A stretch of 60,540 bases of DNA from NCBI GenBank assembly GCA_038087875.1, contig JAXLNO010002420.1:62001-122540 (forward strand). The letters run 5' to 3'. The translations under genes were made by a program, and so were the position numbers. Source of the stretch: Malacoraja senta (Eukaryota). How positions within the stretch are numbered: the first letter of the stretch is position 1; each line of letters starts with the position of its first letter. The notes beneath the pieces were generated by a model. The model was not told the origin of the DNA, made no database searches, and was given only the letters and a program-made list of their open reading frames with translations. Positions 1 through 60,540 of the stretch are shown one piece after another.

Positions 1-228
1 ACCGCTCGGCTTTCCTCTTGGTGCTCAGAGGGCAGTGGAGGCCGGTTCTCTGGATACTTTCAAGAGAGAGCTAGATGGGCCTCTTAAAGATAGCGGGGTC
101 AGGGGATATGGGGAGAAGGCAGGAACGGGGTACTGATTGGGGATGATCAGCCATGATCACATTGAATGGCGGTGCTGGCTCAAAGGGCCAAATGGCCTAC
201 TCTTGCACCTATTGTCTATTGTCTATTG
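1..228 (+). mobile_element. 3' end of HER1/CR1-like LINE
   Basis: Tail GGGGATATGGGGAGAAGGCAGGAACGGGGTACTGA...GAATGGCGGTGCTGGCTC...CCTACTC then (CTATTGT)n; the same tail ends the RT-coding LINE at about 18540-18670. Confidence 0.8.
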
Positions 229-1142
229 TTTCCTCCCACGTTCCAAAGACGTGTGTGTTTGTAGGTTTATTGGCCACTGTAAATTGCCCTGAGTGTGTAG
301 GATGTGAAACAGGGAAAACATAGAACTAGTGTATGGGTTGATGGTCAGTGCAGACTCAGTGGGCAGAAAGGCCTGTTTCCATGCTGCATCTGTTAAAAAA
401 GATTGGTGAGCATGATACCCGAATTCAAACGTCACAGAGAAACCAACACATTTTAGTTTGTACAGACAAGAACACCCAAGAATGTTTGTATTCAAACAGA
501 CCAACAAAGTAATAAAGGTTTGCAGGTACAAAGTTCAACAGTGAGCATTGCTTAATCTAATCTTATACTTAGAACATTGTAGACGTAGGGCATTCAGCAC
601 AGGGAGGCTGTCCCATTGAGGGGGACGAGAACAAATGGGGAACTGTGGGGATGGGGGCGCCACTAAGAACAAAGGGGGAACTGGTGGGGATGGGGTCTGC
701 TGCCATGTGTGGCAACAGGCAGTGGATAGGACTGTTCGGTACTTTGTAACTTTGTCTGCGCCAACACATGACGACATTTTTGTACAGCCTAGGTTCAGTT
801 TAGTTTATTGTCACGTGTCGAGGTACAGTGAAAAGCTTTTTGTTGCTTACTAACCAGTCAGTAGAAAGACAATACATGATTACAATAATGTTTAATGCAA
901 GGTGAAGCCAGCAAAGTCCGGTCAAGGATAGACCGAGGTTGCATGGAAAACAAAGCATTTCACTATACCCAGGTACCCTGGGTACATGTGACAATAGAGT
1001 ATCATTCAATCATTCTTTCATTCATCAGTCCTATTCCTCACAATTTATTTTCCATATAACACAGGCACCCATGGCCGCCAATGCTCCTTTGATTTTCTTT
1101 GCCATTTACGTGTGTTGATCTGGCTAATGGGTTTTGTGAAGT

Positions 1143-1432
1143 ACAGCACAGTGGTGCAATGGTAGAGAGTTGCTGCCTCATAGCGCCAGAGACCCAGGTT
1201 CAATCCTGACTTCAGGTCTGTCTATGTGGCGTTTGCACATTTTCACTGTGACCGAGTGGGTTTCCTCCAGGTGTTCCGGTTTCCTCCCACAACCCAAAGG
1301 CATGCAGCTTTGTAGGTTAATTGGCCTATGTAAATTGCCCCTAGTGTGTAAAGAGTGGACGAGAAAGTGGAATAACTAGAGTGAATGGGAGATCAATGGT
1401 CAGCATGGACCCAGTGGGCCTGTTTCCGCTAT
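1143..1432 (+). mobile_element. HE1-like tRNA-derived SINE
   Basis: A-box-like GGTGCAATGGTAGAG and B-box-like GGTTCAATCC, followed by a body shared with more than 12 copies in the window. Confidence 0.8.
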
Positions 1433-1715
1433 AACCATATAATATAACCATATAACAATTACAGCACGGAAACAGGCCATCTCGACCCTTCTAGTCCGTG
1501 CCGAACACGTATTCTTCCCTAGTCCCATATACCTGCGCTCAGACCATAACCCTCCATTCCTTTCCCGTCCATATAACTATCCTATTTATTTTTAAATGAT
1601 AAAAACGAACTTGCCTCCACCACCTTCACTGGAAGCTCATTCCACACAGCCACCACTCTCTGAGTAAAGAAGTTCCCCCTCATGTTACCCCTAAACTTCT
1701 GTCCCTTAATTCTCA
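1433..1715 (-). mobile_element. CR1-like LINE 3' fragment
   Basis: Minus-strand translation LRIKGQKFRGNMRGNFFTQRVVAVWNELP matches the C-terminus of the CR1 ORF at 18380-18500. Confidence 0.8.
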
Positions 1716-2619
1716 AGTCAACCCTTAACTCTAAACTAACCTTAAAAACCACAAAAATTACTGATTTATTGCAAGTAGCTAGATTCAAAACTATTTAAAC
1801 TACTGAAGACGGGTCCTGACTCAAAACATTACCTGTCCATTCCAACCACAGATGCTGCCTGACTCACTGAGTTCCTCCAGTATTTCATTGCTCAAGATTC
1901 CAACATGTCTCGATATTAACTACTTCTTTGAATAACACTGTTGTTTGGTATTTTTATGATATTTTTACGGTAGAATTGCATGCTGAAATGTTCATACCTT
2001 GAACATAGTTGAAAAGGATAGTAATTCATTAATGCATGCAGGAATAGTATTATTAAAATTGACTTTAGTAAAATACCGAATACACTGGCAATATGCAGTA
2101 GGTCAGGCCGCATCTGTGGGCAGGAAAGCAGAATGTTTTAGGCCAGAGACCCTTCAGGACTGGGAAGGAGGAGAAAGAAGAAAGGAGGAACTGAAGATGC
2201 TGGTTAACAAAATAAGACACAGTTTTGGAATAACTCAGTGGGACGGGCAGCATTACTGGAGAGCGTGGAATGCTAAGGTTTTGGGTCAGGACCATTCTTC
2301 AAACTGATTGTGGGGGTAAATAAAGCTGGAAGAGAGGAGGGGCAGAACAAAGTATGGCAGATGATAGGTGATAGATACCAAAATGAGAGAGCAGTCCTGA
2401 ACTACTATCTGCCTCATTTGTGACCCTCGTACTTTCTTTGATCGGACTTTACTGGCTTTACCTTGCACTAAATGTTATTCCCTCATCATGTATCTCTACT
2501 CTGTAAATGGTTAGTTTGTAATCATGTATTGTCTTTACGCTGACTGGTTAGCAGGCAACAAAAGCTTTTCACTGTACCTCTGTACACGTAACAATAGACT
2601 AAACTAAAATGTTGCAGAG

Positions 2620-3660
2620 AGGATTTTCCGACAACAAAGGCCAGAGATGAAAAGACAAAAGGAATTAAAGAATGGTGAATTGTGAAAATAGAGGAATGGA
2701 TGAACGGGACGGGGGAGGGCAGAAATAGATGCAAGTCCAGATGGGGCACAGGGGAGGGGAAGAAATGGGGGGGGTAGGTTACCTAAAATTCTCATCACTT
2801 CCCACACAAACCATAGCATCCCAGGTAATCTCCCCTGCAACTGCGGATGTAACATCTGTTCCTGTACCTCCTCTGTGGTCTGCCTCGAGGGACCATAGCA
2901 GTCCTTCTAGGTGAGACAAGAGATTCATGTACACCTTCTCTAAACTGATCTATTGCATTCCCAATGTGGCCTCCTGTATATCGACGAGACCAAGCATTGA
3001 CTCCACGACCATTTCGCCGAAACTGGATCTGCCATGGACATCTGCACTGGATCTCCTGGTTGCTAACCACTTGAACTTCCTTTCCCATTGCCATATTTAC
3101 CTTTCTGTCTTGGGTCTCCTCCATTGCCAGAGTGAGGTCAATTGCAAACAGCCCCTAATATTCTTCTTGGGTAGCTTTCAACCTGATGGTGTGAACATTG
3201 AACTCGCCAATTTTAGGAAACCTAAGCCCTACTCTCCTCCTCCTCCTCCTCCCCTTTCTCCCCCACACCCATATTTCTCCCCACCGTTGCCCCCCTCCCC
3301 TGTAGCCCACCTGGACTTGCACCTATTTCCCTCCTCTCCCCCTTCCTTCTAAATTTGCCATTTGCAACCTTTCAATTATTTGGTTGCGCACGTTCTGTAT
3401 TTTTATCTCTGGCCCTTGTCCATAATCTCCCTATCAACTCCCCCCATTACCGCCTCCTCACCTATGTTCACCTATTACCTGCCCCTCCTTTCATCCAGTT
3501 TCCTTCATCTCCCCCTTCCCCTCCCCCTCTACAATGCCCATACCACCCCCCCCCCCAACCTCCCACAATGAGTCTGAAGAAGGATCAATTCCACAACACC
3601 ACATATCCATGTTTTCCAATGATACTGCCTGACCTGTCGCGTTGTCCCAGCACTTTGTGT
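2620..3660 (+). mobile_element. Degenerate Penelope-like element (GIY-YIG remnant, pyrimidine-rich 3' region, hammerhead-like tail) with an inverted 3' segment at its 5' end
   Basis: 2900-3215 resembles the PLE endonuclease (FTxTFSKLIYCI...LLVANHLNF...LSVLGLLHCQSE). 2700-2790 is an inverted copy of about 3205-3330. A CTGAAGAAGG tail begins at about 3574. Confidence 0.75.
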
Positions 3661-3729
3661 CTTTTTCTAGGAGGAAAAAAAGAAGCACGTTAAGCTGCAG
3701 GAAGTGTGGGGGAGGGAGAATGTCTTTCA

Positions 3730-3827
3730 ATGATAGACACAGAAAGCTGGAGTAACTCAGCGGGACAGGCAGCATCTCTGGAGAGAAGGAATGGGTGACG
3801 TTTCGGGTCGAAACCCCTTTTCAGACT
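3730..3827 (-). mobile_element. Short PLE-derived repeat with near-consensus hammerhead-like core
   Basis: Minus strand 3824-3797 reads CTGAAAAG-GGGT-TTCG-ACCC-GAAA-CGTC: stem II with a UUCG loop, and G8 substituted. Confidence 0.7.
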
Positions 3828-4479
3828 TTCCAAGCCTTATCTGGTAGAATTTAATGAGATAGACATCTGTTTGTGGTCGAATGCATTATCTGAAAGCTGA
3901 ATGTAAATTGTACTGTTAAGGCTTTACAATACGTCATTGGTAAAAATGTGCATGGATTGAGCATATGGGCTTAATTGTCCTCCTGCTTTGAAGGAAAGCT
4001 CACAGCATGTCTCAATTGCATGTCAACCTAGTATCATAAAAACAACTGCTGTAGGAACTCAGGTGGTAGAGGAACATCTTTGTAAGAAGGAACTGCAGAT
4101 GCTGGTTTACACCGAAGATAGACACAAAATGCTGGAGTAACTCAGTGGGTCATGCAGCATTATTGGCAAAAGGAAATAGGTAACATTTCAGGTTGAGACC
4201 CTTCCTCACATCTTCAAGAGTCAAGAGTATTTTATTGTCATATGTCCCAGATAGGACAATGACATTCTTACTTGCTGCACAACAGAAGGGAATGTAATTT
4301 GGAGGGAATTAAATTTTTCACAATGATTTTTAACTGGTACAGTAAGTCACTTCTATTATTCATAAACCATTGTAGTAATATTTTCAAAACAATATTTGAA
4401 ATGGCATAAGACCAAGACTGCATGCGAAGTCATCTTCTGATACAGTTTAGGATTTGGCAGGAAATGCTAAAAATATGGT

Positions 4480-4765
4480 TCAGCACGGTGGTGCAGCGGC
4501 AGAGCTGCAGCCTTACAGCGCAAGGGACCCGGGTTTGATCCTGACTACGGTTTCTCTCTGCATGGAGTTTGTACGTACTTCCCATGACAGGTGCAGGTTT
4601 CCTCCGGATTCCTCCCACATTCCAATGACATACCAATTGGCTTAGTAAAATTCTAAATTGTCCCAAGTGTGCATAGAATAGTGATAGTGTGCGGGGATCG
4701 CTGGTCGGCGTGGATTCGGTGGGCTGAAGGACCGGTTTCTGCACTGTATCTCTAAATTGAACTAA
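4480..4765 (+). mobile_element. HE1-like SINE
   Basis: CAGCACGGTGGTGCAGCGGCAGAG...GGGTTTGATCC head; tail TGTATCTCTAAATTGAACTAAA. Confidence 0.8.
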
Positions 4766-5389
4766 ATACCCAGAAAGCAAGGAAAAGTTCAAGCTTAAGG
4801 AGAGGAAATCTGAATTCACATTCTAGACCTTCATCATTTAATTTGGCAACTAAAATGTTGCAACTCTATTTACTTCCACAGATGCTGTTGGATCATTTCC
4901 AACATGTTATATCTCTGTGTCAAGTTTATAGCACCATGTCATTATTTTACCTTATTTTCCACTGAAAATGGAAAGGTTGTTTGGTAGATTTGTAATGTAA
5001 TCATACCCTAGAACATGGGTCCTTTGCTGATTAATATTGAGAGTTGAGTCCAGCAATACATTCCTCAGGGCTCGAGCAATTGTGCTCTTGACCTGCTGTG
5101 AATTTATCAGAGAGAAGAATAAGGATGTGTAAAAGTGTAGTTATGCCGGCTGAAGTATGTACATTTTTGAGATGGTAGAGAAAATGGGAAGATGAATCAC
5201 TTCTGTTCAGAAGACATTTAACAAGGTTACACTTAAAGTGTTTATAAACATTTGTGAGGTAGGATCAGGTTATTTGACTGGAAGGTAATTTTCCCCAAGT
5301 GAATGTGGGTGGTGGGAAAATTGAGAGAGGAGATTAATTGGAATGTGAGATTTACATGGAAACATAGAAAATACTGTAGGTGCAGGAGT

Positions 5390-5837
5390 AGGCACGTAAG
5401 CCAGACCCGTTTAACCCCCTGGAGATGGTCTGTAGTGATACCTTCTAACGAGGTTTTATGTAACTAACAATATTGCTAGTTCAGAGTCTATAAGGCTCTT
5501 AGGGACCTTAACATTCTGGTGTAGATGTGTGACCCCACACAACCCAAGGTCCATGGGATATGCAAACATCTAGTTTGACCTTATGCCCCTGGTCTACTCT
5601 GCTTGACTAAGTCATAAACATAAAACCTTATTATTGCCCGCAGATCTTCTTATCCAGTGTTAACTTATGCAATGACTGGACCCGTTGCGCTGAACTCAGC
5701 GCCATGAGCATAATCACGAGTAAGTGAGTTTGACCAAGGACAGGGATGTAGCTGGAGCCCACCGGCGAATTGACGTAGCACAATGTTAACAACCCATATC
5801 TCCACGTCTCTAGGCCTGAGTTGAAGATACCCTTCAT
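5390..5837 (-). mobile_element. DIRS-type tyrosine recombinase remnant
   Basis: Minus-strand fragments MKGIFNS, IMLMALSSAQRVQSLHKLTLD and SYIKPR*KVSLQTISR resemble DIRS YR motifs (recognised by eye); contains stops and frameshifts. Confidence 0.62.
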
Positions 5838-5874
5838 AATCTAGATGTCAGAGGGTGAAGACTGCGCCAGCACG

Positions 5875-6095
5875 CATGCTGATCATCCAAAATCAGTACC
5901 CCGTTCCTGCTTTTTACCCATACCCTTGATTCCATTAGCCCTAAGAGCTAAATCTAACTCTATCTTGAAAACATCCAGTGAATTGGTCTCCACTGCCTTC
6001 TGTGGCAAAGAATACCACAGATATACAACTCTCTGGGTGAAAACGTTTTTCCTTATCTCATTCCTAAATGGCCTATCCCTTATTTTTAAACTATG
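5875..6095 (-). mobile_element. HER1/CR1-like LINE 3' fragment
   Basis: Minus ORF LKIRDRPFRNEIRKNVFTQRVVYLWYSLPQKAVE followed by the family tail. Confidence 0.8.
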
Positions 6096-6156
6096 ACACA
6101 AATTTCTGTGTTCGATGACTTTATTCTCCTCAGTGATTTGGTGCACATGTTAATAG

Positions 6157-6462
6157 TTTAGTTTAGAGATATAGAGCAGAAACAGGCCCTTTGGCCCACC
6201 GAGTCTGCACCGGACAGCGATTCACGCACCTTAACGCTACCTTACACACAAACGTGGGACAATTTAATATTTACACCAAGCCCATTAACCTATAAACATG
6301 TATGTCTTTGGAGTGTGGGAGGAAATCGATGGTCTTGGAGAAAACCCATGCAGATCACGGGGAGAAAGTACAAACTCCATACAGACAGCACCTATAGTTA
6401 GGATCGAACCCGGGTCTCTGGCACTGTGAGGCAGTCACTCTACCTCTACTGCACCGTGCCAC
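6157..6462 (-). mobile_element. HE1-like SINE
   Basis: Reverse complement of the SINE head and body; TTTAGTTTAG tail at the left end. Confidence 0.78.
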
Positions 6463-6482
6463 CCATAATAGTGCTGCCCAAA

Positions 6483-7215
6483 AGTCAAGAGAGTTTTATT
6501 GTCATGTGTCCCAGATAGGACAATGAATTCTTGCCTGTTGCAGCACAACAGAATATGTAAACATAATACAGAGATAAAACAGAGAGATGAGTGTGTGGCA
6601 GGATGGTGTGGGTCTTTGATGATGTTGGCAGCCATTTTGAGGCAGCGACTGCGATGGATCCCTTCGATGGAAGGGAGGTCAGAGCCGAAGATGGACTGGG
6701 CAGTAGTCACAAACTTTCTGGATTCTTTTCCGCTCCTGGACGTTCAAGTTGCCGAACCAAGCCACGATGCAACCAGTCAGCATGCTCTCTACTGTGCACC
6801 TGTACAAGTCCGAGAGAGACCTCCTTGACATACCAACTCTCCGTAATCTTCTCAGGAAGTAGAGGCGCTGATGTGCCTTCTTTATAATTGCATCAGTGTG
6901 CTGGGACCTGGAAAGATCTTCGGAAATATGCACGCCCAGGAATTTGAAGTTCTTGACCCTTTCCACCATCGTCCCGGGATATAAACGGGATTGTGGGTTC
7001 ATATCCTACCTCTTCCAAAGTCCACAATCAGTTCCTTGGTTTTACTGGTGTTGAGGGCCGGGTTATTGTGCTGGCACCATTTGGTCAATCGGTCGATCTC
7101 ACTAATATACTCTGACTCATCACCATCAGTGTTTCGTCCCACAACAGTGGTGTTGTCGGCGAACTTGATGATGGAGTTCGGACTATGTCTGGCTGCGCAG
7201 TCATGAGTTTAGAGT
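6483..7215 (-). mobile_element. 5'-truncated Rex1/Babar-clade LINE (RT C-terminus plus tail)
   Basis: ERVKNFKFLGVHISEDLS...IIKKAHQRLYFLRRLRRVGMS...YRCTVESMLTGCIVAWFGN. Further upstream on the minus strand, an ADDTTVVG-type RT motif lies near 7140-7160. Confidence 0.85.
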
Positions 7216-7620
7216 GAGTACAGAAGAACAGTTTTCTTGTTTTTCAGTCATCAATATTCTCACTAGAATGGGCCATAAAAAAGTACTTCCTGTGGAAAAA
7301 GTTCAGTGACTTGGGGGAAAAAGATTTAAACTAATTGGTCAACTAAATTGTAAAAGACAATGTAAAAAGAATACACATGTGATCCATGAACTAGTTCAAA
7401 GAGCTGCCTTGCCTCAGGCACCATCCACTGAATGCTGCCGAGTGGTGTATTTGTGGGATACTTTGTAGGATTGCATGGAATAAAAATATACATCAATCAT
7501 AAATGATTTAAATGGCACACAGGATGCCAAGTTTTATTTACACTCTATTTGTAAACACAGAACAATGCTGCACAAGGCAGGATGTACAGGAAGGAACTGC
7601 TGATGCTGGTTAAAACTCTT

Positions 7621-8311
7621 CAGTGAGTCCCTCAGCACGTACTCCTGCAGTCTGGAATGGACAGATGATGTTTTGGGTCAGACGCTTCTTCAGACTGATT
7701 GTAATAGAAAGCTGAAAAAGAGATGTGGGGCTGGGACAAAGCCTGGCAAGTGATACAGGTGATAAGACACAAAAAGCTAGAGTAACTCAGCGGGACAGGC
7801 AGCATCTCTGGAGAGAAGGAATGGGTGATGTTTCTGGTCGAGACCCTTCTTCAGACACTTTGTCTCCTTTTCACCTCTAGCCATTGCCACTTACTCCACC
7901 CATCTATTTATCTAAATCCGTTCTCTAGTCGCACCAGCTTCTCGTTTTCACCCAACAAATAACTTACAATGGCCTGTTTCCTTTATCATCGTTACTTTTT
8001 TGCATATCTTTCATTCATTGTTCTTTATCTCTCTACATCCTTTTCTATATCTCTTGTTTCCCTTATCCTCAACTAGTCTGAAGAAGAATCTCGACCTGAA
8101 AAGTCACCCATTCCTTCTCTCCAGAGATGCTGCCTGTCCCACTGAGTTACTCCAGCTTTTTATGTCTTATCACCTGTATCACTTGCCAGGCTTTGTCCCA
8201 GCCCCACAACTCTTTTTCAGCTTTCTATTACAATCAGTCTGAAGAAGTGTCTGACCCAAAACATCATCTGTCCATTCCAGACTGCAGGAGTATGTGCTGA
8301 GGGACTCACTG
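7621..8311. repeat. Long inverted repeat (arms about 236 bp: 7621-7856 and 8076-8311; 219-bp spacer) built from PLE hammerhead-type repeats
   Basis: CAGTGAGTCCCTCAGCACGTACTCCTGCAGTCTGGAATGG... is the reverse complement of ...CCATTCCAGACTGCAGGAGTATGTGCTGAGGGACTCACTG; the match continues with few mismatches through both arms. Confidence 0.9.
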
Positions 8312-8659
8312 GAGCTTGTTGCAGCCAACACCAAGGCTCAGTGGAGGTCTACAGTCTAGGGTCCTTCGTGGCAATACATTGGGGGGCTGCAACTGGTGAA
8401 GACGCCCCTCAAACAAGGGAAGGGCTATTAACCCAGGAGGGCTATACAAGTGGCAAGGGTGCTTGATATAAGGATAGTTTGTGAACACAACCAAAAATAA
8501 CTGTAATTAATCCATGTGTGGACACTGAGAATGGCAGAAACGTTGTTTGCACTGTTCTTGTTTTGTATATATTTCATTATTCTGAATAATGTTTATTTTA
8601 ACTGGGATAAAATCCCTCCAGATATTACCTGACCTGCTGAGTCTCTGCAGCCCTTTGTG

Positions 8660-9900
8660 TTTTGCAGTGAATAGTATATATGATGTGGATGTGAATATTG
8701 GTGGTTTGATTAGTAGGTTTGCAGATGACATGTACATTGAAGAAGGTTGTCTATGGATCCAGTGGGATACAGATTAGCTAGAGAGCTGGATGGAGCAATA
8801 GCAGAAGGAATGTAATCCAGAGATGTGTGAAGTTGTGCGTGTCGGCATGTCATGTTCTGGTAGGACATAAACGGTAAGAACCTGAGGGGTGTTAATATAC
8901 AGAGTGTCCTTGGGTTGCAAGTTCATTGATACGTGAAAATGCCGACAAGGGGAGACAGGAAAGCAAAAAATGCACTTTGGCATGCTTGTCCACTTAGACA
9001 TAGCAACATATAAAATTGGTGCAGGAGTAGGCCATTTGGCCCTTCAAGCCAGCACCACCATTCAATATGGTCATGGGTGATCAACCAGAATCAGTACCCT
9101 GTTCCTGCTTTCTCCCCATATCCCTTGATTTCGTTAACCCTAAGAGCTAACTCTCTCTTGAATACATTCAGTGAATTGGTCTCCGCTGCCTTCTGTGGCA
9201 GAGAATTCCACAGATTCACAACACTCTGGGTGAAAAGGTTTTCCCCATCTCAATCCTAAATGGCCTACCCCTTATTTGTAAACTGTGACCCCTGGTTCTG
9301 GACTCCCCCAACATTGAGAATATTTTTCCTGCATCTAGTCTGTCAAATCCCTTGTTAGTATTCGGTTTCTATCTGATTCCCTCTCATCCTTCTGAATTCC
9401 AGTGAATATAATCCCAGTCGATTCATTCTTTTATTTTATGTCAGTCCTGCCATCCTGGGAATTAACCTGGTGAACTTTGCTGCACTCCTTCAATAGCAAG
9501 AACGTCCTTCTTCAAACTAGGTGACCAAGACTGCACAAAATACTCCAGGTGCAGTCTCACCAGGGCCCTGTATAACTGAATAGACTCTGGCATCAAGTAT
9601 ATGAGTTGAGAAATCAAACAAAACATTGGTTAGGCTGCACATGGAGTATTGTGTAGAGTTTTGGTCGCTCCTCTACTAACGTTACTGTGCGGGGATCACT
9701 GGTTGGCGTGGGCCGAAGGGCCTGTTTCTGCAATGTATCTCTAAACTAAAAAGGATGTGATGGCATAAAAAGTAGTGCAGAAGGGTTTTGCCAGGTTGTT
9801 GCCTGGAATAGAGGTCTGGTGTTATGTGAAGAGATTGGATAGGCTGCATTTATTCTCACTAGAATGCAGGAGTGAAATAATGAGGGCTATAGATTGTGTC
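8660..9900 (+). mobile_element. Old CR1-like RT fragment interrupted by an antisense HER1-like 3' fragment (about 8996-9580)
   Basis: IYDVDVNIGGLISRFADDM at about 8680-8735; the C-terminal part resumes at about 9590; the inner piece is the reverse complement of the HER1 tail. Confidence 0.65.
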
Positions 9901-9904
9901 GGAA

Positions 9905-10220
9905 GGATCTGCAGATGCAGGTTTAAACTGAAGAAAGACACAAAAAGCTGGAGTAACTCAGTGGGACAGGCAGCATCATTGGAGAGAAGGAATGGGTGAT
10001 ATTTCGGGTCGAGACCTTTTCGGGTCGAAACGCTTCTTCAGGAAGGATTAACAGATGTTGGTTTACACCGAAGACAGACATAAAATGCTGGAGTAACTCA
10101 GCAGGACAGGCAGCATCTTTGGAGGGAAGGAATGAGTGACGTTTCTAAACATCATCCATTCCTTCTCTCCATAAATACTGCCTGCCCTGCTGAGTTACTC
10201 CAGCATTTTGTGTCTATCAT
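9905..10220. mobile_element. Tandem plus foldback cluster of hammerhead-type PLE repeats
   Basis: Two minus-orientation units, then a plus-orientation unit joined head-to-head at about 10145. Confidence 0.7.
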
Positions 10221-10677
10221 TGGGGTATAGATAGGATAGAGAGTAACTGTCTCTTTCCCGGGGCAGTGGGGACTAGAACTGGAGGTTTAAGGTGATGGGA
10301 GAGAAATGTCAAGGGGATCTGAGCAGACGTTTCTCACCACAGTAGTTATCTGGAATGAGCTGCAGGGGAGATGGTAGAGGCAGACATAATCACAATGTCT
10401 ATAAAGCATTTGGACTTTTGGTAGGAAAGTCATGGAGGGATAAGGGCGTAATTCATGTAATTGTAGATAAACATCTCGGTCAGCATAGACAAGATTGGGC
10501 AAAAGGGCCTGTTTATATGCTGCAGGATTCAGTTTATTTTAAGATTCTTTCTGTGGTTTTCATGTTGCTATCTCTATTAGCCAGAATAATCACTAAAAAT
10601 GGCTCAAGCAGTCTACACCAGAGAGAACACAGCGTGAACCAAAGGAAGTGAGATATGTAAAATAGGTTCTTTAGTTT

Positions 10678-10992
10678 TTTAATTTAGATACACAGCGCGG
10701 AAACAGGCCTTTCAGCCCACCAAGTCTGCACTGACCAGCGACTAACCCGCACACTAATACCATCCTATGCACACGAGGGACAATTTGACACATGCATCAA
10801 GTCAATTAACCTACATTCCTGCACATCTTTGGAGTGGGAGGAAATCGAAGATCTCAGCGAAAATCCACACAGGTCACGGGGAGAACGTACTAACTCTGTA
10901 CAGACAGCACCCATAGTCAGGATTGAAACCGGGTCTCTGGCACTGCAAACACTGTAAGGCAGCAACTCTACCACTGTGCCACTGTGCCGCCC
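10678..10992 (-). mobile_element. HE1-like SINE
   Basis: Reverse complement of the SINE (CAGCACCCATAGTCAGGATTGAAACCGGGTCTCTGGCACT). Confidence 0.78.
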
Positions 10993-11079
10993 TTATTGGT
11001 AACTTTGTGTGATCTTATTTTGTTATGATGCAAATTCTATGGGAACGCTTTCTCAAAGAGATAGATAATGATGTAGAAA

Positions 11080-11360
11080 CAATGAACTGCAGATGCTGGT
11101 TTGTACCAAAGAGTGTCACAAAGTGCTGGAGTAACTCAACGGGTCAGAGGTGTGCTACAGCATCTCTGTAGAAAAAGGATGGGTGATGCTGGGTGAAGCT
11201 TCAGGTTGGGATCCTTCTTCAGACTGATGTATCGGGTTGGGACCCTTCTTCAGACTAACCCTGCTTGAGACTGAAGTAGGGTCCTGACACGAAGTGTCAT
11301 CCAGCCTTTTTCTCCAGAGATGCTGCTGGTCTCGCTGAGTTACTTTACCACTCTGTGTCT
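11080..11360. mobile_element. Foldback pair of hammerhead-type PLE repeats with a duplicated core
   Basis: A minus-orientation unit with two CCTTCTTCAGACT cores, followed by a plus-orientation unit (CTGAAGTAGGGTCCTGACACGAAG...). Confidence 0.65.
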
Positions 11361-11682
11361 AAGGTTGATAATGAGTTGTTCAATCCTGATGTTTTGTGAT
11401 GTTAATTTCTGCATGTTCACAGGGCAGACTGTGAGAGTAAACAGTTGAAAAACTAGTCTAGCAGGAAATGTGTGGTATTTGAGTAAGTGTGAATGTGGGG
11501 CCTCTCCAGTGAGATGATTGGGGAACTCCCTGACAAAGGGAGATGTGGGGAACAAGTCACCAGGAGGTCACATCAAAGCAGAAGTTAAATGTTACATTGA
11601 TATTTAGAGTCTGCTCTTGATGTACTGGCATGGTGCAATCCGATTTGGACAACTTACTGTATATTGCAGCTCAAGATGGTAT

Positions 11683-11960
11683 AGAGATATAGCATTGGAA
11701 CAGGCTCTTCAGCCCACCAAGTCCACGCTGAACAGCGATCCCCATACAGTAGCAATATCCTATAGACTAGCAACAATTTATAATCTTTACCAAACCCTAT
11801 TAAACTACAAACTCATCTTTGGAGTGTGGGAGGAAGCTGGAGCACCCAGGGAAATCCCACAGGTAGAATGTAAAAACTCCATACAGACAGCACCCATGGT
11901 CAGGATTGAACCTGGCGGTCTCTTGAGCTGTAAGGCAGTAACTCTACCGCTGTTCCACCA
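11683..11960 (-). mobile_element. HE1-like SINE
   Basis: Reverse-complement match to the SINE family. Confidence 0.72.
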
Positions 11961-12429
11961 TGTCACCCTTTTGTGGGGGATCATGCAGAAGCCTCCTCGT
12001 GGCGATCCACAGAACCGATGACACGATGCACTCTGTGACGCGTCGGGCGACCAATTCTGTCAACATGTTGGACGACGACAGAAGCCAACAGTGAGTTACA
12101 CCTCGTCTGACACACGAGCGAATGAACCCTTGTTAGACTAATTAACTGAAGGTTACGACTTATAAATATGATGTGATGCAACTAATTGAGAGTGCAGCAT
12201 AGAGAGTGCAGCACAGAAACAAGCCCTTTGACCCATCAAGTCCATACTAACTATTTTGGGACCTGATCTCTTTTTATCTTCCTGATATTTCCAATACCTA
12301 CCCCTAGAATTTACTCTTTAACGACACACGGAGCAATAAATGGTGGCCTGTGAACCAAATAACTGCCGTGACTTCCCTTTGTGGGTGGAATATCTGAATA
12401 TCATATTTCCAAATGTTGATCAGTAAGGG

Positions 12430-12722
12430 CGACATGGTGGGGCAGCGATAGAGTTGCTGCCTTAAAGTGCCAGAGCCCCGGGTCCGATCCTGACTATGGG
12501 TGCTGTCTGTACGGAGTTTGTACATTCTCCCCATGACCAGTGGGTTTTCGCCAAGATCTTCGGTTTCCTCCCACACTCCAAAGACGTACAGGTTTGTAAG
12601 TTAATAGGCTTGATATAAATGTAAATTGTCCTTCGTGTGTAGGATAGTGTTAATGTGGGGGGATCTGTACGGACTCGTGCTGAAGGGCCTGTTTCCACAC
12701 TGTATCTCTAAACTAAACTAAA
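12430..12722 (+). mobile_element. HE1-like SINE
   Basis: Head GGTGGGGCAGCGATAGAG...GGGTCCGATCC; tail TGTATCTCTAAACTAAACTAAA. Confidence 0.8.
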
Positions 12723-13091
12723 ATAATCTAAGTAAGCTTGACATTTAGAATCATGTACAGCATAGAAACAGGCCCTTCAGCCCAGCTTATCTATGCCAGC
12801 CAAGATGCCCCATCTACCCTTGACCCACCCATCTATATTTTACCTTAGTTTAACTTATTATTAATGTCACGTGTACTGTTTTGCAGTGAAAATGTTTCTT
12901 GTGTGCTATCCAGTCAGTGAAAAGACTACATTACAATGAAGCCGTTCACAATCTATAGATACAGGGTAAAGGATATCATGTTTAGTGCAATGTAAATCCA
13001 ATTGGTGTTTTGCCAATTTCCCTCCAAACCTTTCCTATCCATAGAAATTTCTATTACTTGACAATAATTGTATTATTTTATTTGTGTCTAG

Positions 13092-13352
13092 GGCCTCACA
13101 CACTGATCTACTACTACACCCTGAACCACGGGAGTACTCATCTACCAGAATATAGTGTCGTGGGTGAACTGGATGGTTGTGAGATACAGTATTATGACAA
13201 AAACATGGTCATTACAGTTCCAAGACAGAAATGGATGGCGGCTGCATTTGACAGGAATTACTGGGTAACAAATACGGTCTGTGAAACTGGTTTCCATGGA
13301 ATCATCAAAGGGCAAGTCGATGAATGGATGCGGAGGCAGAACGAAACAGCAA
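13092..13352 (+). CDS. MHC class I alpha1 domain exon (261 nt)
   Basis: Acceptor tgtgtctAG|GG, donor A|GTTAGT. Translates (G)PHTLIYYYTLNHGSTHLPEYSVVGELDGCEIQYYDKNMVITVPRQKWMAAAFDRNYWVTNTVCETGFHGIIKGQVDEWMRRQNETA. By eye it matches class I alpha1: H3, Y7, G26/D29, PRQxWM, Y59-W60, R84, N86-x-T glycan site. Confidence 0.93.
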
Positions 13353-15494
13353 GTTAGTTCATTCATTTCAATACATTTGGAGTGTGATCAATGTTCATAA
13401 AAAAACATCTCAAAGAAATTTCTCGCTGTGCCAGAGACCCAGGTTTGATCCTGACTACACGTTCTCCCTGTGAACACAGATATTTCCTCCAGGTGCTCCG
13501 GTTTCATCCCATATCTTGAAAATGTGAGAGTTTGTAGGTTAATTGGGCTCTGTAAATTACTCTTGTGTGCTGAGAATGGGTGAGGAAAGTGGGATTACAT
13601 AGATGTGTAGGAAGGAACTGAAGATGCTGGTTTACAGCAAAGATAGGCACAATGTGCTGGAGTAACTCAGCGGGACAGGCAGCATCTCTGGATACAAGGA
13701 ATGGATGACTTTTCAGGTCAAGACCCTTCCTCAGACAGAGTGTTTCCCCTGACTTACTCCAGCATTTTGTGTCCATTTTGGGATAACATAGAACTAGTGT
13801 GAAAGATGATCGATGGTTGGCATGGAATTGGTGGGCAGAATGGCCCGTTTCCATGCTGAGTCACTAACCTAAGAACTGCAGATGCTGCAAATGTGAAATA
13901 AAAACCAAAAATGCCATTGTCTGATGGCTTCATTGTCAGTTTATCACCATGGAAACCTGTCATTACCTTATCAGTGATACTCCCTATGTCCAACCATGCC
14001 TCCCACTCCTGTCTGTAACTTACACATTCTCACAATTCTGAAGCATTAATTTTGTTTCTCTTTCCATAGGTTCTGTTGAACTTGCTGTGCTTCCAGCATT
14101 TTACAAATCATTGAAATGTTGGTGGCTTTTTGAATGGTTAAAATCCCTTGTGTACCTCACCAATTGTTTTTACTTTTATTGACAAATTTTGAAAGAAAAG
14201 TTGTGTGAAATATTTAAAGGATAACCTAAATGTCATTGTGGTTCAGCCGTAGTGATGGTGCCGTAGTGCCAGAGACCCAGGGTTGATCCTGGCCTCAGGT
14301 GCTGTCTGTACATAGTTTGTACGTACTCCCCGTGACCTGCGTGGGATTTCCCCGGATGCTCCAGTTTCCTCCCACACTCCAAGCCTGTATGCCAAAGTGG
14401 ATCACTGGTCACTGTGGACTCTAAGGGCTGTTTTCGTGCTATATCTCTAAATTATCTTGGGCACCAATTGTAAAGTAAGCTGTCCAAATCCATCTGCACC
14501 ACACTTGTATATCCATATAATTTGCAATTGGACACGTTTTATATTGTAAATCAATAAGTCCTATCACCATTACTGTGTTAATTCAATGACATTCGTAGTG
14601 TACCATTGAACAAAGCAGGACTAGAAGTGAGGGGACCATCGTGAGGTGGGGGGGGGGGACAAAGGAGGACCTGGTGTGGGAGACTTTATAACTTTGTCGG
14701 TGCCCTTTATGTGAAGAATCTTGACATACGTTGGGTTTACAAAACAAAGAATTTCACTGTGACTTGTCACATGTCACTATAAAGTATCATTCATTCATGA
14801 TTAATTATTTCTGAAAACATTGCTTTTTGTTACCTCTTCGGTTACACATTAAACAAATTATATTATTAATCTTTAACTGGACTAAAACAGGGTGAGGGTA
14901 CAAACAGGGAACAATACATCAAAATATTATGCACTGGGCATAATTTCTATCAATTTTCCACATCTTGCAATATTTATTATTATTTTCAAATTATATGTGA
15001 ATACATGTGAATGACGTTTATTAGATTATCATCTGATTCATTGAACCATGTTTGTTGAATCATATTGCCTTCAAAAATAAGTTTTTTTATTTGCATTATT
15101 TATGGTGCACATATTATCTGCAACATTGTTATGTTTATGAGATTTATGAGCATATTATCGGGGCTCAAGGGTGTGAACAAGAGGGAGAGATTGGGCAAGC
15201 CAGGGCTTTATTCCATGGAGCACAGGAGGCTGAGGGGTGATCATATAGGGGTGCTTAAAATCATGAGGGGAATTGATAGACTGTATGCCCAGAGCCTTTT
15301 ACCCAGAGAAGGGGAATAAAATAACCAGAGGACATGGGTTTAATGTGAGAGGGGGAAGATTTAATTGGAACTTGGGAAAATCTTTGTGCTCAGAGAGTGG
15401 TAAGCATATGGAATGACCTGCCAGAGAATGGAGTTGCGGCAGGTACAATAACAATATTTAATAGACACATGGACAGGGACATGCATAGGTAGAT

Positions 15495-15965
15495 AAAAGT
15501 GCTGGAGAAACTCAGCGGGTGAGGCAGCATCTATGGAGCGAAGGAAATGGGCAACGTTTCGGGCCGAAAATCCTTCTTCAGACTGATGTGAGGGAGGGGG
15601 GGGGGGCGCAGGAAAAAGAAAGGGAAAGGTGGAGCCAGTGGGCTGAGGGAGAGCTGAGATGGGGAGGAGAAAGTAAGGACTACCTGAAATTAAAGAAGTC
15701 AATGTTCATACTGCTGGGGTGCAAACTGCCCAAGCGAAATATGAGGTGCTGCTCCTCCAATTTACGGTGGTCCTCACTCTGGCCATGGAGGAGACCGAGG
15801 GCAGAAAGGTCGGATTTGGAATGGGAGGGGGGAGTTGAAGTGCTGATCCACCGGGAGATCAGGTTGGTTGTTGGGAACCGAGCGGAGGCGTTCGGCGAAA
15901 CGATCGCCAAGCCTGCGCTTGGTCTCACCGATGTAGAGCAGCTGACATCTAGAGAGAAACGTTTT
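15495..15965 (-). mobile_element. Penelope-like 3' fragment: GIY-YIG C-terminus plus hammerhead-bearing terminal repeat
   Basis: Minus ORF ...HSKSDLSALGLLHGQSEDHRKLEEQHLIFRLGSLHPSSMNIDFFNFR*. Downstream on the minus strand (15582-15553): CTGAAGA-A-GGATTTTCGGCCC-GAAA-CGTT. Confidence 0.85.
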
Positions 15966-16863
15966 GAATGATGTCTACCCATTGCAGGGTAAATGGGACT
16001 AGCTTAAATGGGGTATCTTGATTAGCTTGGACAAGTTGGGCCAAAGGGCTTGTTTCCCTGCTGTGTGACTCTCTATGACTGCTTTATAGCAAAGAGCGCT
16101 GCTGCCTCACAGCTCCAGTGATCCGTGTTCAATCATCTCCAGTGCAGTCTGTGTGGAGTATAAGCATTCTCCCTGTGACAATGTTTGTTCTCCAGTTTCC
16201 TCCCACATACCAAAATGTGCTGATTTAGTAGATTAAGCCACCGCTGAAAATAGGTGGATTTGTGGCATTGATAGAAATGAGGAAGATCCGTTTTGGGGAA
16301 AATTAGTGTTGGAATGGTTTTGTTCTCTGGGCTAGAGTGGGCTCAGGAGGCTGAAAGGCCTCTTTCTCTGTCACGGATTTATGGGCAGTTATTTATCCTT
16401 GAACTGCCTTCTTTCTCATTTTAGTCAACAGTGTAAAATTGAACTAATTGTCTGGATTGAACTATTTAACAATTGTAGATGAAAGGAAGAGCAGAGGCCG
16501 CTTTCCTCCACACACAAAGTGCTGAGGAACTCAACGGGTCAAGTGGCATCTTTGGAGAACATGGGAAGGCAGATATTTCGGGTGAGGATCCTACTTCAGA
16601 CTGAAGTTGGGTCACATTAGAACATGCTTTGTACTCACACTCGCAGTCCAGTGTTAGTTTTCAAGGATTTTTTATTATTCACAGCTTGTAGTTGTTACAT
16701 TTTCAGCAGAGAGAAGACGAGGCAAACTAAAGCACCTGCAAAATACAACTAAAAGACCGCAGAAAGAAGCTTGAAAAGAAGGCTCTTATCTAAACAACGT
16801 ACTTTCAAGAGAGAGTTAGATTTAGCTCTTAAGGCTAAAGGAATCAAGGGATATGCGGGAAAA

Positions 16864-18670
16864 GATTAGTTAAAACAAATGTAGGTCCCTTGCAGTCAGA
16901 AACAGGTGAATTGATCATGGGGAACAAGGACATGGCAGACCAATTGAATAACTACTTTGGTTCTGTCTTCACTAAGGAAGACTTAATTAACTGCCGAAAA
17001 TAGCAGGGGACCTGGGGTCAAATGAGATGGAGGAACTGAGTGAAATCCAGGTTAGCCGGGAAGTGGTGTTAGGTAAATTGAATGGATTAAAGGCCGATAA
17101 ATCCCCAGGGCCAGATAGGCTGCATCCCAGAGTACTTAAGGAAGTAGCCCCAGAAATAGTGGATGCATTAGTGATAGTTTTTCAAAACTCTTTAGATTCT
17201 GGAGTAGTTCCTGAGGATTGGAGGGTACCTAATGTAACCCCACTTTTTAAAAAGGGAGGGAGAGAGAAAACGGGGAATTACAGACCAGTTAGTCTAACAT
17301 CGGTAGTGGGGAAACTGCTAGAGTCAGTTATTAAAGATGGGATAGCAGCACATTAGGAAAATGGTGAAATCATTGGACAAAGTCAGCATGGATTTACGAA
17401 AGGTAAATCATGTCTGACAAATCTTATAAAAATTTTCGAGGATGTAACTAGTAGAGTGGATAAGGGAGAACCAGTGGATGTGTTATATCTGGACTTTCAG
17501 AAGACTTTCGACAAGGTCCCACATAAGAGATTAATATACAAACTTAAAGCACACAGTATTGGGGGTTCAGTATTGACGTGGATAGAGAACTGGCTGGCAG
17601 ACAGGAAGCAAAGAGTAGGAGTAAACGGGTCCTTTTCAGAATGGCAGGCAGTGACTAGTGGGGTACCGCAAGGCTCAGTGCTGGGACCCCAGCTATTTAC
17701 AATATATATTAATGATTTGGACGAGGGAATTGAATACAAAATCTCCAAGTTTGCGGATGACACGAAGCTGGGGGGCAGTGTTAGCTGTGAGGAGGGTACT
17801 AGGAGGCTGCAAGGTGACTTGGATAGGCTGGTTGAGTGGGCAAATGCATGGCAGATGCAGTATAATGTGGATAAATGTGTGGTTATCCACTTTGGTGGCA
17901 AAAACAGGAAAGTAGACTATTACCTGAATGGTGGCCGATTAGGAAAACGGGAGATGCAACGAGACCTGGGTGTCATGGTACACCAGTCATTGAAAGTAGG
18001 CATGCAGGTGCAGCAGGCAGTGAAGAAAGCGAATGGTATGTTAGCATTCATAGCAAAAGGATTTGAGGAGCAGGGAGGTTCTACTGCAGTTGTTCAGGGT
18101 GTTGGTGAGACCACACCTGGAGTATTGCCTACAGTTTTGGTCTCCTAATCTGAGGAAGGACATTCTTGCCATAGAGGGAGTACAGAGAAGGTTCACCAGA
18201 CTGATTCCTGGGATGTCAGGACTTTCATATGAAGAAAGACTGGATAGACTCGGCTTGCACTCGCTAGAATTTAGAAGATTGAGGGGGGATCTTATAGAAA
18301 CTTACAAAATTCTTAAGGGGTTGGACAGGCTAGATGCAGGAAGATTGTTCCCGATTTTGGGGAAGTCCAGAACAAGGGGTCACAGTTTAAGGATAAAGGG
18401 GAAATCTTTTAGGACTGAGATGAGAAAAACATTTTTTACACAGAGAGTGGTGAATCTCTGGAATTCTCTGCCACAGAATGTAGTTGAGGCCCGTTCATTG
18501 GCTATATTTAAGAGGGAGTTAGATGTGGCCCTTGTGGCTAAAGGGATCAGGGGTTATGGAGAGAAGGCAGGTACAGGATACTGAGTTGGATGATCAGCCA
18601 TGATCATATTGAATGGCGGTGCAGGATCGAAGGGCCAAATGGCCTTCTCCTGCAACTATTTTCTGTGTTT
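16864..18670 (+). mobile_element. 5'-truncated HER1/CR1-like LINE, RT domain; inactivated by a nonsense codon (TAG 17354-17356) and a frameshift near 18066
   Basis: KSPGPDRLHPRVLKE, NYRPVSLTS, GVPQGSVLGP and KFADDTK motifs; family tail; the tail is partly duplicated at about 18685-18790. Confidence 0.92.
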
Positions 18671-19275
18671 CTATGTTTCTAAAAGCAGGAATGGGGTACT
18701 GATTCTAGATGCAGGCATGATCATATTGAATGGCGGTGCTGGCTCAAATGGCCGAATGGCCTACTCCTGTGCCTATTTTTCTATGTTTCTATAATTAGTA
18801 TACATTCGGCTATTTGTGGTGTTTCTTGAAAACACGAAGACGAGAGAATGTAAAGGATCTGCAGAACAACTAAAATACTGCAGAAAGCAGCTTGAAAAGA
18901 AGGCTCTTCATCTATACAACATAATTATGTTTTATTCAGCTATCATTGTTTGTAGAGTTTCTTATTGGTATGAAAACATCATCCAAGTTTTGACCCCTCC
19001 TTATTACTCCTGGTCCCAGGGGCATGGTTGGCATTAGCTCATTACCTTCATCCTAATAAAGGGTTGTTGTTCACAGTTGTGCCTAGGTTTTTATCAGTTA
19101 TAACCTTGAGTTCACAAACTGTTCTTTGTCTCTGGGCTTAAGTTCACAGACTCTCCTTTTCAAGGAGTGAGCAGTTTTAAGCAAACTGACTTCAGCAAAT
19201 CCTTACAAATTCCATCACCCCCCCCCCCACTTTGATTCATCAATCAATGCCAGAGGGAATGAAACATCTAAGTAA

Positions 19276-19957
19276 AGGGGCCTGTCCCACTTGTGTGTCC
19301 TTGGAACGCAAATTACGCGTTGAGCCACGATGGTCCGGCGAAGGTCGGGCGCGATTACATGCGTACGCACAGCCGTCTGGAGCGCGTGACGTTATTTGAA
19401 GATGGACACAAAGCTGGAGTAACTCAGCGGGACCGGCAGCATCTCTGGAGAGAAGGAATGGGTGATGTTTCGTGTCGAGACTCTTCTTCAGTCTGAAAAG
19501 AAGGGTCTTGACCCGAAACATCACCCATTGCTTCTCTCCAGAGATGCTGCCGGTCCCACTGAGTGACTCCAGCATTTTGTGTCTATCTTCAATTTTCTTG
19601 GCCCCGCTCTGGGAGTAGTAGTGGGGGCGGATCCGGACCGCAACGGCCATGAGCCCCAGGCCGAGTTCGGCGATCGTTTGCCCGCTTCTGCTGCTGTTGA
19701 AAGTGAGACGTTGCGTCGTGCCAGGGTCTTGGGCCTGTCCCACTTTGGCCGTCAGTTCCGCGACAGGCCGTTGGCGCGCGAAGATTTAATTCACTACAAA
19801 ATTTTCGGAGCCCCGCGCAATGTCGCGCACAACTACATACCCCTCCGCGCTTCCAAGTGGGACCGGCCCCGCGCGGCCATACGATGCCCGTACGCCTCAA
19901 CGCGACCACAAGGTCGCATAATTTGTGTGCCAAGGACACGTAAGTGGGACAGGCCCT
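19276..19957. mobile_element. PIF/Harbinger-like MITE with an inserted PLE foldback (19397-19592)
   Basis: TIRs AGGGGCCTGTCCCACTT / AAGTGGGACAGGCCCT; TAA on both sides (19273-19275, 19958-19960). Confidence 0.75.
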
Positions 19958-20310
19958 TAAAAATACCAAGGAAAGGTAGCGCAGCTACACATCACTGGAT
20001 ATCTTTAAACTGTTCAATGTCATCGCCAAGTACACTAGGGGTCATGGCCAATAGTGAAAAATAAACTTGGCAATGAACAGCTTAATGGTCTCCATATTTT
20101 AGAGAAAGCCTTCAATGCCCATGATGGGTGAGCCTTATTATATCTATGTTTCTCTAAATATAGGAAGCACTTTTGTGGTAAAAGATGGGGCAGCTCGGGC
20201 CTCGAAAAGATCCAACCTTATGTGCAGCTTTACATTTGTTTATATGCAATAAGCAAAAAGAACACAATAGAAGATAAAACATGATAATAATTATAAGCAA
20301 AGCCAAGAGA

Positions 20311-20513
20311 TCGTGGCCTTACACGAGTTGCTGCCTTGCAGCACCAGAGACCCGGGTTTGAACCCGACTACGAGTGGTGACTGTACTGAGTTTGCATGTT
20401 CTCCCCGTAACCTGTGTGGCTTTTCTCTGAGATGTAGGTAAATTGGCTTGGTATAATTGTAAATTGTCCCTAGTATGGGCTGAAGGGCCTGTTTCAGCAC
20501 TGTATCTCCAAAG
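20311..20513 (+). mobile_element. HE1-like SINE whose 3' tail is split by the hAT element (tail resumes at 31225)
   Basis: Ends ...GGGCCTGTTTCAGCACTGTATCTCCAAAG | hAT | CTCTAAAGCTTAAAACTAAA. Confidence 0.72.
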
Positions 20514-20915
20514 CAGTGGTTCTTAACCTGGGGGTTGTTTGTGGTTTTTCTGGGGGGTCATGAATGGGTTGAAAAGAACATCAATTTGTTGAGCCTATTT
20601 TTAGGAACCTAACAAAGGTACATACCACACACAGTATTTTGTTCACGAATGCGCGTACGTCTAAACAGGGCCTATGAGAGGGGGGTGCAGGGGGTACATC
20701 GTACCCGGGAGCTGAAGGAGGGGGGACGGGAATTTCCTGAATTCTCAGAAAATGTTTGCATATATTTTGTGAAGACTAGCATTCACATTTTGTGTGAGCC
20801 GACAGAGTTTTATATATCGTAATTCGTAGAAATTGTGATCCATAATAAAGCAGGGAATTTTAACTGGCGAGTGTGTGGTCGGGGTAACCTGATTAAAAGA
20901 GGGGGAAGGGGAAGA

Positions 20916-21750
20916 CCCATCACTACTGATGGATCTTCCCTGCAGGAGGGGGGGGGGTGCAGCATTAGGACCCAACAGAGTCATCACTACTGATGGGTCT
21001 TCCCTGTAGGAGGGGGAGAGAGCATGAGGACCCCACAGAGTCATCACTACTGATGGATCTTCCCTGTAGGAGGGGGGGAGCACTAGAACCCAACAGAGTC
21101 ATCACTACTGATGGATCTTCCCTGTAGGAGAAGGAGGGGGGAGAGCATGAGGACCCAACAGAGTCATCACTACTGATGGATCTTCCCTGTAGGAGGAGGG
21201 AGAGCATGAGGACCCCACAGAGTCATCACTACTGATGGATCTTCCCTGTAGGAGGAGGGAGAGCATGAGGACCCCACAGAGTCATCACTACTGATGGATC
21301 TTCCCTGTAGGAGGAGGGAGAGCATGAGGACCCCACAGAGTCATCACTACTGATGGATCTTCCCTGCAGGAGGGGGGGGTGCAGCACTAGAACCCAGCAG
21401 AGTCATCACTACTGATGGGTCTTCCCTGTAGGAGGAGGGAGAGCATGAGGACCCAACAGAGTCATCACCACTGATGGATCTTCCCTGCAGGAGGAGGGAG
21501 AGCATGAGGACCCCACAGAGTCATCACTACTGATGGATCTTCCCTGTAGGATGAGGGAGAGCATGAGGACCCAACAGAGTCATCACTACTGATGGATCTT
21601 CCCTGTAGGAGAAGGAGGGAGAGCATGAGGACCCCACAGTCATCACTACTGATGGATCTTCCATGTAGGAGAAGGAGGGGGAGAGCACTAGAACCCAGCA
21701 GAGTCATCACTACTGATGGATCTTCCCTGTAGGAGAGGGGGAGCACTAGG
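20916..21750. repeat. Minisatellite, about 14 units of 58-65 bp (CAGAGTCATCACTACTGATGGATCTTCCCTGTAGGAGGAGGGAGAGCATGAGGACCCA)
   Basis: Directly visible tandem units with at least two interspersed variants (GCATGAGGACCC and GCACTAGAACCC). Confidence 0.95.
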
Positions 21751-22049
21751 AGCCAGCAATCAGACCATGTGCTGTCTGCATGGTTTAGGTTGTGGGCCTG
21801 GTGCTATGCCGGGAACTCTGGTGAGGTGGCGGCTCTGGCCCGCTGGTGGCCGGTGGAGAGGCGAGGGTCGGCAGAGTCGCTGGTGGAGGCCCGTGGGGAG
21901 CTGGAGTAGAGATATGGGCAGCAGCATCATTGGCTTTCTGAAGACAGTGAAGGTCGGCGACAGTGGCTGCGGTGGCCCCGCCCGGGGAGGTGGTGAGAGT
22001 CGACAGCCGCGGCTGTTTCAGTAGTCCGGACCTGGGTTTGGATCAGTAT

Positions 22050-22160
22050 GTGGATGGGTGGGTGTGAGTGAGGGTGTGTGTGTGTGTGTGTGTGTGGATG
22101 TGTGTGGATGTATGTGAGTAGGTGAGTGTGTGTGTGTCTGAGTGTATGTGTGTGTTAGTG
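22050..22160. repeat. (TG)n-rich microsatellite
   Basis: Direct sequence inspection. Confidence 0.9.
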
Positions 22161-22229
22161 GGAGGGTGAATTTTATAAATGAAGTTAAAACAATTAGATC
22201 TGTTGAACTTGTTAACAGACTATTGACTT

Positions 22230-22392
22230 GGTAACCTGTTTCCAAATGTTTGTGTTGGCTTCAGAATACTATTAACAATTCCAGCAACAGTAGCTTCTGC
22301 AGAGGTCATTTAGCAAACTCAAGCTGATTAAGAATTATTTAAGGTCGACAATGTCTCATGAACGTCTTGTGGATTTGGCCAGGCTAAGTATT
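22230..22392 (+). mobile_element. Tip100/ZMYM1-type hAT C-terminal dimerisation-domain remnant
   Basis: NLFPNVCVGFRILLTIPATVASAE/SFSKLKLIKNYLRSTMSHERLVDLARLSI with one frameshift. Confidence 0.75.
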
Positions 22393-23189
22393 CAAAGTCA
22401 GTTTTATTCATCACATACACCCGAAGGTGCAGTGAAGTGAATTTGCCAGCAGTGATACACGTAAAAAGAACACACAATACACAATAAAATTGAACACAAA
22501 CATCCACTACAGCATTCTTCACTGTGGTGGAAGGCAACAAGTTTCAGCAAGTCCTCCATTGTTCACCCGTGTTCGGGGCCATAACCCCTCCGTAGTCGCA
22601 TCTAGGGACGGCCCGATGTACAAGGCCCTCTCGTCGGGATGATCCAAACTCTGACGTTGGGACGGACAAACACACTCTGCGGCTTGGAGGTTCCGACTCG
22701 GCACTTTCCTACTGGAGACCGCAGCTTCAGGATGTTATAGGCCGCAGGCCAGCGGTTCTGCGGTTAAATATAAAAGGATGTTTCAATGTTAATTCTTGCT
22801 CCTTATCTGTATTGTAGCATAAACAAAGATGTTCAAAACAAAGGTAGATAAAATGCTGGAGAAACTCAACGGGTGAGGCAGCATCTATAGAGTGAAGGAA
22901 AACAAATGTGCTTTCTGATCCTTTTATGTTCTTTATATTTATTTATATTTATCATGGAGGGTGTATAGGGGCATAAGGCCTCAAATGCAGAAAATCAACA
23001 GAGCGCCCCATTCCACCCCTCTCTCAACTTCCATACCCCGACTTCCGGTGGCGCTATGGAGGCTTGAGTCCAGCGCCAACTAGCTCCGTGCCGAAGAAAC
23101 TAAAAACGGGAGAAAATCGGGTCTTACCTGCAGCGATCGCGATCTGAACGGCTGCCTGCGTGACGTCATCAGGCGCGCTACTTTACGGT

Positions 23190-24233
23190 ATGTCGTTACA
23201 ACGTAACCCCACCCGTGTGACACAAAAAAAAGCCGTTAAAGGGAAACTGCAGACGGAAGAGGAAGGCCCTACAGAGGCCTCGGCCTCAGTTACAACGACG
23301 CCCCAGGAAGACCCTCCGAAGAAAACAAAACAGAAAAAGTCTGAAATGGAGGATCTTAAAACTTTTCTCGTTGCCGAATTGAAAACCTTTGGAGAGAATT
23401 TTGGAGAGAAATTTAAAGAGGAACTTTACTCTTTTAAGGTCGATTTTAAAGCAGAAATGCTTTCTACCGTTCAACAAATACTGGAAATCTGGAAAAGGAC
23501 GACGGAGGAAGAGGTCAAGGATCAGATGGAAGCGCTGGAAGCCAGGCTCGTTTCGGTGGAAGCGAGCGTTAGTATGGATGTGGCCCCCATTCATCACGAA
23601 CTTGATCAACATAGAACAGCGATAACCGAACTTGAGAAATGGGCGGCGACAAGTGCGGAAACTGTAAGTCAACTCCTTACTGAAAACCAACGCCTCTCCG
23701 ATATGGTGACCAAATTAAGTGATAAATGTACCGATTTGGAGGGACGTCAAAGACGTAAGAACCTAAGAATTGTAGGGGTGAAAGAAGGAAGTGAGAAGGA
23801 AATGGGCTCTCGGGACTTTGTGGCAGACCTATTACAAAAAGCCTTAAAATTGGATCACAAACCTTCACTCGGTCGAGCTCATAGAGCGCAGCGACGTCGT
23901 ACACAAGATGATGCCCATCCAAGACAAATCATCGTAAAGGTGCAACTGGATCATGAATTTGACGATATAATGAAGAAAATTGTTCGAGGCGGACAGCTCC
24001 TTTTTGAAGGTGTGAGATTCAGTATTTACCGAGATTATCCGGCAGAAGTCTTCAAGAAAAGAGCGCTGTTCACTGAGACAAAAAGAATACTGAAGAATGT
24101 ACCTGGTTTGAGATACGGCCTGCTTTATCCCGCAAGACTAAGAGTCACCTACAAGTCCAAGGAGCAATTTTTTACAGACCACGAAAAAGCACTGGAATAC
24201 GCCAAAGAAATCGGGAACTTGACCGTAGACTGA
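23190..24233 (+). CDS. L1/Tx1 ORF1p (coiled coil, RRM, CTD), 347 aa from ATG 23190
   Basis: Uninterrupted ORF with DLEGRQRRKNLRIVGVKEG, RAHRA, PRQIIVK, IYRDYPAEV and YGLLYPARLRVT motifs typical of L1 ORF1p. Confidence 0.9.
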   Translation: MSLQRNPTRVTQKKAVKGKLQTEEEGPTEASASVTTTPQEDPPKKTKQKKSEMEDLKTFLVAELKTFGENFGEKFKEELYSFKVDFKAEMLSTVQQILEIWKRTTEEEVKDQMEALEARLVSVEASVSMDVAPIHHELDQHRTAITELEKWAATSAETVSQLLTENQRLSDMVTKLSDKCTDLEGRQRRKNLRIVGVKEGSEKEMGSRDFVADLLQKALKLDHKPSLGRAHRAQRRRTQDDAHPRQIIVKVQLDHEFDDIMKKIVRGGQLLFEGVRFSIYRDYPAEVFKKRALFTETKRILKNVPGLRYGLLYPARLRVTYKSKEQFFTDHEKALEYAKEIGNLTVD

Positions 24234-25170
24234 AGAATTTACTTTACTCCTTAGGAGTCAAGGACTAACAGGACCGCCAGATCTAAAAGGACCTTTAAAG
24301 TTCTTTTAAGAGCTTTAAGGACATTCGAAAACCGAAATGGACGGAGGACATTGGAGAAAACCGTGATCTTTGTATTTTCTTTTTAAAAAAACTTTTTTTT
24401 TTTACTAATCATTATTATTATCTGTATATTCATATCTAACTATATATGTAACAACTAATACTTATTAAATATCCATATTACCACTAAAATTATTAACATT
24501 AACATTTCTCATAAAAATTTAATACTGTATATGATTGATAACAATGATTAATAATTAATAGTCTTTGATTAACGTAGAAATGAATTACATACTTATATTA
24601 TATAAGAGGATATGCATAATAAATTAGCCTACGTCATAATAAAACTTGACGGTTTTCCTCTTTATTTTTCAATTTAAAACTAAATTTATAGATTTAGCGA
24701 AGAAATTAATATGATATGTAGAGAATAATAACGTTGTGAATTTTTGCTATTCTTGAACTTTTCTGCAGGGATACGTGCTTATGTATGTATGCACATGGGT
24801 ATATATACATATATATATGTATGTATGGTGTGTGTGTGTATGTATGGGTATGTATATAAGTTTGTTACTCCCAAAGAAGTTATTTGAATGTTAGAAATAA
24901 TCTTTCTTTTTCTTCGGGCACGGAGCTGGAAATTTTTTTTTCTTACAAAGGCTACGGAAGTCTTTAGAATTCTAGCCACGTTAGTGTGGCTATCACTAAC
25001 TACACTAATTGTAGATGTAGTTCTTTTTCTTTCACCCTTTACTAATCAATTCTATCACTTTTTTCACTTTAAATATTTTTATAACTTAATGTTTGAATGG
25101 AAAAACAAGTCTAATACAAGGAGATGTGTTCGGAAGAGCGATGTATATGATTTTAAATTCATCTATCTGA

Positions 25171-28107
25171 ATGTGGGAAACGTTTAAAGCGTTTGTTCGA
25201 GGTACATTAATTTGCGCTCAAGCATTTTATAATAAAGAGAACAGGATTAAGCAACAAACATTGGAAAGTGAAATCAAGCAACTAGATATAGAAAATGCGA
25301 GAATGCCATCTATTTTAAAACATAATAAAATTGCTGTATTGAAATATAAATTAAATAAAATGTATTCAGAACAAGTAATAAAACTTTATCAAAAAACCAA
25401 ACAATTACATTTTGAATTTGGAGACAAACCACAAAAACTATTAGTACGTCAGTTACGAAAAATGGAAGGGGAAAAAATAATTCATAAAATTAGAACAGAG
25501 ACAGGAGAATTATTAAAAATGCCCAAGGACATAAATGATAGATTTCTCCAATACTATCATAACCTTTATTCAACTAAAACCGTAGGACAATCAGAAGGAA
25601 TAGCAGATTTTTTACTAAAATATAATTTAAAAGGTTTAGATTCAAACGATAGAGAATTATTAGAAAGGGAGATTACCATAAAAGATATTGAGGAGTCTAT
25701 TGGCTCTTTAAAAAATGGTAAAGCAGTAGGACCAGATGGTTTAGGCTCCGAATTTTATAAAAAATGTTATGATTTGCTTTGCCCACGTTTACAAAGACTG
25801 TATGAGCATATCTATACTCAACAGAAACTTCCAGACACTTTAAATGAATCTATAATAACACTTATTCCTAAAGCTGATAAAGATCCGGAAGACCCGGGAT
25901 CATATAGAGCAATTGCACTTTTAAATACAGATCAGAAAATATTAACTAAAATACTAGCGCATAGATTAAGTACAGTGATGAATAAATTAATACACCCTGA
26001 CCAAACAGGCTTTATTCAGAAACGGTACTCATATTATAATCTAAGAAGATTATTTAATATTATATATTCCAAGAGAATTATTAATGAAGATCTAGCAATA
26101 ATCTCACTTGACGCTGAAAAAGCATTTGATCAGGTCGAATGGTCTTATTTATTTTCGGTGATGGAAAATATGCAGCTAGGGGAGAAATTCTGTACATGGA
26201 TAAAACTGTTATATACAAATCCCACGGCTAGAATATTTACAAACCAAAGGTTGTCATCTAAATTTAGCCTATCTAGAGGTTGTAGACAAGGATGCCCGTT
26301 ATCTCCATTATTATTTGCGCTTGCTATTGAGCCACTTGCAGAAAGAGTCAGGGGGCATCCGGAAATACACGGATATAACACAAAGGACACAGTGAATACA
26401 ATTTCTCTATACGCAGATGATGTATTAATTTACATTACAAAACCAGAAATTAGTATTCCAAACTTATTAAAGCTAATAACCCAATTTGGTTCACTTTCAG
26501 GATACAGAATAAATTGGAATAAAAGTGAAATTATGCCAATAAGGGAACATAACAAACCGATAATACAACAATTTCCATTTAAAATAGTAAAGGAAAAATT
26601 TAAATATCTAGGTATTTATGTAACTAAGATATATACATCATTATTTAAAGCAAATTTTCCACCATTACTGAATAAACTACATAAGAATATTCAATACTGG
26701 AAAACACTTCCTATCTCAATGGTTGGCAAAATTAATGCCATAAAAATGATTTTTTTACCGCAAATATTATACCTTTTTCGGACAATTCCGATATATCTGG
26801 CAAAAAACTTTTGTTTTAAACTGGACTCTATTGTTAATGATTTTATCTGGGATTATAAGAATCATAGGATAAACAAAAGACATTTGTGTAAATCAAAAAT
26901 AAATGGAGGCTTGGTTTTACCCAACTTTTTGTTTTATTTCTGGGCAGTTAATATTAAAAATATGAATTTCTGGTTGGAAGAAATAGATCATCAACCAGAC
27001 TGGTTAAAAATGGAAAAGGAAGATTGTTTACCTTTTGATATCGGTTCGATATTATTTGCTACGTCTAAACTAAACAAAAAAATTTATAGGGAAAACCCTA
27101 TAATATTTAGTGCTATACGAATTTGGAAACAATTAAAAAAGACATTAAAATTAGATAATTTATCACTTTTTCTTCCAATTGTGAATAACCCTTTGTTTAA
27201 GCCTTCATGGTTGGACGGGGGTTTTACACAATGGAAGAATTATGGAATTAAAAATATGGGACAACTTTACAAGGAAGGCACTTTTCTGACATTTCAGGAG
27301 TTGCAACAGACTTATGGACTTCGAGGAAATGATTATTTCAGATATCTTCAACTTAGAGATTATGTTAAATCGAATACTCAAAATTTTCGAATTAGAAATT
27401 CAGAAATTCTTGATGAATGTTGGAACAAACATCCTAATACAGAAAAATTAATATCTTATATATATAATATCTTATTAGACAGTGACATTCCATCGACGGA
27501 CTTACACAGACAAACATGGGAAAAAGAATTAAATCAAATAATAACGAATGATACTTGGGAAGAAAGTTCGCAACACATACATCAATGTTCATTAAACGCC
27601 AGACATTCTCTAATACAATTTAAAGTAATACATAGGTTACATTATTCAAAAACAAAACTACATAAAATGTTTCAACATATCTCACCTATATGTGATAAAT
27701 GTCAACATTTAGAAGCTACCTTATCTCATATGTTTGCAAACTGTATAAAAATTAAAAAATTCTGGGTAAATATTTTCAGTATAATATCTAAAGTAACCAG
27801 CACACAATTGGACCCAGATCCAAAATTAATAATACTTGGAATATTAGAATTAAATCAAACATTTAAAACAACACAAAGAAACTTTATTGATTATAGTTTA
27901 ATAACAGGAAAAAAATTAATTCTAAAATTTTGGAAAGGCCCTACGACCCCCACAATCAAAATGTGGATTATAGAAATGACGGAGACCTTAAACGTGGAAA
28001 GAATCAGATTCTCCCTGTTGGACAAACAGGAATTATTCGTTGGAACATGGTCTCCTTTTATTGATTACTTAAAGGGTCAGAACAGTTCAGCACAGGAACC
28101 TGATTAG
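25171..28107 (+). CDS. L1/Tx1 ORF2 lacking the APE endonuclease (RT plus C-terminal Cys-rich region), 978 aa
   Basis: WETFKAFVRG, KAVGPDGLGSEFYK, SLDAEKAFDQVEW, GCRQGCPLSPLLF, LYADD, CDKC...HMFANC; no endonuclease motifs in the 940 nt between ORF1 and this ORF beyond FIYLNV. Confidence 0.92.
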   Translation: MWETFKAFVRGTLICAQAFYNKENRIKQQTLESEIKQLDIENARMPSILKHNKIAVLKYKLNKMYSEQVIKLYQKTKQLHFEFGDKPQKLLVRQLRKMEGEKIIHKIRTETGELLKMPKDINDRFLQYYHNLYSTKTVGQSEGIADFLLKYNLKGLDSNDRELLEREITIKDIEESIGSLKNGKAVGPDGLGSEFYKKCYDLLCPRLQRLYEHIYTQQKLPDTLNESIITLIPKADKDPEDPGSYRAIALLNTDQKILTKILAHRLSTVMNKLIHPDQTGFIQKRYSYYNLRRLFNIIYSKRIINEDLAIISLDAEKAFDQVEWSYLFSVMENMQLGEKFCTWIKLLYTNPTARIFTNQRLSSKFSLSRGCRQGCPLSPLLFALAIEPLAERVRGHPEIHGYNTKDTVNTISLYADDVLIYITKPEISIPNLLKLITQFGSLSGYRINWNKSEIMPIREHNKPIIQQFPFKIVKEKFKYLGIYVTKIYTSLFKANFPPLLNKLHKNIQYWKTLPISMVGKINAIKMIFLPQILYLFRTIPIYLAKNFCFKLDSIVNDFIWDYKNHRINKRHLCKSKINGGLVLPNFLFYFWAVNIKNMNFWLEEIDHQPDWLKMEKEDCLPFDIGSILFATSKLNKKIYRENPIIFSAIRIWKQLKKTLKLDNLSLFLPIVNNPLFKPSWLDGGFTQWKNYGIKNMGQLYKEGTFLTFQELQQTYGLRGNDYFRYLQLRDYVKSNTQNFRIRNSEILDECWNKHPNTEKLISYIYNILLDSDIPSTDLHRQTWEKELNQIITNDTWEESSQHIHQCSLNARHSLIQFKVIHRLHYSKTKLHKMFQHISPICDKCQHLEATLSHMFANCIKIKKFWVNIFSIISKVTSTQLDPDPKLIILGILELNQTFKTTQRNFIDYSLITGKKLILKFWKGPTTPTIKMWIIEMTETLNVERIRFSLLDKQELFVGTWSPFIDYLKGQNSSAQEPD

Positions 28108-29148
28108 CACCCGGGCTAAAGAATGGATGAAATGCTATATTTAGAAATGTACGAATATATCTCGAATGAAGTTTTCTATTTTAATAAATTTTTCCATTCT
28201 TCTTTAACTATCTTTTTTCTTTTTTTTTAAATTGTTTTTTTTGTTTTTTTGTTGTTGTTTTTCTTCTCTTTCTTTTCTTTCTTTACTTCATCTTTTTCTT
28301 TAGTTCTATTTAGTTTAAAAAAAAAAAAAAAAAGCAAAAGGTATTGGAGACAAGGTAATAATAATTGACAATATTATCAATTTAAAAATGTAAGACTGTA
28401 ATGATATAACTAGGTTGTGTACGTATCTCCAATAAAAAAAATAAAAATAAAAAATAAAAAAAAAACTTCCATACCCCTTTTTGCCGTGCAGGCTACAGCT
28501 CATGGCATAAAACTGTAGCATAGTGGATAAAAACAGGATGACTATTGGAGAAGGGAAGGGGGCCCAAAAGATACTTTGTACCCACTGATAAAATTCCTCT
28601 GAGGCCCTGCGTATACACGCACAAACAGTGTGTGTTGTGAACCATGTCTTCGAAGATGCGCATGTATCGTGAGGCATTTCCCAAGTTGGGCTTCACAAGC
28701 ATTGTTCAAAATCCGTGGTCAAGCTGCAATGTGTTCTCTGTGTCAAGGTGTTGAGTCACGAGAGCATGAAGCCCAGCAAATTGAAGATCCATTTGGAGTC
28801 TTGTCACAGCAACCTGGCGGGGAAGAGCGTGGACTGTTCAAACGAAAAGAAGCCGTAGTCAAGCAGCTTTGGAGGCTTCATACCGGATTGCTTATCGAAT
28901 CACACAGACTAAGAAACCTCACAGCATCGGTGAAGAGCTTATCAAGCCATGCCTTCTCGAAGCAGCAAAGTTGGTGCTGGGGGAAGAGCAGTCAAACAAG
29001 TTCAGGCAGATTTCCCTTTTGAATGACACAGTCAAAAGTTGAATCTCGGATATGAGTAATGATATTCTGCTGCAAGTAGTGAGGGCTGTGACGAGCAGTC
29101 CAGTGTATTCACTGCAACTGGACAAGGCAACAGATGTTGCCTCATGTT

Positions 29149-29272
29149 GTTAAAGAAGGAACTGCAGATGCTGGAAAATCGAAGGTACACAAAAATGCTG
29201 GAGAAACTCAGCAGGTGCAGCAGCATCTATGTAGCGAAGGAAATAGGCAACGTTTCGGGCCGAAACCCTTCT
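29149..29272 (-). mobile_element. 124-bp 5'-truncated hammerhead-type PLE repeat with 14-bp TSD, inserted in the hAT transposase
   Basis: TGTTGCCTCATGTT at 29135-29148 and 29273-29286; the minus strand starts AGAAGGGTTTCGGCCCGAAACGTTG. Confidence 0.88.
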
Positions 29273-29309
29273 TGTTGCCTCATGTTCCCAACTACTAGTC
29301 TACGTTTGT

Positions 29310-29912
29310 TAGAGATTAGAGATTAGAGATTCCATTATTTGTCATTCAGACCTTTCGGTCTGAACGAAATTTCTTTGCCTGCAGTCATACATATAATAAT
29401 AAATAACAAAACGCGGACGCAGCTGTAGTTGCGGGAGCTCCAGAAAAACAGGTCACCCACCTGTGACCTGCGAGCTCCCGACGATGTCGTCCACCGGGCC
29501 CGCGGCCGAGCCTCCGGATTCAGGTCGCCACCAGTGTCCTCGGTCGCCACCGCCAGAATGCCACCGCAGCCCCGAAGTTGGCCAGCCCCGCGCTGGTAAG
29601 TCCTGGCTCTGCCTCCGGAGCCTCGAGGTCGGTCGGTCGGTCGGTCGCACTTGGAGTTGGAGGCCGGCAGCTCCGCCATTAGGCCTCAGCGCAGACGGAG
29701 GCAGAGAAGGGGGATACGACAAGAAAAAGTCGCACTCTCCCGAAGGAAGAGACAAAAATCATGTTTCACCCCCCCACCCCACACATAGACAACCCAATAA
29801 ACTAAAATTTAAACTAAAAGAAAACAACAAAAAAAGTAAAAACAGACGGACTGCAGGCGAGCCGCTGCTGTTCGACAGCGCCGCCACTTCCGGAATGGCG
29901 GCGCTGTCGAAC
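29310..29912 (-). mobile_element. Non-autonomous GC-rich retroelement with (AATCTCT)n tail and a terminal hairpin, inserted in the hAT transposase
   Basis: Removing it restores ...LVYVC-FDGVAMTEEYLF...; AGAGATT repeats at the left end; 17-bp-arm palindrome at the right end. Confidence 0.65.
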
Positions 29913-30225
29913 TTCGATGGAGTAGCCATGACGGAGGAGTACCTGTTCTCGGAGCCATTGGCTACTACCACTCGGGGAGAAGATGTGTTCAGAATGCTGG
30001 AAGCCTTCCTCATCAAACATGAGCTTGGCTGGGAACGCCTTGTCGGGATGTGTACAGATGGGACACCTTCCATGGTCGGTTGCAGATCCGGTTTCCAAGC
30101 CTTCGTGAAGTTTGTCGCTCCCCATGTCTCCTTCACCCACTGCATGATACATCGCCATGCTTTAGCAATGAAGACTCTCGCTCTTGATCTTCGAGAAGTG
30201 CTTTCAGATGTGGTGAAGATTGTGA

Positions 30226-30366
<141 letters not shown>

Positions 30367-31314
30367 TGAGAGGAAATAGCGCTGTTCTTGGTGAGAAGGT
30401 GTACTGAGAAGGAGAATCAGCTTCATGAAAAGATGCAGGATGAACTGTTCGTGATGAAGGTTGCTTACTTGGCTGACTTCTTCGCCGAGGTGAATTCCTT
30501 GAACCTGTCACTTCAAGGAAACCTCCCAATGGCAAAGTGGCAGCATTCAGGAAGAACCTTTACCAGAGAAGAGTCCAGGACGGTGACTCGACTATCTTCC
30601 CTGAGATGACAACTCTCCTGGATGCTATGCCTGATGCTGAATGCCACTTCCACGAGGAGATCTCAACCCACCTTCTGGCAATTAGTGAAGCCATCGAACG
30701 TTATTTCCCCAGACTGGACGACTGCTCTCATGATGAGTGGATCATCCGACCCTTTTCCGTTGAAGACGGTGGCATCAGTGATACTGACGTGACTGCGAAG
30801 GTTGAATTTTACCGAATTCGTGGAGATGCGCAACTCAAGAGTGACTTCATGGAACAAGGGCTCGCCACGTTTTGGCTGGAAGTGAAGGACTGTCCTGTTC
30901 TTTCGAAGAGGGCCTTGACCCTATTGGTCCAGTCCCCCTCAACCTCTCACTGTGAGGGTGGATTTTCAACTATGGTAACTCTGAAAACGAAGGTACGCAA
31001 TAGGCTTGTGATCGACACTGACATGAGATGCTGCCTGTCGAGCATTCGTCCATGTTTTGATTGCCTGATGACTGCGAAGCAATTTCAGCCATCCCATTGA
31101 CTGAGCATTGGCTGACATGTTTTAATAAATCGGGCTGTTTTTTTTCAAATTTTGTTTCAGAGGTCACGGTACTGATCAAGAATGCCCGATGGGGTCGTGG
31201 GGCCAAAAAGGTTAAGAACCACTGCTCTAAAGCTTAAAACTAAAGGGGCTAATAAAGGCCACAAAGTGGCTTTAGTGAGTCGGATTACAGAAAATCCCAC
31301 ATCTTTTTCAAGGT

Positions 31315-31975
31315 TTCATGGTTAGTTTATTGTCACATATACCAATTAAGATACATTGAAATGCAGACTACCATACACCATACAAAAAAAAGCAACAAGA
31401 CACACAATAACATAAAAGTTAACATAAACATCCACAATAGAGGAGCCCGCACGTTCCTCACTGTGATGGAAGGCAATAAAGTCTAATCTCCTTCCTCTTT
31501 ATCTCCCGCGGTCGGGGCAGTCAAACAATCTGCAGTCGGCGGTCGAAACCCCCTGTTGGGGAATCGATACTCCCACATCGGAGCGGTCGAAACTCCTGCG
31601 GCTTGGAGATCCGGAATGTCGGTCTCGACCGAGGATCGCGGGCTCCGCGATGTTAAAGTCTTCCAGGCTCTCACAGTTGGAGCCCTAAAGTCGATCCCCG
31701 ACAAGGATTGCGAGCTCCATGATGGTAAGTCCACAGGCTCCTGCGATGGATCTCCCGGTCGATCTCTAGCAAAGGCCGCCATTCCTCAATGTTAGGCCGC
31801 ATTGTGGACGGAGATACGATACAGAAAATATCGCATCAACGTCGAGGTAAGAGATTAGGAAAAGTTTCCCACAACTCCCCCACCCCCCCCCCAAAACAAG
31901 CTAAAGAACACTAAAGAATATACATTTAACACGTACAAAACGGACACAAAGAAGGAAGGGACAGACATACTGTTG
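31315..31975 (-). mobile_element. Non-autonomous GC-rich repeat with a LINE-type 3' tail (related to about 22395-22760)
   Basis: Shares TTTATT.TCACATA...AAACATCCAC...CACTGTG.TGGAAGGCAA with the copy at about 22400-22540. Confidence 0.5.
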
Positions 31976-32084
31976 GCGAGGCAACCATTGCAGCAAAAGG
32001 TGGATTGCTTAAGGATATAGAAGGGAATATGTGCCTGGAGTTTGTGGATATAGGCGAGGTTTGGTTTCACCAAGGAAGACATGT

Positions 32085-32915
32085 AGAATAGTAAGGACCA
32101 TTAATAGTAAGTACATCATAAAATCCTCCAACATTTTTGCCACCTCCAACGGGATCCCACTACTGGTCACATCTTCCCATCTCCACCCCTTTCTGCTTTC
32201 CGCAGAGACCGTTCCCTCCGAAACTCCCTAGTCAACTCGTCCCTTCACACCCAAACCACCCGCTCCCTGGATACTTTCCCCTGCAACCGCAGGAGATGCA
32301 ACACCTGTCCCTTTACGTCCCCCCTCGACTCCGTCCAAGGACCTAAAGTCTTTCCAGGTGAGGCAGAAGTTCACTTGCACCTCTTCCAACCTCATCTACT
32401 GTATCCGCTGTTTCAGTTGTCAACTTCTCTACATCATTGAGACCAAGCGCTGGCTCGGTGATCGTTTTGCTGAACATTTCCCCTCAGTCCGTCTTACCCT
32501 ACCCGATCTCCCGGTGGCTCAGCACTTCAACTCCCCCTCCCATTCCCAATCTGACCTTTCTGTCCTGGGCCTCCTCCATTGTCAGAGTGAGGCCCAGCCC
32601 ATATTGGAGGAACAGCACCTCATATTTCGCTTGGGTAGTCTATACTCCAGCGGTATGAACATTGACTTCTATAACTTTCGATAGCCCTTGATTTCTCTCT
32701 CCATCCCCTCCCTCTTCCCAATTCTGCCACCAGTCTTACTGTCTCCGCCGACATTCTATCTTTGTCCCTCCCCTGACATCAGTCTGAAGAAGGGTCTCGA
32801 CCCAAAACAATGCCCATTCCATCTCTCCAGGGAAGCTGCCTGACCCGCTGAGTTACGCCAGCATTTTGTGTCTCTCTTCGATTTTAACATTTGCAGCATC
32901 TGCAGTTCTTTCTTA
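32085..32915 (+). mobile_element. Penelope-like element 3' part: GIY-YIG endonuclease, pyrimidine tract and hammerhead-type terminal repeat
   Basis: VRQKFTCTSSNLIYCIRCFSCQLLYIIETKRWLGDRFAEH...PVAQHFNS...LEEQHLIFRLGSL; CTGAAGAAGGGTCTCGACCCAAAAC at about 32784. Confidence 0.9.
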
Positions 32916-33039
32916 CACATGGAGAATCAATGTGGAGAATGCTAACATGCAGGGACACTTTGAAGTTAAGTAAGAAGGAGATGTTGGATCACTTGAAGAG
33001 AAATGTGGATAAATCCCCAGGACAGAGGGGTGTAGTGGA

Positions 33040-33500
33040 TGATAATAATAATCGTTGAAAACATTAGTGCCGTGCTGGTTTCCAATGGGCACGGTGACGG
33101 ACGCACCACACATCTCTCCTCCATGCAACTGGCAAGCTCCTCTTTTGTCACTACACATGCGTCTTCCATCAACGTATTCAGCATCATCTTGATTGGCCGT
33201 CCTGGGTCAAGTCTTCCATGGGTGGGTTCCCACAGCACAACCTTGTTTGCTGGCATTTCTGGGTGGCGGAGCCAGTGACCTGCGAGCCTCATCCTTCTCA
33301 ACGTGATCTTCTCGGTCAGAGGTGGATTCTCCCCATAGAGCTGGGCGTTGGTGATGTGGTCCCTCCATCTGACATTTTGAACTTTTCCGAGCATTCGGGT
33401 GTAGGTACCATCGAGAGACTTGGACAGTGCTGGAGTGAGAGTCCATGCCTCACACCCGTACAATAATATGGTCTCTACAGTTGTACGGAAGGCCAAATAT
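33040..33500 (-). mobile_element. RTE-clade LINE 3' fragment with an open reading frame
   Basis: FRTTVETILLYGCEAWTL...LDGTYTRML...RRMRLAGH...LWEPTHGR..GRP; short ATT-type repeat tail near 33041-33052. Confidence 0.8.
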
Positions 33501-33652
33501 TCAGGCTGTAGTTCAGTGACAAGTAGAGTTCTGCAGGGATCTGTGCTGTGACCCTTGCTACTTGTGACATATATAAATGACTTGGACCCTGGTGTTCAGA
33601 AATTACCCAGTCATAACAATTAATCAAATAATGATTTTTATTTTTATTTCAG

Positions 33653-33928
33653 ATTATCACTACGTTCAAGGACAGTTTGGTTGTGAGGTGAACGATCACA
33701 GTCCCACTGTAGGGATATTGAAGTTGGCTTTTGATGGAAGATATGCATTTAGTTTTGATAAGGACAAGCTAAAGTGGACGGTTCATGATCCAATAGCTGA
33801 GCCCTTCAAAGAGAAATGGGACAAGAATGAAAAAATGAACCGTTATTTCAAGAGCTTGTTAGAACATGACTGTGTGGATCTATGGCTTACATACTATGCA
33901 ATTGGAAAGACATACCTGACCAGAAAAG
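33653..33928 (+). CDS. MHC class I alpha2 domain exon (276 nt)
   Basis: Acceptor ttttatttcAG|AT, donor G|GTGAGT; canonical 276-nt length. Translates (N)YHYVQGQFGCEVNDHSPTVGILKLAFDGRYAFSFDKDKLKWTVHDPIAEPFKEKWDKNEKMNRYFKSLLEHDCVDLWLTYYAIGKTYLTRK, with C101/C164, H93, Q96, AFDG, K146-W147 and Y171. Confidence 0.95.
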
Positions 33929-34569
33929 GTGAGTTCAGAACAAAGGATGTTGTTTTGTGATGGTAGGCAATGAGTAATATTATCTCTGACCCAATCATGA
34001 CAGAGGGAAAGGTCATTCGGCCCATTGATTCTATGCTAGTTTTCTATGCAATGTCGACAAACTGTTCCACAGCTCTCTCTCACAACTTGCACTCAGCTCC
34101 CTCGGATTCTCCTTGCATTCAGCTCCACGACGGATAATTTGCAATGTCCAACTAACTCACCGGCATGTTTTTGGTATATTGGACAAAACTGGAGCACATG
34201 GAGGAAGCCAACTGAGTCATAAGGTCATAAGTAATGGCTGCAGCATTAGAACATTCGGCCCATCAAGTCGACTTCGCCCGTCAATCATGGCTGATCTATC
34301 TCTCCCTCCTAACCCCATTCTCCTGCCTTCTCCCCATAACCCCTGACGTGCATACTAATATAGAATTAAAAGTATCCATTGACGGACTCCACAGCCTTCT
34401 GTGGCAAATAATTCCACAGAATCACCACCATCTGACAAAATAAATTCCTCCTCATCTCTTTCCTAAAGGAATGTCCTTTAATATTGAGACTATGACCTCT
34501 CGTCGTAGACTCTCCCACCATTGGAGACATCCTCTCCACATCCACATCTATCCAAGCCTTTCACTATTT

Positions 34570-36118
34570 GTTTGTTTAAAAAAAAATATTGTTATTAGAA
34601 GCATGTGCATATCATAATACAAACATTTCTTATATATCAATCCTACTTTGCTAATAGGTGGGAGTCCAGCTATCAAAATAATAGTGGTCCTCATTTATCA
34701 ATTGTATATTAAATCTGCTTCTATTTATTTTTTTATTTTTTTATAGATAGAAAGTGAGAAATTTAAAAAAAGGCATGATAAAGAAGAATGGAATAATTTG
34801 CCAATAATACAACTTTGGAGATGGGTCCGTAGGTTATAAAGCATAACTATTCATCTAATCCTGAGCTTGGATTTCAGTCAGATTCCCATGCTGAACCAAT
34901 TTACCCTTTCAAAAAATCAATAAATGGAGACCATATTCTATTAAATAATTCATGTTTGTCAATTAAGACAAGTCTAGTTCTTTCCAAATGTAAGGTCTCT
35001 GATATTTCCATAATCCACATTTTAATTGTGGGGGTTATAGGATCTTTCCAAAATGTTAATATTAATTTTTCCCAATTATTATACTATAATCAAGAACGTT
35101 TCTTTGGTTTATTATAAGGCTTAGGCTTTGTTCTGATATTCCTAATATTATTAGTTTTGAGTCGGGATCCAGAAGGGGAGGGGCCATCTTGGGGAACGGC
35201 TGCTAGGTCAGCAGCTGTCCATTTAATTCACTTTTTTTTTGTAGTTCTAGTGAGTCCTGTGTTCTGTTTGTGGGGGAAATAGACTTTTTAATGTAGGGGG
35301 AAGGGGGTAACTATATTTCTAGGTCCCTACCTGGTCGGTGAGGCAGCTTTTTCTCCGGGCTGCCCCGTCGACCCGTCCTCGTGGCCTACCAGCGGGCGTG
35401 GAGCGCCGTTTTCCTGGAGGGGACCGCCCAGCACCTCGGCTTCGGTGGCGGCATAGCGCTAGAGCGGGCGATGCCTTGCCTGGGTCGCCACGCTGGATCG
35501 ACGTGCTGGAGCTCCGGTGAGCTGTGACTGCCGAGGTCAACACCTCCGGGCTGCGGGTCTGCGGAGCGGAGCGGGCGGTGCCGACTTCAACATCGGGAGT
35601 CTGGGAGCTCCAAACCGGCGCGGCCTTGTCGGCTTCGGAAGCCGCGGACTTCGGTAGGGAAGCGGCTGTTCCAGGTGGCCCAGCCGCTGAGAGGACTCTC
35701 CCGACGCCGGGGCAACAGCACCCGGCGAGAACGGCCAGGAACATCGGGCCTCCGTAGAGGCAATAGCTGAGGCCTCAATAGGCCTGACTTTTGGGAGAAC
35801 TGGGGATGGGGACTGGACATTGTGCCTTCCCCCACAGTGGTAACCATCCAGTGGGGGGATGATTTCTGTGTGTTAGTGATTATTTTAGTGTGTGTCCAAG
35901 ATGGCTGCTGGAAGGGAGAGTGTACGCTGGCGCGGTTTAGCTGCCGCTGCTCTCTCGTCACATTGTGTTTCTGATTTTTTTGTTTTTGGATCGAATTCTG
36001 TCTTTAATTTGTCTATTGGTGATGTCTTTACTATTTATTTTACTCCGATTATATGTTTTTTTACTTGTTAAATACTGTAAGGTGTCCTTGAGACTCTTGA
36101 AAGGCGCCCATAAATAAA

Positions 36119-36149
<31 letters not shown>

Positions 36150-36920
36150 GACTACTTCATAAATTATTCTGAAAATGTCCTTCCAGAAATTTTTGATTTT
36201 TATACAATTTACAAAGGTATGAGTTAAGTTAGCCTCTAAATGTTGGCATTTATCACAAATAGGAGAGATATGTGGGAAGATTCTATTTAATTTTGTTTTA
36301 GAATAATGTCATCTATGTAATACTTTAAATTGTATTAAGGCATGTCTGGCATTTAACGAGCATTGATGTATATATTGTAGACTTTAGTCCCAAATATCTT
36401 TCGTTATGGGTTGGCCTAATTCATTTTCCCATATAAATCCGTCAGCGGGACCTCACTATCTAAGAGGGTATTATAAATATGAGATATTAATTGTTCTGTA
36501 TTAGGATGTTTATTCAAACATTCATCAAGGATTTCTGGTTCCCTAGTTCTGTAATCTTGTGTATTTGATTTAATGTAATCTTTAAGTTGTAAATATCTGA
36601 AAAAGTTATTTGAGTGTGGTCCGTAAATCTGTTGTAACTCCTGAAATGAAAGAAAAGTGCATTTCCTAGAAAGATGTCCCATCTTTTTAATTCCATAATT
36701 TTTCCATTGTGTAAAGCCTTTATCCAACATGGAAGGTTTGAATAAAGGGTTGTTTATAATGGGGAGACAGTGATAAATTATCCAATTTTAAAGTCTTTTT
36801 TAATTGTTTCCAAATTCGTATACCACTATATATTATAGAATTTTCACTATAGGTTTTTTAATGCAATTTTGTGGGAGCAAATATAATTGAACCAATATCA
36901 AAAGGCAAACAGTCTTTCAC
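34570..36920 (-). mobile_element. Decayed 3' fragment of an L1/Tx1 related to the 23040-28463 element, split by the 35265-36150 repeat
   Basis: DKGFTQWKNYGIKKMG...FRYLQLKDYIKSNTQ...EILDECLNKHPNTE closely resembles ORF2 around 27210-27480. Confidence 0.82.
35265..36150 (+). mobile_element. GC-rich non-autonomous element with an L2-type 3' tail and (TTA)n
   Basis: Ends CTGTAAGGTGTCCTTGAGACTCTTGAAAGGCGCCCATAAATAAAAT(TTA)n; CpG-rich body with no credible ORF. Confidence 0.55.
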
Positions 36921-37244
36921 TATTTTGTATGATTCAATTGATGTCTTTCATATTAGTTAACCATGGATTTTCTTGACCACAGTTGACAGCCCCTAATGGG
37001 ATTGCATGTCTATCACACATCTCAAAAGAGCACAGCGTTAAGCTTCGAAGGGCAAAATTTACACGAGATGTGCAGGTCAAGTGTTTTTTTGCACAGAGAC
37101 AGCTTGATACCTAGAATGCGCTACCAGGAGTGGTGGTAGAGGAGGACATGATAATGGTGCTTAAGAAAGTTTTGGACAGGCTCGTGGGTATGCAGGGAAT
37201 ACAAGGATATGGATCACGTGCAGGCAGTGGAGATTAGTTTTGGT

Positions 37245-37530
37245 TTAGTTTAGAGATAGAGTATGGAAACAGCACCTTTGGGCCACTTAGTCTGCACTGA
37301 CCAGCAATTGCCCATTCACTATTTCTGTCCTACAAGCTAGGGACAATTTACAGAAGCCAATTAACCTGCATGTCTTTTGTATTTGGGAGGAAACCGGAGC
37401 CCCCAGAGAAAACCCACAGGGTGACAGAGAGAACGTACAAACTCCGTCCAGACAGCACTCTAGTCAGGATCGAACCCGGGTCTCTAATGCTGTAAGACAG
37501 CCACTCTATCACTGTGCCTCTGTGTTGCCT
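37245..37530 (-). mobile_element. HE1-like SINE
   Basis: Reverse-complement match to the SINE family. Confidence 0.75.
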
Positions 37531-40204
37531 TAGTTTAACTTGGTATCCTGTTCCACATGGACATTGCAGGCTGAAAGTCCTGTTCTTGTACTGTTCTATG
37601 TTCTATATATTCTCATTGGACAGGGCAGAGATATGTTTTCCACTCCTCCAGCCTCCATGTTGAATACTTCCTCCCAGTTTAAATCTGATTCAATTAGTCA
37701 ATCCATTTCTCCCTCCCCTCCTGCCCTGATCCCCATTCTATATTTTGAAGTAGTCATTCCCTTTTTCGCTCCCTGGTCTGTCTACTATCCCCACAACTTT
37801 CCTCTACTTTCCTGTCTTGGTGCAAGCAACATCTATCCATTTACCACTTTCCATAGACCCAGGCAGTTCTTCAAAGTGAAACAGCGTGAAACACTTGGAC
37901 TTCCAGTCAAATCTACTGCATTTGGTTTTCATGACGTAATCTTCCACATTGCATCAATGAAACAAATAGAATGGCTGCTTTCTGGAGAACCTGCATTCAA
38001 TCCATGAGACTTTCTAAGATTCATAATTCCTGCCACTTTAATTCTCCATTCAACACCCACCATGATCCATCCATCTGTACCTCTTACACTAGGATAACAA
38101 GGGTGAAAGTAGCCTTGAGGACCAACAACTCAGCTTCTGTCTGGACATGTTGCAGCCTTTCAAACTCAATTCCACATTCAACAAGTTGCATTCCCTGTCG
38201 ATAAAAGAACTAGTCCTTTCAACTGTTAAGTTGAAGACAGAAAGAACAGATGCAAGAAGTATGAAGCAGGATTCCAAGCTGAAAGATTACATAATCATGT
38301 CTTCCAGATGCTGCCTGAGCCACTGAGTTACACCTGCACGTTTTTGTGTGTTTTTAAATTACAGTTAAGTTATCCACCTGCAAAATCAGGACAGCCTGAC
38401 CTACTTGAGTACTGCAGTATGTGCTGCATTTTATATAACTCTGTTTAGTTTCATGCATGCAGAGATGCAGTGAAATGGTTTGGATGGAACAGCAGATGCT
38501 GGACACCCCGTCCCTTCTCTCCAGAGATGCTGCCTGCCCCGCTGAGTTACTCCAGATTTTTGTGTCTATCTGCAGTGAAATGGTTGTTCTGCATTCTCCC
38601 CAGTCATGTCATACTGTACATAAGTACAATACGTCCACTTCTGGAACAGCACGCAGAGATCCACCACATTCCAGTACTATCTTGCAGCTTTCAAGTCTCT
38701 GAGAAGTCTGATTTTGCCCTAAGGAAATACCCAATTTCTAATTTTCTCATGTTAAGGCCCAGTGTCATAACAGCACTGGATTGATGAAGTTGAGGCGCCT
38801 GCCTCAGTTTAAGTTTTTCTGTTTCAAGATTGTGACCGAACCCTCATCACTGAACTGTGCCGCAGTGCCACCCCATTACGTATCAGTCCCAATTATCTTT
38901 CAACATGCTGGAATCACTTGTTTTTTTAATCCTTTTTAGACTTTTTTCATGAATTGTTCAGCATAAACAGTTATGCTACAACAAAGTTAAGCGCAGCTAC
39001 CACTTAGTTCCAGAGACGTAACAACACAAGAGATAGTGTTGGAAGAATGATCAAACTCACACATAGTGGTTATTAGTAACTTTGCAGAGGAAACACAAGG
39101 TGCTTTCTTCTCAGCATGCTTACTACCAGTCTACCAGAGAGAGAGAGAGAGCTGTCTAATAAGCCTGTGGGCGGAGCCACAGTATGAGTGACACTAAACT
39201 ACAGATAGGCACAGGGATAAGTTTCGGTTTATTATTGTCACGTTTAGTTTCGAGGTACAGCATGGAAATAGGCCTTTTGGCCCACTGAACCTGTGCTGAC
39301 TAACGACCACCCAAATATTAGTTCTATCCTACACACTATGGACAATTTACAGAAGCCAAAAAACTTACAAACCTGTACGTCTTTGAATGTGACGGAACTG
39401 TAGCACCCGGAGATAACTCACATGGTCACAGGGAGAATATATGAACTCTATATAGACAGCACCCATTGTCAGGATTGAACTTTGGTCTGTGGTACTGTAA
39501 GGCAGCAACTTTCCAGGTACAGTTGCATGCTATCCAATTGGATGAGATAACAACATACATATATATGATCAAGTCAACTCAAGTACTGAAGGTAGAGCAA
39601 AAGGGAAGATACAGAGTGTGGCATATAGTTCTCAGCAATGTAGCACACCAGTTCCATTAGATAAGGGTTTCGACACAAAACGTGACACATTCCTTCTCTC
39701 CAGAGATGCTGCCTGACCCGTTGAGTTACTCTAGCATTTTGTGTCTATCTGCGGTTTAAACCAGCATCTACAGTTTCTTCCTGCATAGTTCCATAAACAA
39801 AGTCCACTGTCTGTAATGGGGTAGTGGTCAATTGGACAGTACCCTAGCTTATGGAACGATCATTCAGAAGCCTGATTTTCTCCTCAGTTATCAAGTTTCC
39901 GAGTAAGCCATTTGGTCCTCTAACCTGCCCACCATTCAATATGACCATGGCTGACGTTCCTCAGGCATCAACTCCTGTTCGGTGCCAGTTCCTCATTGCA
40001 CTCAATTCTCCAATCTTTCAAAAGTTTAACTACCGCCATATTAAATGCTTCCAATGATTTTGTCTTCACAAATCTCTGGCGCCAGAGAATGACCACACTC
40101 TGCAAAAAGAGATTTTGTAAACAAATGACTGGTCTCTTTTATCTCTTATTGAAGAGGAGTGAAAATACTGCCAATTTTAAGCTTGTCCCCTCCCCAATTG
40201 GCCC

Positions 40205-40570
40205 TCATTTCGTAACTTGTATTAGTTTATTATTGTCACGTGAACTGAGATACAGTCAAACGTTTTTCTGTGTGTTATCCAATCAGATCATACTTCACAT
40301 GTGCAATCAAGCCATCCACAAGTAGATCAGTGCAAAGAGCAAAAATATTCAGAGTGCAGAATATCGGGTTACAATATCATAGCATTACAGTTACAGAGAA
40401 AGTGCAGATCAAAAAGAGTTGCAAGGATCACAATGAGATTGGTTGGAAGATCAGGGCAACATCTTATCTTACATGAGAATCATTCAGTAGTCCAATAACA
40501 GCGGGGAAGAAGCTGTTCCTGAATTTAATGGTACGTACTTTCAAACTTTGTGTGTACTGTCTTAACAGGG
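40205..40570 (-). mobile_element. Rex1/Babar-type 3' fragment just upstream of the alpha3 exon
   Basis: QSLKVRTIKFRNSFFPAVIGLLN on the minus strand plus the family tail. Confidence 0.6.
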
Positions 40571-40737
40571 AGCGTATAATCCCTTTTAAACCACGTGGTT
40601 GGTTAATGGTGACGAAAGAGGCAAAATGGGGCAGATGTAGACCGTAACTTGGTGGTTGTAGTAGACTGAAGAATATTTTGTGATGGGTGACTGCACGTTT
40701 TACTGAAGGTGAAAATAACCAACTTACTGTCTTGTAG

Positions 40738-40997
40738 TTTCCCCTGAGGTCACTCTCGCTGCCCGCCCTGATGATCATTCAGTCCTGTACTGCACTGTGT
40801 TTGGATTTTACCCATCAATGTCAGCTGGTTGCAGAATGGTCAACATGTCTCTGAGATGAAATCTTCTGGGGTCGTACCCAACAACGATGGAACATATCAT
40901 CTAAGGTCTGTCCTTGAGTATGATCCGTATGATGGGAAACAGTATTCCTGTCATGTCGATCACAGCAGCCTGCCCGGTGGGAAGACCATCATCTGGG
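40738..40997 (+). pseudogene. MHC class I alpha3 (Ig C1-set) exon carrying a frameshift
   Basis: Acceptor cttgtAG|TT, donor G|GTAAGA. The 5' part reads VSPEVTLAARPDDHSVLYCTVFGFYP. The 3' part, in another frame from 40814, reads INVSWLQNGQHVSEMKSSGVVPNNDGTYHLRSVLEYDPYDGKQYSCHVDHSSLPGGKTIIW. Read through unshifted, it stops at TGA 40857-40859. Confidence 0.9.
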
Positions 40998-41073
40998 GTA
41001 AGAACGTTAAATATTCTTTCGTAGATAATCATTATCTTCTGTTGTTTCCATTTTAATCATTGTGACTACATCT

Positions 41074-42123
41074 AGGTATGTTACAAAACTTACCTTCAGC
41101 GGCGCTGCAGTTCTGTCACTGCCCGTGTGCGCGACTTTGGCGCCTTCGAGATGGGGGCGGGTTTAAAATGCGATATTTCGGCAGCCTGTTCTAAACGATC
41201 TTGAACAGGCTAAATAGTTGATGAAGAAAAATCGCTTCGACTGCCGTTTTATTAAGTTTATTAATATTAGCGCTTTATAATTTAATTGTTGGAGTAAAAT
41301 TAAAATCATCTTCAAATGCCGTAAACGCCGACAACGGGGACGGATTTCACGCACGGGACAAGGCAAGGTACACCATTTATTTTTTCATATAAACTTGCTT
41401 CTTAGGATGCCTTTAATAAAAATTTCAAGTTGCGAAAATGTGATTATTTAAATATACCAACTGGCCGTATTTTTCCTGCCGATATTGGGGTTTAATTCAG
41501 TGCAACCGCAGCGTTCCAAACCAGCGCGTTCCACAAAATCCCACACGCAAGATGATTTAAATGGCCATTAATTTACAGGAATTAAACACTAAATTCCTTC
41601 CATTTGGCCTATAAATTAATGACAATGAGATTTAAAAATCATTTTATATTGTGAATTCTTGTGTGAATGTTATTTGGACACTTAGGCTTTTTAAAAATGT
41701 TAACTTTTTCTTAAGAAATGGATAGATATTTAGATATTTAGATCTAGTAATTGAATTTTGTAATTAGCTACAATTGGGTAACTAACTAATTATATGCTTT
41801 AATTTCAGGTCATCCAAGTAAGATTGTTTCATATTTGTTTCAGAATGCTTCAATCTATAATAACTGAAAATTTCATTAAGTTCTCTTAATTTTTAAGAAA
41901 GTTATGGGCTTTTGACTGTCCTTGATCTCAGCTTTTGTGTTAAGTCAATGGAAAAGCAATAGGGAACAAGATGCTAATTTCCGAGTATGAAAATGGCCAA
42001 ACTTTTTTAATACTGAAGATATGAAAGTGAATTAGGTGTCAAATTAAACTTCTTTTTATGCTTTATCTGATGGGATAAATTACAGATTTGATTTTTTAAA
42101 TCTCAAAATGTTGTGACATTGCT
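41074..42123. mobile_element. 1.05-kb non-coding putative DNA transposon in the alpha3-TM intron
   Basis: Imperfect TIRs (AGGTATGTTACAAAACTT vs reverse complement AGCAATGTCACAACATTT); flanking repeat ACTACATCT/ACTACATCC. Confidence 0.55.
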
Positions 42124-42419
42124 ACTACATCCCATATTCCAAGATGCTTAAACTTTCTTTGTTTAGTGGTGTTGCTCTAAGTAATCACGTAATCAGCACC
42201 CACTCTCCACATGAGCAGAATACTTTGTCAACAGAAAATTTATTAAAAGTAAGTAAATAAATAACTAATATAAAAGGAAGGAGTATTTGGGATGCTCAGT
42301 GGTGGAACTGATATCCATGAAAGGTATGTTTAAATATAAAATGAATCTTTCCTCATGATGTGATTAACAGCAAGGCACTGGGGGAGTACATGCCCCAATC
42401 TGAATCAATGGTCTGAAGT

Positions 42420-42960
42420 GGAAATGATTGCGAGCTTCATGTTCCTTGGCATGAATATATCCAATATTCGGTCATGGACTGGCCACATAGCCAAGGGGGC
42501 ACACCGACACCTCTACTTCCTCCGGAGACTGAGAATATTCATCATGTCTCTGGTGACTCCAGCAAACATCTATAGATGCTGCTAGAGAAAGCATGTTGTT
42601 GGGTTGCATCACATCTTGATTTGGGAACTGCACTGCCCAAGACTGCAAGAATATACAAAGAGTTAAAGATCATCACACAGCCCAGACTCCCCACTATTGA
42701 CCCAATCTACACCAGGTACCCTTGGAAAACGAGACTTATCCCACCCCGGTCATTCCTCCTTCCTGCTCCCATCAGGCAATAGGTACTGAAAGTTGAAAAT
42801 AAGCACTGCCAGACTCAGGAACACCCCCTTTCCACCTGTTAACAGGCTTCGGAAGGGTTCTTCCATAATGTAGGTTTAAGGCCCGATTCACCTCAACCTC
42901 ATTGAACATTGAACATTGTCTATGGAACTGATGCGTCAGAATGCTGAGAACTATATTCTG
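42420..42960 (+). mobile_element. Old Rex1/Babar-type fragment
   Basis: IAKGAHRHLYFLRRLRIFIMSL...NIYRC resembles the element at 6483-7215. Confidence 0.55.
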
Positions 42961-43974
42961 TACTCTGTATCCTCCTCTTTGCTCTATCTATTGTTTTTGA
43001 GTTTTTTATTTATGTATAGTATTATCTAATTTGTTTGGATACAAAACAAACCTTTGCACTGTATCTTGAAACATCTGACATTAATAAAACTAAACCTAAT
43101 GAAGTAAGTTCTGTGACGCAAGTTACAGATTTAGCAACGAAAAATATAACTGCCTGACAAACAGCGATCGTAGAAGTTTGATTCCAGGTATGCTGCACTA
43201 ACCTACACAAATGTTCACTTTTGAAGATTCCCTCGAACAATGCACAACTAAGGAATCTGATGTTTCACTCTGAAGACTGTTGACATACTCCAGAACTTAA
43301 TTTCCAACCTATCTATGTATCATCAGCAATCTAGGCTACAGCGCCACCAGTCCCTTCATCTGCTCTTAATACTAACGATAAGTAGTTCACTTTCTTGCAT
43401 TGATTCCCAACCTGCAGTTGCAGTTTCCCAACCTGAACACTCCTTTAAGTCAACTCTCTGCTTGCTCTTAATTGTTTTTCCATTCATGCTAATTATTACC
43501 CCCAATGTCATAAGCCATGTGCCTTTGCATCACTTGATCAGATATCTTATGAAAATCCAGATATTGTGGCGACATCTGGTGGTCAGGCCACTTATTGCTA
43601 GGACCCTCGTCAGGTGAGCTGGGACTATCACGTGACAGGGTTTTGGTGGGAGTTGGTGATGAGTTAATCGCCAGTCAACTGGTGTGCCCGATAACAACGG
43701 CAGGAACTTTGCTCAAGTCCTTACTAAACGCGAGTGTGCCAAAACTGTATTTCTTAAAAAAACATTGGTTTATTCACGACGCTTGAATCTCTACAATATA
43801 TTGTATTTCTTTTGTTTCTCATTCCAATTTTGCTACCTATTCTGCTTTTCCATCATTTTGTTTTTGAATTTTAGGCTGTGCACACCTGCAAACTACTGCT
43901 GCTCAAATATACATTGTCTACTGGTTCCTGTTGTATTTTCAAAGAATTCAAATCAATTTCTCAAACAAAGTTTG

Positions 43975-44190
43975 AAGAAGGGTCCCAAAACGAAATGTCA
44001 CCTGTCCATGTGTAGGGAGAAACTGCAAATGCTGGTTTACACCGAAGATGGACACAAATTGCTGGAATAACTCAGCTGGTCAGGAGAAAGGGAATAGGTG
44101 ATGTTTCGGGTCACAATCCTTCTGACTGAGTCCATGTTCGCCAGATATGTTGCCTATTTCGCTGAGTTACTCCAGCATTTTGTGTCTATC
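43975..44190. mobile_element. Foldback cluster of hammerhead-type PLE repeats
   Basis: Alternating orientations of the GCTGGAGTAACTCAG / CTGAGTTACTCCAGC unit. Confidence 0.6.
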
Positions 44191-44758
44191 ATGTATATTC
44201 TTTCCACTGACTGGTTAGCACGTAACACAAGCTTTTCACTGTACCTCAGTACTCGTGACAATAAACTAAACTAAAGCTTTTGTGTAAATCAGTATCTGCA
44301 TCTCTTTCTTTCTACAATTTTCCTGTTAATGCACTTTATTGTTTTGTTATTACTTAAATGTTCTGCATTACTGAAAGGAATCCAGCATTTTCCCCAAAAC
44401 AGATGTTAGATTATATAGGGTTAAAGCTTTTTGCTTTCAATTCGCCTTCTTTCATGAATTAAGTTGTGGCTGTGATGGTGCCATAGATCATAGAGTTGTA
44501 CAGAACATATATTGTCCCTTTGCCATGTTGCAGAACGTGATTCAAAACACCATATCATCTTATATACCTTGAAAAGCGCCAAAAATAGACACAAAATGCT
44601 GGAGTAACTCAGCGGTCAGGTAGCTTCTCTGGAGAAAAGGAATAGGTGGCATTTCGGGTCGAGACCCTTCTTCACTCTGAAGTCTTCAGACAGTGCCCAT
44701 CTATTTAGCTGCACAGCTTAACAACTGATTTGTAAAATTATGCATTCTTATTTTTCAG

Positions 44759-44866
44759 AAGGAAATAGGAAGAAAGACAGGCACATAGGCCTTATTGCCG
44801 TGTGTGTGCTGTTATTGCTGGCTATTGTCTTGGCAGTAATTGTTTGGTGGAGAAAAAAGAGGAGAG
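44759..44866 (+). CDS. Connecting peptide/transmembrane exon of the MHC class I-like gene (108 nt)
   Basis: Acceptor ttatttttcAG|AA, donor G|GTAAGA, phase 1/1. Translates (E)GNRKKDRHIGLIAVCVLLLLAIVLAVIVWWRKKRR: a hydrophobic stretch of about 21 residues followed by a basic stop-transfer cluster. Confidence 0.88.
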
Positions 44867-45119
44867 GTAAGATGGAAAAATTGTGATGCACTGTTGCTAG
44901 TAAAGGTATTGGGCTTGAAGAAATGATCGATCTCAAGTAGGATAAGGCAGCAGCTACACCTGAAATGCCTCGACAGTCACCACTGTCAACTAGCCTTTGT
45001 GCTGTTGTTAAATGTTTCTGATAATCAGATTTTTTATAATTGTGAATTCAGTGTAATTTTTTTTTAAACATTATGGATTCACTGCCCCAAATCCTAGAAA
45101 TATCAATGAGTCATTAAAA

Positions 45120-45430
45120 AGTACAGCATGGAAGCAGTCCTTTTGGCCCACCGTGTCCATGCCAACCACCAACCACCTGTTCTCATGAATTCTATCTCAT
45201 TGCACCTTCTCATCCAGTCACCCACCCACAAGGGGCAATTTACAGTGGCCAATTAAACTATAAACTGACACATCTTGGGATGTGTGAGGAAGCCGGAGCC
45301 CCTGGAGGGATCCAATGCGGTTACACGGAGAACGTGCAAACTCCACATAGATGGCACTCGAGGTCAAAATTGAACCCGGGTCTGTGTCGCAGTGAGGCAG
45401 CAGCTCTACCAGTTGTGACACTGTGCTGCT
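45120..45430 (-). mobile_element. HE1-like SINE
   Basis: Reverse-complement match to the SINE family. Confidence 0.72.
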
Positions 45431-45507
45431 CTGTTGGGGGCTCGCACTGTTCATGATCCAAGTCAGCTACGAGGCAGATTGGTTGCAGTTTAACATTTAC
45501 TAGTTTT

Positions 45508-45800
45508 GTTTAGTTTAATTTAGAGATACAGTAACGAAACAGGCCCTTCGGCCCATCGAGTCTGCGCTGACCAGCGATCCCCGCACATTAACACTATCCT
45601 ATACACACACACCATGCGAATTAACCTACATACCTGTGCGTCTTTGGAGTGTGGGAGGAAACCTTAGATCTTGGAGAAAACACACGCGGTCATGGGGAGA
45701 ACGTACAAACTCTGTACAGACAGCATCAGTAGTCGGGATCGAACCCGGGTCTCCGGTGCTGCAAGCGCTGTAAGGCAGCAACTCTACCGCTGCACACAGT
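45508..45800 (-). mobile_element. HE1-like SINE
   Basis: Reverse-complement match to the SINE family; TTTAG tail at the left end. Confidence 0.8.
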
Positions 45801-46711
45801 AGCCGCCTCCGTGGCCACTGTTGCTGGAAGACTCTATGTTTCTATGACTCAAAATTAAGTGGGAATGTGAGTAGTGGGCGAAATGGTTCAAAGTGGAAAG
45901 TCGAATGAATGAGCAACAACATGACAGGTGGACTACAATGTGAAACAGGGCAGCACTGAGTCAGAGACCTTAATTAAATACCGACATCTGTGGAGTTTGG
46001 ATGTTGTTCCTGTGACCATGTGCGTTTCCCCAGGTGCTCTGGTTTCCTCCCACATCCCCAAAACATGGTTTGGAGGTTAGTTGTCCCCTGGATTGTGCAT
46101 GATACAATGTGGGGAGAGCTGATGAGAATGTGGGACAAATGTAGGATTAGTGTACATGAATGGTTGGTGCAGGTCAGTGCGACAAAGGCCATGTTTGTAT
46201 GCTGCATATTTCCATGACTATGATGTAGAAAGATGCTGACTATTTTTGAATTATAAGATTGGGAAAGACTGTGAGGGACAGTGCTATAGTAACTCAGCAG
46301 GTCAGGCAACATCCCTGGAGACCATGGATAGGTGACAATCTGGTTCGAGACTCTTCAGGCAAATTACAATGGGTATTCCTCCGCTTAAGTCTGATAGTAG
46401 TGTACAGATGCACCTCAACCACTGACGTGCTCAACAAGTGCCCCAATGAGTTGAATTAAAGTATGTTTGGAGTAACATGCAGCAGTCCTTAAAATCTACC
46501 ATTTCCCAAATCCCAAGAGAGCTGGATGATCAGGGATTTAGTGTAAATTCAGTCATCTATATCACTGATTTCTTGCCTGTGATCACACTGTTGTAAGATA
46601 TATTCTGGTGATGAATTGCAGTTCACTTTCCTCCTGTGTAAAGGAGTTATTGTGTTGAATATAACAAGTGGAAGGGAAAGTCAGTGTAGGATTTAGAGTT
46701 TGTACATAATG

Positions 46712-47000
46712 CAGCATGGTAGTGCAGCTGGTAGAACTGCTGCCTCACAACGCCAGAGACCCAGGTTCAATCTGGACCTCGGGTACTGTCTACGTGGAGT
46801 TTGCACGTTCTCCTTGTGACTATGTGGGCTTCCTCAGGGAGCTCCGGTTTCCTCCCATATCCCAAAGATGAGCAGGTGTGCAGGTAATCATCCTCGGTAA
46901 GTCACCCTGATAGTGTAGGGGGTGGATGGGAAATCTATTATGAATGGGCGATTGCTGGTTAGTATGGATTTGGTGGCACAAATGGCCTGTTTACTCACTG
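46712..47000 (+). mobile_element. HE1-like SINE, followed by a HER1-like tail (about 47010-47185)
   Basis: GCAGCATGGTAGTGCAGCTGGTAGAACTGCTGCC...GGTTCAATC head. Confidence 0.75.
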
Positions 47001-48269
47001 TATCACTGTTTTCAAGAGAGAGTTAGATTTAGCTCTTAGGGCTAAAGGAATCAAGGGATATGGGGAAAAAGCCGGATCGGAGTATTAATTTTGGATGATC
47101 AGCCATGATTGTATTGAATGGCGGTGCTGGCTCAAAGGGCCGAATAGCCTATTCCTGCACCTATTTTTTTTTATGTTTCTATCTTTCTATTAAATAAACT
47201 AAATTGGAAGACAGAAGGTATTGACTGATGCATCTTCACGCCAGCTGTAAATGTCATAAACTGTGAGAATTGATTGCAAATGTTATACAATATTATAAAC
47301 TAAACTGGGTGATCAAAATGACAAGATGGATGAAGAGCAGAATTTTCATTGAAATAACAGACGTGCAGCTTTCTCGAGCACTTGGCCTTGGTTGTGTAAT
47401 ATTTCCTCTTCAAAATACAATGTTCCCAGGCACTGCTGGTCTGAGACACCACTCAGCAAGTATATTTCCTGAAACGGAGGTTCTGCTTTCATGGTATCAA
47501 GATGTCTAACAGCTCCAGCACCCAGATCAGAACCTTGCCAAAACTAAGAATGCAGCAACAATTTAGTCATTGAACATCAACGACATGCATATTTGAACTG
47601 AGACAATGGTTAGCTTATTATCACGGTAAACCAGTCGTGGTCATGGGTCTGCCATTGTGGTCACTATTACTGAGGGTGATTAACTATCATTTAGCAATGA
47701 AATGGAAAAGAATTGGCTTTTCAAGCCCACGGAGCCATAGAGTCATACGGCATGGAAATGGGCCCTTTGCCTCAACTTGGCCATGTCAACCAAGATGCCA
47801 TGTTTAAACTACAATTTTCCTGCAATTGACCCATATCTCACTGAACCTTTCCTATCTACAGTATGTACCTGTCCAAGTGTGTTCTAAATGTTTTTTAATA
47901 CCTGCCTCAACTCCTTCCCCTGGAATGTTCTTCCATATTTCCACTTCCTCTGGTTCCGAGTAACTCGTTTCCTTCTCACCTTAAACCTAATGCCTCTGGT
48001 TCTTGATTACATAAGGCTGGTTAAAAGATTCTGTGCATTCAATCTATCTATGCTCCTTGATTTTATAAACTTCTATAAGATCACCCCTCAGCCTCTTGCG
48101 TGCAAAGTACTAAAGTCCAAGCATTCTCATCCTCTCCCTGAATCACAGGCCCTGTTAATGACATCCTTCCGATAGTGGAGTGACCAAAACTTAGCACAAT
48201 ACTCCAAATGTGGCCTCACCAACATCTTGTACAATTGTAGCAAAACATCCCAACTTTTTTATTCAGTAC

Positions 48270-51200
48270 CTTTCTTTTAAAATCTTTTTATTGTTGTTTT
48301 TCCAAAAAACAAAAACAAAAATAAAACATAAAAAACAGAGCAAAAATAATAATGATAAACATAACAATAGTATTGATACATAGGGATCAGGATTAAACAC
48401 ATTAATAACAGGTATAACCTTATATGAGACCAGTGTCAAAATACACAATGAATATAGACCTCTCGGTCCCTATGTAAATATAGTTAAATCTTTAAAAGGA
48501 AACATAAATGTAAAAAAAAGCAAAGATAAAAAGACAAAAAGAAAAAGAAAAAACAAAACCCCCCTAAACTAAAAAAATAAATAAAAAATTGATAATAATA
48601 AAATAAGAATAAAAATAAAATAAATAAATAAAACAAAACAGAGCAAAACCGAATCTGAACTGAGAAATTCAACAATTTAAGTCTGTTTGTCGTCAAGTCC
48701 GTTCCACCCTATGAAGGTAAAATAATTTTTATAACGGTTAAAGAGGGAACAATTTATGTTGTATGAAAGTGTTCCATAAATGTTCCCCAAGTCTTATCAA
48801 ATTTAACCAAGGGTTCAACAATGTCACTTCTGATTTTTTCTAAATTTAAACATGATATCGTTTCAGAATACCACTGGAGTGTGGTCGGAGGGTTGGAATC
48901 TTTCCATTTAAAGAAAATAAATCTTCTGGCAATTAATGTGGTAAAAGCAATCAACCGATGGGCGGAGTGGGACAAATGAATAGAATCTAACATTGGTAAC
49001 CCAAAAATTGCAGTAATAGGATGAGGTTGTAAATCTATACCTAAGACTACCGAAATAGTATCAACAATTTCTTTCCAATATTTTTCCAAAAGAGGGCAGG
49101 ACCAAAACATATGGGTCAGTGATGCCACTTCAGAGTTACATCTGTCACAGGTAGGATTTATATGACCATAAAAACGAGCTAACTTATCTTTTGACATATG
49201 AGCTCTGTGGACCACCTTGAATTGTATCAAAGCGTGTCTTGCACACATTGAAGAGGTATTAACTAATTGAAGGATCCTCTCCCATTTCTCTATAGATAAA
49301 GACATTTGGAGTTCTCTTTCCCAGTCATTCTTAATTTTATCAAATGTATTTATTTGTAATTTTAAAATCAACTTATGAATAGTCGTTATTAATCCTTTCT
49401 GATAAGGGTTCAACTGTAAAAAATATTCCAAAATTTCGGGTTGATGTGGTAGCGGAAAAAGGGGTAGTTCCTTTTGTCTAATTTGTAAATATCTAAAAAA
49501 GTGTGAATTAGGTAAGTTATATTTATTGGAGAGTTGTTCGAAAGACATAAAACAACCCTCCAAAAACAAATCACGAAAAGCTACTAATCCCTTCCTCTTC
49601 CATAACAAAAAAACTTGATCAGTACTAGATGGTTGGAAGAGATATTTGGATAAAATCAGATCGTCCAAAAAACTTACGAAATTGAAACCGTATTCGGAAC
49701 GTATGTCTTATTATTGGGTTCGTCATATATTTATTCAATCTCGTAATTGTAAAAGGTAACGAGGTCCCTAGAATAGAAGCCAATTATAGCCCTTGTAAGG
49801 AATCACGTTCTAGGTTTATCCATCCAGGGCATTGGGTATCTTCTAAATCTTTTGTCCAAAATGTTAAATAACGAACATTGACTGCCCAATAGTAGAGTCT
49901 AAGGTTCGGCAATGCCAAACCACCAACTTTTTTTGATTTCTGTAGGTATTTTTTACCTAGTCTGGGATTTTTATTCTGCCATATATATGAAGAAATTTTA
50001 GAGTCTATAATATCAAAGAAAGATTTGGCAATAAAAATTGGTATCGTCTGAAATAAATACAGAAATTTAGGTAAAATGAACATTTTAATAGCATTGATTC
50101 GGCCAATTAAGGATAAGGACATTGGTGACCATTTAGTGAACTGATGTTTAATATGGTCAATTAAAGGAATAAAATTAGCTTTAAATAAATCCTTGTGTTT
50201 CTTGGTGATCTTAATACCTAAATAAGTAAAACTTTCAGTAGTCAATCTAAATGGAAACTGTCCATAACTCGAAACAAAATTATTTAATGGGAAAGCTCAC
50301 CCTTACAAAGATTTAGTTTATAACCAGAAAAACTACTGAATTGATTAAGTAATGCTACTATTGCCGGAATAGATTTCTCAGGGTTAGAAATAAATAATAA
50401 CAGATCATCTGCATAAAGAGATAGCTTATGTGTCTTATTCCCGCGGACAATACCAAAAATATTAGGGGATTCCCTAATAGCAGTGGCTAAAGTTTCCAAA
50501 GCAATATCAAATAGTAAAGGACTTAAGGGACAGCCCTGTCTAGTACCTTGAAAGAGCCTGAAAAAGGGGGATCTCTGATTATCAGTAAATACAGAAGCCT
50601 GAGGTATAAGATATAGCAGTTTGATCCAAGAGATAAATTTTGGACCAATCTTAACTTTTTCAAGTATATTGAATAAGTATTCCATTCTACTCTATCAATA
50701 GCCTTCTCGGCATCAAGTGAGATGACACATTCTGGGGTTTTATTAGACGCTGTATACACAATATTTATTAATCTCCTAACATTAAAGAAAGAGTAACGAT
50801 TTTTAATAAAACCTGTCTGATCTTCAGAGATAATTTGCGGTAAAATCTTTTCCAATCTCATAGGTAATATTTTGGAAAGAATTTTAAAATCTACATTTAA
50901 CATTGATATAGGTCTATATGATGTCACTTCAGTAGGGTCTTTATCTTTTTTTTAAATTAAAGAAATAGAAGCTTCATAAAAAGATTGTGGTAATCTATTC
51001 CTTAAAAAGGCATCTTTAAATACCTTGCATAGCCATGGAGACAATAAATTTGAGAAATACTTTAAAAATTCTACTGTAAACCCATCTAAACCGGGAGCTT
51101 TACCAGAATTCATTGAAAAAATTGCTTTCTGTATTTCTTCTTCCGTGATGGGTTCATCTAACAACAGAGACTCATTGTATGGTAAATTTGGTAAGTTCAG

Positions 51201-53450
51201 TTTCTTTAAAAACTCATGCATTATATTGGAATCTGTAGGAAAATCTGATTGGGATAGGGAGGTATAAAATTCCTGAAAGGATTTATTAAGTTCGTCATGG
51301 TCTACAGTTACTGTACCATCCCGTTTACTCACTTTAGTAATCTGACGCTTGGCCGACACTGCTTTCAATTGATTAGCAAGTAATTTACCAGATTTTACGC
51401 CATTTATATAAAATTTACTTTTGGTTTTAAGTAACTGGTTCTCAATCGGTGATACTAATAACAAATCATATCTCAATTGAAGTTCAACTCTATTCTTATA
51501 GAGCTCTAAACTAGGAGCTTTTGAATATTTTTTATCAATTTCTTTAATCTCGTCAGCCAATGTGCGTATTTCTTTTTGTGTTTGGTTTTTTAATCCCGCG
51601 GAGTATGAAATAATTTGTCCACGAATATATGCCTTAAAAGCATCCCAAACTATACCATTGGATATCTCTTCATTAGAGTTTGTCAAGAAGTAAAAAGCAA
51701 TCTGATCTTTCATAAACTTAATAAAGTTTAAGTCTTGAAGCAGAGTAGCATTAAATCGTCATTGTTTAGCACTAAACTTTGAATCAGGTAGTTTGATCAA
51801 TAGTTTCACTGGTGCATGATCAGAAATAGCAATTGCATCATACTCACATGAAATGACCGATGGAACTAGCCGAGAATCTAGTATAAAATAGTCGATCCTA
51901 GAATAATTATGATATACATGAGAGAAAAATGAAAATTCTTTGTCATTTGCGTGTAAGAATCTCCAAATTTCTAACATTCCCGAGTCAAGTAAAAAATAAT
52001 TAATAAAATTAGCTGATTTATTTGGAAGCACATGATCAGATGTAGACCTATCAATCGAGGGATTCAAACTGCAATTGAAGTCTCCACCCATTATTAAAAA
52101 GTGTTCATTTAAATTAGGAAAGGATGCAATTAACTGTTTAAAAAACTCAGGGCGATCAATATTTGGTGCATAGACATTCACCATAGTGACTTTTTGCCTA
52201 TAAAGGACACCGGTAATCACCAAGAATCTGCCATATGGATCAGAAATTGTTTCATAGTGAACAAACGGAATTGAGGGGTCAATAAAAATAGAGACTCCTT
52301 TCACCTTAGCCTGTGAATTTGAATGAAACTGCTGTCCTCTCCAAAACTTGAAAAATCGTGACTTGTCGTCTTGCCTTACATGAGTTTCCTGAACAAAGAT
52401 AATCTGAGCATTTAGTCTGTGAAGAACTTTTTTTTAAAAATCCTCTTAATGGGATGGTTCAAGCCATTCACATTCCATGAAAGGAAATTAGTAAAGGCTC
52501 TGTCTTACCTGTTTGCGGTCATCGGCGGTGAAGCGCGGCGTCGCCGGTAGCGGGGACCGCGCGGCAACGACGAGAGCGGCGAGCCTATCCACCGGAGCGC
52601 CGCACGGATGCTGCGCGGGGGCCGAGTTAATTCAAACACGGCGGGTCCCACGTGCTTGCGGTAAGTAAAAAAAAGGGCGGGCCGACTGCGATGACGTCGG
52701 CCCGCCGCACGTGACTCACGAGCGGCGGCTGTGGCGGCGGCCAACCTGATCGCGGCGCTGTAGCGGTGGCTGTGCCTGCGGCCGCGCAGCACACGTGCCT
52801 CACTGGCGGCGGCACTGCCTCACTGGCGGAGGCTGTGGCAGTGGAGGTTTGACGCACGGCGCTCGAGCCACACTGGCGGCGGCCCGTGCGGGCGGCCGTG
52901 CCGCACTCGTGCATCACTGGTGGAGGTTGTGCGGTGAGTATATAGTTTTCGACATTGTCGATTTTATTTTAGCACCGTGCGGTGTTGGGAACACCGCCGC
53001 ACGGCCCCGGAATTGTACGTTCTCACGAGTGCGCGGTCTATGGCGGCAGATTCTTCCCGTTTCGCCGCCAATGACCGCAGACTCGTGAGACAGGCCTTTA
53101 ACTTTATCCATATTGCTTGTAAAAATCATGTGGGATGTAATGGGTTAATTTTTTGAAGCCTAAAAGTTCATAATACTGGAAGAAGAAAAATCTAGGGCGG
53201 AGTCAGAAGTGACGACATTACAGACAATTTTGTAGTTCAGAATTTGCACAAATGGAGATCACTAAATAGGGAACAAAAGACCCCTCCCCCTCCCCCCTCC
53301 CACCCCTGTAGAACCCCAAACTGACCAAAAGACAGTCAGCAATCTACCTAATCCCCTCCCCAATCCCATCTCTCCCAGTAACAGCGCTCAGCATAAAAAG
53401 AATAATATTTAACCACTACGTCATAACACATTCGTTATTATCTCTTTGAG
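48270..53450 (-). mobile_element. Second L1/Tx1-clade LINE: ORF2 with endonuclease and RT, frameshifted; ORF1 not seen; left end is the 3' A-rich tail
   Basis: NFLSWNVNG, QETH, NVYAPN, GGDFNC, SRIDYF and ISDHAP (endonuclease); GKAPGLDGFTVEF, SLDAEKA, GTRQGCPLSPLLF and LYADD (RT); CDRC...HMFWSC. Split across several ORFs. Confidence 0.9.
52495..53098. mobile_element. GC-rich PIF/Harbinger-like MITE inserted at the start of L1 ORF2
   Basis: Imperfect TIRs AGGCTCTGTCTTAC / GTGAGACAGGCCT(T); TAA on both sides; sub-terminal GACCGCA/TGCGGTC also inverted. Confidence 0.7.
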
Positions 53451-53799
53451 AGAGAAGAAGAAAAAAATACAGACTGGCATGGAATGCTGCTTATTATTAT
53501 CCAAGGTCAAGATATGAAAAACAAGAACTGCGTTCTCTTAGTTTGTCTAACGACAGGGGAACACGAATTAACAAAGAAATTCTTAAAAGAATATATATAA
53601 AAGAAAAACAACTCATCCAGTTAAATTCTTAATCATTACCAAACGAAATGTTGTCAAAATAGGAACAGTAAATCTCCAATTATAACTTAATCAGCTATCA
53701 ATTACTCCCCTTCCTCGTCGTAGCTCTTCAGAAGGCTGGAGGCTTATTCCACATAAGACACAATTCCCTGGTCTTTTAGAATATATCCACGCATTATCT

Positions 53800-54520
53800 A
53801 TCAATTCACCACCACATCATGCCTCTTTAATACATTCATAAGGTTAACTCTGTTTCTTGTCATCTCCAAGGGACACAGAACCAGTGATTTCAGCCATTCA
53901 TGGTTAGGCAACACTTGCTTATTCCAGAAATCTCTTCTAGCTGATATCCAATATTAATATATCCTTTCTTAAATTTGAGGACCAAGCTGTGCACAGTGCT
54001 CCTGATATGTCCTTAGCAACATCATGTACCATAATTACAATAGTAACCTACTTTGAATGCTACTCACCTTCTGCGTTGTGTGCTGCATCTACCTGCTGGC
54101 TTTTTGTTTTGCACTCTAAGCACTTGAATCTCTTGTACTCCACTCATTTGCAATCTCACTCCATTTAGATAATAGCTTCCTTTGAATTGCTCTTACCAAA
54201 GTGTGTGAGCACATATTTTCCATCATTAAACACCATTTGCCATGTTTATGTTCATCTAACAAAGAGTCATGGAGCCATATAGCATGGAAGTAGGTACTTC
54301 AGCCTAATGCTCGAAGTTGAACAAGATGCTACATTTAGGTTAGTCACTTTTGCCAGCGTTTGGCCCACATTACTCTCAACATGTTCTATCCATGTACCTG
54401 TCCAAGTGTCTTTTCAATGCTGTTATTCTGCCTTCGCTGGCAGCTCATTCCATACACCCAGTAACCTCTTAGTAGAAAAGGTTGCCTCTCAGGTTCCTAC
54501 TAAATCTTCCTCCTCACCTT
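53800..54520 (-). mobile_element. Decayed CR1-like fragment
   Basis: Reverse complement of CR1 RT and tail sequence similar to 47700-48270 and 60160-60540. Confidence 0.55.
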
Positions 54521-54525
54521 AAACC

Positions 54526-55119
54526 CAGGGGTGCAGTGCTGCCGGAGCTCACCTGAGCACCGATCCGGCACATCTGTTCAAGAAAAAATAAACAGCGTGG
54601 AATTTTAACTAGCGGATGTGTGGTCGGGGTAACCTGATTAAAAGAGGGGTAAGGGGAAGATCCATCACTACTGAGGTTCCCTGTAGGAGGGGGGAACACT
54701 ATGATGCAGCAGAGACAGACCATGTGATGTGTGCATCATTTGTGGTTGTGGGCCTGGAGCTGAGCCTGGAACGCTGGTGGGTGGGTGAGTGGGTGGGTGT
54801 GTAGGTGAATGGGTGTGTGTGTGAGTGTGTGTGTGTGTGTGTGAAGGCCCAGAGCTGTGGGATAGTCAGGGCGAGTCGGTGTCTTGCCGGCACCTCTGTA
54901 AAAATACATGATAACTGTATTTTTCTTTACTTGCTTCATAATTATATTTCATGATAATCAGTGAGTGCAACCGTGCAATTTTTTGTCATAATTAAATTAA
55001 GTATTACATGTTTTAAAGTACTAGCTATACACTGGGATGTAGTAATAGGCTATAATCTTGTTTGACCCTCTAGGGAGACTAGCTTGCCCCCCCCCCTAGC
55101 AAAATCTGAAATGCCCCTG
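54526..55119. mobile_element. Composite non-autonomous DNA-transposon-like repeat containing the single-copy form of the 20916-21750 minisatellite unit
   Basis: CAGGGG...CCCCTG ends. 54598-54760 matches 20855-20945 and 21755-21810 with one unit in between. No TSD found. Confidence 0.5.
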
Positions 55120-55419
55120 TTTGACAGCTCCGACACCTAAAAAATTAGCATTGAACACTGCTTAAACCTGTTTTTGCTGGTTCTTGATTACCCTACCCTG
55201 GGTAAAATAAATCCTGATCAATCGCCCTCATGATTTTAGAAAGCTCTCTAAGCACCAATTAAATGGTTTCAATTATAGATAGAGTAAGACTTTGTGGTCA
55301 TTTCCAACAAGAAGTTTAGACTAAAGAAAGGCCAGTGGAAGTACTTGGTCAAACAGCATCTGTGGAGGCAAATGACATATACCAACATTTCAAGGCAAGG
55401 CACGCATTAGAATTGAAGG

Positions 55420-55830
55420 AGAGGATGGGAAGATTCTAACAGTTTGAAGGAGGAATGGGGCAGAGGCTGGTAAGTGGCAGGTGGAATCAGCTGGGGAGGG
55501 GATGATGGGCAGATGGAGCAAAGTTGGTGTATGGGTGGTTGTGGGAGAACAAATGAACACCAGTGGTATGGATAAGCTGAAATGTGAAAACTTTATATTC
55601 ATACCATCGGCTTGTAAGTTACCCAGGTGGATTATCAGATATTTTACTTAAAACTTTCTGTGCCCAAGGTTAACGACAGATGGGTCAGTGTGTGAGTGGG
55701 AAGGGGTATTAAAATACCATACAACAGATCTCAGGATGATCTTTACTTCAAAGGGATGTGCTGTACAAAATGGTTGACATCTAAGCTAGTTTCTCCACAG
55801 TGTGAGCAATGAATGCAGTAGAGAAAGTTG
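55420..55830 (-). mobile_element. Old Penelope-like GIY-YIG remnant
   Basis: Degenerate similarity to 15600-15960 (ATTCATACCATCGGCTTGTAAGTTACCC...). Confidence 0.5.
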
Positions 55831-58597
55831 AAAGAGGTGCAAGTGAACCTCTGTCTCATTTGAACAGATTATTCTCCTGTTCCTCACCTCTTCCTCCTCC
55901 TCTCCTACCTGTTTCCATCTACCCATTATCCTCTCCCCACCTGGTTCTACGTTTGATCTACCAGCCTATTCCTCCCTGATTGCTATATATTGGCAATCCA
56001 TCCTCTTCCCTCACAGGTCTGGTGCAGGTTCTTGACCCTATTTGTGACATCAACCATTTGTCCCAATAACTTGCTTGAGCCATTGAATGCTTTCAGTCTT
56101 CTGTTTTTAGTTGCAGATTCCATTAGCTACAGTCATTATTGGATAGAATATATGTTGTTTTAACACTGCATTTAGTCTGAGACACAGCACCAATAAATGT
56201 TGTTACATAACGCTTGGTTATTTGATGATGTCAAAAGTCTTGATTGTTTGTACTTTGTACATTTCTAATCTAATGCAAAGAATTTATCATCCATATGAAT
56301 ATAAAATTATCCACGGTGACTGGTGGTAGAGATCAAGTTCATTTTATGTGGCTCATTTGGTACAAGTTCTGCTCTTGAGATTTCACCTAATAATAGTTGC
56401 CTGTAGAATGTGCTTGATGAATAGACCATTGCGTATAAGATTTTTGGAAATAGATTGGCATGAAATCCAAGTAAACACATTGGATTGCACCCTGTTCTAT
56501 AGTGGCTTCATGTTGCGAAGTAAAGGCAAGATATATGGAATATGCAAGATATAACATGAAAGATATAATATGCAAGGCGCAAAATTAAATTGTTGTTAAG
56601 AAAACTTAAGGCCTCCATTTATTTGCAACAGCATCAATCACAGTATTCTTACGTCAAAGTTGATTTTGTATTTTTTAAAGAATGAATGGGAACAAAATAA
56701 TCAAAAATGAATTGGCAGTCAAAGTAATACAAGGTTGTAGAGGAGACAAGTGTGTAGGAACAGGCCACTCTGCCTATCCTGCCAATACTGGCGCATATAG
56801 GCCACATGACCCTCTTCCCACCTTATGCGATCTGCAACATGGTTGGCAAGTCTATGCTGGATTCTCCAATGTAGAACCGACTGTTCTTTTCTCTTTTGTG
56901 TTTGCCCAGCCTTCCCCTAAATGCAATTCATTGATCTGGATCATCATTCTCACTAGTATTGGGTGGGAGGGGAGGAGAGGGAGCATTCTCTGTAGAATTC
57001 CCTGCTGGATTTTATGGTGGAAATGTTTTCACCATAGTGATTCATTTAAAAGCTTTATGTATTTTAATATCTCCCTTCAGCCACTTCTCAAAGGGGTGGA
57101 GGGCAGGGGGTGGACGACTTACCCAGGGACATTCGATGAATGTGTTTTTGTTTATTTTATCCAAACATTTTTTAATATAGATTAATATAGTATTATTTTT
57201 TTGTATCTTGGGTAAGCACATTGAAATAGCAATGGATGGCGTGTTCAGAAAATTATTTCTGATTTGTCCTCGCTTTGTGAACACCAAACCAATGTATGCA
57301 TCTGCAAAAAGGCATTGGCACCAGGGTGTCGGTTCCCTTTAAGCATCCCAGTTATCATGTTCTTTGATGCAGAGGAAATGTGGCCACGATAAATACAAAA
57401 ATGTTGAAATGCAGAATATAAAAGTAATAGGAATTCAGGCATTTGAGCCTCAACTATTATTCCATGTGATCAGTTGTGACCTAAAATTTCTACCTTGATC
57501 CTTTTATTTCTCTCATCCTTTGACCATACAAATAACATATAACTCCTTGTATAAATTCAATGATCTGTGTTCAACTGCTTCCAGTGGTGTAACATTCCAC
57601 ACCTTCATCATTCTGTGGGAGAAGTAATCGCTCTTCATCTCAACTTGAAGCCTGATCATCAGATTGTGACCACTGGGTCCTGAACTGACCGGATTTCCCT
57701 CTTGAATATATGTATACGTACATATATACACATATATGTGTGTGTGTGTGTATAAATATATATATGTGCACACTGATTTTGTTTTTCTCTTTCTCGTTTT
57801 TCATATTGCTTACCATGTACTGTTTACATATTCCATTGTGCTGCAGTGAGTAAGAATTTCATTGTACTATCTGGGACATATGACAATAAAACACTCTTGA
57901 CTCTCTTGAATCTGTACAGACCCATAAGAATGTTGTAGTTGATTTTGAATGGTCCTAATCACAATGTAAAACTAATTGCCCAAATCGCCCTTCATACATT
58001 AGTCCTCCCATCCCTGAAATCTGATGAACCTTCACAGCACTCCCTCCATAACAAGAACATTCTTCCTAAGATCAGCAGACTAAAACTGCAGATGCCATGG
58101 TCTTGGCAAGCACATTTCTCAGAATAACATGATGTATCTTTAGAAAGGGATAAGGAGGAATCTCTCGTCAGAGGGTGGTGAATCACATATTACGTTCTTG
58201 GAGCTCTGGAAAATTATCAATCTTTGATGGGAAGAATGGATAGGGAGGCTGATCACTTTGCTGGAGGGTTTGAGAGCGGACAAGGAATTATATGCAACGT
58301 GCGTTTGGAATTTCAAGTGTATGGCACGTAGATGTTGTGTAATTGGCTCCATTATGCCCTTAGTGCATTGGAAAAGGTAAACAGGGTTTTCACCTAAGAT
58401 TACATTTTCTGCTAACTGCACTTTATGGTAAGCAAGTAGGCTGTCTTTGGGAAACAATTAGATGATTGAGGGCTCGCTTAGAATAACTGGGAAATTATGG
58501 AGCAGCCTACAAGGATATTTATTGTAGCTAAAGGATAAGTTAAACCTTTCTTTTCTCCGAGACATGCAAGAATAGCTCGGTGCTTGTTTTAATGCAG

Positions 58598-58787
58598 AAT
58601 CTTTGAAGGACAGTGGCTGGGCCCGCAAGATCTCCACACCAGCCATCATAAATAGGAGTCTCCAATGGGCAGAAGACTGTGAGACTTGATGGTATTTGCC
58701 ATGGCTTCTATCATTTAAAACATTGAGCTGAAAGCCATGAGATTCATTGCTTTTTTAATGCTTTATCTTGTAATTTGACATAATAAA
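58598..58787 (+). CDS. Candidate terminal cytoplasmic exon of the class I-like gene (coding to 58689, AATAAA at 58782)
   Basis: Acceptor tgcttgttttaatgcAG. The phase-1 frame reads xSLKDSGWARKISTPAIINRSLQWAEDCET*, in non-repetitive sequence, with AATAAA about 93 nt after the stop. No homology support. Confidence 0.25.
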
Positions 58788-59894
58788 GATAGTCATTTGT
58801 ACCCTTGAAATTTTCTTTCTCCGTTCATTGATCCAAATCCTATTTATGTTTCATCACAAAGAGAGAATTGGATAAACTAATTGTGAGCAAAAACATGCAA
58901 AACTGCAGTCGAAGGGCTGGGGTTGAACAAGTGATTTTCTCCAGTAGAGAGGTGGCATTGGCCTGATAGGATGAATGGTCTCCATCAGCACAGTAAACAT
59001 TTAAATGATCCATTGATTTGTATTCATCATCGTATATCAAATAAACTTAGGGATATGGAAGGAGAAATATTTTGGCCTGTTTATATGGTGCAAAATAACC
59101 CACCCCAGAACAATAAATAGTTGTGAATTTACACTTAATATTATCTGTCACTGAAGCAGAGTGCAGAGGTTCTCAAATTCATTTAAGAAATCGTATTAAG
59201 GTGACTGTATAGAAAATGGTGGGTATTGCTTGGCTGCAAGATGGGAGTAGTATTGTAGTGGTAGTGATGAGGTGTTTTGATGGCAGTGATCATAATTTAG
59301 CATGATTAAAGTAGCAATGTACACTAGGAATGCAGGTTCGCAGCTGAGGTGAAAACATTTCCAAGACTGCAACATAATTTAACAGAAATGTAATACAAAA
59401 TGTAATAAAATAGGGCAATTAAATGGTAACAGTTAACAGATCTCTGGGGATACTAGAAACTGCAGATATTGGATCGTTGAGCAAAACTGTTGGAGGAACA
59501 CAGTGGGTCAGGCAACATCTGTGGGATGGAATGAACCAACAACATTTCAGGCTGGAACTCTTGTTCAGACTGGTGACTTCAAAACTTGTCAGTCGATTCC
59601 CACCACAGATGCTGCCTGACACACTGAATTCTTCATGCACGTTGTTTTTAACACACCAGCTGGAAAGAGTCCAGAGAAGATTTACAAGGAGACTTGATAG
59701 TGGCATTTGAAGTCTTTAGAAAGGCATAGATATGCAGGGAAAGGATGGATATGGAACATGTGTTGGTGGAGGAGATTAGTTCAACTTGGCATCACGTTTG
59801 GAACAGAAGGTGTGGCCCCAAGGGCCTGTTCCAATGCTGAACTGTTCTGCAAGTCACTGAGTCTATGTTCAGGGAGGGTGAGGTTGAGAAGGCT

Positions 59895-60160
59895 CTGAAT
59901 TCAATAGAAAATAGGTGCAGGAGTAGGCCATTCGATCCTTCGAGCCAGCACCGCCATTCAATGTGATCATGGCTGATCATCCCCAATCAGTACCCCGTTC
60001 CTGCCTTCTCCCCATATCCCCTGACTCCACTATTTTTAAGAGCCCTATCTAGCTCTCTCTTGAAAGCATCCACTGCCCTCTGAGGCAGAGAATTTCACAG
60101 ACTCACCACTCTCTGTGAGAAAAAGTGTTTCCTCGTCTCCGTTCTAAATGGCTTACTCCT
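59895..60160 (-). mobile_element. HER1/CR1-like LINE 3' fragment
   Basis: Near-exact reverse complement of the family tail at 1-228. Confidence 0.82.
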
Positions 60161-60540
60161 TATTCTTAAACTGTGGTCCCTGGTTCTGGAAATGTGGCCC
60201 CTGGTTCTGGATTTCATTCCTTAGAGTGCAAAAGGATGGGGTGATCTGAAAGAGGTTTACAAAATTATGTGAGCAATCAATCAGGTAAATGCGCATGAGT
60301 TTTTTGCCCACAATAGGGGACTCGAGAACCAGAGGATATAGATTTACGGTGAGAGGTGGGTGAGTGTGGAGATTTAATAGGAACCTGGGGATAACATTTT
60401 TACACAAAGAGTAGTGGGTATATGGAACGAGCTGCCAGAGGAGGAGGTTGAGACAGGTAATATCATAACAATAAATAGACAATTGGACAGGTACATGCAT
60501 AGGATAGGTTTAGAGGGTTATGAGCCAAGCGTGGGGAGTT
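60160..60540 (+). mobile_element. CR1-like LINE 3' fragment running off the window
   Basis: ...GATCTGAAAGAGGTTTACAAAATTATG...TTTTTACACAAAGAGTAGTGGGTATATGGAACGAGCTGCC matches the CR1 C-terminal coding region. Confidence 0.75.

Follow-up and report, generated by a model that had tools for sequence, protein, structure and literature searches.

Class I molecules without an alpha3 domain include the HLA-G4 splice form, ULBP/RAE-1 and EPCR, and the genes for ULBP, RAE-1 and EPCR contain no alpha3 exon. Among sharks and rays, UGA is described in a review citing personal communication (PMC12562908) as an MHC-linked, CD1-like lipid-binding class Ib lineage that is single-copy or low-copy. The PDB entry 9ch4, with the title "Crystal structure of shark nonclassical MHC class I, UGA" (release 2026-03-18), was retrieved by structure comparison from an AlphaFold model of the Amblyraja radiata protein (pLDDT 68.7), and a paper citing 9CH4 was looked for in the literature and none was found. 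Here we analyse a gene of the same kind in a stretch of 60,540 nucleotides from the skate Malacoraja senta (contig JAXLNO010002420.1; the whole stretch is called the window below). Its domain order is identical to that of shark UGA 9ch4, with an identity of about 65–70% as judged from the printed alignments and not computed. The spacing C-x6-P-x2-I-x-V-x-W is common to 9ch4 and the intact skate relatives, the alpha3 domain of 9ch4 reading FYP-QP-INVTW where the intact skate loci have FYP-PA-I. The main difference is that the window copy, unlike 9ch4, carries a 7-nt deletion in alpha3 and has no last exon. Moreover, the UGA lineage is multicopy in skates, in contrast to the single-copy description.

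Lineage, exons and collinear skate loci

By its matches to PDB chains, the window gene is a skate copy of the UGA lineage, the non-classical MHC class I of sharks and rays. Chain 9ch4_A was the best PDB match for the alpha1 exon (residues 3–86, E 1.1e-36), the alpha2 exon (residues 90–179, E 4.2e-35) and the back part of alpha3 (residues 207–268, E 1.6e-25), and the front part of alpha3 aligned to its residues 182–206. The matches to 9ch4 scored 123–128 bits, whereas the class I chains ranked next, among them the shark classical chain 6lup, did not exceed 50 bits. The alpha1/alpha2 superdomain of the peptide-binding type is recognisable, since Pfam MHC_I matches the alpha2 exon (E 2.1e-13); the Pfam scan gave no match in the alpha1 exon, which is still matched by the UGA structure (9ch4_A, E 1.1e-36). 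The C1-set alpha3 domain does not lie in one open frame and can be recognised only in a second frame. The locus is thus a member of the UGA lineage by descent, without the coding capacity for a full protein.

A protein search with the alpha2 exon against 1.84 billion representatives found three close clusters, the members of which are annotated class I proteins, namely XP_055521884, XP_055521885 and XP_055486429 from Leucoraja erinacea, XP_032898133 from A. radiata and XP_078272153 from Rhinoraja longicauda. More distant homologues in the same search came from sawfish, stingray, manta and several sharks. Furthermore, Logan contigs of transcript length encode complete 334-aa proteins of intact relatives with the alpha3 domain included, so the normal gene has an expressed form that contains alpha3. 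The features of the window gene are listed here with their coordinates, strand and basis.

13092–13352, plus strand: alpha1 exon, open, phase 1 (codons 13094–13351; match to 9ch4_A)
33653–33928, plus strand: alpha2 exon, open, phase 1 (codons 33655–33927; Pfam MHC_I and 9ch4_A)
40738–40997, plus strand: alpha3 (C1-set) exon, frameshifted, 260 nt instead of 267 (two frames; C1-set and 9ch4_A)
40811–40812, plus strand: position of the 7-nt deletion, where CCACCGG is missing from between two CCA repeats (five-way DNA alignment)
40857–40859, plus strand: premature stop (TGA) read in the shifted frame, 138 nt ahead of the donor of alpha3
44759–44866, plus strand: connecting peptide/transmembrane (TM) exon, open, phase 1, reading GNRKKDRHIGLIAVCVLLLLAIVLAVIVWWRKKRR
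48273–53786, minus strand: 5.5-kb replacement with a degenerate L1-type LINE (collinearity break, Pfam)

An earlier reading, made from the sequence only, had described the alpha1, alpha2 and TM exons as free of stops and with good splice sites, and all three are indeed open, in phase 1 and bounded by AG and GT. The alpha1 exon has the acceptor ctag/GG and the donor CAA/gttagt and is 85% identical to L. erinacea XP_055521884 (tblastn), and the alpha2 exon is 95% identical to the protein P0001. The alpha3 exon also has an AG acceptor (ttgtag/TT) and a GT donor (TGG/gtaaga). If the donor of the TM exon is read through, GKMEKL is added, followed by a stop. No match to a leader exon upstream of alpha1 was found within the window by tblastn with short-query settings; from the collinearity with the intact loci, this exon should lie about 8–11 kb upstream of the first base of the window, so its absence within the window is no lesion. 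The promoter likewise falls outside the window. An in-frame hydrophobic stretch just 5' of alpha1 (LTIIVLFYLCLG) was weighed as a possible fused leader and rejected, because it has no Met and because the same sequence is the end of an intron in the intact loci, which have leaders of their own. Within alpha1, codon 63 (13278–13280) shows a window-specific change from Ser to Cys (TCT to TGT), leaving an unpaired cysteine in the alpha1 helix region, and codon 25 shows a change from Val to Glu. Constraint may just have begun to relax at these two codons, or the changes may be of no consequence.

The window was compared with intact loci of three skate genera, four in all: A. radiata XP_032898133.1 (L001), L. 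erinacea XP_055486429.1 (L002) and XP_055521885.1 (L003), and R. longicauda XP_078272153.1 (L004). The window is collinear with all four through introns and flanks, as megablast blocks show, and thus holds an orthologous or paralogous position, with an identity of about 90% to L001, L002 and L003 and about 85% to L004. Exon boundaries and phases are identical in the window and the intact loci, and the codon alignment shows 8 differences between the window and A. radiata among the 86 residues of alpha1 and 3 among the 91 of alpha2. The window was not accepted as a paralogue from within A. radiata, L. erinacea or R. longicauda, since its divergence from their loci is about 10%, 10% and 15%, respectively, and other organisms are much closer to it, at 2–5%. 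A Rhinoraja copy was also rejected, since the window is without the residues common to all Rhinoraja copies. The two L. erinacea loci, L002 and L003, both on unplaced scaffolds, differ from each other by about 6% of their DNA (exon dS 0.037), which nearly equals the distance of either one from A. radiata; either old paralogy or deep MHC-linked haplotypes could account for this.

The introns and flanks are rich in repeats. Intron 1 contains, at 23148–28104 on the plus strand, a LINE with an uninterrupted ORF of 978 amino acids (25171–28104; Pfam RVT_1, E 1.7e-40), preceded by an ORF of 361 amino acids (23148–24230) that has no Pfam match, with a GC content of about 0.30 there. Among the blast blocks listed, the intact loci have no collinear match to the window from 18.7 to 32.1 kb. 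The LINE in intron 1 may be a young, lineage-specific and possibly still active insertion. Further reverse-transcriptase fragments occur, for example at 17357–18581 on the plus strand (RVT_1, E 6e-26 at 17357–18145), and SINE-like repeats recur across the window, for example at 1146–1348, 6277–6455 and 45227–45761. In addition, contigs of relatives reach enormous depth over 41.0–42.2 kb and 43.9–44.8 kb, which marks high-copy repeats in the intron between alpha3 and TM.

The deletion in alpha3 and the replaced terminal exon

In the alpha3 exon, frame A (codons from 40740) reads SPEVTLAARPDDHSVLYCTVFGFYPSMSAGCRMVNMSLR and ends at the TGA at 40857–40859, while frame B (codons 40811–40996) reads PINVSWLQNGQHVSEMKSSGVVPNNDGTYHLRSVLEYDPYDGKQYSCHVDHSSLPGGKTIIW and matches the Pfam C1-set (E 3.8e-13). 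The frame changes after ...CTVFGFY and the stop follows 15 codons later, with the remaining part of the C1-set domain in the other frame (PINVSWLQNGQHV...YSCHVDHSSLPGGKTIIW). This bears out the frame switch and the stop at 40857 that had been seen before, and the earlier estimate that about 7 nt are missing turns out to be exact: in the alignment with the four intact skate loci the lost letters are CCACCGG. All four intact loci read TTT TAC CCA CCG GCC ATC AAT (F Y P P A I N), whereas the window reads TTT TAC CC- ------ -A TC AAT, so that exactly CCACCGG is missing and part of the P-P-A codons is removed. At the edges of the deletion TAC ends at 40811 and CCATC starts at 40812; the letters of the intact form at 40809–40816 would be TACCCACCGGCCATC. 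On the protein level, FYPPAINVSW is present in each of the intact proteins XP_032898133, XP_055521885, XP_055486429 and XP_078272153. The T and the G of the premature stop, at 40857–40858, are themselves specific to the window, where ACC has become ATG in the true frame.

The local context of the missing letters, CCACCGGCCA, is not that of a homopolymer, and the microhomology at the ends of the deletion suggests replication slippage. Loss of letters outside homopolymers and between repeats is typical of real slippage deletions, unlike the homopolymer errors that are usual in long reads.

The sequence-only reading had taken the gene to have a lesion in alpha3 only and to be otherwise open. This proved wrong, since the terminal coding exon is gone from its collinear position and a LINE-bearing insert stands in its place. 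Downstream of the TM exon the intact genes have one more coding exon, the last, which in A. radiata reads DYQNIPPNQNVPC and then a stop (L001, 87707–87748), and a terminal exon of the form DYQ(N/T)I.PNQN..C was found in every intact locus that reaches that far. Collinearity of the window with L001, L003 and L004 ends at 48272 and restarts at 53787, with both junctions clean, and between those anchors the intact loci hold 1.6–1.8 kb that include the last coding exon and the start of the 3' UTR. A search for the terminal exon anywhere in the window, by tblastn, by a regular-expression scan and by blastn with word size 7, found none. On the minus strand of 48273–53786, the ORFs match Pfam Exo_endo_phos and zf-RVT, and in the ORF list the frame of this LINE contains two in-frame stops and shifts at least twice. 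As judged from the alignment, the gene therefore has neither the usual stop codon nor the first part of the 3' UTR. In short, the intact skate genes have TAC CCA CCG GCC ATC in alpha3 and a terminal exon, and the window has neither.

Age of the deletion and constraint on the exons

Contigs of three related organisms (A, B and C) were compared with the window over 40500–45100. In organism A, one contig of 490 nt spans the exon and parts of both flanking introns (40591–41071) with 15 other letters; its depth is 56.7, and the other single contigs of that run on the stretch have depths of 42–60. This contig carries ACCGGCT behind 40813, giving TAC CCA CCG GCT ATC, the intact form. The contig of organism C (depth 80.2) carries CCACCGG behind 40811 and is intact as well. 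Organism B is the closest by word share and has contigs of about 100 nt, the depth of which rises from 32.5 at 40811 to 5351.8 at 40813. Organism B is probably also intact, as such a jump in depth is expected from clipped contigs of the intact form and not from sequence identical to the window. At 40856–40858 the ATG of the window corresponds to ACC in organisms A and C, and organism B has C at 40857 in all of its depth and at 40858 in most of it. Since organisms A and C carry the 7 nt, the deletion is private to the species or the haplotype of the window. The alpha3 deletion is young.

The codon alignment of the window and the four intact loci covered four exons and 300 codons, and changes on the window branch were assigned by parsimony with Rhinoraja as the outgroup. 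Pairwise dN/dS is 0.3–0.4 for all pairs, whether the window is included or left out. On the window branch there are 8 synonymous and 10 non-synonymous changes over 184 synonymous and 707 non-synonymous sites, which gives an omega of about 0.33 and a synonymous excess over neutrality with a binomial P of 0.02. The introns changed at a rate of 3.3% on the same branch (3,426 aligned intron sites), and from this rate 29.4 changes would be expected in all exons, where 19 are found (P = 0.03), and 8.3 in alpha3, where 2 are found (P = 0.011). Alpha3 is thus the best-conserved exon on the window's own branch, and the coding sequence as a whole, with an omega of about 0.33 and fewer exon changes than the introns predict, did not evolve neutrally. 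The numbers are small and they point one way, namely that the gene, and alpha3 above all, appears to have been constrained for most of the window branch. Such constraint fits a late or recent inactivation and not an old pseudogene. In addition, the sequence-only reading had proposed dN/dS per exon as a check, in which a relaxed alpha3 would speak for a two-domain form; the outcome was the opposite, as alpha3 is the most conserved exon.

Explanations of the locus and its place among skate genes

Considering these results, we hold it probable that the window contains a young pseudogene or null allele of a UGA-lineage class Ib gene with two lesions. The pseudogene interpretation, which had been put forward before as one of two possibilities, gains support from the private 7-nt deletion with its stop and from the second, independent lesion; the disabling changes are the 7-nt deletion with a premature stop and the replacement of the terminal exon by the LINE-bearing insert. 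The copy would have been under purifying selection for most of its history since the split from the Amblyraja and Leucoraja genes, and would then have been disabled recently by two independent events. In one event, a 7-nt deletion between the CCA repeats, probably by slippage, shifted the frame after FY, and an mRNA containing alpha3 would be a target of nonsense-mediated decay, with its premature stop 138 nt before the next exon junction. In the other event, the LINE-bearing insert took the place of 1.6–1.8 kb that held the last coding exon together with the stop codon and the first part of the 3' UTR. Both events would lead to loss of function. It counts against a dead gene that the exons show no decay beyond the two lesions, and a gene still functional would look alike.

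A sub-case of this explanation is that the lesions lie on one haplotype only, a null allele beside a working allele or working paralogues, so that UGA function is kept in the species. Such an allele is consistent with a deletion that is recent and private, with the multicopy state and turnover of MHC-linked class Ib families in skates, and with the difference of about 6% between the two loci or haplotypes of L. erinacea. Nothing found here stands against it, and we consider it a tangible possibility, although a less probable one than the explanation that includes it.

The 7-nt gap could also be an error of assembly or consensus, in which case alpha3 would be normal and the locus would be a working UGA copy, or one that has lost only the exon for a tail of 13 residues. 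In favour of such an error, alpha3 apart from the gap differs from the relatives at a single codon on the window branch, and the exons look selected. Moreover, a search of sequencing runs for reads of the assembled individual gave word shares of at most 0.47 with the alpha3 stretch and 0.74 with the alpha2 exon, and no run of the window's own sample was found among them. However, the missing letters lie in a non-homopolymer context between two CCA repeats, and the second lesion is structural, with clean junctions, and much harder to obtain by a consensus error; an error at the 7-nt site would still leave the last exon missing. We therefore regard this explanation as unlikely.

The last explanation is that the locus still works as a two-domain molecule, in which alpha3 is skipped, alpha2 is joined to TM and the protein ends by read-through (RRGKMEKL) or in a new 3' exon. 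As had been proposed, the arithmetic of such a form holds: all introns are in phase 1, and joining 33928 to 44759 gives ...YLTRK-E-GNRKKDRHIGLIAV..., which stays in frame and open through the TM exon; no stop interrupts the alpha1, alpha2 and TM exons, whose splice sites are good. The evolutionary part of the proposal, a relaxed alpha3, failed. The predicted little-skate isoform X4 (XP_055521883.1, NCBI) has the same YLTRK-EGN junction (...TYLTRKEGNGKKDRH...), so that skipping of alpha3 may occur at some level in the gene family; this isoform is a predicted read-through model fused to the neighbouring GPR139-like gene. At its locus, LOC129716032 (L003, JAMYXN010000161.1), a GPR139-like 7TM gene that lies downstream is joined to the UGA-like gene in the NCBI models, and the predicted isoform X3 skips alpha1 as X4 skips alpha3; these skipping isoforms may be artefacts of read-through or real minor splice forms.

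Against a working two-domain molecule, alpha3 is the most conserved exon on the lineage and is not relaxed, and its acceptor and donor are the same as in the intact genes, which leaves nothing to force alpha3 out of the message. Close relatives lack the deletion, so a two-domain form would have to be of very recent origin, and the gene no longer has its normal terminal exon or the beginning of its 3' UTR. A query without alpha3 found no other such protein of the lineage besides the predicted read-through isoform, and the named or transcript-derived members of the lineage all keep alpha3. An alpha3 that is absent, decayed or unspliceable beside constrained alpha1 and alpha2 is not what the window presents. 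Among the RNA runs, searched with two stretches, none contained more than 0.13–0.19 of the sampled words, and one run that was listed as RNA covered introns and behaved as DNA. The architecture of HLA-G4, ULBP/RAE-1 and EPCR is matched only by a hypothetical exon-skipped product of the window gene, and in contrast to ULBP, RAE-1 and EPCR the alpha3 exon is present in the window, well conserved, flanked by normal splice sites and only recently broken. For these reasons a locus still working in this way is very improbable. It is just as far-fetched that the frameshift made a minor alpha3-skipping splice form the sole productive message, for a beta2-microglobulin-independent alpha1-alpha2-TM molecule of a CD1-like, lipid-binding class Ib kind. 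If it were true, this two-domain form would stand at the very start of a route that may have produced molecules of the ULBP/RAE-1/EPCR type, and would be a rare snapshot of how class I-like molecules without alpha3 arise.

A young pseudogene or null allele, the explanation we prefer, agrees with the number of related genes in skates. On CM130181.1, a chromosome of 41.5 Mb in R. longicauda, at least 9 distinct UGA-like proteins are annotated that are more than 90% identical, and L. erinacea has 2 UGA-like loci or deep haplotypes. The number in R. longicauda is a marked expansion of UGA in comparison with the single-copy or low-copy description in the review (PMC12562908). UGA-like genes are therefore multicopy in skates, and as the lineage is multicopy, dead copies are to be expected. 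For annotation, the gene in the window can be named as a member of the UGA lineage, with both lesions mapped to the base. Copy number turns over constantly in multigene families of MHC class Ib, and one recently inactivated copy in a skate is biologically ordinary.
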